A DNA stretch of 64,000 nt, taken from positions 11,348,001-11,412,000 of the forward strand of contig CM119371.1 of assembly GCA_051294905.1 (NCBI GenBank). The letters are read 5' to 3'. A program made the position numbers and the translations under genes. This DNA is from Botryllus schlosseri (taxonomy: Eukaryota). Below are positions 1 to 64,000 of the stretch, piece by piece. The notes under the pieces were generated by a model. That model was not told the origin of the DNA. It worked only from the letters and a program-made list of their open reading frames with translations, and did not search any database. Positions within the stretch are counted from its first letter, which is position 1, and the number at the start of each line of letters is the position of its first letter.

Positions 1-365
1 TGGAAGATAATGTTGAAGTTACCAAGTATTCCGGCAGGGTCATATGTCGTATGCCGTTTAAAAGGGTATGCAATGAACTCGCAATGAAGTGCAATTGATG
101 TACAGATTTACTGTACTTCGGCAGGCCGTATTATTGCAAGCGAAAAATAGCCATAATTGCAAATTATTTGCAACTTCTGACGGAGGTATACTGCACCACC
201 GCAACGAATCTTAATGGATTGAGGATTTATTGGAGCGCATTAATCGTTGAAGTCGGTTTAAAATGTTCGGCCTGGATATCATTGTACATATTGAAAGAGT
301 CACAGGAATTGATTGTATCATTGGATTGAATATTCTGACATCACAACTTCAGTCGTTTTGGTGCA
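1..365. repeat. Inverted copy of the internal sequence of the hAT-type element at 16634-17493
   Basis: 1-365 aligns closely with the reverse complement of about 16810-17174; it runs off the left window edge. Confidence 0.85.
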
Positions 366-570
366 ACTCAGCAAACACAAAACCGTAAAAGGATCATCCG
401 GGATCATCTCGATTAGGTTCTGATTTTCTAAGTGTCGAGGGAATGTCTAAAATACGTAGTAGGATGGTCTTGTGGTTATATTCAATCAGAATAAATTCAT
501 ACTCGGTGTTGTTCCATCTCATGCATTAGGCTTCGTTATATCCGGTAGTTAACCTAATAATGCAAATTTT

Positions 571-784
571 CTATCTCTCGCTGGTATGACTAAAATACCT
601 AGAAAGGATGTCTTTGTCGGTACATTCAATCACGATGAATTCTATCCGGTTTTGTTCGATCTCATGCGGTAGCTTCATTCTATCCATTAGAAAACAATGT
701 TCTCCCTTCGTTTTATTGCGTGAGGATGTCACCGGTGTTGTATATTCGTGTTGTTGCTCTAAGGTCGAATAGTTTTGTTTTCCT
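571..784 (-). CDS. Candidate orphan terminal exon resembling a cytoplasmic tail (RGKQNYSTLEQQHEYTTP...)
   Basis: CAG acceptor at 785-787. The phase-2 reading is open to the stop at 571, starts basic and has two Tyr motifs. The pyrimidine tract is weak and no upstream partner exon is established. Confidence 0.3.
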
Positions 785-1390
785 CTGATATATATGATCT
801 TCATTATATATATATTCGCTCTTTCGGTAATCTCGCATGTTCAACGAGTATGGTTAATAGTTTTATTCAGAGAATAACTAAATAAGTGATATGTTGTACG
901 TTTAGGAATATGATTATCGATGCGTGACTTCTAGAATATTTCGGCGATTCAAATTTTACGTCATCGCGCCATACAAAGATTTGAAGCGCAACAGGTCGCA
1001 GCCAGGCATAGTTCGCTCTTTCTGTATGGTAAATGCCGTAAATATATAGGAATTGTGACTGACTGAGGTAGCGGGTTAAAGGTATATATGCAGTAGCATA
1101 TAGCTTATGGGGTATTTCGAATTGCCTGTAGTATATGACGCCTAGAGCTGTTTGACTTTCTGCAAAACAGGTGTAGACAACTATAGAAAAGTTTCAGCTT
1201 TTCCAGGTTAGAATTAGAGCTAAACCGTTTTTCCGAATTAGATTACAATTATATTGCTGGCATTTCGCTCTAATTTAGTGAAATTAGACCACTATAATTC
1301 GCTTCAAACATCTGAATTACCGGTACCTATACCTACGGTATATCATAATATTTATGCTTGAATTTTCTAGGTATATAAGTCATATAGATA

Positions 1391-2813
1391 CACTACAAAA
1401 AAAATTAGACAAATTTGGTCTCAAATTTAAGAAATGAGGATGATTTGGTCTCATTTTCAGCAATTTCAGTCTCACTGATGAATTGAGGTCTTAAAATTGA
1501 GACTGATTCAGCTGTATAAGACCATATATAATTGTCACAATTATTTGGTCTTGAAAATGAGACCAATAAAACGCATCTCATAAGACATATTGTGCTTATT
1601 AAGACAGTTTTTGATGTGTCAGTATTTTTGGTGTTGTTTTTGAGACAAATTTCGCTAATCAAGAAACGACATGATTTGTGGTCTTAAAAATGAGACCGGA
1701 AAGTTGACATGGGTCAGGAGTTCTAAGACATAACTAGCTCAATGAGACAATTTCTGATGTGTCAGTATTTTTGGTCTTGTTTTCAAGACAGATTTCGGTA
1801 ATCAAGTACCAACATGATTTGTGGTCTTAAAAATGAGACCGGAAAGTGGACATGGGTCAGGAGCTCTAAGACATAACAAGCTTATTGAGACAGTTTTTGA
1901 TGTGTCAGTATTTTTGGTCTAGTTTCTAAGACAAATTTCACTAATCAAGAAATGACATGATTTGTGGTCTTATAAATGAGACCGGAAAGTTGACATGGGC
2001 CAAGAGCACAAGACATAACTGGCTTTTTGAGACAGTTTTTGATGTGTCAGTATTTTTGGTCTTGTTTTTGAGTCGGATTTCGCTAATCAAGAAACAACAT
2101 GGTTTATGGTCTTGAAAGTGAGACCGGAAAGTAGACATGGGCCAAGAGCATAAAATTAGACAAATTTGGTCTCAACTCGTTTTTTTAGCAAAAATAGTCT
2201 TGAAGACCAATTAGTGTTACCAAGTACTTTCCGTCTCAAAAGTAAGACCCAACTTGATCGATAATAAAAGGACTGCTTTGGAGGCATCCTTTTCAATATT
2301 AGGTTCTGAGTGAAGGGGGAGAGTGAGAGAGACCATGGGACAATACTTATCTAAGGACTTGACAGACACAGCTAGCTTATCGAGATAATGTTTGATGTTT
2401 CAGTTTTTTTTGTTCTTGTTTTTAAGACGAATAGTGCAGTATTTTTGGTCTCATTTTACCCACTCACCATAAATGCTATTTTCGACTCAGACAACCATAT
2501 ATATATTGATCTGAATAGTACATGTGACTAGTGTACATGCATGTACCTTGATAACTATATATCTAGTGAATATCTTGTAAACTCCTTAGTACAGTATCAT
2601 CTCAACACTGCAAATTCTGGTCACTCTCATCCTTACCCTTCGCTCAGACCCCATCATTGAAAAAGATGGCCTCAAGGCACTGCTACTATTTTCAATCAAT
2701 TTGTGTCTTAATTTTGAGACATAAAGTACTTGGTAAGACTAAATGGTCTTCAAGACTTCTTTTTTGTAAAAAATCGATTTGAGACCAAATTTGTCTAATT
2801 TTTTTTTGTAGTG
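1391..2813. mobile_element. Non-autonomous CACTA/EnSpm-like DNA transposon
   Basis: Ends are CACTACAAAAAAAATTAGACAAATTTGGTCTCAA and its inverse ...TTGTAGTG, with TA on both sides (2-bp TSD). No credible ORF. Confidence 0.85.
1545..2150. repeat. Tandem array of about 143-bp units (about 4.3 copies) inside the CACTA element
   Basis: The GTCTT..AATGAGACC motif recurs at 1548, 1681, 1824, 1967 and 2109. Confidence 0.9.
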
Positions 2814-3204
2814 TACATTCCTGTAGAACACTGATTCATGATTTTATAAAAGTTGGTGCAAGAATGGACATTTTCAACTTGATGTTGATTAATGGAGCAA
2901 AATTTGATATTTGAGTGCAATTATACCTCGAATCCAGTGACAAGATTATTAATCGTTGAAACCAAACGCAGCTTGATTATGTTGGCCCAGAGAATTTGGC
3001 TAGCCAGACCATATTGATGGAATATGGTCACAGTAAGATAATATTTTGGGCTATTTTACATGAACTTTCCAACATTTGATTTGATATGTCCACTAAAACA
3101 GTTGTTATTCTGCTTTCGAATAAGACCTTAATTGCTGGTTTCAATGGTAACTGTGTTTGTCAAAGGCTGCAAAGGTAATTTCTTTTCCTTGTTAGATGTT
3201 TATT

Positions 3205-4377
3205 TGTTTGTTTGTGGTGTTCATGGTGGTGGTTCGACTACACTGGTCATTTTACACCAGGCCGGTTCTTATTATTATTATTCCGTATCTGCCCGATTAC
3301 CAGTGAACTCGGCACTTAGTGAATTCGGCCGCACAAACTCGGCACTTGGTGAATTCGGCCGTGGTAGATCTCGTAGCGGTACCGGTCACCATGATTGGTT
3401 ACTGGAATGTTTGCCGGTGAACTTGGCACTTTGAGTGGTTGTCAATGTTGTACGGCGGTCAGGGCATGCGTAGATCACACAGTCACGGCGTGATTAGATC
3501 ACAGATTGCGTAATTGCGGGAAATAACGCGACGCTCTTCACTTGGTGAACTCGGCCATTGGAGGAATTGGCACTAGAACACCTTCGCATTAGAAATGCAT
3601 TTAGTATGAATGAACAGTATCAAAAAGGAAATTTAAACGTGTCGTGGCTCGTGGTAGATCTCGTAATCTTGGGATCCTTCAACCGTGTTATCGAGACACC
3701 CTAATCCCAGAGTGGAATCGTCTCTCCAAAGGCAAAAAATAATTTATTTTGACGTGATCATGCGAAACATTTGTTGATGAGGAACACTGGCTTGTCGTGA
3801 TCGATAAACGAAGAAGCGCCGCTTGATGTTCCACAGTTTTGATCTCACATACAACGCCAAGATCCATCTTCTCAAAACTTACACGACACAGGCCCGTGAC
3901 TCACGCCATCGATTCCAAGCAGACCGCGCGTGGTCGGTATATGAGCGCTGTGTTATTTCCCGTGGCTACGCAATCCGTGATCTAATCACGCCGTGACTGC
4001 GCGATCTACGGATGCCCTGACCTCCTTACAAGATTGACGAATCACTTGATAATACTATTATTAGTTTGATAATTCATATTAATAGCTGTAAATACACTTC
4101 ATTTCAAAATTTCCCGAGGGCCGAATTCACCAAGTGCCGAGTTTGTGCGGCCGAATTCACCAAGTGCCGGGTGCATCGGCAACCATCTGCCCACTTACAG
4201 CACGGCCCACTCCTAGGCTTTTTAAGACATGGCTATGCGAATCAGATGGCGAGGAGGAGCCTAGATAAACGGCCAACACTTCGGTAGGAATTATGGAGTC
4301 GACGTGTCACGCTCGAACCCGCAATTCATTGGTGTTTAGCTATAATGGAACGTACCACTACGTTTCCTCGCCATACC
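3205..4377 (-). mobile_element. tRNA-derived SINE (family 1) split by a DNA transposon
   Basis: 3205-3294 and 4185-4377 join into a sequence matching the intact copy at 30642-30915. Confidence 0.8.
3295..4184. mobile_element. Non-autonomous TIR transposon (Mutator/Merlin-like, superfamily uncertain)
   Basis: Perfect 8-bp TSD ATCTGCCC (3287-3294, 4185-4192). TIRs are built from repeated AACTCGGCACTTGGTGAATTCGGCC. An inner inverted repeat lies at about 3460-3530 and 3950-4020. A solo end is at about 44705-44745. Confidence 0.85.
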
Positions 4378-5245
4378 TTGTAAAATGAGACCGTAGCATT
4401 TGGCATTTCGTGTGGCAATTGACTTTTGTGTGGAAAATTGTGTTCGTTTTAGAACTTATCCGAAACTTTTATTCCGCCATAGATTGTATATGATAAAACA
4501 ATATCGGAATTGATCCTAGAAGAATTCCAAAGCAACTCACCACAAAGGAGGATTTAAAGAAGTTTGATGGAAAATTGAATGAAAGCAAAAGCCTTTGCAA
4601 GAGATGTGGTATGTTGAATCTGTTTTGGTATTTTTAAATAGGCCTACTTTGTTGTGCCGATAGCAGACAGTATATATAAACGTAAGATGTGGAAGCTATC
4701 AAGGTGTTTTTAGAAATTCAGTCAGTCAAAGTGGACGATCGTATTGCTTGGATTATATTTAGGCTTATTTTAGCATCCTTGAGATGCAACTCTAAACGTG
4801 GACGGTCATGAACAGTAGGGCTCTTCAAAAATGACTTTTTTTCTCAAATCGTACTGGCTACTTGATAAAATTGTTAGGTTACCTAATTTAAGCCTACAAA
4901 CAAAATATGGTTCAAATCCAGCCAGTATCCGCTTTGCTACAAGAGAAGAAAGTTCCTATTTATTAAATAAAAATGAATAATAAAAAATTTGAAGATTTTC
5001 TGTTAACCCCATGAAAGTGTTAGGCTGTCTATAGAAACGATGCTCACCAAATTTGGTTCAATTCCAACCAGTGGAAGCGGAGTTATTGCTGTCGAAAAAT
5101 TTGGATTTTAATAAAATAGTACTTACGGTGAGCACAACTTTAACCCTTTGTGATCGGCCGGCCTACTGACCAAAATTTTACAGCATCCATGAAAATCCCG
5201 ATAAAATGCCATCCATAGGGCTTAAATTGACGCCTAATATATTGC

Positions 5246-7332
5246 CATAGTGTCCTATATGGTGTCGACACAAGCAAATCGCACGGTTCAATGAAATTGT
5301 ATCACGTCACAGTTTCCATTTGGCTACAGGCAATTTGACGGTGATTTTTGAGCGACTTGCCGAGCATTAAATTTGACGAATCGGGTATCAATCGAAAGCT
5401 GACTCTGCACTGATTACGAAAATATAAATTTTATTCCGCTCGCGGCCCTGGAGCCCCCACAATCAGCCCCCAATTATCCATTGTCGAGTAGATTGGCAGT
5501 GTGACGCAACAATGCTGTCTGGCGAAACGAGAGACTAGCTCAAGAGCAAGGATGCGGCCGAGCGACGAGAGTGGGATCAGCTGACGTCGCGGCAATAGCG
5601 ATGTGCAAACGCGCCACAGAGAAACGATGCGCTGTTGATACTTTTTCTATGCGTTTCGGTACAAGCGAGCACACACCAGCGTTTCCTTGACTTGTAAGGG
5701 TAAAACTGCGTCCACAGAATGTATTAGGGCCCTACCAATTTTCGCGCAATATCCTTCAGCTGATAAAGATATGTAGGCTACGTCTAAGTAGTCTACATTG
5801 GATATGTCAGATTATTATGATATCGATTGCCTTAGCCCGCTTGTTGTGTAGGGCTCCAGAGACACGTCGCGCTGTTGATGGCGGGTGTCGATACTTTCTA
5901 TAGTCGCTTTTATGGTTAAGTGTGAGCAAGGAGCATTGAGCATGAGCATACATTACAAGCTTTTATTTGATCCGTATGGGTAGAACTTGGTCCGCGAATG
6001 CAGCAGGTAAAATGTTGATTGTTGAATAAAGTTTAATAGCAGGAGTGTCGAATTAAACTGGTATCGCTGTCCAGCTTGCGGGCCATACCTGCCAAATGAT
6101 TCCAAAATGTTACCACCAAATTCAAACCTGTTTTTCATTGGAATATATCTGATATCACTATAAACGTTGACGTTGGAATTTGGTTTAGCATTTTTCAATC
6201 ACCAAATAGTTTTTTTGAATGCCGGGGACCTTTTGCGTCAAAAGTAATACAGTGGTATCACAGATATTTGAATTATATTCATTCTGTAGCCTGTATATAT
6301 ATTGCTAATGTAACCTACGTAAAACGGATTTGCAGTATTTTTTTCGCATCTGTGAATAACTGAATGTCCATTGTCCATTCGGCCCAACAGAGTTTGCACT
6401 TTTTCGCCTTCTCGGAATTTGGCAAGGTCACCGACGTGGTGCTTATGGGGACTAGAGTGAAAACTCAACACTGTAGTTGTATTACTACAATATGATATAT
6501 TTACATTATCTAAATTTGCTGTCTTGAGTGAATCTTATTACTTGAAAGTATATTTTTCTTACTAGAAATATCTCTAACAGCTGAAGGATTGCGCGAAAAT
6601 TGGTAGAAACCAAATACATTCTGTGGACCCAGTTCTACCATTGCAAGTCAAGGAAAGGCTGGTTTGTGCTCGCTTTTAGCGAAGCGCATAGAAAAGGTAT
6701 CAACAGCGCCACGCATCTCTGGAGCCCTACGCAACAAGCGGGCTAAGGCAATCGATATCAAAATAATCTGACATATCCATTGTAGACTACTTAGTCGTTG
6801 CCTACATATCTCTATCAGCTGAAGGATATTGCGCGAAAATTGGTAGGGCCCTAATACATTCCGTGGACCCAGTTCTACCCTTACAAGTCAAGGAAAGGCC
6901 GGTGTGTGCTTGCTTGTACCGAAACGCATAGAAAAAGTATCAACAGCGCAGCGTTTCTCTGTGGCGCAGTTGCACATCGCTATTGCCGCGACGTCAGCTG
7001 ATCCCACTCTCGCCGCTCGGCCGCATCCTTGCTCTTGAGCTAGTCTCTCGTTTCGCCAGACATCATTGTTGCGTCACACTGCCAATCTACTCGACAATGG
7101 ATAATTGGGGGCTGATTGTGGGGGTTCCAGGGCCATGAGTGGAATAAAATTTATATTTTCGCAAGCAGTACAGCGTCAGCTTTCGATTGATACCCGATTC
7201 ATCAAATTTAATGCTCGGCAAGTCGGTCAAAAATCACCGTCAAATTGCCTGTAGCCAAATGGAAACTGTGACGTGATACAATTTCATTGAACCGTGCGAT
7301 TTGCTTGTGTCGACACCATATAGGACACTATG
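5246..7332. mobile_element. P-superfamily (Galileo-like) foldback element, non-autonomous
   Basis: About 630-bp near-identical TIRs starting CATAGTGTCCTATATGG. 7-bp TSD ATATTGC (5239-5245, 7333-7339). Confidence 0.8.
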
Positions 7333-8507
7333 ATATTGCCGTAAACCTGAAGTAGCCGCCTAGCGGACTGAGACACTCGCACGGCTCAGACGCGAGAGGG
7401 AATGGCGTTATGCGAGGAAATGTATTCAATTTTTTGATAATGGAATATTATTTCGTTTATCAATTTATCCTGACGTGATTCATATGGCTTCTATTGGTAT
7501 ATGACCACCTGATTTTTCTCCGCATGAATCTCTACGTTTCAACGAGCCATTACACGCTACTATAACGCTTCATAGCCCAGCGCTACGATATTGGAAAGAT
7601 AGAGAGGATAAGCATGACTCACGCGGCCGCCGCCGATAAGTAATCAATTACGTAATCGCGTATTCTCGCTGAAGGCAACGCGCGTGTCCAGTTCTACGAA
7701 ACATAATAGGCACTACCCTGGCGACATTGCCTAAGTTATATATCTCCTTGCTATTCAAGTGTTATCAGCTTCAGTTGGTTATTGTGTGTAACTTACAACT
7801 GCAATGAGGCAATCCAAGTGAACATATATTTGCTTATATCCTTTTTCGACACTGCCCATATGCGTTTGCGAATTCATTGTACAAGATACAATATTGCTTC
7901 ATTTCACATCGAATTGAACTGTCTTCTATAGCAGGAATGTTTTACGTATGATCAACACTATTCATATAAGTCAACAGTGACTTCCTATGCCATCTAAAAC
8001 AGACATAGGCTGCTTCTATGTGATGTTGTTATTACCGGCTTGGCTACCGAAATAGCCTAACTCGCACGCTTATTTGTTCAGTGTTAGGGCTGGTGTAGGT
8101 TGTCTTATACAAAACTAAGCTCCAAGATAAGGATATTGATGGATTTGCCTGAATAATGGCTAACTATATGTATAGTTTGCAATTGCCTGAAGAAATTATA
8201 CATCTGTCTGAAACCGCAACCAGCCAGGTGCTCTTACGCAGCCATGATTTTCACGTGGCAAGGTATTGCTTTCTTTCACGTCATTTGATACATCTTCTAC
8301 GTGCTAATCTTCGATATAAGGGCTTTCATACAATGGTATAAACTACAACAAGTCATGGAAGATAACTGTAATTGGTTATATGACGTCCAGAACGGAAGGT
8401 ACAATGGTTTACATTTCAGGCGTTCATTCAAGCGAACATCGTTACAAATTCAATTTTGCTGGTAACGTTTTTGCGTGTTCAATCTTCATTTCAAACAGGA
8501 TATACAT

Positions 8508-11179
8508 TAGGGTTGTTCAAAATTTGGAAAATGTTTGGAATTATGCGTGTCCATCGATTATTCTGTAGATTATTGTTAAAAAATAATAATGGGCTTGAAA
8601 GAAGCTCCCTGGAAAGCCGCTAACATTTGTCTAAATGCGTTTGAAAGTCGTCGTTGAAGAGTGGGCGGGCAACCGACAGCGGAGGCGGGCAATCATGAAA
8701 TCACGGTTCTTGATTGGGTAATCGGCTAAGCTTCACTGATTACTGCAACAGCTGACTCAGATTCGGAAGCCTCGCTTTACTAATTTGAAAGTCTGTTTTG
8801 CTGAGGTAGGTCTGTTATTAGCGGTTGTGGTTCTGTACATGCGCGTTGTGGGTTGATGAGTCATTAGTAGTACTGTAACACGTGTTCTTTGAATGCTTCA
8901 GAGTCGATAGGAGTAGTTAATGATTTGGAGCAACAATAGTGCAGTCATGGCAGAGGCAAAACGGCGAAAGATTGCACACATGCCGCAGCGAAGAACAAGA
9001 TCCAAATCTGAGCAGTACTTGGTCGGATATACTTGCGATTACATCTGTGGCTCGAGATTACCTACTATACGAGAAGTAATGAGTTTCTTGCTGCATCTGA
9101 AAGAGCATTGTCCTCAGTCAACCCCTACTCATGAACTATGTACTGTGGTGGTGGATGATGTAATGACAGTGTTAAAAATGGCGAGAATTGCGACAATGCA
9201 GAAATCACATGTGGTGCGATCTCTTCAAAACCTGCACGAAAGATGACGTGATCTGAAGAAGAATCCGAAACAGGAAAGTGATCCCAAGGGTAAGAGGAGA
9301 AAAGTCACTGATAATTTGGACAAGCTGTGGGATATTGGAAGTAGAGATGCCATAACAACAATAAAAATGACATTTATCTACCACATGAAAGAAAGCTTGA
9401 AGACATTGCATTTTATGAAGATCAACGGCAATCTCGCCAGTCAATAATGTTGGGAAGAGACAAAATTCTGGCTAAGACCTCAAAAAGAAAACAGCAGCTC
9501 TGCAGATCAAACTGTTGAAAACGTTTCACACGACTCAAGTTGTGACTATATTGTTTTAGCATCATCGTCATCTTCAAAAGAGGGTGACAGTTTGAGTTCA
9601 AGTTCTGACTATGATGTTGGACTTGGCACCTCGACCCAATCCATTAAACTGATGGCAGCTAAAAATATTATGAAAAATACGCATGTGTCCCAAGCTCTGG
9701 ATCGATTGCAAGTAGCCTAACTGACAACGATGCAACGATGCTGATGGGAGCATTTATTAGGGCTTGTGGAGGAGATATAGCCATGTTCTCCCTGTCAAGA
9801 TCTGCAACGAAGAGAGCCAGAGAAACAAATCGCCTGGAAATATCTCAGGACATTTTGGAAAAATTTGCATCGGTCGTGATGCAGAGATTCATCCAGGACA
9901 TGTTGAGTTACAAGGAACATGACGTACAAGTTTCCAAAGCTGCTTCACAAAAGCTTTTAAAGCGGTTTCCAAAGCTGCTTCACAAAAGCTTTTAAAGCAT
10001 GACTGGTATATCGCTGGAAACCGCTGTATATGCCTTGTTTTCGCCGAGTGAAAGCAATGAAACCCGAGAAAATATGGCAAATACGCTCCTGCAGGTAGAA
10101 CGAACTTCCAAGTTTCAGGAGAGGCCCGCCCTCGTTGAATGCAACATTACACATCAACAAGGACACTACGTTGTCTGATTTTATTGGGCCACAGTCGTGG
10201 TACATATTTGATGTTTTTGAATGCTCTGGGGCGTGGCTAGCTCAACCGGTTGATGTTTGGCCCTTATCAGATTCTTACACCAGAATGAGCTCCTACATCA
10301 GTTCTGTCAAAGTCGTTAATGATGCCGCAGAACGAGGTGTAAAGCTAAGCACAGACTATGCTGCAATCTTGACTGACAATGAACAACAAAGAGACAGTCT
10401 GCTTCAAGCTGTGGAACAGCATAGAAAGACACTTGGAAACAGCAGGAAGTCAACTCTAATCAAAAGCCTGTAATCTGCAACTTGTGCCTAACAATGCAAC
10501 ACTGATCTGCAACGTACTTTTTAATGTCTTTTGTAAATAGTGCTTTTCGCCTTCATTCAATTGTAAATAAAAAGTGTAATATGCGTTCGTTTATGGGTGA
10601 GACGTCGACTAGTCATAACAAGTAGGCTACTACTGAGATGTTGACTCCTGGTGGTAAATTTTTGAGTATCACTCACTGTCAGTAACTTTAGGAAAGGTTA
10701 AGGTAGCAAGATGCATGAATCTAGTTTATTCGTATCTCAACTAGCGAGAGCACCTGTGCAATAGATAGCACTATCTGCAGGTAGATATTAACTTAGGCGG
10801 CTTCAATGTTGTTCTATGGACTCTTGATGACAACATTAACAAAGGCAATATATCATGTCTGTAATGACACCAACAGAAACGACTGCACAACAGCACGCAA
10901 AAATCGTTACCAGCAGTGTTCACAAAGTCGGTCTTTCAGCCAATCATTAGCTTATTATTACCGGCTTCAACCAATCAGGATTAATGGTTTCTCTTTGCCC
11001 GCCCACTTCATCAATTCCCCGCCCACTCTGCGACGGCTACTTTCAAACGCATTTAGACAAATATTACCGGCTTTTCTGCGAGCTTCTTTCAAGCCCATTA
11101 TTGTTTTTTAACAATAATCTACAGAATAAGCGATGGACACGCAGAATTCCAAACATTTTCCAAATTTTGAACAACCCTA
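8508..11179 (+). mobile_element. hATm DNA transposon, internally deleted
   Basis: About 230-bp TIRs starting TAGGGTTGTTCAAAATTTGG. Perfect 8-bp TSD ATATACAT. Contains transposase remnants. Confidence 0.9.
8947..10473 (+). pseudogene. hATm transposase pseudogene
   Basis: N-terminal GSRLPTIREVMSFL and C-terminal VKVVNDAAERGVKL...LLQAVEQHRK motifs typical of hATm transposases. Broken by stops and frameshifts, and too short to contain the full catalytic core. Confidence 0.85.
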
Positions 11180-13641
11180 ATATACATTGATATAATAGAT
11201 TATACATGGTCCGATGTATGCGTATTCATAAGAGCTATCCTTATAAAACGTGTGTAACAGTTTATGACCAATACAGGTCTAGCTATCTTGGATTAAATAA
11301 CGACTCCTTTGTGTTAAACAGTGGCGGTCCAGTATACTGGACAGCCGGTCGCAAAGGGTTAATAAGTAAACAAAGAATCGGTCACCGTAAATACTATTTT
11401 ATTCAAATCCAAATTTTTCGACGGCAATATCTCCGCTTCCACTGGTTGGAATTGAACCAAATTTGGTGAGCATCGTTTCTATAGACAGCCTAACACTTTC
11501 ATGGGGTGAACAGAAAATTTTCCAACTTTTATTACCTATTTATTTTTATATAATAAATAGAAACTTTCTTCTCCTGTAGCAAAGCGGTTACTGGCTGGAA
11601 TTGAACCAAATTTTGTGTTTAGGCTTAAATTAGGTAACCTAACAATATTATCAAGTAGCCAGAACGATTTGAGAAAAAAAGTCATATTTTAAGAGCCCTA
11701 ATGTCCATGTGAGAGAAACGTTTTAGGGTAGGCCTACTCATATGTCTCGCAGCGTTCTCTACATAATTGTCAATTGCGATACAAACTGTTTGCTTGTATT
11801 GGTAAAGCCATCCAACTTCGAATTGTAAAATGTTGGGAGTCTTGATATCAAATTTTTGAAAGGTGCACTTTGAGAAGATTTCGGAATCTGTCAAATTATA
11901 CAAAAATTTAGCAAATTCTTTGACATATTTCATCTATTTGGAACTCGATCAACGTAAAAGAATTGGTAATCATTTTATACAATGTATTGTATTTGTAGTT
12001 GAAGTATAGTAATAATTCTTATGATTACCGCACTTGTAACGATTCACGGCCATAACTGGAATAATTAGAATGATGTAACTTTCAAATTGTCATGCATTTT
12101 GCAACAACATTGTTCTCAATTTTCAAGGTGCTGACCATTCGAGGAAGAATCACCCACCGGGAATTCACGATCCGTAAACGCGGCCGACTGTTTCTCTCCT
12201 CAAGCGGAAGCGACAGAGAAGAGGAACGAAGAGAAAAAAGGAGCAGAAATAGCAAGAGTGTGACAAGTCGCGTCCGTTCGCTTTAATGCGTATTTCCATC
12301 CGCGAAGTAGTAGGTGGGAAAACTAATGGGCGTTTGGTTAGGGCTTATATAAGGTTGACTCCAGCGCTGTATTTGCTAAATGTTGCTATGAAATAGGGGT
12401 GGTGTCATTTGGTATCAATATTGACTATTGAAAGACCATTTGTTAGTGGTCATGGATTTGTTCGGCCAGTATGCAGTAATTTCTGATGGTCACTTCCCGG
12501 GCTTCTGTTCTCTAACCCCTCATGATTGTTATTCTGCTTCTAGTAAGACTGTCGATTCTAATGTTTTATCGTATCATTTGTCGGAGTTTTCGCTCGCTTT
12601 ATTTACAACGTTTTGCTCTCTGCTAGGTCAATTACTGGCTGAGTATCACTACAGCCTAAGAAACTGCACTAATTCTCATTTTAATGTCTTGCTGGTTATC
12701 TTGCTGTCAATTCTAATAATTTATTAATGTCTATACCAGTGCCGCCACTCAAATGTTTTGTTCTCTGTACACAATATTGTTAGGTCTTCAGCTTTCCAGG
12801 CAGAGTATCATTCCACTTTCTAGACTTGAGTATATATCTCTCCAACTAGCTGCCAAATAACTGATTCATTTGGATTGTTGAATTGATCATTTTGGACAGA
12901 ATGTGAAGAAATTTTAGTCAAGAATTCTTTTGGTGTTAGTGGCTGTTTTCAAAGAGTGCTGAAGTAGTCATCGTTGATCTTGATAATCAAGTAGAAGTGA
13001 CGATTGAAGTCAGTTCTCTAGTCATATAATATTTAAAAATATAATAATAAAACTTGAAAACTTGAGTGGAAATAGTTCAGAATCGAATCCATTTTAGTAA
13101 GTATGGGCGAAAAAAATGTAGGAGTCATTCGTTAGTCGCTACCTCTGCCATTTTCGCAGTACGAATGTCTTAGCTATTAATCATCATTTTCATTTTATTT
13201 CTGCAGGGTGTTGAAAAAAAAAATACGCATGCTGGTTATTTAACTGGCTCATCAGAAGATGAAACCTGATGATAAGGACTGTTTCACTTTCTTTCTAAAG
13301 ACATTCGTTCGTTTGTTCGTTTTATTTTTTACAACGGCATTATTGCCAATTCGTTTGAAATTAAATTATCACAAATGTGATTAATATGTAGTAAATAATG
13401 TGGTGTGTGTACGCAGCCGTGATCAGGTTAAGCCCATAGTGGTAGAAAACAGGTTATTATATCAGGATCTTCTTCTTCTAACGTAGGATCTACATTCTAC
13501 TCACCATGTTTAAAGGCTGTAGCATCTGCATAATATTTACATTATTGAAGGACATGGAAAAGACGTTGAATTGAGTCGACACAAAATCCCCCTTTCTACG
13601 ACCTGCCGAGATCTAATATCTACTATATCGGCTCGGCTTTT

Positions 13642-14873
13642 CTACATCTTTGGTCTGTACTGTGTTTGCTGGGATAATTTTAAGCCAACTCGAACTTCGG
13701 AACTCATCTGCACGGTTACAGTGCAAATACCTTTCACTTTCAGTGGCTTGTCGCCGTACGCTACGAAAGAGCAATGGTATGCTGAGAGTCTCGGAGAGCC
13801 CAAAGTTTTGTACCCAGTCAATCCCACCATGGCGGAGGGTACCCCAGTGTCCCACTGTGTCGGCAACGGAATGCCGTTGATGCTGGAGTTGATCCAGAGC
13901 TGGTTTCCTACGCGTCGATAGAGTTGATCGATGTCGAAGGAGAGGAGTGGCACCGAGCAGAAATTGACGGATGTGACCAGTTGTGTGGCACACAGGTTTG
14001 CTATGACCTTTACGACCACATTTCTGACATACTGCATGTCGATATTGACAGTCTTTTCTCTGGTGATCGATGAAACAGCGGCTGCAGGATTTCAGTCTTT
14101 CCGGGAAGTTGCCTCGGGTGGATTTGGAAGGTTTTCTCCCCTTCTGATAACTTCCCGTCATTTTGTTGACGGTGGAAGTGTCTTTGCCGCTACTCTCACC
14201 CTGGATAACCCTATCAGTTTCGAGGGATGGATTGGTTTGTGCTAGACAATGCCGTCTCACATCCTCGTGCGGCGTTTCTTTAATGATGAGATCGCGCATT
14301 AGCTCATCAACGCAGCTCTGATCACAGCCATCTCTTGAGCATGTGAAGTTGCAATCTTTGGAGATTCCGTGTAGAGTAGCGATCCAATCGGCATACGACT
14401 GGCCCGGTTGCATTGTAAAATTCGTACCTGGCAGCTTGCACATGAATTGAGTCCTTGAAGTGTGTAGACAACTTCTCATTCAACGCGTCGAAGGTTTTCG
14501 CACTGACATCAGCAGCACCAAACAAATTACGTAGGAGCGAGTACGTTTCAGATCCGACCCATGAGAATAGACACGCTCCTTTCTTCTCCATGTTGGAAAT
14601 GCCGTAAATTGCAAGGTGATGGTTGAATCGTTGCAGATATTGGTCCCACTTCTCCTTTGATTTGATGAACGAATCAAACTAGGGAGCGGTAGATTCAGAT
14701 GTTGACGCACCGGAATTCAACCTCTGCGCCAATTGCGCCATTTCTGTCATGACTTTTGTCATTGCTTCGTCATGCTTTGCTTGTTGTTGCACCAGCATCT
14801 CTTGCTTCTTCGCTTGTTGTTGCACCATCATCTCTTGCTGCTTCTCAAGAATTTTCAATATACTTGCTTCCAT
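13642..14873 (-). pseudogene. Gag (two Zn knuckles) plus aspartic protease, frameshifted
   Basis: Pieces MEASILK..., WDQYLQRF, CSRCFIDHQRKDC, CQKCGRKGHSKPVC and the protease motif QWDTG are spread over several frames with an internal stop. Confidence 0.9.
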
Positions 14874-14901
14874 GATGTATCTCAGTCGCAGAAATAAATA
14901 A

Positions 14902-14921
14902 GAATCCGACATCTGACACCA
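14902..14921 (-). promoter_or_regulatory. Primer binding site, tRNA-Leu type
   Basis: TGGTGTCAGATGTCGGATTC lies 2 nt after the LTR end and resembles the tRNA-Leu PBS TGGTGTCAGAAGTGGGAT. Confidence 0.8.
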
Positions 14922-16489
14922 ATTGTTATGATCTTGATCTTGTTTGAACAATAACTCAATTCGTATGCTGATGTTTCGAATGCTGAATATTCGGTCTCCA
15001 TTCAATGCCGGAGTACCCCTGGTCTCTGTATGTTCAATGTGTTCGATAACAGACGGACGGACTAACGGACTATTCTCTGTGGTGGCAAAAAAGGTACATA
15101 TTCGAACGTTGACATATTACAATATATTGTGGCGTCATAATGAGTGATACTCGATTACTGGACTCGAAGCATAATACGTGATTCAGAATCGAATCACTTA
15201 GGTACTCGATTTTGCCCAGCCCTATTTAATATGTATCAGCTTAAATTTACATGCTGATTCAGTGCATGACACGCGCACTACCGGGTAGCCAAAAGTCTGT
15301 CTTGTCTATTCTATCTCTCAGTGGCCCAGCTATCGAGGATGATTTCATCAACACAGAGTTAAATATATGACAGGGTATAAGTCAATTGCGTATGTCTTCA
15401 TGCGCACCACATAAGTGGATAAATACTGCAGCGTGGTAATCTGGGAAATCATAGAGGTCACTCCAGACCAGGGGTTCACAACCTTTTTAACACCGTGGCG
15501 CCCTTTGAAAACTTTACAATATCATCGGCCCACCTATTACTTTCAAAGCTTCAAAATACTTAATAACATGTCATTTCAATTAAACAACTGGCGTATACAA
15601 TTATAGTGTTGCGGTCATATAAATCATAAATTTAAAAGATTATTATTTTGCGTATTTTTTGACTCACATGTTGGGAACCCCTGTTCTAGACAGAGTCTAG
15701 CTCCATATTAGGTAAGGTATTAAGTGAAATGCTCTCCGACGCGTCATTCTGAAAGTCGGCAACATGCCATGGGCCTGTTGTGAACCACCAAAGTATTATA
15801 GACGTCATAGAATGCGAAAAAACATTCACCATAATCTTCACTTAAAGGATATTGACCGAGCTAGAAGTACAGGTAGTAAAGAATATGGGAAATATGAAAT
15901 ATGAACGTATCCAGATTAGCATTATACTTGGACTAACTGTACAATAGACGTTTCAACGTGATTCTCGTTTCGCAAGGTGTATTCAATGCCATCTTTTGAT
16001 CAAAATGTACCGCGTCATAGCACCTAATTTGTGGATGAACTCGCTCCCTGCGTGAGATTCGCAGAAACATGTTCGATCTTCATATTGCAGGTATAATATT
16101 TGATCATGCACGTATACATCGAACCTATATTACAGGCCGATGTTATTCCTAATAGGACTTACGCCTATAGTGGTGCATATCAATAGTACTATAACTATGT
16201 CTACTACGAATGTGTTCGCAACTACATATTTGCTTCCTGTGTTCACGTAAACTATTAAAGCTAACATTGCCGCCAAGGAAGTATTTTTCATGCAAATGTT
16301 ATAGTACAATCGGTTCATAAATTGCTGTAGCGTAAGCGCACTTCATGCGGAAATGGTTAGACTATCGCTGACCTCGTAATATTTGTGTTGTTCACTGAAA
16401 GTTTGGTTGAATGGGAAAAACTTTCTTCAGGGACAACCGGACCCGTCGAGTGGTAGCAGGCATAGCATACATCACATCTTATAAAGTGC

Positions 16490-17545
16490 AGTTTGTTTTA
16501 TTTGGGGTATTCATGGTGTTTGTCGACTACTATAGTCATTTAAACCATCAGGCCGATATTCTTCATTTTTATCCCGTAGCTGCCGACTTGTAGCACGGCC
16601 CATATCTAAGCTTTTATAAGACACCGCTTAAGCCAGGGGTTCGCGTCGCGAAACAGAATGATCAGATCCTCGCACTGTGTGATTTGGACTTTAGTGATAC
16701 TATTGTGGGGAATATTATAATCATTCTTGGCCAGCATAGAACATTCATTGGTGAATGGGGTACTACAGAGAAGTGGAGAAAGATTTTTCAAATGCATGAT
16801 GTACTCTTGTACCAAAACAACTGAAGTTGCGATGTCAGAATATTCAATCCAATGATACAATCAATTCCCGTTACTATTTCAGTATGTACAATGATTTCTA
16901 GGCCGGACATTTTAAACCGACTTCAACGATTAATGCGCTCCGATAAATCCTCAATCCATTAAGATTCGCTGTTGCGGTGGTGCAGTATACCTCACCAGAA
17001 GTTGCTAATAATTTGCAATTATGGCTATGTTTAGCTTGCAATAATACTGCCTGCCGAAGTACAGTAAATCTGTACATCAATTGCACTTCATTACGAGTTC
17101 ATTGCATACCTCTTTCAACGGCATACGACATATGACCCTACCGGAATACTTGGTTACTTCAACATTCTCTTCCAGTTATTATACGCGTGAAATTATTTTA
17201 GTTACTGTTAGCCGTAGGTTGTCATAGCCAATACAAAAAGCCACCGTTTCTCCCTAACGTTTTCTATTTGTACATGCTGACTTCATGCGTGCCACTACGT
17301 GTAATCAGAGTCAGATGAAAAGCTTTATGTAGCCTACGTATAATTAGATAATACGAATTTATTTTTAGCGGGTAACATAAGAAATATTACTAAACTTACA
17401 TTAATTCTGAAATTTTTTAAATGGCTCTGTGGCCCACCTCAATATGCTCTGTGGCCCACCAGTGGGCCATGGCCCACCCTTTGAGAACCCGTGGCCTACG
17501 CGGATGAGATGGTGTGAAGGAGCCTAAACAAACATCCAACACTTG
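16490..17545 (-). mobile_element. SINE family 1 fragment split by a hAT element
   Basis: 16490-16633 and 17494-17545 are consecutive parts of the SINE body seen at 51608-51905. Confidence 0.75.
16634..17493. mobile_element. Non-autonomous hAT element
   Basis: CAGGGGTTC...GAACCCGTG ends. Flanks GCTTAAGC and GCCTACGC each differ by 1 nt from the SINE target GCTTACGC. Confidence 0.75.
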
Positions 17546-18639
17546 GGAAGATAAAGTACAGTGATATATGACATTGTGGATTTGAGAACGACGACAAACA
17601 GCCATTTCGATCCTGGTGACGTTCTGTAGTGAATCAGGACCCCTAGCATCCGTAACTGACGTGGCGTAGGCTATGTTACAAATAGTTGTGGGAAACCAGA
17701 TATTTGGATAAAGGCAAGTTTTGAATAACAATCTTTGCCTCGCTTCCAAATTGGCTGAAGTCATCAGAGGCCTCAGATTCAAAAGGGTTAACTATGGATA
17801 GTCCATCCGAACGCCTTATTTCGATAAAATAATGGAACTTTTCATCAACCAATTCGGTGTCAATCTTACATCTGGTTGACGATGTTGCAGCAGCGCATGC
17901 CATCTGTGGACGCCAAAGCCATGCATACCATATGACTTAGCGATTTATGGCGTGTATTCGAGCTCTTAGCAACGAATAGACCTGCTGGAAACGTTATTGA
18001 TGCGTCCTTCCGTCACAACCCGCACTCAGCAACTTGGAAAACATAGTGCGCGAGCAAGTATTAGCGTGAAGCAGCGCGGGCGAGGCGTTGTAGCCCTATA
18101 TAAAGAGTAAACTCTTGTTCATAAGTGGGACGTTGCCACGACAACGTAATTCATCGTCATCATTATCGCCTTGAGACAAGAACGTATTGTTCATTCTAAA
18201 TACCATGCAAAGTACGTTAATCACATATCATCCTGTCGTAAACGAGACAGCATCTTGTGACGTGCGAAAATGGTGACGTTGCTATGTTAAAATTCAAAAG
18301 TCGTGCATACGCCAAAGGCGTAAAATTCAGGGATATCTAGAATTATCTGGTAAAACTTGTGCTTTGAAAATACAAGAGCCTTTTCGTGCGTTCGAAAGAG
18401 CAATTAATGACGGTGGCATAACTTAGTCCAACTCGGGTGCTTTGAGCTGTGCATAAACGCGGTAAACACCGCTCATATAAATCTATTGATGCCATCACCA
18501 AGTAACTACTTATGATAGATCCGTTATGCCATTTTCATCATATTTTTAAAGTTGGTTTTCGTTCCTTTTATTTGACTCGACATCAAATATACTTCATATC
18601 AAAACTCGATTACATTACAACGTAGATGTACTGTACATG

Positions 18640-19905
18640 TCAGCCCTCAAGATTACCGAACCACGATCTGACATATCGATCTCGACCTCAGTCACATGCC
18701 GCCTCAGTTTTCGCTTGTCCTTTTACATTGTCTCGCATTTTTTACTTTCCATTCATTGTGCATGCCTCCTCTTTACATTGCCTATGCCAGGGTTGGGCAA
18801 ATGTTTAAGCTCGCGGGCCGCATCCATCATCTGAATCCCTTCGCGGGACGCATTGTGGTATAATCGAAATTACAAGCCACGAAGCAAGCTATTATTTGAT
18901 TATATAGTAACTAGCATATAGTAACCGTAGACATGAAGGCAATACACACACAAAAAAAAATTTAAACATTAATGTGATCACCGTACATACATCAGCAGCA
19001 TTAACGAGATTTTATAAGCTGGACATCCCTAATCAATTCGTCAAAATTAGGGACGAAAGTAGGTTGTACCGATTCTTAAGAAAGGATGGAAATTTGAATG
19101 TGGGAGAATAGATCAGCTCATATAGATATATTATTTTTCGGCGTTTGGTCAACTTCAGAACGCACAATGCTAAAAGCGTCATAACCATCATATCACCTAA
19201 ATACGTTTCTGTAAAAGACTTGCGGTGTCAAACATGCCTCTTCGCGTACTTTTGTAAACTGGTCATGCACGACATGATTTACTACTGTTTCCAACATTTT
19301 AATAATTCCTTGATTTATTTTGCACCTCATCAATTGATAAATTGTGCCTTTAATTGGGATGATCGGCATGAAATGGTGTTTCAAATTGCAGCAACAAAAC
19401 GTTTAGCTTTTTGTATTGATTTGTACATCTCATTATTAATGAGTTGAGACGGAGGTTATAAATGATTTGCACCCAACTGCGCATAGAGGAAAAATCTACA
19501 ACACACACATGAACCGTTTTTTCAACTACAGCACTGAAAGTTAGAGTTCTAAACTAAAATCACAATTGTGATCCGAACTAGAAGTTATGTCCGTTTTGAT
19601 GTTCTTGGAAGCTTAGCAACTGAAACTTTTCAAAATATGTTGGACTCCAGGACGGGTTATTATGCCTACAATAAATTTTTTATCAATATTTTATTACCTT
19701 TCACGATGCTTTAGTAGGCCGCACGAAATGGTGTCACGGACCGCATGCGGCCCGCGGGCCGTAGTTTTTCCCCCATGGTCTTGACCCGGATGTTTTTCTG
19801 ATTTCGAAGACTACACTAAGTCGTTTCAACACTTTCCTATATTTTCATAATATCGCAGTATTGTTGTTTTTAAATTACAAAATTATTTTTAAACTGATAC
19901 TGATA
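18640..19905 (+). mobile_element. LINE-like 3' end split by a hAT MITE (18788-19777)
   Basis: 18640-18787 plus 19778-19905 match the contiguous copy at about 59870-60140. The insert has CAGGGTTGGGCAA ends and is related to 41721-43809. Confidence 0.7.
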
Positions 19906-19910
19906 CTAAG

Positions 19911-22900
19911 TCAACGAGTCCCGTATAGAATATTCTCCTTCAAAACCGACCCGGAGGTTTGGACGTCGGCTTGTGCAAAAGTGTAAGTCGAATCGGTTGC
20001 CGTTGCATTTGCACTGTTAGTGTCGCATTTCGTTTCAGAACATGTACCATCGTTTTCGCTCAATCTCGTTACATCTGACGATTGCTTTCCTGATCCATCC
20101 ATTTCGTATATTTCATTTTCTTTCAACTCAGAGCTAGCATGCTGTTTTCTGTCTTTATTTCGTCCATTCCTAAACGACAATGAAATACTTTTATAAATAG
20201 GCCCCTACCTGTTTCACGTGAGAGTGCCTACTGATTCAGTGCATGGCTTGGGGCGGTATCCAACGGATGTCAGAGACCAGGGGTGGGTGGCCGACCGGCA
20301 GCCGTAGAAGGAAAATTGCGAGGCCGTCGACACGCCATGTAGTAAGTGATGTGTATAGGCAGCCGTCGACATGAGGATATTGAATTTACGATTTGACTCT
20401 CACGATTCAATATGACTCCACATTTCAATTTAAATATAGTAGCGCCCTTTGCAATTTCGGTGTCACAGTACAGATGTGAACAGCAGAAGAGAATGCATGA
20501 AGCGCTTCATATAGAAATACCAACTTGGAATCATGTGCTCCTCAGATATGAAAGTTTATTTAGTGTACGTTTTGGCGATTCTAATATATTGACACAAAAC
20601 CGACAATCCTGACGGGAGCCCAAGAAATGACAGCATGCATAAAAGTAATTATTAACTCTTGGCCCACCCGAAGATGCATCATTATTTATAACTTGCACTA
20701 AATTTTCGAAAACACTCCCACCATCTACTATACCGATGAATTTCATCACATGGGTTGATATTGGATAAATATTTCATTGTAATATGTTAATATCCAGACG
20801 TGGGTCTTTTGCACAACTGCTAATGTTGAGGACTAAATTCATTCCTGAATTTAAAAGAAGTTCACGTTAGGCGCGACTACCGAATCCCAGTAACTGTTCA
20901 TAGCATAAGTACTCGCAATTTCGGTGCAAGTAGTAAGCAGATACATCGATTCGTCCGCAGTTCGCCGGAAATGTACACAGGTGGTTTCAGATGAGTAGTT
21001 GGCGTCCAATTAGTTTATTACGACTATGCACTAGAATCCGGCCGCACAGTACATAAGTAATAGAAATGCGGCCCTGAATAGCAAAGAGGTAGGTCTCCCC
21101 TGTTATAGACAGATTATCGCACAGTGACATAGCTATTCAGGGTTATGCCATCGATATTAACTAAAATACAGAAGAGTGTATAAGTCAATCGTACATATCT
21201 GCAGTTGAGTCGATCAGTAACGAAGTACATTCACTTTTTTTGATTGGTCACAACGCAGTATCCGATACATGTAGTACAAAGCTATATCCGTAAGTGAAAA
21301 TGACGTATCTGTGAAGTCGTGATCAATCCACAACATTGTCACAAAGACGAATGAAATAGACATAGTTGAGGTTTTCCTCTTTTTCTTCTTACTCTACTGG
21401 TTATGTTTCAGACTAGTTCCACTCCTACTTGACAATTTTTAAGAAAAATACGTTTTCTAGTTTAAACGGTAGAAAATAGTTGTGGGATGAGTTTACACCC
21501 CTTTTATCAGTGAAATTGTTAAGCAATGCGTGAAATTTCCCCTGCGTCACCGTAACTGAATATGGTCAAAATATTGTAGCTATTTGCAGCATATATAGTC
21601 ATTTTGTATTATTCGTGAAGATGCATCTTGGAATTACGAAAGTGTCTTCAACTCCGATTAGCTGCTAGAAGTGTGGGACCCCTTGAACTATTCTACTTTC
21701 TGAAAAAAATTACTGAAGTATTTTTTAGCCTTTCATTTTCATATGCCACTTACAGCAGTGGTCTGTGGTTCCAATGCTTTTTGAATGTCGGAGCCGCATT
21801 TCAAACTTCAGAGTACGTATGGAGCCACATGAAAACACTCGAGTATTAGCTAATTATAACTAAAATTCTACGGTAGCTAGCCTACCTCTTGATCTCACCA
21901 TCCAGCTAATTCAAAAGCATGCACAATTCACTCATACTTCTATTGATTCTATATCGGTTATTTCAGCATTCATAGACACAGATTGGCGAGCGCTATATAT
22001 TGAAATAAAGTGAAAATGCATACTATTACAACAATGCTATTATGTCGTTATGCGAAAGCTCTTCATACTTTGCAGCAATGCTCCCTCTAATTTTTGACGA
22101 GTCTGCGCACACTCACCAACACTGCGCAGACCCTTGGACAACAGTGCGCAACGACTAAAAAAAGTCATCACTTTGCATTTTTTGTTTGCAACTGAGATTT
22201 TTTGTGCGCAGAGTTTCAGCACTGCGCATTTGCGCATTGCAATTTATACTTGACTTGAGCCGTTATTTCAATGTTGGTAAAATAGTGTCGAAATTGACTC
22301 TTCACATAGAGCAGTGGTCGAGAACCTATGGCTCGCGAGCCATATATGGCTCTTTTGGGTATAAGATATGGCTCTTTACCAAATTTTTAATTTTGTAATA
22401 AATTTATCAATATTGCAGCACCTTGTTAGTAAATTTTCATACCGGCCAGAATAATTGTTCTCGTGGTAGCCTAAACATGTCTTTGAGAGTTCAATACAGT
22501 TGGGAATCTAGGGTTAGGTCTTGTATCCTCTTTTATATATCCTGAAATTCAAAATTCAAATTAAAAACAAAGCCATAGCTATCCATGTTCTTGATTAGTG
22601 CGGAGCGGATCGACAAATTCTCTAGTACGGCTCCGATCCGGCTCCGGCCGTATCAGGAAAAAGTACTGATTCGGCTCCGGCTAAAAATGAAAAAGTCCGG
22701 CCAGAAATCCGGCCCTACACGGTATGGGGGTTCCGTGAATTGATAACTATCCCTCGTTTATCTTCTCATGGCTCGGCGGTTACTTTCGTGTGGTTGGTTT
22801 GTTGACATGCTTATTCATAAAGATTCTGGCCGTATCAAAAAAGTATTGATCCGGCTCCGGCCGTAACAGAAAAAGTACTGATCCGGCTCCGGTCCGATCT

Positions 22901-25900
22901 GGCCGAAATTGTGAAAATCCGGCCGGATATCCAATCCGGCTCCGGTCCATGCTCCGCACTAGTAAGTATCTTTATAGTACCGCCGTTAAAATGTAGGTGT
23001 GTAGCGCAACGTTTTATTAGCCGAATACTGGAGAAGTCGATCAATATTTAGATATTCGCAATCAGTGCGACAATTGCACTTGAATGATATCAGTGATTAC
23101 AATTCTAAGCTATTTACGATGAGTTGCGCTGTCACAGGTGGTGCTTGGCCCGGCTGTGCTTCACCTGTGCCTTAACTCTCCTTTGGCACTTTATTTTCGC
23201 ACAATAACTTTTTAAAATTGCTTGATTTTCGGAGCAAACATGTTCAAAATCTACTTATTCATAAAAGTCGATAGAAAATACCAATAATCATTGAAGGTTT
23301 CAATGCATGAACTGCTGTAGTGACCATGTTTGGCTCCACATAGGCATGTGAGCAGAGAAAATATGCTGCATACTACGAATTCCATGTAATAGTGCTACCA
23401 ATACGTCACAAATTTTCAATTGTGACGTAACAGTCGATTGACATTTATGGCTCTCTGGGAGTCACATTTGACAATATTTGGTCAATATGGCTCTTCGGTC
23501 TAAAAAGGTTCCCGACCACTGACATATAGGATATATAGATGTCTATGTCCAGCAGAACTCAAGATATATCCTTGTATGACGGGTATTCACCCATGCGTTT
23601 GATGCTAGTCTGCAAGAATTCTCCTTCCCGGTTTTCAGAAGCGACCTTGGACGGCTTTAGACATAACTAATATCCCTCATTTAACATAAATATCAAGTAA
23701 TTGGCTATAATAATTCATGGATAAGAAAAACAACGTCGTATAATATTTTTAGCATATTTACAGGTCAATCAGAACCGCAAGAAGGCCAACTTGTATCCGC
23801 AGTTGGGAATCACTGACTTTGAAATTGCTACTTCTACTTGTAATTGACTGAAGATCCGAGTTCTATATCTACCTGAGTAGCAACGCTTACTATTGGAGCA
23901 ACTCTGGACATGCCAACACGTAATATGTTAAACACTGAAGGGCAGATACATGTGATATTATGAGATCCATCCTATATATAACGCTACGAATTAATTAAAA
24001 TAAATCCCGAGCGTCATGCCTGAAGTCGGAAACAGGGCGCATTGGCCTGGTGTGACTATCCCAAATACTATATCGTTACAGGCGGGGCGTATCTCGTTTC
24101 ACAATAGTTTTTACGTAGAGGATACCGAGTCAGAAATAGGTCATGTCCGTAAACTTACTGATGTTTTGATTTCCCAAGTACCATAGTTATCGATACCTAA
24201 GACTCGCGTTCAAATAACAGAAGAATGGAGATTTGAACGTGATTTTGGTTTGGTCACAATGTATCATGTTTTACAATTGATATATTGGTTGAGTCCGTAT
24301 TTTTCTAGTAATTTCGCAAGTAACCCGTTTATGTCCCACTACTGAATGTATGTGACACCTCAGACCATTTTATATTTTTCAAATTTACTCTCTTGAGTAA
24401 TTTTCAGACCCTACTACGTTTTCTCCTTCTAGAAATATTTGGGGAATATATTGGGAATCACTTCTTCCACCCTTATTTAGTGGGAATAAATGTCACTATT
24501 TATTCTCACACTTCTGCGAGAGTATAATATGGACTACCTTTGCCCCTCTTGTGATATACGTTCGTTAGTTTGTTCATTTTATCATATATGCGTCACAATT
24601 GCAAATAATTTGAACGTTTTCAGTTTGGTCAACCACTACTCATACTTTTGCTACACAACCGGGACAGTCGAAATACAATATGAACTTATTCTTAATTTCA
24701 ATATTCTCTATGAGATGCATGAATAAGTAAATTTCATAAATAATGAGCGTGCAATGATTTTGAAGATGACGTAGTTCACTTCACAAGTTCTTCACTAACC
24801 TCTTTGACAGCTGCAGCCAACACTTACCTAATACACATTATTATGATGACTGCTACGAAAATCAGCAGCAGCAGGCTTGCTGTAGATCCAACGATAATAA
24901 TTATATCTCCGACGGATCGCGGGTCCGCGTCTAAAAGGAATGAATAGACGTCAGATTCGTCTAAATTTTACGGGTGAAAACCCGTCTCGGGCAGTCAGAG
25001 GTGGTCAGTAACGAAGTACTTCTACTTTTTGAAAGTACAAAAGTAGTTTTCATCTACTTCTGGTACTTACTCAAGTAGATCTGATTTTCTCTACTTCTAC
25101 TTCTACTTCGTAAAAGTTTGTGATATACTTACTTACTTTTCGCTATTTTCAGTTTGTCAAGTAGAAGTAGTTTAATCCCCCAATATGAAAGATAGCCTGA
25201 GGAATTTCGGGGCTGTTTTCACGGAGTATCAACATTCAATTTTCATAAAAGTCAAGTAAATCCCAGAAATTTTGTTGTGCTTCGCGCATAGTAGTGGTGG
25301 GGTGACATATATGTTTTCATGAAAGTATCAGTGAATATAATTCAGGTACCGGATTGCTTAGTTCCTCTCGCACCTCATTGTCGCCCATATCAAATATTTC
25401 ATCACAGTAAATATGGCCCATCATAACGTTTGAAACTACCGATTCGCAATCGAGCAGTTACCAATCACATCGTAATCTAGCAGCATATTACGTCTCTTGC
25501 TAATCTGGAAAATCCAGCTTTTTTAACATACACCTGTTTCGGCAGATCACCTTTGAAGCTTTATGGACAAAATACATGAAATATATTTTCTGCTTTTTAG
25601 AAGTGGTATTTGTATTTCACTTTTAATTGCGAGTATCATATTTTGAGTTCTAATTATTTTCAGTTCTTTTGTCTGCAGAACATACATGTTGAAGCTTAAA
25701 AGCAACTGTAGCAATGCCTCTATTTTCCGAAAATAAAGGTACACTAAATATAACTTTTACGATCCACAATATTTGTTATTTACGTATACTAATCGCGAAA
25801 AGTGATGAAACCGTATCCGATACAACTTCAACGTATTGCTCTTCGCCTGAACTTGGGGCCTTATAATATGGGGTAGGGTGCCATATCTAACGGGGTCTTC

Positions 25901-28900
25901 TAGTAAACAAAGGGTTAGTATTGCATTCTCATATCAATACTATAATTTTCATCCCATGGCGCGAAACAATGCTTATGCTGTCGAAAATTGATACCTCCTG
26001 GAATGCATCAATACGAATCAAGCTCTTTGCACCTGCCGCATAGCTCAATTCGCAGCTTTTGACAGTCCATGCGAACGAATTAACCCTTTTAATGGGGGGG
26101 GTCACTGGTGACCCAAGTTCAAGTTCATCCCGCAATTTCTCCAGAGATATATGTCGTAGCGGACTGCTTTTGGTTTCTATGAAAAGCCTGCTATCTTCTG
26201 ATTAATATGATACCTAATTTGAAGGTACAGGGCATGAAAATTTTCGAATACCGACGATCTTACATGAAGAGTTCGGCTGAAAATACCCATACCTAAAATT
26301 TCCAGATATTTTCCGAGTGGAAAATATAGTCAGAAATTCTGCCAGAACATAGGAAGTCGACTTGTACGGTATTCTGTGTGATTTATCACCGTTTGGAACA
26401 TCAAACCTTGTTCTGGGGCGTTTTCTGAGGGGGTTTGGTAATTGTGGTCACGCTTCGGTGATTTTCAAGAACATAGCCAAGTTCAAGACGGAAAATGAGT
26501 CATAAACTGGTTTACTATGCCTGCAAATAGTGGGATATGACAAGAGAAAGTATACCACGTTGTTTTATGCCATTAACCGGGTGGTAGGGGTCCGATTCGG
26601 TATTGATCTTGAACTTGACCATTATGACCACTCACTGACCACGCCCATATGTAAATTTTTCATGTAATATTGATTTTTCGATGTCTGGCGAGCCGCGCGG
26701 TTTACGGTCATGGTTGACGGCTTGTTTGAAACCAGGCAACGGTGGCTACGCACTGAGGCATCATTTTTGACTCTCTGACGCCATCCTGGGGGCCAGAGGG
26801 GAGAAATGAGAGAGAGAAAGAGATTTTTCAGAGAAAAAGTTTGTATATTTAGTCGTATAAAGAACCCTAGACATGGCATGGGGTGTCGATCGAGGGTGGA
26901 AACGGTAGACGGCTATACTCCGGCCACTTTTAAACTGGAATAACTCAGATTAAGGTCTTGGTGAGGTCACGGTATGAATTTGAAAAGTGATGGTCAGTTC
27001 TGCAAAATCGGACCCCCCATTAAAAGGGTTAAGACTGTTTTCAAAACTACTTACTTACTTAAAAGTAGATTTAAAGTCAGTCAATTTTACTTCTACTTCA
27101 AGTAGTTTTAGGTGGCTTATTGAAGAAGTACTTCTACTCGTATTTGAGTAGATTTTTTCGTCGCTACTTCTACTTCTACTTGAGTAGTTTTCTTGACTAC
27201 TTTGACCACCTCTGCGGGCAGTTGATCTGCGGTATGTTCGATTGTGCCGATAAAATCTACTCGACGGCCTTACAGAAATATATATCTAAATGTACGAGAA
27301 TCAGCGGAGTGATGCTTCGTACAATCTCTTTCATTTTCCGATCGCGTCACCCTAACTCTATATTACAGATGCCTATGTCGGCGGTGTCAAACAAAACTAT
27401 TCGTGGCCTATATACTTGTCAATTTTTTGACAAGGTCGGATATTTTTAAACGAATATTTCCATGATCAATTATTATCACACAAAATTTGGACATCGTCAC
27501 AGTGAAATAAATTAGCGAGCAATAATGATTATTTTAATCGAATAATATATTCATATTTAAATAACCACGAATATTTTTGCTGACGCACGTCAAGGGTAAT
27601 CGTCAAGAACTAGTAGAGATTTCAAATGAACTAGCGTAAAAATTTCGAAGAATATTGCAGCGATGTCATACTTGGTGAAGGATACAGCTATTAATATGAG
27701 AAGCTTTTTCGAAATCTCTATTATAGTTTCTGACGATTACCAGTGACAAGAGTCGCCCAAAAATATTTTAGATAATCCTAATCATTTTACTTGAAAAATT
27801 TTAATGGAAACATGAAAATCGCCAACCATCACAGTTGCATATTATTTTAGAGGTAAATTTGTAGTATTGCTGTAGTCGGACTTCGAGTCGGAGTCTGCGA
27901 AGAAAACAATGGGCCTAGAGGGCTGGAGTCGCAGTCCGTGCGTTCAACGTTTCCCGATTCGTAGCTGAAGTTTGAGTCAATGATAAATCCTCATCGTCGC
28001 TTAGGACTATGTAAAATCATTTCGATTAGTTGAATGAATCACTAAAACGTTTCATGAGACGAAGTGAAATCCCCTGCCAACTTAAGTATAAGCATGAATG
28101 CAAATTAATTTCTAAAAATAGTCACACAAACCTATCAACTGCGTCGTGTTGAAGCCGGTTGGGGCATGATTTGTATCGGTCCGTGCTGAGGCCACACGAA
28201 TGCTACTATTGTGATATCCAGGCGGAATAGATTTTCTGGTCGTGAAAGTAAAAGACGCTGAAAGAAAATGAAATATTGACCAATTTGGTGAAGTCAATCA
28301 GTCATATTAAAAATTGGAAATGCTCTAGTATGGAATTGGAATGAACTGTGAATGATATCAACCAATGCCCAAACATTCTAAACCCTTCTCTGAGCAATTA
28401 AAAGTTTCTGCAGGTATTTTCTTATGGGCATCTGTTCATCCGTGTTCACTGTCGATATGTCATATCCATAGTCCGAGGTAGTGGTTGCAACCTCCTTGCT
28501 GACCGATGTCAAGACAATAATTCTTACCTAACTGCAATAGATTTATCTTCCAGACTCCTCCTCCATCTGATCCGCGTTATCGGTGTCTTGATGAAATCAA
28601 GAACGAAAATCGAAAGAAAGCCGCTCTAACGAACTTCCAATCATGCGAATCAAAATACAAAATATCTTCCCGGTGTAAAATGACCAACGTAGTCGAAACA
28701 CCGTTGATATTGATAACAAAACATCTCAACAAGCTCAGAGGTGGTCAAAGTAGTCAGTGTTGGTAGTTGGTTGGTACTCAAGAACATGACGAAGTGACGC
28801 AGTCATTTATCCTCAATTAAAAGTGAAAATATAGATTTCCAAGCCACGCAGAGATTTTGTTGTCTGATAAATACACTACTTGAGAAAGCTGTTTCAAAAA

Positions 28901-31750
28901 GTAGTTTTGGCGAAAGATCGCGTAGTTTTAACAGGCATCAACGAACGCAAAGTGGCTTATAACCCTAGAATTAGCTGCAGTTCTCGAAAATATATTCAGT
29001 TACTGTGATACAGGTGTTATTTACCCGAATGATATGATATAACAAGGACAAAACCCTACCCCAAAACTATTTTGTTACTTTAAAAATTCTAAAGTGCGAA
29101 AGGTAAGAGGTTTTTACCTGATGCCATGCTAAGTACATGTTACATTATGGCGTGAAGACATTACCATTTAGTACAAAAGTATGTGCACTACTATTGAAAA
29201 CTCAAGAAAGTAGAAGTACTTCGTTACTGGCCACCACTGTGAATAGAAAAACATAAAATACTTCCGCTGATAAGAAAACAATCGGGCAGACCTAATTTAG
29301 TTATACCTAGTGTTGCATTGGTCGTCGATGTTGTCGTCAATGGCGTAGTAATGGTAGTGGTAGTAGAAGTATTCGGAGGACGAAGAGTCGTAGTAGTAGT
29401 AGTAGTAGTCGGAGGAGGACGAGTATCCTCTTCGTCTATCAAAAAATAGGTACGTTTTGTCGAAAGTATATTGGGCTGACTAGGCCATTTCAACGACGCT
29501 GACTAATTCCCATTTGATATATTGATTCATTTAGTGAAAATCCGGTACGGATCAGGAACAGTGTCATAAAGTTTTTCAATCATTAGATATGTATATATCC
29601 AAACTCTTTCAGTTACCATTTTTAAGATGGATACTATTCATCTTCAGGCAAACCTGGGATGAAACACGATGTGCAGTCCTGTCACAGTGACAAAATATAC
29701 AGCCGTAACTACTAATACTTCCAAAGAATGTGGACATTTAGATTAATTTTTCCATTGAAATTCATCGAAGTTTGGAGAGCATCGTTTTATTAAGTGGAGC
29801 GACAAAATCTACCTTATACTGTTACTTTATAGCAGTAGTTCTTGAACCTTGTAGAGCGCCACCCAAATCTGAGTTTTTATGACATTTTGCGAACCAAGCC
29901 TCACGCATTGCGATAAATGCATTTGTATGTTAGTATGATACGTCCTTACGGGTATGCAGGAAATAGAGAAGGTGGAGACAACCAATTGTACGCAACGCAG
30001 TTCTTTGAAATTTTATTCATTACGAAAAGTCATTGATTTAGCGATGTTGATGTCACAAGATATTTATCCTACATATTAATATTTATGGACGACTGTGTTG
30101 TGTTGGGCTCTATGAGTATACCAATGTTTTCAGACCTTTTCTGTTAACGAACTCATTGCAGGGAATTAATTCGTAAGCTAAGGTCTCCAGCATTATTTTC
30201 AACTTGGGAGCAATTTGACACAATCAAGCATTGAAACGCATATCTATTTGTGAATCACAAACACATGCACACACACACGTGGTCATTGCGTAGTGAACGA
30301 AGTTTGGTATCACTCGATTCACGAACGAGCCGAAGTAGGTATATGCCAAAATACAATCCACGAAGTAGGCCTACAATTATTTTTAGTGCTATCTCAGCCC
30401 ACCTCATCTGATATACCGGTGCATATAATATAGGTGGTGTCTTCGTAAACTTAGGGCACCTAATTACACACCTGAATTGATTAATGTTCATACGTAATCA
30501 CTCTTGTGAGCGTGGCGCTTATGGGTGGTAGTATACGAAACAAAATGCACTGCGAAATTTATAATTCACGCACAGTCGATCGCGCCAAGCGCGGAGAACC
30601 ATTTTTGTTGCAAGAAATTCAGCAAATATCACATACATATTGAGTGTGGCGAGACAGCGTAGTGGTATAATCCACAGCTACAACACCAATGGATAGTGAA
30701 TTCGAGTCCGACCGAGGTCGACTACAGAATTCCTACCTAAATGTTGGAGGTTTAGGCCCCTCCTCGCCAACTCATCAGCGGAAGCAGTGTCTTACAAAAT
30801 CGTAGAAGTGGGGCATGCTACAAGTCGGCAGTTACTTAATCAAAAATAAGGAATATCGGAAATGGTGTAAATGACCAGAGTTGACAAACACCATGAATAC
30901 CATAAACAACAACAGCATACATATTAAACGATCGCTCTGATGTAAAAAATCTGGTAGATTTACAAAAATGTCTCTGTAAATTTTACAACGAATTACAGGT
31001 GGCAGCCAATAACTGCGCGTAGCTTATAATTTAACATATTAATGTGTATTATTACCTTAATTTAGCTGTAAAGTCAATTTACCAAAATTTGTTCGCAAAA
31101 TTACTGACAGTTACTCGTTATTGCAGAGTACCAGGCAACTAGCAAAATTGAATAGCTTCCAAATCCCTGCAGCCAACGTATATATGCAACTGAATGTTAC
31201 TATGATATCATTCTCGTGGTGATTTGACCTGATTCAACGACGTTCGCGAAACGGGTAGGAAAAATGGAACTGTGTGACCCTAGTCCCTCCGTAGTACCAT
31301 TTTTAATGTAGTGCATAATAGGATACAAGATACAACTGACAACCGCAGCTAATGAGGTTGCACCATAGTCATTATAAGGCTATGCATAATTGACTATACC
31401 ATCGAATGTGACTATGGAACGGAAACTCCCGTTTTCACATGGTTAGGTCACGCTTGACTAATTCTAGCGCTTTTGGTCAATCGCAACAACTTGCCGAAGG
31501 TGTGATGACATGCGAAATTACTACCCTAACAGTACCATAGACTGCATTCAGCCAAGGTGCAGGGTATACCGACTTGCTAGCCAAACCAGGAGCGTCTTGA
31601 TGTTGCACCATGATTTTCCATTTTGAAAATTTCCGTTTCACTTCTCGCAATAAAGATGGTTATATTATTACGTGCATGTATAGCTAGATAAAGTGAAATC
31701 TTATTACCGATTACTAAAAACTAGTACTTACCAGATTGCGAATTTCCCAT
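19911..31750 (-). CDS. Spliced gene for an approximately 211-aa signal-less single-pass mucin-stalk membrane protein with a Tyr-motif tail; exons 31750-31732, 29435-29307, 28257-28132, 24930-24828, 20169-19911
   Basis: All introns are GT-AG and the phases 1,1,1,2 join in frame: MGNSQS / DEEDTRPPPTTTTTTTTLRPPNTS...NATL / ASFTFTTRK...NTTQLI / DADPRSVGDIIIIVGSTASLLLLIFVAVIIIMCI / RNGRNKDRK...ENEIYEM...STYTF...ENILYGTR*. An in-frame TAA lies two codons before the ATG. Confidence 0.75.
20278..21102. mobile_element. hAT-type MITE
   Basis: CAGGGGTGG...TCCCCTG ends. Absent from the paralogous site near 15290. A shorter relative lies at about 50086-50300. Confidence 0.7.
22312..23521. mobile_element. 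hAT MITE with a nested CCGG-rich MITE (22596-22961)
   Basis: CAGTGGTCG...CGACCACTG ends with TSD ACATAGAG/ACATATAG. The inner element has TAGTGCGGAGC...GCTCCGCACTA ends. Confidence 0.8.
24404..24428 (-). CDS. Candidate alternative terminal exon giving a short polybasic tail (R)RRKRSRV*
   Basis: TTTCTAG acceptor about 400 bp after the TM exon; phase 2 is compatible. Confidence 0.45.
24996..27214. mobile_element. Non-autonomous hAT element with AGTAG/CTACT-rich subtermini
   Basis: CAGAGGTGGTCA TIRs and perfect 8-bp TSD CGGGCAGT. A shorter relative in opposite orientation lies at 28736-29239. Confidence 0.9.
26084..27028. mobile_element. Non-autonomous piggyBac-like element
   Basis: TTAA on both sides. 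TIR CCCTTTTAATGGGGGG. Confidence 0.85.
27570..27778. mobile_element. Small palindromic MITE
   Basis: Imperfect inverted arms GTAATCGTCAAGAACTAG and TAGTTTCTGACGATTAC. A related arm lies at about 54350-54410. Confidence 0.55.
30642..30915 (+). mobile_element. Full-length tRNA-derived SINE (family 1)
   Basis: A-box-like TGGCGAGACAGCGTAGTGG, B-box-like ATTCGAGTCC, (AAC)n tail and 10-bp TSD CATACATATT. Confidence 0.85.
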
Positions 31751-31873
31751 TTCTTAGTCAACCAGTTGTATACCTTTGTAAATTGTAATGCTATAACTTA
31801 TTGCTCTGCATCAGTTATGCACCAGATGCCTAATGCCTTATTCTGTTTAATATTGGAGCATAGGCTTATATAT

Positions 31874-32196
31874 TAGGGTTACCACACGTCCTCCTTTTGG
31901 AGGATTTGTCATATTTTTCAGGTTTTTAAAAATGTCTTCCGCCTAAATGTCCTCCTTTTGGGCAATTCATCCTCCTTTCTGGCTTTTAGAGCTAAGATAG
32001 TGGATAGATTCGAGTGAAAATGGGCATATATCGCGCTAAATAGGGAATTCGAGGTTCGAACGATAGTGACGACGATTTTCTTTTTTTTTCCCAGTCAACC
32101 AACCATAATATCATGGAAAATTTACCAATTTATCCGGATTTTACTCCAGTATTATAAGTTTGGATATTTTCCCGATTCCAAAATATGGTAACCCTA
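31874..32196. mobile_element. hAT-type MITE (TAGGGTTACCA ends)
   Basis: TIR TAGGGTTACCA with flanking direct repeat CTTATATAT. Same end type as 62116-63035. Confidence 0.8.
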
Positions 32197-32254
32197 CTTA
32201 TATATTAAACGGCCACCTGGGTGAAAATCAGATGTTCGACCTTTTTGTGATAAC

Positions 32255-33037
32255 TAGGGATCTTTTTTTTAACATGACAAAAAAAGTCAAAATTTGGCCA
32301 AAACTGTAGATTTTGCACTGTCGATGACCTTATCATTTGACATTCTGCAGCTTGTAGCCTACTTTAGGCCTACCGTTGTAGACGGCTCATTGTCTGCTCA
32401 TTGTGAATCATAAACATTCAAATAAAACAAAAGGTTGACATGGTGTTATGCTCAACTTTCTTAAAAATCCGAACTGAAGCGAAACTGCGTGGGCATTGGT
32501 TCTTATATCAACAAGCGCATGATGAAAGATTGAGATGTAGACACCATTGTTAAAATGAAGCAACACGGTGTGTCACCAGCAGTGTACGCGCAACTTCAGT
32601 GCCGTCAGCCAACAACTGCTGCAGTTGAACGTTCTTTCTCTATTCTTGGCAAGCTACTTAGTAAGGACAAACACTTTCTACCCGAAAATGTAGGCAAGTA
32701 TCTTTCGTTGTACTACAATTTTTTAAAATTATTTCTACCACGATGCGTAATGTAACTGCTGGAATTATTCATAGGGCCAGATCCCGTTATAATGGAGTTT
32801 TTCATGTAAACATTTGTCAGTTTTTAGGCAAAAATTTTATTCAGGCCAAACTACTTCGTAAGGACAAACAGTTCCAACCAGAAATTAAGATAAGTAGTAC
32901 AATTCTAACATTATGCGGGAAAACACCCAATTTGAATACGTTAGGTCAAATTTGGTCAAAATTTAAAAAATTAAGATCAAAAGATGTCAAGATTTTGATT
33001 TTACAGGTCAAACTCCTTCGTCAAAACCATCCCTCTA
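32255..33037 (+). mobile_element. Deleted hAT element with a C-terminal dimerisation-domain remnant
   Basis: ORF remnant CRQPTTAAVERSFSILGKLL. Inverted homolog of 38902-39757. Confidence 0.8.
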
Positions 33038-33417
33038 ATGATAAAAAGTTTTAGTTTTATACGCATTCCAATCGGTGAATGCGAGTCAAATGCATCAACT
33101 CCAAAGGATATATATGCCATCGGAGTAGCGCGTCCCATTTACGTGTGCTACCGTCTTGTGACTTCTGGGTGCAACATGAGAGCAGTACGTATCCCAGCCA
33201 TGAAATATAGGCCATATTCGTAGGAATAGATGTATGTGACTCGTTTTCACGGACTGGAATGGGCGTGAAAGCAACGTAATTTCAACAGAAGGTGGCGTTT
33301 ACCAGTCTTGCACCTTACGATGTGGTGGAAAGCGGGAAATTCCATTGTTTTATTTAACAATGATGGCTATGCATGCGATGCCTGGCTATCTGCGATTACT
33401 GGAGAAAACCACTGAGG

Positions 33418-34268
33418 TAGCGGTTCTCAACCGGGGGTCCGCGAAGCATTTTCAGGGGGTCCACGAAGCCTCAAAATAGTTGATAACCTAATTTGTATTA
33501 CATTGAATTCGAAAAATCACGAGGCGGGTTCGCTTCATTACTAGTAAAACTCCAGAGCTCACATCAACAGAATGGTCACCTGAGATGAAATATCCTACCG
33601 TGCAGACTCATCTTAATTGTGACATTGCCAAGGTAGGCTACTGATATAAACATTTTGCTGTTTAGAGATGTTTTGTTGGGGATTGTTGAAAAAATGTTTG
33701 GATGAGTAAGGTCAATCACGGTGACTTTGAAATGTTTACAAAAATCCATTCTCTCCTGTGATATTCACAACCATTTTCCATAATAACTTCAAGATAATCT
33801 GCTCGAGCTAGTTAGAAATGAACAGGCTTGACGTTATATGTTCATAAAAAAAATGTTTGTCAATTTTGGTGCGCTATTTGATCCGATCATACCCGAACAT
33901 GAAGCCGGAAGCGACACCTGTTATTCGCCACCACCTATATTGTGAAAATAGATTTTCGGCACTCGTTCATATCAAATTGAAGACGTGAATTTTCAAGACA
34001 CAGCCACGTATTTCAAGAAATGCAGTTGCAGAATTCGCTTCGAAATAACAGAGGTCAACCTAATTTTTACATTAATAGTATGATATTATTTTCAAGAAAA
34101 TTTTATTTGATGCTCTCATTATCACTAAGCCTACAGTTATCATTTGCACAAGACAGATGACGATTGCACGATAATTGAGCTAAATTTGAGCTAAAACTTC
34201 GTGGGCGTCCGTGGGGTCCGTGACGGTGCGAAAGGGGTCCACGAAGACAAAAGGGTTGAGAAGCACTG
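33418..34268. mobile_element. hAT (Charlie-like) non-autonomous element
   Basis: TAGCGGTTCTCAACC...GGTTGAGAAGCACTG ends with TSD CACTGAGG/CACTAAGG. Confidence 0.8.
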
Positions 34269-37200
34269 CACTAAGGGCTTGAAGGACGACAAGCCATGTT
34301 GGATTTTAATTGAAACTGATCGAGATAGCTGGCCCACTTATATTTGATTTAGTTCTTCCGCTGATTAGGGACAAAGTCAAAGTGAACGGGTAATTAAAAT
34401 TGGGAAGACAATCGATTTATGTTTAGACCACATGGAGTTTCGAACTTTGATCGTTTTGTCGTGAATATCTCATAAACGTGGGTCATATATCAACAAAGCA
34501 TTGATTAGTGCTCCTTTACTAATAAAACATCTGATCGGAGGAAAATACCGTCATTGACGAACCATATCTCTACTGCACTGTCACTGTCTTCGAACATTCC
34601 TTACTCAAAGATTTTCTCAGCTGTGTCCTATCAAGCTACAAACGATGCTGCCCTGTGTAGTCTACTACAGATTTAATTGTTTCCTCCTATTCAAATATGC
34701 TATTATGCCGGTTGTTGCTACCAAGGATGTATGTTTCATCCAAATCTCATACTACAATCAGGTCATAAATGCGTGCAGAGTAAGCCCACTTGCTGGCGGA
34801 AGTGATCGGATTCGACCTCGTAATAATTGTATACTCGCATTGTTCACTTTCAGATTGATGAAGAAATGATGTTGCTTTCTTCATTTACAACCACGTACAT
34901 CGATTGATAGCATACATAGCTAATAACACACGAGATAAAGTATAGCAACATATGCAATTCTCTATAGTGGATCATAATAATAATAATGTTTTTGCTACCA
35001 TTCCTAAGGTCAAAGATAGTTTAGTGATTCACAGCCGAATAAATAGGTATTTGCACAACGGCAAGTAATAAATGTCAACTTTAGTCTAACCTCTAGTCTT
35101 TGCCATGAATAGCTTATCTGCCTAAATCCTTAGTTCGATAAACTTATGGAGTTAATGATCAACTCATGCACTCGGGTTAAAGCTTGCTACTCGTTGGTGT
35201 GGCAGCGGCGCGTCTCCTCTACAGACACCGAAGCCAGGCAGGATGTATTGAATGACGTTTTATGTCGTGTATTAGAGCTCATAGCAACAAATAGATGAGC
35301 TGGAAAGTGACTATCCAATACGTGCCTCATTCATAACTCGTACCTACCAACTTCAAATATAACGCACAATCACGTATTAAGCGTGTAACAGAGTGGAAGG
35401 TATAACTGTGCTCTGCGTGTACGAAGCACATTCTTGGGGATCGGTGAGTCGCTAACGCGACATTGCGAGTCGTACTTATCTTCGTCGCCTTTATTGAATA
35501 ATACAATGAACATTTATTGTACATAAGCTCGAATGACATGTGAGCATATTGTTGACATGCAAAAATGATGACTCTATGATGCCAAAATACCGTGACTAAG
35601 CCGATGGTGCTGCACAACTTGTAAAATGTGCATGTATAATATAAGTTTAATGCAAGAGCCTTGTACGAAAGAACAATTGCTTCTTGTCCTTGGTGCCACT
35701 GGTTTTGTTTGTTTTTAACACCGTTAGCACGTTCATGCAGTTTGTAGTTTGAACTAGGTTACTAGGAGTATAAACGAAATACCAACCGCCGCAATAAACC
35801 AGTTGAAGCTATCACCAAGTGACTACTTCTGATAATTGATGTGAATTCCCATTGACCCGACTGTTTAGTGTCGTGGTTATCGTTGTATATGTCTTCGTGT
35901 CCTTTAAAATAATAAGGTTCGATATTGTTGTTCTGCGTCAATATACATTGTATGATGTTTGATTCCTAACTAATACGAAGGTAATCTTTTGACCAAATCT
36001 CCGAACGATGCTGGTTCACAGAGGCCTCTGCAATACCAGTTTAGGGCCCGTTACAAGATCGGGAAGTCAAACAAGGGGAAAAAGTATGAGATAATTTGGT
36101 CAAAGGTGGTTACAGGAGTCCGCTCGAGTAGGCCTATGTGCTCTGCAGTCAGTGGTCCGTGGTACAGTGGTGTGCCGAGAGGGATTCGAAGGTCGAGAGC
36201 GACGTAACTTAAATTAGGATATATATTTGTATGTTTTAGTGATTTTGCCATTCCGAAGGTAACTTTTGAAATTGTATAGAAGTAGAAGTAATATCAAAAC
36301 TTTATACCTAATTAAAAGTGGATATGGTGACTTTTAAAGTCTACGTAAACTCTATCGAGCGAAAATAGAAAACACGAAGATGTGATAGGCAGCCTACTCG
36401 TACACAATTATGACTAGGGATACATTTAAAACAAACGTTTTTTAAACAAATGCCTTTAAAAATCATAATTGTGTTTTTCTCAAACGTATAGTATAAAATG
36501 TCATATTTGTGTAGATAATTTCGGAAAACATATAGCATGAGCCTAAAGACGATTCGCGCCCAGTATAGTCGACGTATACGATATATGGAGTGGATGGAAC
36601 CCTCAAAATCGTCGTCAGTTCGACAGTTATAGGAAGTAGACATATATCATTGATATGGAACGGGTGTTCTGATGATGACCACCGCCGACGGTAAAAATGC
36701 TGTAGCGATGTAATCCTGGTTAAAGATATTTTCGGTATGTTATGACAGAGGTCGGAAGCCCTTTTCGTCGAAGGAGCGATATTTAACTTCTATTTTCAAT
36801 TGTCAATGTCAATCCACTGCGACGTCACAATCAAATATTCATGACGTCATGGCTGAAAAAACAAACAATAAAAATCATGTTTTAAACAAGGGCCGTGTTT
36901 TGCTTCAAATGCAACCCTAGGTATGGCCTATGTAGTCCGGGGAAGTAGTTTAGAATGTCGTCGCGGACACATATTAGTATATCAGAAATGATACAATTTA
37001 AATTACTGCATGCATCTTGCGACTAATGCTAGTTTTATAGTCTGTCCTCGTAGTTTCAACATTAACCCCTAAAACTATTTTGCTGAGAGTTGTAGAACTA
37101 CATTTAATACCTTCTCTCGTGAAAATAGGTGAACGGCAGGTGACTGTTAGTCCTAAATTCGGACTATCCAACGAGAGTAAGATGCTTATGAAGTCTGATC

Positions 37201-38152
37201 TTTTTCGCAATATCAAGGTTTAGACCAGAAACACACTAAAGCTGTCCCAGATTGTTAGATAGGCTACTATATCGTCGGGCAGGATGATAATAGATACGGG
37301 CTAATCCTTGTCGGCTAGATGATACGTACATTCTTCATACAAATAGAATCTAATCATGGTTTACTTACAACATTTACCTTCTACTACTCTCTCACGGGCC
37401 CACCTTGATTTGATCATGAACTAAATCATCACACATTATGCACACCCATCTTGTATTATCAAATTATCATATAGGTTTAACAAAAATCTGCATATTGCAA
37501 AAGATTGATTACGAAACAGACTTGAGTAGATACTATTACTGCAATGAGTAACAAACCTTGCATTCAAGTATAGGACTAGGCCTATATCAATATATATCAC
37601 TGGCTATAACAAAAATGAAGTCGTCACTCAGGGATAATTAGACTCGTCTATAGATATCCATACCTTTATTGACACCAGTTGTTAGACATTCGGTACAGCA
37701 AGCAAAAGTTCGCGTATTCAATAGATCGAACTACCAGCATTTGAATATCAATGAATTTTGCCGAATATGAAAAAAAAGGATATGGAAATAAAAATTGACA
37801 ATCCTTCGCAAATAGCATACATTTTCTCGTTGAATCCATTATAAAAATATTTCAGTGGCAATAACAATATGGTACATTTCGATGGAGCAATTTGGTAGGA
37901 ATTCGGAACAGCGCATCAAACTTTCCCTATTCAAGAGATGGAACTGCAAAAACTTAAATTTCAATGACTTTGACGAAATATGAATTAAAAAGAGAAGAAA
38001 ATAAACGCGGTTGCAAGGGCCTAGCAGATTTATAGTCTTAGGAAGTTCTACACCGTAATACGTCTGAAGCCAGCACACTGCCCAATGCGCAAGTTTTTAG
38101 GATAGGCTGATTTAGATGGATATGTCGATACAACAGATCTCATCGGTCTGTA

Positions 38153-38694
38153 GCAGGGACGGGCAACTTCACAGGTCGGAGAGCCGGATATGGGAAAATG
38201 AAAAACTTTGCGGGCCGGATTACAGAATATCTATCGTAAGCGCGTATTTATTCACCTATACAAGGAATAAATAGGTCTTAATGTAAACTTCAAGATAAAA
38301 GCGTAGAGACTAAAAACAGTATTTAATGAATTGAAGTCAATCAGACATCTGTGGTCGGTCAAAGTTGTCAACAAGTTCCTTGAACTTAGGCTGCATGTCG
38401 CATGTAGAAACCATTCGTAAAGACCGCACGTAGACTTCGGTCAGTTCGGAACGCAGCTTCATCTTCCTAACGATCACGGTCGAAAATATATGTAGGCCCA
38501 TACCCGAACAGAGCAAATAGTTTCATGTCTATCTTTCTCAGGTTGGCAAACTTGAATTCATTCTGTGGCGCACTAAATTTGTCAATACTTTCAGAATATA
38601 ATTTCACTTTCAGGGTATAGAAACTCTCTGCGGGCTGGTCAAAATCCCTTCGTGGGCCAAATCCGGATGGCGGGCCTGAAGTTGCCCGTCTCTG
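38153..38694. mobile_element. hAT MITE
   Basis: CAGGGACGGGCAACTTCA...TGAAGTTGCCCGTCTCTG ends. The left end resembles that of 40906-41715. Confidence 0.75.
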
Positions 38695-38901
38695 ATTTAT
38701 AGCCTACAAGCTTGTACTTATTATACTATTGCAACTGTGTAGTCTTCATCCACATCGAAGTAGCATGGATTATTTTACTGGATGAGCATCGATATTAAAC
38801 AATATTGTGTCGTTGGAGATTCAATTTGGCGTAACAAAGAAAATCCTTTCACAATGTACGGGTGCGTATTTTGATGACATGAGAGCAGGGTAATTTATTA
38901 C

Positions 38902-39757
38902 TAGGGCAATTTTTTTTTGACCTAAAAAACGGAAGATTTTGACCTAAAAAATCTAAATTTTGACCTTTTTTGACCTAAAAAAACTGAAATTTGACCAAAT
39001 TTTGACCTCACGTATGCAAATTAGGTGTTTTCGCATATAATGTTAAAATTGTACTACTTATCTTCATTTCTGGTTGGAACTATCTGTCCTTACAAAGTAG
39101 ATTGGCCTGAAAAAACGTTTTTGGCTCAAAAACTAGTGTTTTAACGAAATCTGGCCCTATGAAGAATTCCAGTAGTTCCATTACGTATTCTGGTGGAAAT
39201 AATTAAAATTTGTTGTAGTACAACGAAAGATCCTTTCCTACATTCTCGGGTAGAAAGTGTCTGTCCTTACTGCGTAGCTTGCCAAGAACGGAGAAAGAAC
39301 GTTCAACAGCAGCATTTGTTGGCTGACAACACTCAATTTGTGTGCACACTGCTGGTGACAAACCGTGTTGCTTCATTCTGACAATGTTGTCTATATCACA
39401 ATTTTTCAGCTTGCGCTTCTTGATATAAGAACCATGCAATGTCCAAGCAGTCTTGCTTCAGCTAGGATATTGCGGTCCGTTGACCATAAAACCATGTCAG
39501 TATTTGTTTCATTTGACCATTTATGATTCACAATGAGCAGACGATGGTCCGTTTACAACGGTAGGCCTATAAAGTAGGCTACAAGCTGTAAAATATCAAA
39601 TGATAAGTTCACCGACAGCGCAAAATCTACGATACAAACGAAATGCAGAGGTCAAAAAATGTTTGACTTTGTAAACAATTTTGACAAATTTTGACCTAAC
39701 GCTACAATTTTGACCTAATTTTGACTTTTTTTGACATGTCAAAAAAAAATTGCCCTA
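38902..39757 (-). mobile_element. Deleted hAT element with a dimerisation-domain remnant
   Basis: TAGGGCAATTTTTTTT TIRs, perfect TSD TTTATTAC, TGACC subterminal repeats, and the remnant CCQPTNAAVERSFSVLGKL. Confidence 0.9.
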
Positions 39758-40336
39758 TTTATTACATTTGCCAATAATGAAGGAGAATAAATTAGCACAG
39801 AGGATTCACCTGTACAGGTCTCGCTCCTGGATTCGTTGGACAAGCTATCTCGTATTCATATAGATCAATGATTCCCAACCTGTGGTACGCGAAGTTCTTT
39901 CGTCGGTGGAAACACTTCTGGCCGCGGAAGGTGGTACGCGAGCACTGCATAAAACCGCGAACTGGTACGTGGGTGGGAAAAGGTTGGAAACAACAGGTAT
40001 AGATAATGGATATTTCATCAAAACATAAACTATTCACACCCGCATGATTGTGATTGCAATGAAAGCAATATAACACGTAGGCTACATCACAACAATATGC
40101 AGACGAGTCTATTAGCATATGTAGATTCATAATGATGCGAAAAATATGACTAATATATACTTATCAACGCGAGTTTAGGAATTTAGCAGAGGTTGCAATG
40201 TCACATACTTTTTGTTGAACTTGAAAATATCCAATGTAAAGGGACAGTAATAGTAACTGTAATACCCTCCAAAACATCGTTTCAATCAATGGTTTGTAAA
40301 TTTCATTTTCCAGTACACCGGAGACAAGATGTTTAC

Positions 40337-40721
40337 TTTTAAACCATGTCGCAAAATCTCTTTTGTATTAATATCGTCGGTTTCTTCAACGTAAATATTT
40401 CTCGTTCGAATAAATTTAAGCAAATCCCATAACGTCTCAATGGAATATGTAGCAACAGCCACTCGCTCGATCTGAGGTAATAGGACAAACCAGTTAAAAT
40501 GAAAAGAAAAACAAGAACTTAAATGAGACATCACATGGCCGATTTATATATACCTGATATCCTCCCAGGCCTTTACCAAGCCATGCGATCGTATCTGGAT
40601 TAAATGATTTATGATCCATAAGAACCAATTCTTCGAAACCGGATTCAGCAATGCAGCGTCCAAGAGACTCAACGAATTTTTCTCCTATTAACCAGTCCAT
40701 CATCACATCTATTGATTTTCC
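40337..40721 (-). CDS. Two intact phase 0-0 exons (40721-40554, 40471-40337) of an LRR-like repeat protein
   Basis: CAG acceptors, GT donors, 168 and 135 nt, both open: GKSIDVMMDW...FEELVLMDHKSFNPDTIAWLGKGLGGYQ / IERVAVATYSIETLWDLLKFIRTRNIYVE... Confidence 0.6.
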
Positions 40722-40905
40722 CTGAAAGTTCATTACTTGTATTTATGAAATAAAATACTCACTATCATATTCATGTACCTATTTAGAATATATTATTTCT
40801 ATAAATGTTCAACATAAATAGCAATTTTAAAATTCTAATAACTACGTACTCTATTCCAATAAAGCAATTATCAGATTTCTACGGGATTCGAAGTACAATC
40901 TAACT

Positions 40906-41715
40906 CAGGGGCGGGCAACTTCTCTAGCCAGCGGGCCGGATATAGGGAAATTAGGTACTTTGCGGGCCGGAATGCTTAATCGATACATTATTCGCCCATT
41001 TATCCACATATACAAGGAATTGATCGCATTTATTGAATGTATTATAACGACAGCAATGTCACTTCAAATCCATTTCTCGCCGATAATGACGAGGACAATT
41101 AGGATTTAAGAACATCATTATCATACAGGTGCCGCCATCTCTTCTTCTCTCTGATCAATCAACACACGGTGCAATCCATAATGAAGATTGCAAGGCGTAC
41201 GATTAGCCCGGTACACCAAATTTACGAAGATATCAATTCATTAGTTTTAAGTAGGTGGCGAGATATCGTAGTGGTATAATCCACAGCTACAGCGACAATG
41301 GGTTGTGCTTTCGAGTCCAACCGAGTTCTCGCCATCCCATCCGTATAAGCGTTGTCTTACAAAAGCCTAAAAGTGTGCCGTGGTACAAGTCGGCGGTTAC
41401 GGAATCAAAAATATCGGCCTGGTCCAAATGATCATTGTAGTCGACAAACACCATGACTCCCACGAACAACATTAGGGTTGAGTACATGGTAAATGCCGAT
41501 AATGAAAGTCTTCTCGCTTCAACGAACTTACGCGCAAGCTACACTCTCGCACGCTGCGCATGCAGTCACTCAATTTGACGTAGTAAGCAAGTAGTCGGGA
41601 ATCTCGGTAGACTGGGGCCGCGGGCCACATTATCATGAAAGACGGGAAACTGTATGCGGTCAAAATCCCGTCGCGGACCGGATCCGGGCCGCGAGCCGTG
41701 TGTTCCCAGCCCCTG
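40906..41715. mobile_element. hAT MITE containing a SINE family 1 copy (about 41251-41470)
   Basis: CAGGGGCGGGCAAC...CCCAGCCCCTG ends. The internal SINE matches 30642-30915. Confidence 0.7.
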
Positions 41716-41720
41716 AAACT

Positions 41721-43809
41721 CACGGGTGGGCAAACTTTTCAGCTCGCGGGCCGCATTCAACATTCGAATCCATTCGCGAGCCGCACTATATTAAATTGGA
41801 ATTATTAGGTAAAGCACAATTACTATTACCATGTAATTAACTGCCGAATGGAACTATGGAGTTGATATCTATGTGTTTAAAAGAAATCAAACAATAATTT
41901 AATGAAAACGTACCCGCGTCAGATACCATTGACATAATTTTTTAATCTGGTCATCTTCAACAACCAATTTGGTAAAATTTGGGATGAAAAGCGGCTGTGC
42001 TGATTGTTAGAAGCGGACGTAAGTTCTCTTCATATATTTGCTGATTCTACTTTTGGTTTAACTCCAGGACAGACAATGCTGACAGCATCATAACTAGAGC
42101 CCGACCGATATTGGATTTCTGAGCCGATACCGATAAGACCGATATCCAGTACCTCCACCGATAACACCGATATATTCAGCCGATATTCAAAAGATATGGA
42201 ATCTAGCTAAGGTCCATATTTAACACATCAGAGTATTTCTTTCAACAACTTTACAGCCATTGATATGCTTGAACATGAAATGAATGATCCAGGAACTATA
42301 AAAATATATCAAAAGCACCAATCCAGCAATTGCAGATTACAGTTCACGAAGCACAATTTCTCGGAGTGAACTTCTGTGGTCTTCCATAGATGATGTATAT
42401 AGTACTAAACACATTGAGCAGTCTTTCACTTGGTAGTTGGTACCATAATTAGTGGCACAGCAAGAATTGGAAATCTTTCTTCCTTCCGGTTCCACCGCTC
42501 CCTTGCAGGGGATTTTTCCTTCAATGGTTTCACCATATATTGATATTAATATTGATATTCTTCTGGCAATGCACCTGTAGCCTTCAGCAAATCATTAACA
42601 AATAGCTGAAGAGAATGTGCAAAACAACTCAAATTGTCCACGTCTGCAACTGCTCCACCCATTCCCCTTGGGCCTTGACCATGACCAGCATTTCAACAAT
42701 CAACATTTTACGCTATTTTGTCAGAATTGGCCAATGTCATCATGGAATCAAAAATTTTGGTATCAATTATTGGCTTTACTCCTCGTTTGCTTGATTTTCT
42801 TGCCCTCTATGCTTGCATATTTCCTATCATGGTGGCCCCGCAGGCCTCAGTCAGACGACTTCATACATTACTGGAATAATTAGCTCTGTTGGTACCGAAC
42901 CGAGATATGTTTCGATGCGACGCTTTTCTCTATCATTACGAGGGTCCGTCCAGCATGATTGAAGTTCTCATTTCTCTTACTGATTGAAATCTTCTGCAGA
43001 CAACTATCCATCCAGCTGCTCTATGTCGTTGGTGATCGATTACTGCAGGGGGATTCCCACGAAGTCAGTGGGGCATAACGGTGGTTAGTTATCTATAATA
43101 TTTTTCAGATAGGCACGCCTACTGCCCTGTATGAAGTATGCACTATCTGCAGCTTGGCCATTTATTTTTATAATTTACCGTCCTCACGTCTTCTATCGAC
43201 TTCTCTTACTCCCTGCCACCATGTTGTGACGTCACGAAAATGGCCGATATTTTTTTACCTTCAATGGCCGATACCGATATTTCACTCCAAGCGTGATATC
43301 GACTCGATATTATCGGCGAGCCGATAATCGGTCGTCTCTAATCATAACCATGCTGCCTTCGATATACGATGGGTACGATAGATATTCAATCTAAATATAA
43401 TAAATACTTCTACACATATCGAGAACATATCTGAACCTAACACACGCGTGAAGCGGTGTCCCATATACGGTAAGAAAAGTAATAGAACTACGGGGTTGTT
43501 AATTTCAAACCACTATCGTGATCTGAATTATATTACTTCCGTTTTGAATTTATGTGATGTTCACCAACTAAAACCTTTGAAAATGCGTGGGCCTTGAGAA
43601 CAGGCTACCACGTCAACAATAAAATAACCATCATAGTAAGAATGTAACTTATCGTGGTCATGGATAAATGTATTAGGAAGAAGTATCGCCAAGTCACTGC
43701 AAAAATTACATTTTGGTACGCATTATATTTTCTCGAGGCGAAGCCAGGCGGCACAAAACGATGTTCCGGACCGCATGCGGCCCGCTGGCCGTAATTTGCC
43801 CACCACTGT
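41721..43809. mobile_element. hAT MITE with a nested Ac-like element at 42095-43340
   Basis: Outer ends CACGGGTGGGCAAA and TTTGCCCACCACTG. Inner element TAGAGCCCGACCGAT...ATCGGTCGTCTCTA with perfect TSD ATCATAAC and CCGATA repeats. Confidence 0.8.
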
Positions 43810-44932
43810 TCTAACCGAATCTTTACATATACGTTGCGTGAGTCTAGGTAATCTATCATTCGGTTTACGAAAAAAGCAATCAAGACTAGAGACCGACCGA
43901 TAATCCGTTCGCTGATGACATTGAGTCGATATCACACTCCGAACTAATGAAGGTCTGTATCAGTCATTAAAGGTTAAATACGTCAGCAACGTGGTAGTTG
44001 GGAGTCAGAGAACTATAATTTGTGACTGCTAGACTGGAAATATTGATGTATTTCATCTAGTTCATAGGTGCTCAATGTACAAATGCTACTTTTCTAGTGT
44101 ATTTCATGTCCAAACATAACAATGGTTACAACATACAAGGCTGTACAAACAAATGTTCTGAAGGTTATGCTTTCAAACTGCTGCCTAAGCCAATGATATA
44201 TATACAATGATTGGAAACTGCCACGCCCCTTAACGCGACAAGATAGGTTCCCGGCGAAATCAGTCCGTCGCGGGTTATGCTTGAGCAGAGGTACGGGATT
44301 GCGTATGTCGACTGTGGTGAAGTGCTGCAATCGACCTTGCTGGCGCATTAATTCACTGATTTCCCCCAATCGGTTTAGTTTTTGTTGGTTTCTTGAGCAT
44401 AGTGAGGCAGTGCTGCATACTAGGATGTAATATAACTTTTAACAATGCACATTTATCACAGTACCGACTAGCTGCGAGGCATTTTAGCATCGGTTGCAAC
44501 CATGCATGTATAACACAGCCTAAACAATTATTAGATAGTGTGGGTGAGCGTCAATATAGATGTGCAGAACCAAGAAGAATTGTTAAAAGAGGATTTGAAA
44601 TTTTTCTGGCAGCATTTACGTCACCTGATTTTTTAAAAGAGAAGGGTTGATTAAGATATTTGTGTGAGTAACTAAGTTGTTTTAAATAGTATATATTGTA
44701 ATATTGCGGGGCCGAATTCATCAAGGCCGAGTTCACTGGCAACCATAGTATCAATATATTGATTGTACCTTCATAATATAAAATCAGAACTAACCGAAAA
44801 CTATTATTGCACTGATTGCTAAAATGCTAACATATATAACTTTTTACCGGGTCAGGCCGTTTAATCTACATCAATGATGAGAATCGGCATTGTACAAAAC
44901 AATATTCAATCGGCAAAACAATGCACTGATAA

Positions 44933-46737
44933 CACTGGTCTACACAAAATTACAGGTTTGGGTTTTGACAATTGATTTTGGCTAATTTTGGGGCGCTGAA
45001 TCCGGAAATGGCCTCAGATTTTCTCCATCACATCACGTTTTCTAGATATGAAATATCCCTAATTTTTTGAAAAATTCAATTTTTGACCCCCCCCCCTCTG
45101 TTGTCAAAACAAGGAATTCTGATGCAATAAACACTGTTTTACCCGCAATAATATAGCTTTAATTAGCAAACAAGCATTCTATGTTAGATTCATACAAATT
45201 TGAGTTGTCTTTATTGAAGTTGTATGCCCCGGAATTAAAAATAGGCGTGCAAAAGAGCAACCATAATAAAATTAAATGCTACATTATGCTGACGAACATG
45301 TGGATAGGACAGTAACAAGGTATTATCTGAATTACAGCCTAGAGTTCACACAATATGCCCATAGACATTCCAATGAAGTGCAGAAATTCGGAAGACAGGG
45401 ACTTGGGCAGGGCCAGTTCAGAAACATAAAAAAGAACTTTCATAAAATATGAAGTATTCACTTATAAGCTTAATAATTCTCTTTTGAGGGACGTTCTTTT
45501 ACGAACAGCATCTGGAATTTCACTTTTCCAACTCCATCAATAGTCGGCTATCATACGAAGATCCAGGTACAGGTGGCGACTGTGTCCTTGTCCTTGCTCG
45601 TACCGGATTTTTACTGGTGTGGGAAATAAATGAATCCATAAATCCCACCGGCCTTGAAAACGTGCCTCCATAATTTGAATAGCTTGGCTGAAACGTTCAC
45701 TCCGTTCTTCACTAACTTTCCCGAGGTTTTGTCTGAACTCATCCGCATGGCTCTTCAAATCGTTAACTTTGATGCTCATCCTGCATTCCAAAACTTCATA
45801 ACTAAGCAGTAGCTCCCTTGAGAGATCTTTTATAATTTTCTACTTTTCAGTTTCCCAAAAAACAGCACCGAAAGCATTCCAAGCTCTTGCCTCGAATGGC
45901 AACATTGATTATACAAGATTTTAATCCTTTAACAATTGCCTAATTTGAGGTCCATTGAAAATCCCAGTTCTTTTGTCTCTTCACTGAGACCAGAAAATGC
46001 TTAACATATATCCTTTAAAACACCCCCCTTCACAATCCAAAGCTTTTACATATTGTTTCATGAGACCAGGTTTGATGTGAAGAGGAGGCAAGAGGATCTT
46101 TTTTATATCAACAAACTGATCACGTATGATATTTTTGTCTCCAGGCGTCAAGGTGAGCCTTGGAGGCCACTCATCCATGTTCCAGTGGTGATCCTTGACC
46201 CTGCTGTCCCGGTAGCATAGAAAACATGGGTATTCGGTGTAGCCACTTTGTTGCCCCAGCAAAATGTTCACCATTTTCAAGTCTAAACAGATGAGCCAGC
46301 CATGGTCATGCTACTACAACTTTTCGAGAACGGTTTTGATGTTCTGATAATCTTCTTTCATTTTTCATTGCGATAAAATGTCACTCTTGTACCAGCTTTG
46401 TTATTTGCTCTTTTGCCTGCTTATTTTTTATTCCAAGGCATGAAATTTTAATAAATACAACACAAATTTGTTTGAATATAATATAGAATGCTTGTTTGCT
46501 AATTAGAGCTGGATTATTGCAGATAAAACAGTGTTTATTGCATCAGGTTTCCTTGTTTTGAAAACAGAGGGGGTCAAAAATTAATTTTTTTTTCAAATTA
46601 GGGATATTTCATATCTCAAAAACGTGATGTGATGGAGAAAATCGGAGGCCATTTTCGGAATCAGCGCCCCAAAATTAGCCAAAATCAGTTGTCAAAACCC
46701 AAACCTGAAAAAAAAAGTTGAAATTTGTAGACCAGTG
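44933..46737 (-). mobile_element. Chapaev3 (CMC superfamily) transposon relic
   Basis: CACTGGTCTACA termini, TAA TSD and about 250-bp subterminal inverted repeats. Confidence 0.9.
45480..46360 (-). pseudogene. Chapaev3 transposase pseudogene, C-terminal half
   Basis: Motifs LLGQQSGYTEYPCFLC, LLPPLHIKPGLMKQYVKAL, GIFNGPQIRQL and NLGKVSEE.SERF, with frameshifts. Confidence 0.88.
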
Positions 46738-49700
46738 TAATCAGTCCATAGTTGATATTGTTCACATCGACCTGGCGTGATCTGTCGTACTCCTCTCAAT
46801 AGTTGAATCTTTCACACCAGGGTGTCCGAAAACGTCTACCAATGCCCATTGCCCATTTATTCAAAATGTACCTGGTAAACGTTTTGGCACTTCTTCGATA
46901 TAAAGTGAAGTGTTCCCCATGAATAACCTGTAAACCGTGAAAAGTAACAAGGAGTACTCATTAAGATTGATAGCTGGAAGGATTGTACAACATAGATGAT
47001 TTATGCAATTGCGAGCAACATTCTATGGCATCTTATTCGTTGAAAGGTTAGGAAATGATTTTGTATAGTGTGTACGTCTATGGTATTTTATGTAAAACCT
47101 TCATAACTTTTCGCTATTTGCATCACGCTTTATGACCTGAGCATTAGCATCAACTTGCATTTGTATGTACTGCTGCCTGAAATAGCCAGGTTATTTTCTC
47201 AGCAATGTAACTCCACAATCCTCCAATGCAAAATCTCTCTCTTGAATATGCTCATTGCTCATATATATTGCATATGCGGTAATACGGCTTGAATATTTAC
47301 CTTGATTTCAATTGTAGTTGACTGGCAAAACTGGGACATAACAAATTCCCATTATGACAAAACTGGGACATAACAAATTCCCATTATGTAAATGTCTAAT
47401 GCATAAATTTTTTACAGGACCGTTATTAACATTTTTTACAAATCATAGTCCATTCTAACTTTCCAAGAAAAGATTGTTCGTGTATGGAAACAGCCGCAAA
47501 GTAACCCACAACCGTGAGGAAATTGAAAAGAATTTATGGATCTTAATAAAAGTGCTAATCATTATCTTGTGGGATTCTGATACGCCGGGCAGTCCGTGAG
47601 AAGCAACCATGTCATGTTCCACTCTGCTTCAGACATTGAGATATTTCCAAAGATTGTGGTCAAAATGAATAATACTTTGACGATTGGTGCCGGATTGGAT
47701 TGATACTCATTGGATCGATTGATGCAGGGAAAAATAGTCTTGCTGAAAGACTATGCATATTATTCGAGTGCGAGAGGTGAGGAGATGGACACTACAATGC
47801 AATCTGTGGATAATTTCGTGTGCCTTGTGAATATGACAACCAAGTTCAGCTACAACTGCCATTTAAAGCCATATTGCATTACAGATAATATTGCTTCACT
47901 TGTACTAGCTGAAAAAAGATATGCCGCTACTGCAAAACTGGAGATATTCTTATGCCGCAGAAACAGCAACGAAATTCGTGAGCAGGGAAGCTTATCAAAG
48001 AGATTTGATACGGACATTTTTGCCAATCCATCGAGCAGACTACCTCATTATCACCAAGAGATTGAGTCTTGATCCGTTATTTGAATCATTTATAGCCTGA
48101 TCAGGAAATCTGGCCGCACCTGCGATATGGTAGTTTTCAAAGAATAATTGATTTCCAAAGAGGCTTGAGACATCCTAGTGTTCAAATGCCATGGTACTTG
48201 ATGCTTCAATGCCCTCCGATGCTCAACGTCATGTAAAATCGCTGCTCTACCATCCAACTTAAGTCCTGTTATTGTCATTAAGAGAGAATAAGAAAGCTCC
48301 AAAAAATAACATTTGAGAATATATATTTTTGTTACGTGACAAGAAACATTGACGTTATCAAATATTAGGCACAGTTATTCGATTGTTCATAATAGCACAG
48401 CACAGTTTCATAAATTACAACAAAAATAGATGCACACAGTACATTTATCGAATGGCTTGAACATAGGTATATCTGATATTGTAATTTGCATAAACATGAA
48501 AATCCCTTTTTGCTACATATTGACTTGACTTAAAACTTTCCGTTGACTAGGATTTTGGTTCTTGTTATTCTGAATTTAGATGACAACAAGTCTGACATAA
48601 TAACAAAAGTTGTTTATGCAGTTTTCAAGTGTTATAGTAAATGAAATATCTATACCCGGTATAAAATTCTCAATGATATTATGGTGTTGGTATCCTCATT
48701 GAAATTTAGTCACGACTAGTACCAGCGCATTTATCAGTCGATGAAGAAGTGAGGTATTTAAGCTGTTCAAAATCCTGCTTCTGTAATACCCATCCGATGA
48801 CACATTGTTATGACGCTCAGTTTCGATCAACTTCTTCCATGATCACCTCAACCGTTGAGGGAATAGATGGTTATGTGTAAGTTCGGAAATTTGCTGAGTG
48901 AAGGGGATTGTTGTACAATGGACAGTCTCTATTCCGTCCCATTCTTCGAAGTCACCATCTTGCAAGTCAACTATGATTGTAAGAGTTGACAAACTGGACA
49001 TGGACAATATTACAATTAAATGACTATACAAAGTTTATGCTGTGAACAATCATTTATGTATCATTGGCTGTGCCCAAGTCTATCAAACCTGAAATGGACA
49101 GTGCCAGGAACTTTCTACCTATTGTGGGTCGCTCTTGCGCACACATACACTTATAAGATATACCATCATATCATGGGGAATTGCACTCATGCAGTAGTTT
49201 GAAAAAGTAGGTTAAGACCAGATTTTGCAGACGTTTGTTAGTCAATTGGATAATGAAATCGACTTGTTGAAGCACAAAATGAACGGTCTGAAAAGTACTC
49301 GAGTAGTATGAAGAAATGAGTTAGTCTAGTCTGTCAGTCAATTGTATACTGTATCTACAAGCTGCCAACGATTACTTGCAAGCATATTTTCTGTACCGCC
49401 ATCACTGCCGTGTGTTATGTATTTTGGCTGGATGAAAATAAAGACTCTCTACTGATAAGTATCAAACAAAATATTTCTATTTATTCAATTGAATATAGGA
49501 GCATTCGAGTCACAAGATGGATCTCCGTAACAAAAGAATAATGACTATTATTACTTCAAAAACGTGATGCTTTTGCGATATCCTCAAGTAGGGTTTGTTT
49601 ACTTTCACAACATCAGAAGGCCTGATTTCAGAGTCAGGTTTAGAACCTGCCTGAATTGAAAAATCTAGAAATGACTTCGTGACTTGATTATATATTTGCA

Positions 49701-50981
49701 ATGACTTGAAGATAGTGACCTGATCCCAACTCTACCTCGTACTATGAAGTATCCACCGTTATTTGATACTGCGAGACCACCTCCGATCACAATGTTCATC
49801 ACGTATGCACAGTGCACACTGGTACATCAGTTTCCTCTGAATATTAAGCCTTGCTACTGGTATTGGCCAAAACCTGTACAGTATGAACACATTTCACCTG
49901 CAACAGAGGTCTCGATAAAAAAACTTTTCACTACGGTAACGCCAGTTCCTGAAGAAAGATTGCTGGCGAACCGTTTGTTTACATCGATTTCATACCCCTG
50001 GTGAAGCATGATTCGCGACGCGTTCAAACGCAGAGCTCACTGGAGTTTCCAATCATTGTATATATATCATTGCCTAAGCTAAATCAGTGGTTCCAGCCGG
50101 TAGTCTTGATTGCTATTCTAGTAAGCCGATCTGCGTAAATAAACTACTCCAGAGTTCATCGTAAAGGGACAAGGACAGATTAAAATGGGTATTTGGCGTC
50201 CAGTTGGTTTGTTACGACTATATGGGCTAGAATGCGGCCGTGTGGTATACATGAGAAATCAAAATGCGGCAGTGAACAGCACAAAGGTTGGCCACCCCCG
50301 TCCTTGAATGCACCATAATTTTTAAAGGATGTATCAGTGTTCAGCTTCCGATATCCATCTACAATGATTCTGCAAGAAATCGCCGCGATAGCTCAGACAT
50401 TTTGAATTGGTACTTCCTGACAGATGCGTATAATAGCGCGGTGAACATAATTGCAGGGGCGTAGCCGGGGTCGAGTTTGCGTACCACTGCGTTAGATAGC
50501 GGTCCTTGCTCATCCATATTTCGATTAGGCCAGAGGTGGTAAAACTGATAACGTGTGGTCGCGTGCATGCGTTCTAGATCATTCTGGTTTAAACTTAGTC
50601 AACTTAACACGATGTCGGGTATTATTTCCATGAAATCCGCGACGCAGATTCTTTCATTCGTTAGCAGTACATCTATATCCAAAATCCATCACAGGGCTGT
50701 CTAAACGCGAAAATACTCGAACGAAGCATCGCTATGCTTTTCAGTCGGGTATGCCTGAAATGCGATGCCTTTGCCACCGTAAATACTATTACATGAAAAA
50801 TCGTTCAAATGTACTGATTGAGATTACTCCACGGGTACTATTTATGGATGAGCCTAATTCGGATTAGTGCGTAGTTCGTTTATAACAAATATACTCATAA
50901 ATGAGGGGCTTTAATGTCCGCAAGATAACATTATATGAAACCATCACAAAAGATGAAGGCGTATTGATCTACAGGTCTCAC

Positions 50982-53900
50982 AGCATGCGGCATAGTCGCT
51001 TCACTTATCGAGTCGTGAATCGAGAGTTCCATTTCTGGCGATGCCGCGAGAGCACAGGAAGCGATGGTGAATCTACGTACCTAAAGAGTAAAAAAGCTAT
51101 TGGATAAACGTCAAAATGTATTTCGAGATCGGGAAAGCACACTTACGCCCAAGTTGCGATGTCCTTGTTGCAAGGCTTTCAAATTCGGTACTAACTGCAA
51201 ATGACGGCCGAAAGAGCATTTTGAAGCATTGGAATTCCGAATGCCGGTGCCTAAATCGCACCAATCTTTCTGCGACCAATTTCGATTCTTTTCAAAGAAC
51301 ATCTCTTCTATCTGAAATGCAGATAGAATGTAACAATAAAAGGTGACAATATTAGGTATAATATCATGTGATTAATAAAAAAATAAATGAAAAGAATTGA
51401 TAATACATGCTGATATATATTGTTCTCATGCCTTCTAAATCCAATCACACCTTAGGCTGCGAAACACTCGTTCGGGTAAAATATCAAGTAAAGCATATCA
51501 GTTAATAATAATTCGTCGGCAATTTATTCACTCCGACAACAATTGGGTTTACTTCAATGTTATTAATTTTTTTAAATTTATATGAGTGTAAAAGCTGAAT
51601 TACGATAAATGTTTGCGGTATTCATGGTGTTTGTCGACTACTATGGTCTTTGACACCAGGCCGAATTTCTTCATTTTTATTCCGTAGAAGCCGACTTGTA
51701 GCACGGCCCACTTATAGGCTTTTATAAGACACAGCTTACACACGGATGAGATGGTGAAGAGCGGCCTAGATAAACTTCAAACACTTTGGTAGTAATTCTG
51801 GAGTCCACCTCGGTCGGAATCGAGCCCACAATTCATTGGTGTTGCAGCTGTGGATGATGCCATACGCTATCTCGCCATTACGCTATCTCGCTATCTCGCC
51901 ACAAACCGCTGACGTGATCTGATGAGTGTCAACATATACACTAGGCATTCTAGCGATAGTTACAGAGAGTAATTGACGCCAAGTAGAAGCTTGCCAGTTA
52001 TTCACCATTCGATTCAATGACAGGACGCCTACTGATTAAGCAGAAATAAAGTGACAACCTAATCCAGTGGTTCCCCACCGGGGGGGAATTCGAAACTTTT
52101 AGGGGGGAATTTGGCTTTAGCGTTGTAACGCAAGATACACCTGGTTCGCAACATTTTTCGACTTTTATGTTAGAACTGCAAAGTATGAAACTAGTTCTTT
52201 GAAGGTCTCTTTTGGCGGATTCTTAGCTAGATATATGTTTATATGCCTCTATAATATTCCAAGCAGTGAGGCGCGTGAGACGATGTCGTTGGGCCCGCGA
52301 CAGCCTCTCGACCAAATTGCTACCAAGCAGGGAAAAGTCGGGGAGAATTCAGCATTTGGCCGTTGGGGAAAATGTTTCCCTTTTTAAACCAACATCTCTG
52401 CTAAAGTGAAAAACACGAAATTAATTGATTCAACTCAAGGCCATCGAAAAGCGAATTTGGTGATTTATTTGTAGTCAGGAGCTACCCGACCATGCAGTAA
52501 AAAACATGCCAAATTTAGAGTAATTTGACCGCAACGGAAAGTGATGACCTAATTTCTTTTGATTTAGATAAATTTTTGATAACAATCAGTGGTGGCCCTA
52601 CGATTGGGGGGTCCTGGGCGAGACTTCCAGGGGGCCCTATAAGTATGTAATCGCAGCTTTTGTGGGACGTCACCCCTAGACCTCCTCGCTTCTAGTATTA
52701 CGAACTTAAATCAATGCGCCATGTGGACCGGAATTACGCCACTCACGTGTATGACACTGTAACACGGTTTTGAAGCAGGCTTGAATTGTTGTAGCTCTTG
52801 AGCCTTCTTTTATTATACATTGTAAAATTATAAAACAAGTGACCCAGTTAAATATATCTCATGTCTTCATGTTGAAGATGTATGGCATGAAGCGTGAAAT
52901 AACAAAACAGCGATAGCCACTGCTGCAGGCTAATAGACCACATTTATTTGGCAAGCTATCGGGTGACAATAGTAATAAGCCACCACACCACGTCAAAGTT
53001 TGATTATCGGGTTATGAAACTTTTCTAACAAATGCAGAGATTTGATGAATCTGTACGGAACCATCTTCTTGAATGGTACACGGATTTACACGTTTATTCG
53101 CTATAATCCTTGAAAAAGCACTTAAACCAAAGATGGGGGGATCCTTCGACCAAGGGCCCCTGGACGACCGCCCACACCAAAAGCCACCACTGATAACAAC
53201 AGACCTAGTGTCAAATAATTGATATGGAAGTTGTCAGCGGTACTTCATGAAAGTGTAATTCAGGCCGCATTCAACATAGTTAGGACATATCTGAATACGT
53301 TTTGGCATATATTGCTCAGTCAACAAATGGCTGTGCGTTAAAAAGCACCTTTTTGGTAACCGGGCAACTTTTTCTTAGGGGGGAAATTCCGGCTCAAATA
53401 TCGGCCAAGGGGTCCACTAGCCGAAAAAGGTTGGGAACCACTGACCTAATCAAACATCCTAAAGCACTGAAGTGTGATTCCGTTGCAAAATTCATCATTT
53501 CCCAATTTACGTTCAACAACCGACCATGAACTCCGTGAGTTGTTGCAATATATTACACAGTCGTCAATCTCGTTTTGTAATTACACCGCCATTTCGCGAA
53601 ATGTCCTGTACGTGAGAATCTGATACAGACTTTTTGCGTGTGACCGATTTTTCCTGGCTTAATTTCCTTCGGTGATTGATAGAATATATATTTAATTTAT
53701 TACAGCGTGTGTGACAGCGTGTAATAGCGCACAACTTCTACCACGTAATTTATTGATGTGAGGTCTGAGACATTTCATAAATGAAAGTTCAGAGCAGGAT
53801 ATTTTTTTGACACCACGACGATGCAATAGAATACATCGAAAATAAGCGGCACATGAAATGGCTATGGGCCAATCATATCAACGACCTGGTTGTCTCGCAA

Positions 53901-56900
53901 GCAACTTCGAATATTCCAGCAGGATTAGCACTATAAGCGCAGCACCTATGAACTAAATTACCTGCGTGTTCGTCACCGCGAGAGAGAGACGCACCAAGGA
54001 AAACACTCCGTTTTAGAGTTCAAGATGTATGCGATCGAGACAAAATAATTTCAAGTCAATTGGAAAATCACAAAGTAAGAGTGCCTTGTATAAAAATAAA
54101 TATAAATACATTTGTTAGATCATCAGATTTGTGCGAAAAATTACCGAGACGACCAATTTCGAATCGTTGGGCGGGGCCGCTCACAATTCCATTTGTGTGC
54201 CTTGGAGTCGACTTTTATCAAAATACACCAACCAAAACTCTGTCAAGAAAAGGAGTTCGTGTACCACCTAAAAATAGTACATTGAATGCTCTCTATTTCA
54301 TGCTGGTGACGTCATATTCTGTGATACGATTGTTGATATACAATGTTCTTTCCAATTCTCTACTGGTTGCTGACGATTACCACCGACGAGTGTCTGCCGA
54401 AAATATTCGGGTTCGTTTCAATATGAATATACTATTCAATTGTATATTAAAGTTCTGTACATCCAAGAAGCTCTTCAAATATTCCTAAAAGGCGGAAAAT
54501 ATATTTCAGAATGTTATGTGTGTCCAGTATGCTCCAACTGTGGTATGTTTAAAGTGGTCTAAAGCTCAATAGTTATTCCACATTAGGACACGCCCTTTGC
54601 TGCTAGATTACGAAACTATACACTGTAAATAAATGGGCGGTAAAATAAGTGTATTTATCAGCATTCTACCAAGTACAACAAAAAGTGGTTCACGCACTGG
54701 GAATACTCTACGGCTTGATGGATACCTCCATAAGCATTGGTGTGTTTAATTCATTTCCACCTGTTGGAATGTGTGTGAAAGCGCAGTTGGTACCTAAAGG
54801 TGCCGTTTCTCTGATTTACACGAATCAGACTCCACGCCCACCTATTTTCCCAACCATGGATTTACAGTGATAGTTAGATGCACAAAGACGAAATTTTCGA
54901 ACTTTACTCAACTTTTGTGAGAATTAAATTCTTGTTGGTTCTCTGTGTAAGCAGTCTCACTTGCAGAACATTTTACTTCTACTTGACCAACTGTAAACTT
55001 CGAAAATAAGTAAGTGGAGCATAGAATATTAGAACCCAGAATTGGAATATCCTTGAGTAATTACTGCAAGTAGAAGAAAATTACTTCAGTACTTCGACAA
55101 AGTAGAAGTAGTTCGTTATTTGACAACTTGTGATGTCAGTTGTCATTGTTTAGGTAAATATCACGCTACCGCGCGCTGCACACGCGGTCGTGGGTATGGC
55201 CATTCCTTATTTGCCAAGGTGCTGTTAGGTTGCATGTCGCGCTAATATTAAAGTAAATATTGGATTCATTGTTCTCCGTTCACGGTCGCTCAATATAGGA
55301 TCTAAGTCAGGACACAACTCTGCCTATATCATAAGAGTTATCATTGGTATCGTATGCTATAATAAAGGTGAACTAGCACAAATCAAAAGTTAATCAGTAA
55401 TTTCGGGTGTTCAAATACGTAACTCTATTTACCTTCTCGCGATATTTTGTTGCATTCAGCAATCGGATATCTTCAATGCTGAGGACAATCCTATCAACCG
55501 TAGACAAAGTTACTTCATCAATGACTTTCGTTTCAGCAATCTTCGCTGCTTGGATCCAATTTGCAACATCAATTATGCCATGCTGAAAATGTCAAGCAGA
55601 ATATCAAATGCTGTTAAATTTTGGAAATTTATTCAGTATCACCCTTTGTATTTTCGGCACAACAATGCAGCGCGAAACGGTAAATGAAATATCTTGAAAT
55701 GTTCGTCGCCACAAATCGACGTCGAACGAATCGAAATCAACTTCGATCGTTAGATTTAACACCTGGTAATGTAGAACCAATCGGTCTTTCATCTATCGTA
55801 AACGGGATGTATGTGTAAATTGCCATTATACAGAGATGATATCTGGAAACCGTTGCATCATTCATCGTATAATCTGCCATACTTATACTCAGGGCCGAAG
55901 CAACATTTCGTCATCCCCCCGTCCCCCATAGCGGGATATATCAGACTGAAAACCAGACCCCTATCAAGACTTGCGTTTTCATTGCTACATATGAGAGAGA
56001 TTTATTATACGATCTAGCGAGTCAGTTTATATTGTCTGATCAATCGCAATAATTTTTTATAATTCATGATTTTAATCGATCAATAATATTTGGAATTGCA
56101 TATATATCGCTATAAATTGTTATATCCTTTCTCTGCCCCCGTAATCAGATTAGCCGGTGGAGCTGAGTGAGGCATTGTCTTGGAAAAGGCAGGGTCCGTA
56201 AATAACAATTGAACATATTCGGGCGGGCCCCTTGGTATATTGACTTAGCTATATGATGTTATTTCGTGACCTCCTGTCTGATATGACAAAGGATATTAAA
56301 ATCGCTCAAACATACTAAACTAAAACAAGCACACGAATTCAAATTGGTATTTATTCACTGGCAAATAATTTTTCTTTGCAGTGACAGGGCATTTGTCTTG
56401 TGGGGTTCATATTGCGAGGACAGGAATAGTTTGCGCCAGTCATTTTGGGGCATATAAACAATTTCACATACAGCTATATATATCGAAGTTTTTGGTCAAA
56501 CGGGCAGTCTTTTTCGGCCAATGTTTTCTGACTGCCGATCGTTCTGACACACTTCTCGGAGTCGCATGTTACATGGCCTAACAAATGATATGTCTTGGTG
56601 CGTCGTTGCGCGGTGATAGCCGACACCGAAATATACCCATTACTTAAATAGCTGGTTCGTGGTACAGAACTTGAATATAGCTTTCAATACAATATCCATT
56701 GTAGAATAATATTTATTAACTCGAAGACTTTTCGGGTGCCTCTTTTCAAGAGTTATCGGCACACTAAAGGGATTTAAACAGATTTAAAAGCAAAACCAAA
56801 AAGGCAAAGTATGACGCAACAATCAAAATCACAAACCATGAAATTCGCATTGTACCAATGGCAACAATAACAACCTATGAAGCATACGGACATACGGTAC

Positions 56901-59900
56901 TATAGTAGCAGCGCAATTTGTAAATAAACAATTACACGCACGGAACAACACGCACTAATGAGAAATTTGTAGGTTATAGAGGAAATCTTTTTGTCTGCAT
57001 AAAATAGGTTTGCTCAACTGAATAATAGTAGACTCCAACACTTTTAAATGAAACACAGACCTACCACGCGCAATGACAGTGAACATATTGTCATCATAGT
57101 GCTGTGCACAGGCAAGGTTTTCACTCAGATGCTGACCAATTGACGAAGCATATGCTTGGTAATCATCATAGCAGTCTGTTTTTGCAGTCTGTTTTTGCAA
57201 TGACGTCTGGGAGCAGGCGAGGAGCACCGCAAGCTGCAAGCGTATTGGCCATTGTTACGCAAGCGATTGAGCAATTGAGCACTGTCACTCTCGTGCGCAT
57301 TTGCTCCTGAGCTGCTCAGACGGCATGGTTGAGTCACAATACCAAACTCACTTACAATGCAACATTTGAGGCTTATTTTGGCGAGTTTCGGGGCCACGAA
57401 CAGAATAAAATTTATATTTTCGCAATCAGTACCGTGGTAGCTTTCCATTGATACCCGTTTTATCAAATTTAGGCTAATGCAGGACAAGCCGGTCAAAAAT
57501 TACCGTCAAATTGCCTTTGACCAAATGGAAAGTGTGACAAAGACCAATTTCACTGAGCCGTGAGATTTGCTTGTGTCCACACCATATAGGACACTATGAA
57601 CAAACTATCAAACTGGTAGGAGAAATAGTAAAATATCAAAAGGTCGTAGCTTGCGTTGCGTAGCTTATTTAGATATCTAAGCATGTAGGTATGGCATCCG
57701 ACATTGGCATTATGTTGCCCCTTTGATGTATAGTTGGTTACATCCCGTGTCATCTTGGGTATCTCTATATATTTTATTGTCGCCAATTTAATGTGACGAG
57801 TATTAACTAGTCGTAGCCTACGCTTCACAGCTGTAACACCAACGGATTCTTCGGCGATGGCACATTTCTATTGGTATCCACACAGATCCATTATGTTCAA
57901 GTTGTTATTGATCTGTTCCAACATTCGAAGGTAAAATCAAACGCTGATTCTATTTGACTTCGGTAATGATATGTCAATATAGCCTAGTTATAAGGAGTAG
58001 ACCTATGCTCGAAACCCCGAAATAAGGCCTACTTTGATATACATTGAATTCCCCTAATATTTGTGGTGCGGCCCGCGGCGCCATCAAAAATACGAAATTG
58101 GCCCGCTAGCACATTTGAGTTTGAGACCTCTGCTATACATCATGTGTGTTTTTTTGCGGGGAAGGGTACTCAATAATCAATATGTTTGGAAACAGCGTGA
58201 AGACATTTGAATAAAGTTGCATGAATTTAAAAAAAAAACTCCATATTTAATGTTCAATCACCAAATAATTTTGGGATCCTCCGCGCTCGACAGCCGTTAT
58301 TGGGGGTTTGGGGTGTGGCAATTACGGTCCAGATTATACTGATTGCATGAAACATGTGTCAATAAATAAACATGTCACTATCTATACTGAAATACAGTAA
58401 TACAATGTTATCTTCTGGTATTTAAATGTAGCGAAGTGCTGTAACAGACAAAGTGAATTTTTTGGGCTCGTAGTGGATCGTTTCCATGCTGGTTTAACGA
58501 CACCACGAGTAATGCGTAGGATTTTACCATTGTTTGTTAAATTTCCGTAATAGCCTACTTACTCATTTTTCTAACGGTTCAAAGTAACAGGCTACTCGAA
58601 CTTATTATGCGAATTTCAATCTCAGCTGTCATACGTAAGCTTTGTTTCGTCAGGCTTTCAATGACATGGGTTTTATAAACAATATCAGAGGATAGGGAGT
58701 TTAATGATTGGTGGTGTTCTTCACCTCTTACTTATGGAGCAATAATACGAAAAAGTTGTTTTATGTATGGACCATATAAAGTACCAGGTGGGTTCATTTC
58801 GGCGCGAGACGTCGTCGAGCATAGACGTCTTGTTTGGCTCCTGAATCAAGTAATCTTAGTTGGCAAGTCAAATAGTTTTCGGCATATAAGGCCAACATTT
58901 GATATATAAGGTAACAAATCGCACGTTTCTGCGGTCAATGATCCAAGAAACCAGGTAACTAATCGGGTAGGGGTTGCCAACATTTTCGGCCAAATGGCCA
59001 CACGTAGTTGACGAACCATTGCGCAAGCCACTAACCGGGCCAAGCGCGACACTTTTCAAAGTTTAAGGGTCAATAATATTGTTACTTGACTATATTGCGG
59101 TCTGCTGTATATCGCTGGGCTCGCGGTTTGCAAGTCAGGAGTATTCGGCACGTGGACATATCGATATCGAAAGCTTCTGCTAACTCGCATCAACCATTTT
59201 GAGCCTAGGTTTCATCGTTGACGGTATTTCTGCGAGCGCAAATGCAAGGTCCCATGTTGGATGACACTTTATCTCGCAATTGGCAATATAGTTAGACTCA
59301 ATCTGGTACATTAGGCGTTCTTTCATATTCAGGAGGGGTAGCAATAGAAAAAGCAAGAAATCGAGTGACAACATATTGCGTGAAGCGTTATAATTTTATT
59401 ACTTTAGATAAGTCTATGGCAAATTATTCTACTTTATTGAAATGTACGAAGATCTACAAAATATGTGACAGGCCCATGGATGTGCCAATGCATCGGCACT
59501 GATATTTTAGTCATCAGCATCCCCAGATTGGTGTGGCGAGATAGCGCAGTGGTATAATTCGCGGCTGCGGTTCAAGTCCGACCGAGATCGACTTCAGAAT
59601 TCCTATACGTAAGTGTTTGAGATTTATCTGGGCTCCTCGTCGCCACCTCACCCGCGTAAGCAGTGTCGCACAAAAAGCCTAGAAGTGGGTCGTGCTATAA
59701 GTCGGCAGTTACGGAATAAAAATGAAGAATATCGGCCTGCTGTAAGTGACCATAATAACCTTTTTGTCTGCATTCCTCATTTCAGATTTTTTCCAAGCCT
59801 TCATTCTCCACTACCCAAAACTTCTGTCATTACGGAGCAGCTATTTGCTTGTTTGAGTACACAAGATACACAACCAACATTACCGGACCACGACGGACCT

Positions 59901-62900
59901 ATCGATATCGCCTTCCATGACCTACCACCCCATTTCTTGTTGCTTGCTTTTTCCCTATACTATCTTATTTGCTTTTCATTCAGTGTGCATGCCTCCTCTT
60001 TACATCGCCTAGGCCAAGGTGGGTGTCTGATTCCATAGACTACTCCAAGTCGCTTTGACACCTTCCTATCTTTTCATTGTATCACATTTTGTGGTGTTTT
60101 GAACTGATAAAATTGCTAATAAACCAATGATGATGATGATGAACCACATTAGAACGCAAGAGAATCGCCTGTAACTGCAACATAAAACGTATTGTGAACC
60201 GATACCGTTAGCCCTCAGAATTTAGCTAAAACGTCAATTCACATCATACCGGTCGTGCTGGAAGTGTATGTGACGCCATCATTGGTATCCTTAGTTAAAA
60301 ATGAGTATTTGTGAACAACACGCTGTCTAACTTTCGATGTATACATTCCAGAGCAGTTAACTGGTGATGGTAATTGCGTATGTGTCTCAGTAAATATGTA
60401 GACTGTCCTGTATATAGTGTTTAACAAATGGGTCTATACCCCACCAGAAACCATTGAATTCCCCACCGTTTGGGAACCACTGCAGTAGACAAACACCGTG
60501 AATACTTCAAAAACAAAACAAACATCCAAATGTTTCGGCCTTGCAAGTTCACAATCTGTTTAATCCCTTTTGATAATATAATCTAATTTCGAAAATTACT
60601 CCGCAAGCCACTTAAAATCTACTGGCGATTCACGGGTTGGCCGCTCCTGCAGTAGGTCAGGAACTATAGAACCATTCCTTTGATATTCTCTTCGGTGACA
60701 TTGAGCAATTTAAATTGAATTTTGATAGGAATATTCTCGCGTCACCTACATATATGACCAATGACCATAAGCCAGACTGATGATTCAATATTTCTGCACC
60801 CTGTATACAGAGGTGGCCGTACGATTGGTGGGGGGGGGGGCGGGGCGCTGGACGAGACTTCAAGGGTCCATTTATTCCTTATTAGGGCCCGCCCTTTGCT
60901 GCTAGATTACGGAACTATATACTGTAAATACATGCGTGGTAAAATAAGTGTATTTTCAGCTTTCCACCAAGAAAAACCAAGTGAATTTATACACTGCGGC
61001 CTTATCGATTTCTCCATAGGGATTGGTGTATTTAACTAATTTTTTCTGTTGGAAGGTGTGTGAAAGCAAAGTTGGTACCTGTTTGTTTTATTACATTTTT
61101 GGCGCTTATCGCACATATGGTTATTTGCGCCCAGTACATGAATTGAATAACACAATGTCTTTTGCGGTCTTGTTTCGTCTTTTTCTGGTCATTGGCTGCC
61201 ATCTTTCCAGAGTTCGGCTCTCTCTTCTTCTGGGCTTTTCAAGGCGCTGTATAGACAGCGAGATCGGCGATGAGGAGCCCAGATAAACCTCCGACACATA
61301 GAAACATGGCAGAGCCGTGACTCGAACCACCAACCATTGGTGTCGTGACAGCAGTGTTTAACCAACTGCGCCACTCGCTTCCCCAAAGTTGGTACCTAAA
61401 AGTGCCGTTCATCTGATTTACACCCCACACTGTGATGGAAATCTTAAGAATACACCTATTCTCCAAGCCATGGATTTACTGTGATAGTTAGATGTTAGAT
61501 TATTATACCATAGTTCCAAAGATTTCGCTGACGCATATTTATTATGACGAGACATGTCATGTGTATGAAGATACAGTGTGATAGGAACCATTCAACCCCG
61601 CAACTCATATTATACTGCCGATATCTTTGTGAAAACATGATTGTCACATCATACCTATTTCGTGCGCAGCCCGATGAATATTTTGGACTTCAACCTAACT
61701 TTTATGAAAATTAAAGTATTGTTGGTTCTCCGTGAAAACAGTCTCACTTGCAAAATATTATACCTCTACTAGACAAACTATAAATAGCGAAAATATGTGA
61801 GTGGATCACAGAATATTACAGCCCAAATTGGAATATTCTTGAGTAAGAACTGCAAAGAGAAGAAAATTACTTGAGTACCTCGACAATGTAAAAGTACTTC
61901 GTTACTTGACAACTTGTGATGTCAGTTGTCATTGTTTAGGTAAATATCACGCTGCCGCCCACTGCACCCGCGGTCGCGGGTATAGCCATTCCTTATTTGC
62001 CGAGGTGCTGTTAGGTTGCATGTCGCGCTAACTTTAAAGTAAATATTGGATTCAGTGTTCTCCGTTCATGGTCGTTGAAGATGAAATCTAAGTCAGGAGA
62101 CAGTTCCGCCTATATTAGGGTTGCCATACGTCTACGAATTTCCCGGGCATGTACGGAATTTCACTGTTAAAACTGCGCCCGGAGGAATTTTTAAAATATG
62201 CCCAAATGTCCGGAATTCTGAAGGCTTGAAGTAAGCTCCTAATTTTTTCGTAAATCAGAACAAACAATATTATTTGGGGCAGATTTATGCTACATGAAAT
62301 TTAATATCTTATCTATATTGGTTTTAATATGGGGACTATAACACCCTCGCAAAAACTGCGATCGAAGATAAATAAAAATAACATTCATTTACAAAAATAA
62401 GTTCATCTTTATATTTCGAATTGCAATCTCCGTATTTATTGACTGCCGCTACAGACGAGTGTCAGTTGCAAAGCTTAGAGTGAATAAATTGCGAATATGA
62501 TTGTGTTGTTCGTTGCAATATTCAAATTCTGTACCACAAGGAACCTACTTAGAAATAAGTCTAATTGTGATCGCAATTGCAAGATAACGGTAAATTCATA
62601 GAGTCGGTAAAGGCCAGGGGCGGGCAATATATACTCATCTGATCATGTGGGCGGAAAGAGGATCAAAATTATATAGTATAGTATATAATATGGAAGAACC
62701 AATAATATTGATAGAATTAATTCAAAAAGTTTAATGACCCGATGCATATAAAAATCAGATGCATATAGCAAACCCTACAAGATGCATCGATTACCCTATG
62801 CTGGGCCCAAAATCAGTGTATATTTGGCCGGGAGGGGGCTGAAAAAATGTGGTTTCGGTCTTGATTACAACTTACAACACGCAGTCACACACTCCGGAAC

Positions 62901-63955
62901 CGGATCGTGACGACCTCTGGTCGATAAGCAAATCTTTGCTGGTGTGACCGAAAATGTGTTCATACCTCATTTTGAAATCCGCTAGGGGCGCTAATGTGTA
63001 TCCGGAATTTGAGTCACGAAAATATGGTAACCCTAGCCTATATCATACCAGATATCATTGGTATCGTATCCTATATGCTAGGAGAATAAAGGTGAGCTAG
63101 AACAAATCAAAAGTAAATCAATAATTTCGGGAATTCAAAACGTAACTGTATTCACCTTCTCGCGATATTTTATTGCATTCAGCCATCGGATATCTTCAAT
63201 GCTGAGGACAATCCTATCAACAGAAGACAACGTTACTTCTCCAATGACTCTCCCGTCAGCAATCTTCGCTGCTTCGATCCAATTTGCAACACCAATTATT
63301 CCGTGCTGAAAATGCCAAGCAGAATATCAAATACTGTCAATTTGGGAAATTTAATTTAGTGTAACCTTTTTTATTTTTGGCACAACAATGCAACGCGATA
63401 CGGTAAATGATACATCTTGAAACGTTCGTCGCCACAAATCGACGTCGAACGAATCGCAATCAACTTCGATCCATAGATTTAACACCTGGTAATGTAGAAC
63501 CAATCGGTCTTTCATATGTCGTGAACGCGGTGAATGTGTCAGTTGACATTGTACAGAGATCACATACGAAATCCGAATCACAAATCACTGGTTTGTTACA
63601 GCTCAAATATGAAAATAGATTCACCTTCTGGCGATATTTTATTGCATTCAGTAATTGGATATCTTCAATCTGCAGGACGATCGAATCGACCCAAGACAGA
63701 GTTACTTCCTCGATGGATCCTACTTTTGCGATGATTGATGCTTCGATCCATTTAGCTACGTTTATTCGTCCATGCTAATGTGCAATGTATACGATATAGT
63801 AACGTTACATTACAGGGAATTTAATTCAACATTACCTCTGGTATTACAGGCGAAACAATGCAGCGCGAAACGGAAAATGAAATATCTTGAAATGTTCGTC
63901 GCCACAAATCGACGTCGAACGAATCCAAATCAACTTCGATCCATAGATTTAACAC
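50982..63955 (-). CDS. Partial (5' end beyond the window) multi-exon gene for a degenerate LRR-like repeat protein; exons 63955-63836, 63774-63625, 63485-63366, 63305-63156, 55762-55643, 55582-55433, 51311-51147, 51080-50982
   Basis: All eight exons are open, phase 0-0 and AG/GT-bounded. There are three copies of a 120-nt (VLNLWIEVD.DSFDVDLWRRTFQD...) plus 150-nt (HG.I.VA.WI.A...EVTLS.VD.IVL.IEDI..LNAIKYR.K) exon pair. Whether they form one transcript, and the true 3' end, are unresolved. Confidence 0.7.
51608..51905 (-). mobile_element. tRNA-derived SINE (family 1)
   Basis: The reverse complement matches 30642-30915. The head has a short CGCTATCTCG duplication. Confidence 0.8.
52065..53443. 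mobile_element. hAT MITE with a nested hAT MITE (52587-53192)
   Basis: Outer TSD ACCTAATC is perfect. Inner element CAGTGGTGGC...GCCACCACTG has TSD ATAACAAT/ATAACAAC. Confidence 0.85.
54580..55845. repeat. Direct segmental duplication of about 60880-63560
   Basis: Collinear identity across MITE remnants, intron and two exons. The 61-63 kb copy carries extra insertions. Confidence 0.9.
56700..57165 (-). mobile_element. Penelope-like element 3' fragment (GIY-YIG endonuclease C-terminus plus terminal region)
   Basis: SSIGQHLSENLACAQHYDDNMFTVIARGRSVFHLKVLESTIIQLSKPILCRQK fits the C-terminal pattern of PLE GIY-YIG domains. Stop at 56955, AATAAA at about 56717-56712. Confidence 0.8.
56717..56755 (-). 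ncRNA. Minimal type I hammerhead ribozyme motif (U3/A8 variant)
   Basis: TAACTC-TTGAAAA-GAGGCACCC-GAAA-AGTCTT-C-GAGTTA: 6-bp stem I, core boxes, imperfect stem II, tiny stem III and a UUC site, in the expected PLE position. Confidence 0.6.
57200..57598. mobile_element. Diverged solo arm of the P/Galileo-like foldback family
   Basis: Ends ...CACCATATAGGACACTATG and aligns with about 7000-7332. Confidence 0.8.
59530..60525 (+). mobile_element. SINE family 1 interrupted by a LINE 3' end (about 59755-60142) and other DNA
   Basis: SINE head and body at 59530-59752, tail-like piece at about 60485-60525. The LINE-like piece ends AATAAA...(ATG)n. Confidence 0.65.
61081..61384 (-). mobile_element. 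tRNA-derived SINE (family 2)
   Basis: A box TGGCGCAGTTGG, B box GGTTCGAGTCAC and 13-bp TSD AAAGTTGGTACCT. Empty site at about 54785 in the duplicate. Confidence 0.9.
62116..63035. mobile_element. hAT-type non-autonomous element
   Basis: TAGGGTTGCCATA/TATGGTAACCCTA TIRs and perfect TSD GCCTATAT. Empty site at 55322-55329. Confidence 0.92.
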
Positions 63956-64000
63956 CTTTTAATGTAGAACCAATCGGTCTTTCACATGTCGTAAACGCGG

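What the first reader, a model, noticed from the sequence alone, without database searches (positions are those of the whole stretch)
19911..31750. Hidden gene for a signal-less mucin-stalk membrane protein with a myristoylation-type N-terminus on the apparently extracellular side
Seen: five small exons scattered among TEs join in frame to about 211 aa. The protein starts MGNSQS, has a Thr/Pro stalk with four sequons (NTS, NAT, NSS, NTT), one hydrophobic helix, basic residues after it, and no signal peptide. Established: MGxxxS is the N-myristoyltransferase consensus, and the positive-inside rule predicts N-out (type III) topology. A myristoylated N-out ectodomain with a polybasic juxtamembrane segment is the layout of reovirus FAST fusogens p14/p15 and is unusual for cellular genes. 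Inference: an undescribed cell-surface adaptor/glycophorin-C-like family. The FAST comparison is architectural only, and this ectodomain is longer.
Basis: partly seen in the sequence, partly recalled or inferred. Interest (0 to 1): 0.8.

Follow-up and report, generated by a model that had tools for sequence, protein, structure and literature searches.

The report
Signal-less mucin-stalk membrane adaptor gene
A spliced, transcribed animal gene with no named relatives encodes a small protein with one predicted membrane helix and no secretion signal, which likely holds a sugar-coated, possibly fat-tipped stalk outside the cell and uses three conserved tyrosine motifs inside as docking sites; it is unlikely to be a cell-fusion protein.

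Summary
The gene is real. Five minus-strand exons with GT-AG introns join into 211 codons, and RNA reads support three of the four junctions. Reads run from exon 2 through exon 1 into an in-frame stop six bases before the ATG, with no splice at the AAG. So MGNSQS is the true start of the main transcript and there is no signal peptide. A second allele changes residues 4-5 but keeps Gly2 and Ser6. New here: three unnamed database relatives of the last exon (42-46% identical) keep the tyrosine motifs (77% identity around them, 31% elsewhere). That supports a cytosolic docking tail and N-out topology. The FAST comparison fails: the ectodomain is 100 residues against 20-40, almost free of hydrophobic residues at its tip, and has no strong amphipathic helix. 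Myristoylation is only predicted: position 7 is acidic and no relative's N-terminus could be seen. Lipidated N-out cellular proteins are rare but reported (B96Bom, b5R). Verdict: likely an undescribed type III glyco-stalk adaptor family, probably tunicate.

The parts
31754..31756 (-). In-frame TAA six bases before the ATG, present in the transcript
   Evidence: Sequence; inside the 30-letter loose-end consensus of X3 and X8, which covers 31733-31762
31732..31750 (-). Exon 1 coding part: start codon and MGxxxS motif; the exon extends at least 12 nt further 5'
   Evidence: joined to exon 2 in reads; X8 allele differs at codons 4 and 5 only
29307..29435 (-). Exon 2: Thr/Pro stalk, sequons N28 and N46, built partly by a 36-nt tandem duplication (29354-29424)
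   Evidence: read depth confined to the exon
28132..28257 (-). Exon 3: rest of the stalk, sequons N66 and N86
   Evidence: exon 2-3 joint in X8; its donor joint to exon 4 not observed
24828..24930 (-). Exon 4: predicted membrane helix (residues 101-125, 24904-24830) ending next to a single Cys (candidate palmitoylation site, inferred)
   Evidence: exon 4-5 joint in 16 reads
19911..20169 (-). Exon 5 coding part: basic juxtamembrane patch (5 K/R in the first 15 residues after the helix), 86-aa tail, stop
   Evidence: three relatives
20100..20123 (-). Tyrosine motif 1 (Y147, ENxIYE, an NxxY)
   Evidence: E, N, I, Y, E invariant in 4 of 4 sequences
19974..19994 (-). Tyrosine motif 2 (Y188, TY[TS]F)
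   Evidence: T and Y invariant in 4 of 4; F kept in 3 of 4
19917..19940 (-). Tyrosine motif 3 (Y208, K[ED]NILYGT, an NxxY) at the C-terminus
   Evidence: Kept in 3 of 4; the fourth sequence ends before it
19314..19695 (-). Two candidate polyadenylation signals (19690, 19314) in the presumed 3' UTR
   Evidence: Pattern match only; 3' end not mapped

Best explanation
This transcribed, spliced gene encodes a 211-residue protein with no signal peptide that likely inserts N-terminus-out through its single predicted helix, likely displays a glycosylated stalk whose tip is predicted to carry myristate, and likely works as a cell-surface adaptor through three conserved tyrosine motifs. Shown: exon structure, transcription, start codon, motif content, tail conservation. 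Inferred steps: (1) NMT acylates Gly2 on the ribosome before the helix emerges; (2) the helix acts as a reverse signal-anchor, the basic patch stays cytosolic, and the unfolded, Cys-free 100-aa N-terminal part threads into the ER and gains N- and O-glycans; (3) at the surface the stalk (roughly 25 nm if extended, a rule-of-thumb figure) is a spacer whose exact sequence matters little, and the myristate either pins the tip back into the outer leaflet as a loop or touches a neighbouring lipid surface; (4) the two NxxY motifs and the TY[TS]F motif bind PTB/FERM- or SH2-type partners, for signalling or endosomal sorting (motif-to-partner links recalled, not tested). I put the N-out adaptor part at about 0.8 and functional myristoylation at about 0.6.
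For: Start fixed by an in-frame stop in the mRNA. No unique signal-peptide-like first exon upstream in the window: of 17 ATG-to-phase-1-donor candidates (GTRAG donors only), the three most hydrophobic (57352, 41361, 39094) lie in repeated elements. Charge bias across the helix +5 to +6 within 10-15 residues. Four sequons on the N side; the one tail sequon is not kept in any of 3 relatives. Identity within -4..+3 of the three tyrosines is 50 of 65 pairwise positions against 54 of 173 elsewhere. Allelic changes are mostly amino-acid-changing in exons 1-2 (11 of 15 codons) and mostly silent in exon 5 (5 of 7), p = 0.07. Both alleles fit NMT positions 2-6 as printed in bioRxiv 10.1101/2020.08.25.266692. 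Type III insertion of glycophorin C and synaptotagmin 1 is described in PMC5399781 (passages). A myristoylated N-terminus can cross the membrane (B96Bom; title only).
Against: No experiment on topology, lipid or partners. Position 7 is Asp and positions 7-10 are all acidic, where the motif prefers Lys/Arg; Ser6 can suffice, as for Lck (PMC2133112, passages). No relative's N-terminus was found, so conservation of MGxxxS across species is unknown. Two changes missing both Gly2 and Ser6 among positions 2-6 is expected about 3 times in 10 by chance. X3's 11 loose ends agree only 0.74 with their consensus, lower than three allelic differences explain, so a minority with another upstream sequence is possible. 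The relatives were picked by similarity, which favours the motifs, and are not independent. The exon 5 difference list was truncated, and exon 2 differences near the repeat may be misalignment. No motif is a canonical ITIM or hemITAM as defined in PMC12582321 section 13. Myristoylation hinders SRP binding in b5R (PMC3817238 introduction).
Confidence: 0.5

Rival explanations
1. The same N-out glyco-stalk adaptor, but the MGxxxS start is incidental: unmodified, weakly modified or without function. The protein would then be an ordinary glycophorin-C-like or TRAP-like orphan.
For: Asp at position 7 and four acidic residues at 7-10. The motif arises at 12 of 1875 ATGs by chance. The N-terminal region tolerates many amino-acid changes. 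Other orphan tyrosine-tail membrane genes were noted in this genome (unchecked notes).
Against: Both alleles keep Gly2, Asn3 and Ser6. The motif sits on its own 19-nt coding exon. NMT acts co-translationally on whatever fits (PMC3817238 introduction).
Confidence: 0.3
2. An alternative first exon with a signal peptide, outside the window or with a weaker donor, splices to exon 2 and gives a conventional type I mucin-like receptor as an important isoform.
For: X3 loose-end agreement of 0.74 leaves room for about a third of reads carrying other letters. The phase-1 acceptor of exon 2 is typical of modular ectodomain exons (recalled). Only 6-13% of each run was read.
Against: The consensus in both informative runs is exon 1 with its upstream stop; X8 agreement is 1.0 over 5 reads. 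Low agreement can also come from mixed alleles or adapter run-through, which I could not separate.
Confidence: 0.08
3. Myristate anchors the N-terminus on the cytosolic face and the protein is type II (N-in, C-out). The Thr-rich part would be a cytosolic spacer.
For: Most myristoylated proteins are cytosolic, and Lunapark keeps its acylated N-terminus in the cytosol. Long N-terminal domains favour hairpin insertion (PMC5399781).
Against: Charge bias points the other way. Four sequons would go unused. The conserved tyrosine motifs would lie outside the cell.
Confidence: 0.07
4. A cellular FAST-like fusogen: the myristoylated tip inserts into a neighbouring cell and the basic patch and tail drive pore formation.
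For: MGxxxS, predicted N-out helix and 5 K/R in the 15 residues after it meet three of the screening criteria of bioRxiv 10.1101/2025.03.14.642691. A short Pro run lies near the tip, as in the p15 polyproline motif.
Against: The ectodomain is 100 aa, outside the 10-50 aa filter and the 20-40 aa range. It has 1 hydrophobic residue in positions 2-30 and best hydrophobic moments of 0.44 (ectodomain) and 0.38 (tail) over 11 residues. A glycosylated stalk would hold membranes apart (inference). The gene is intron-rich, not a retroelement ORF.
Confidence: 0.03

Closest known systems
Transmembrane adaptor proteins (LAT, NTAL, LAX, PAG; PMC3342071, abstract and passages)
   Same: One helix, no enzyme domain, tail with several tyrosine motifs, a Cys at the cytosolic end of the helix
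   Different: TRAP ectodomains are 4-16 residues; here 100 with four sequons. One Cys rather than CxxC. No YxN Grb2 site in the tail. No sequence link found.
Glycophorin C (type III single-pass protein; PMC5399781, passages)
   Same: No signal peptide; internal helix targets and anchors; glycosylated N-terminal part outside (predicted here)
   Different: No Pfam or PDB sequence match. Longer stalk and a tyrosine-motif tail; glycophorin C's 4.1/PDZ-binding tail and lack of myristate are recalled, not fetched.
Reovirus FAST proteins p14/p15 and retrotransposon sORF2 (PMC7830690, passages; bioRxiv 10.1101/2025.03.14.642691, passages)
   Same: MGxxxS start, predicted N-out helix, basic patch after it
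   Different: Ectodomain 100 aa against about 30; no amphipathic fusion peptide or strong tail helix; cellular five-exon gene
Myristoylated N-out cellular membrane proteins: Bombyx GPCR B96Bom (title only, in reference lists), cytochrome b5 reductase (PMC3817238 introduction), predicted group A PfEMP1 (PMC2940729, passages)
   Same: An acylated or acylation-motif N-terminus on the non-cytosolic side, without a signal peptide
   Different: None is a single-pass protein with a mucin-type stalk and tyrosine adaptor tail; B96Bom is a GPCR and b5R is an ER/mitochondrial enzyme
Botryllus fester co-receptors FcoR (PMC12582321, passages and section 13; supplements not read)
   Same: Tunicate single-pass proteins with polymorphic outer part and tyrosine-motif tail
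   Different: FcoR are type I with three Ig domains and a Sushi domain and carry ITIM/hemITAM/core motifs; none of these is met by the window protein

Membership tests
Type III single-pass membrane protein | No N-terminal signal sequence | tested here: met
   In-frame stop before the ATG in reads; no hydrophobic stretch before residue 95. SignalP itself was not available.
Type III single-pass membrane protein | One internal membrane helix | tested here: met
   Single hydropathy peak, residues 101-125
Type III single-pass membrane protein | N-lumenal, C-cytosolic orientation | not testable with these tools
   Predicted from flank charge, sequon placement and tyrosine conservation
N-myristoylated protein | Fits NMT motif at positions 2-6 | tested here: met
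   Both alleles (motif as printed)
N-myristoylated protein | Lys/Arg at position 7 (preferred, not obligatory) | tested here: not met
   Asp7; exceptions
N-myristoylated protein | Motif conserved in orthologues | tested here: inconclusive
   Only last-exon fragments of relatives found; one further allele keeps it
FAST fusogen | Ectodomain of about 20-40 (filter 10-50) residues | tested here: not met
   100 residues
FAST fusogen | Hydrophobic or amphipathic fusion peptide and tail amphipathic helix | tested here: not met
   1 of 29 hydrophobic at the tip; moments at most 0.44 and 0.38, with no FAST control run alongside
FAST fusogen | Polybasic patch, 3 or more K/R in 15 residues after the helix | tested here: met
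   5 of 15
FAST fusogen | Induces syncytia | not testable with these tools
   Needs expression
TRAP (LAT/NTAL/PAG type) | Ectodomain of a few residues | tested here: not met
   100 residues against 4-16
TRAP (LAT/NTAL/PAG type) | Non-enzymatic tail with conserved tyrosine motifs | tested here: met
TRAP (LAT/NTAL/PAG type) | Tyrosines phosphorylated and bound by SH2 proteins | not testable with these tools
   Needs experiment
FcoR | Signal peptide, Ig and Sushi domains, ITIM/hemITAM/core motifs | tested here: not met
   No Cys in the ectodomain; the three Tyr contexts fit none of the patterns
Glycophorin C family | Sequence similarity of helix and tail | tested here: not met
   No Pfam match above cut-off for any of exons 2-5 or the 4 aligned tails; no PDB match below E 0.5. 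Exons were scanned singly, which lowers sensitivity.

The most novel reading that the evidence does not exclude
A new class of cellular receptor in which a fatty-acid tip is held out on, or loops back, a 100-residue glycosylated stalk, senses contact with lipid on another cell, vesicle or microbe, and reports it through a conserved three-tyrosine tail: a lipid-probe receptor with no folded binding domain.
Probability: 0.2. Interest if true: 0.75.

Novelty: new variant of a known kind. Interest (0 to 1): 0.45.

Why it matters
Very few cellular membrane proteins are known to be myristoylated (PMC3817238), and I found no report of one that puts the lipid at the end of a mucin-type stalk (searches, 47 of an open-access library; subscription papers are not covered). 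If the lipid is real and outside, this small protein is a clean test case for how an acylated, 100-residue N-terminus crosses the ER membrane and what an outward-facing myristate does on a cellular protein. Either way it defines an unannotated family of signal-less tyrosine-tail surface proteins in what is probably a tunicate, relevant to where chordate adaptor signalling came from.

Tried and rejected
No whole genome was held, so paralogues outside the window could not be sought; none lies inside it. No RNA holder was listed by index; raw-read runs were laid instead. Word-indexed protein searches with the tail found nothing among longer or similar-length proteins, nor did the four-sequence profile among longer proteins. 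Two further phmmer hits (P0004, named a gliding-motility-like protein, and P0005, unnamed; 2061 and 1564 aa, E about 1e-4 to 1e-3, 8-9 stretches each) were dropped as compositional matches; 3 of 5 hits were kept. Metagenome scans: 137 pattern matches, none confirmed; 119 loci with the C-terminal motif, none a relative by profile. ESM Atlas gave no usable hit twice. The one Pfam hit on the tail (Dicty_spore_N, below cut-off) and two PDB hits (thioesterase, E above 0.5) are noise. The first exon 3 and 4 boundaries I tried were off and gave stops, corrected. ITIM/hemITAM reading rejected. No structure or complex prediction was run: the protein is mostly low-complexity, could only be submitted exon by exon, and no partner is known. 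The B96Bom paper itself was not held. Earlier scan notes on this place or sequence: none.

Full report
Observation. The gene lies on the minus strand. Exons at 31750-31732, 29435-29307, 28257-28132, 24930-24828 and 20169-19911 have GT-AG introns and join to 636 nt, 211 aa plus stop. The first three junctions are phase 1 and the last phase 2. The protein begins MGNSQS. Its first 100 residues are 40% Ser+Thr, 10% Pro and free of Cys, with sequons at 28, 46, 66 and 86. One hydrophobic stretch spans 101-125. Net charge is -2 in the 10-15 residues before it and +3 to +4 after it. The 86-residue tail has three tyrosines (147, 188, 208) and one more sequon at 180. The introns and flanks are full of dispersed repeats; the exons match none of them.

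Transcription. Four bulk RNA runs filed under the same species label were laid on 19300-39299, reading 6-13% of each. Among the 15 joints shown of 39, two are this gene's: exon 4-5 in 16 reads (X7 4, X8 12, X3 0, X5 0) and exon 2-3 in 6 reads (X8). The exon 3-4 joint was not shown and remains unobserved. The second lay was on exon 2 alone. Depth stops at both exon edges. Reads leaving the 5' edge carry exon 1 followed by 12 more genomic bases (X3 11 of 14 laid reads, X8 5 of 13; X9 laid none, X6 one). Those bases include the TAA that stands in frame six bases before the ATG. One caveat: the X3 reads agree only 0.74 with their consensus (X8 1.0). Three allelic differences would not lower it that far. 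In the window, 17 ATG-to-GTRAG phase-1 candidates lie upstream of exon 2; the three most hydrophobic sit in repeated elements.

Alleles. The X8 allele changes Ser4 to Trp and Gln5 to Leu and keeps Gly2, Asn3 and Ser6. That fits a kept acylation motif but has about a 3 in 10 chance of arising anyway. Exon 2 differs at 13 of 129 positions in X8, plus a 6-nt deletion, and 9 of 13 codons change the residue; some of these lie in the tandem repeat and may be misaligned, including the loss of the N28 sequon. In exon 5, 5 of 7 listed codon changes are silent and none touches a tyrosine motif, though that list was truncated. The contrast is suggestive only (p = 0.07): a loosely constrained stalk and a constrained tail.

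Relatives. Word-indexed searches found nothing. An exhaustive phmmer search with the tail gave 5 hits; 3 are unnamed single-contig Logan proteins at E 8e-13 to 5e-5 and 42-46% identity, and 2 long repetitive proteins were dropped. The three begin to match where exon 5 begins, so they look like last exons read from genomic contigs (inference). They keep ENxIYE (4 of 4), TY[TS] (4 of 4) and K[ED]NILYGT (3 of 4; the fourth ends earlier). Identity is 50 of 65 positions around the tyrosines and 54 of 173 elsewhere; selection by similarity inflates this somewhat. The tail sequon is not kept in any relative. No N-terminus of a relative could be obtained. No Pfam, PDB or Atlas family fits. Earlier scan notes call this genome a sea squirt; I did not test that.

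How it likely works. With no signal peptide, the helix must both target and anchor, as for glycophorin C and synaptotagmin 1 (PMC5399781, passages). Charge bias, sequon placement and the conserved tyrosines all point to N-out, C-in. An unfolded, Cys-free N-terminal part should thread through the translocon (inference). NMT acts co-translationally (PMC3817238 introduction), so a fitting N-terminus would be acylated before the helix emerges and then carried across, as reported for B96Bom (title only). Both alleles fit motif positions 2-6, but position 7 is Asp where Lys/Arg is preferred; Lck shows Ser6 can be enough. Two of the tail motifs are NxxY, the type read by PTB and FERM domains, and the acidic context of Y147 suits Src-family kinases (both recalled). 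None is an ITIM, hemITAM or FcoR core motif as defined in PMC12582321 section 13. I commit to a surface adaptor on a glycan spacer, likely lipid-tipped: about 0.8 for topology and adaptor role, 0.6 for functional myristoylation, 0.5 together.

FAST comparison. It meets three screening features (MGxxxS, predicted N-out helix, 5 K/R in 15 residues) but fails the defining ones. FAST ectodomains are 20-40 residues and are themselves the fusion peptide (PMC7830690); the sORF2 screen required 10-50. Here the ectodomain is 100 residues with 1 hydrophobic residue in positions 2-30 and weak helical moments. It is not a FAST protein and is unlikely to work like one.

Novelty. The kind, a type III protein with a tyrosine docking tail, is known. 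The combination of a long mucin-type stalk, a myristoylation-type tip and this tail was not found in five searches of the open-access library or in earlier scan notes. Myristoylated N-out cellular proteins are rare but precedented. Supplements of the papers cited were not read; those of PMC12582321 list FcoR tails and could bear on the motif comparison. Verdict: new variant of a known kind, interest 0.45, rising to about 0.75 if the outward lipid proves real and functional.

Noticed in passing
window 13616-15116 (-): Overlapping broken ORFs that look like gag and protease of an LTR retroelement (likeness recalled); no Pfam match above cut-off for the two ORFs scanned.
   Followed up: partly
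window 8500-11187: DNA-transposon-like remnant: 170-bp inverted ends (8506-8672 and 11015-11181, 92% alike) around interrupted ORFs at 8917-10470.
   Followed up: partly
window 44950-46710: A second element with about 315-bp inverted ends (87% alike) and interrupted ORFs at 45540-46310.
   Followed up: partly
window 1594-2149: Tandem array of 3.9 copies of a 143-bp unit, 86% matches.
   Followed up: no
window 29354-29424: The stalk exon contains a 36-nt tandem duplication (12 codons) and shows a 6-nt deletion in 3 of 5 X8 reads, so stalk length varies between alleles.
   Followed up: partly
window 29386: Four X3 reads leave exon 2 in mid-exon into letters unlike exon 2 or 3 (agreement 0.73); a divergent allele, a paralogue or a mixed consensus. 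Unexplained.
   Followed up: no
window 47704-48069 (+) and 53952-54485 (+): Open frames of 122 and 178 codons with no Pfam match; not covered by the RNA lays.
   Followed up: partly
window 54573-55837, 60872-63997: A segment of about 1.2 kb recurs in pieces at 78-87% identity, with a roughly 500-bp part present three or more times.
   Followed up: no
window 32306-33019 and 38932-39630: Two inverted copies (81% alike) of a 700-bp element that draws many RNA reads from copies elsewhere.
   Followed up: no
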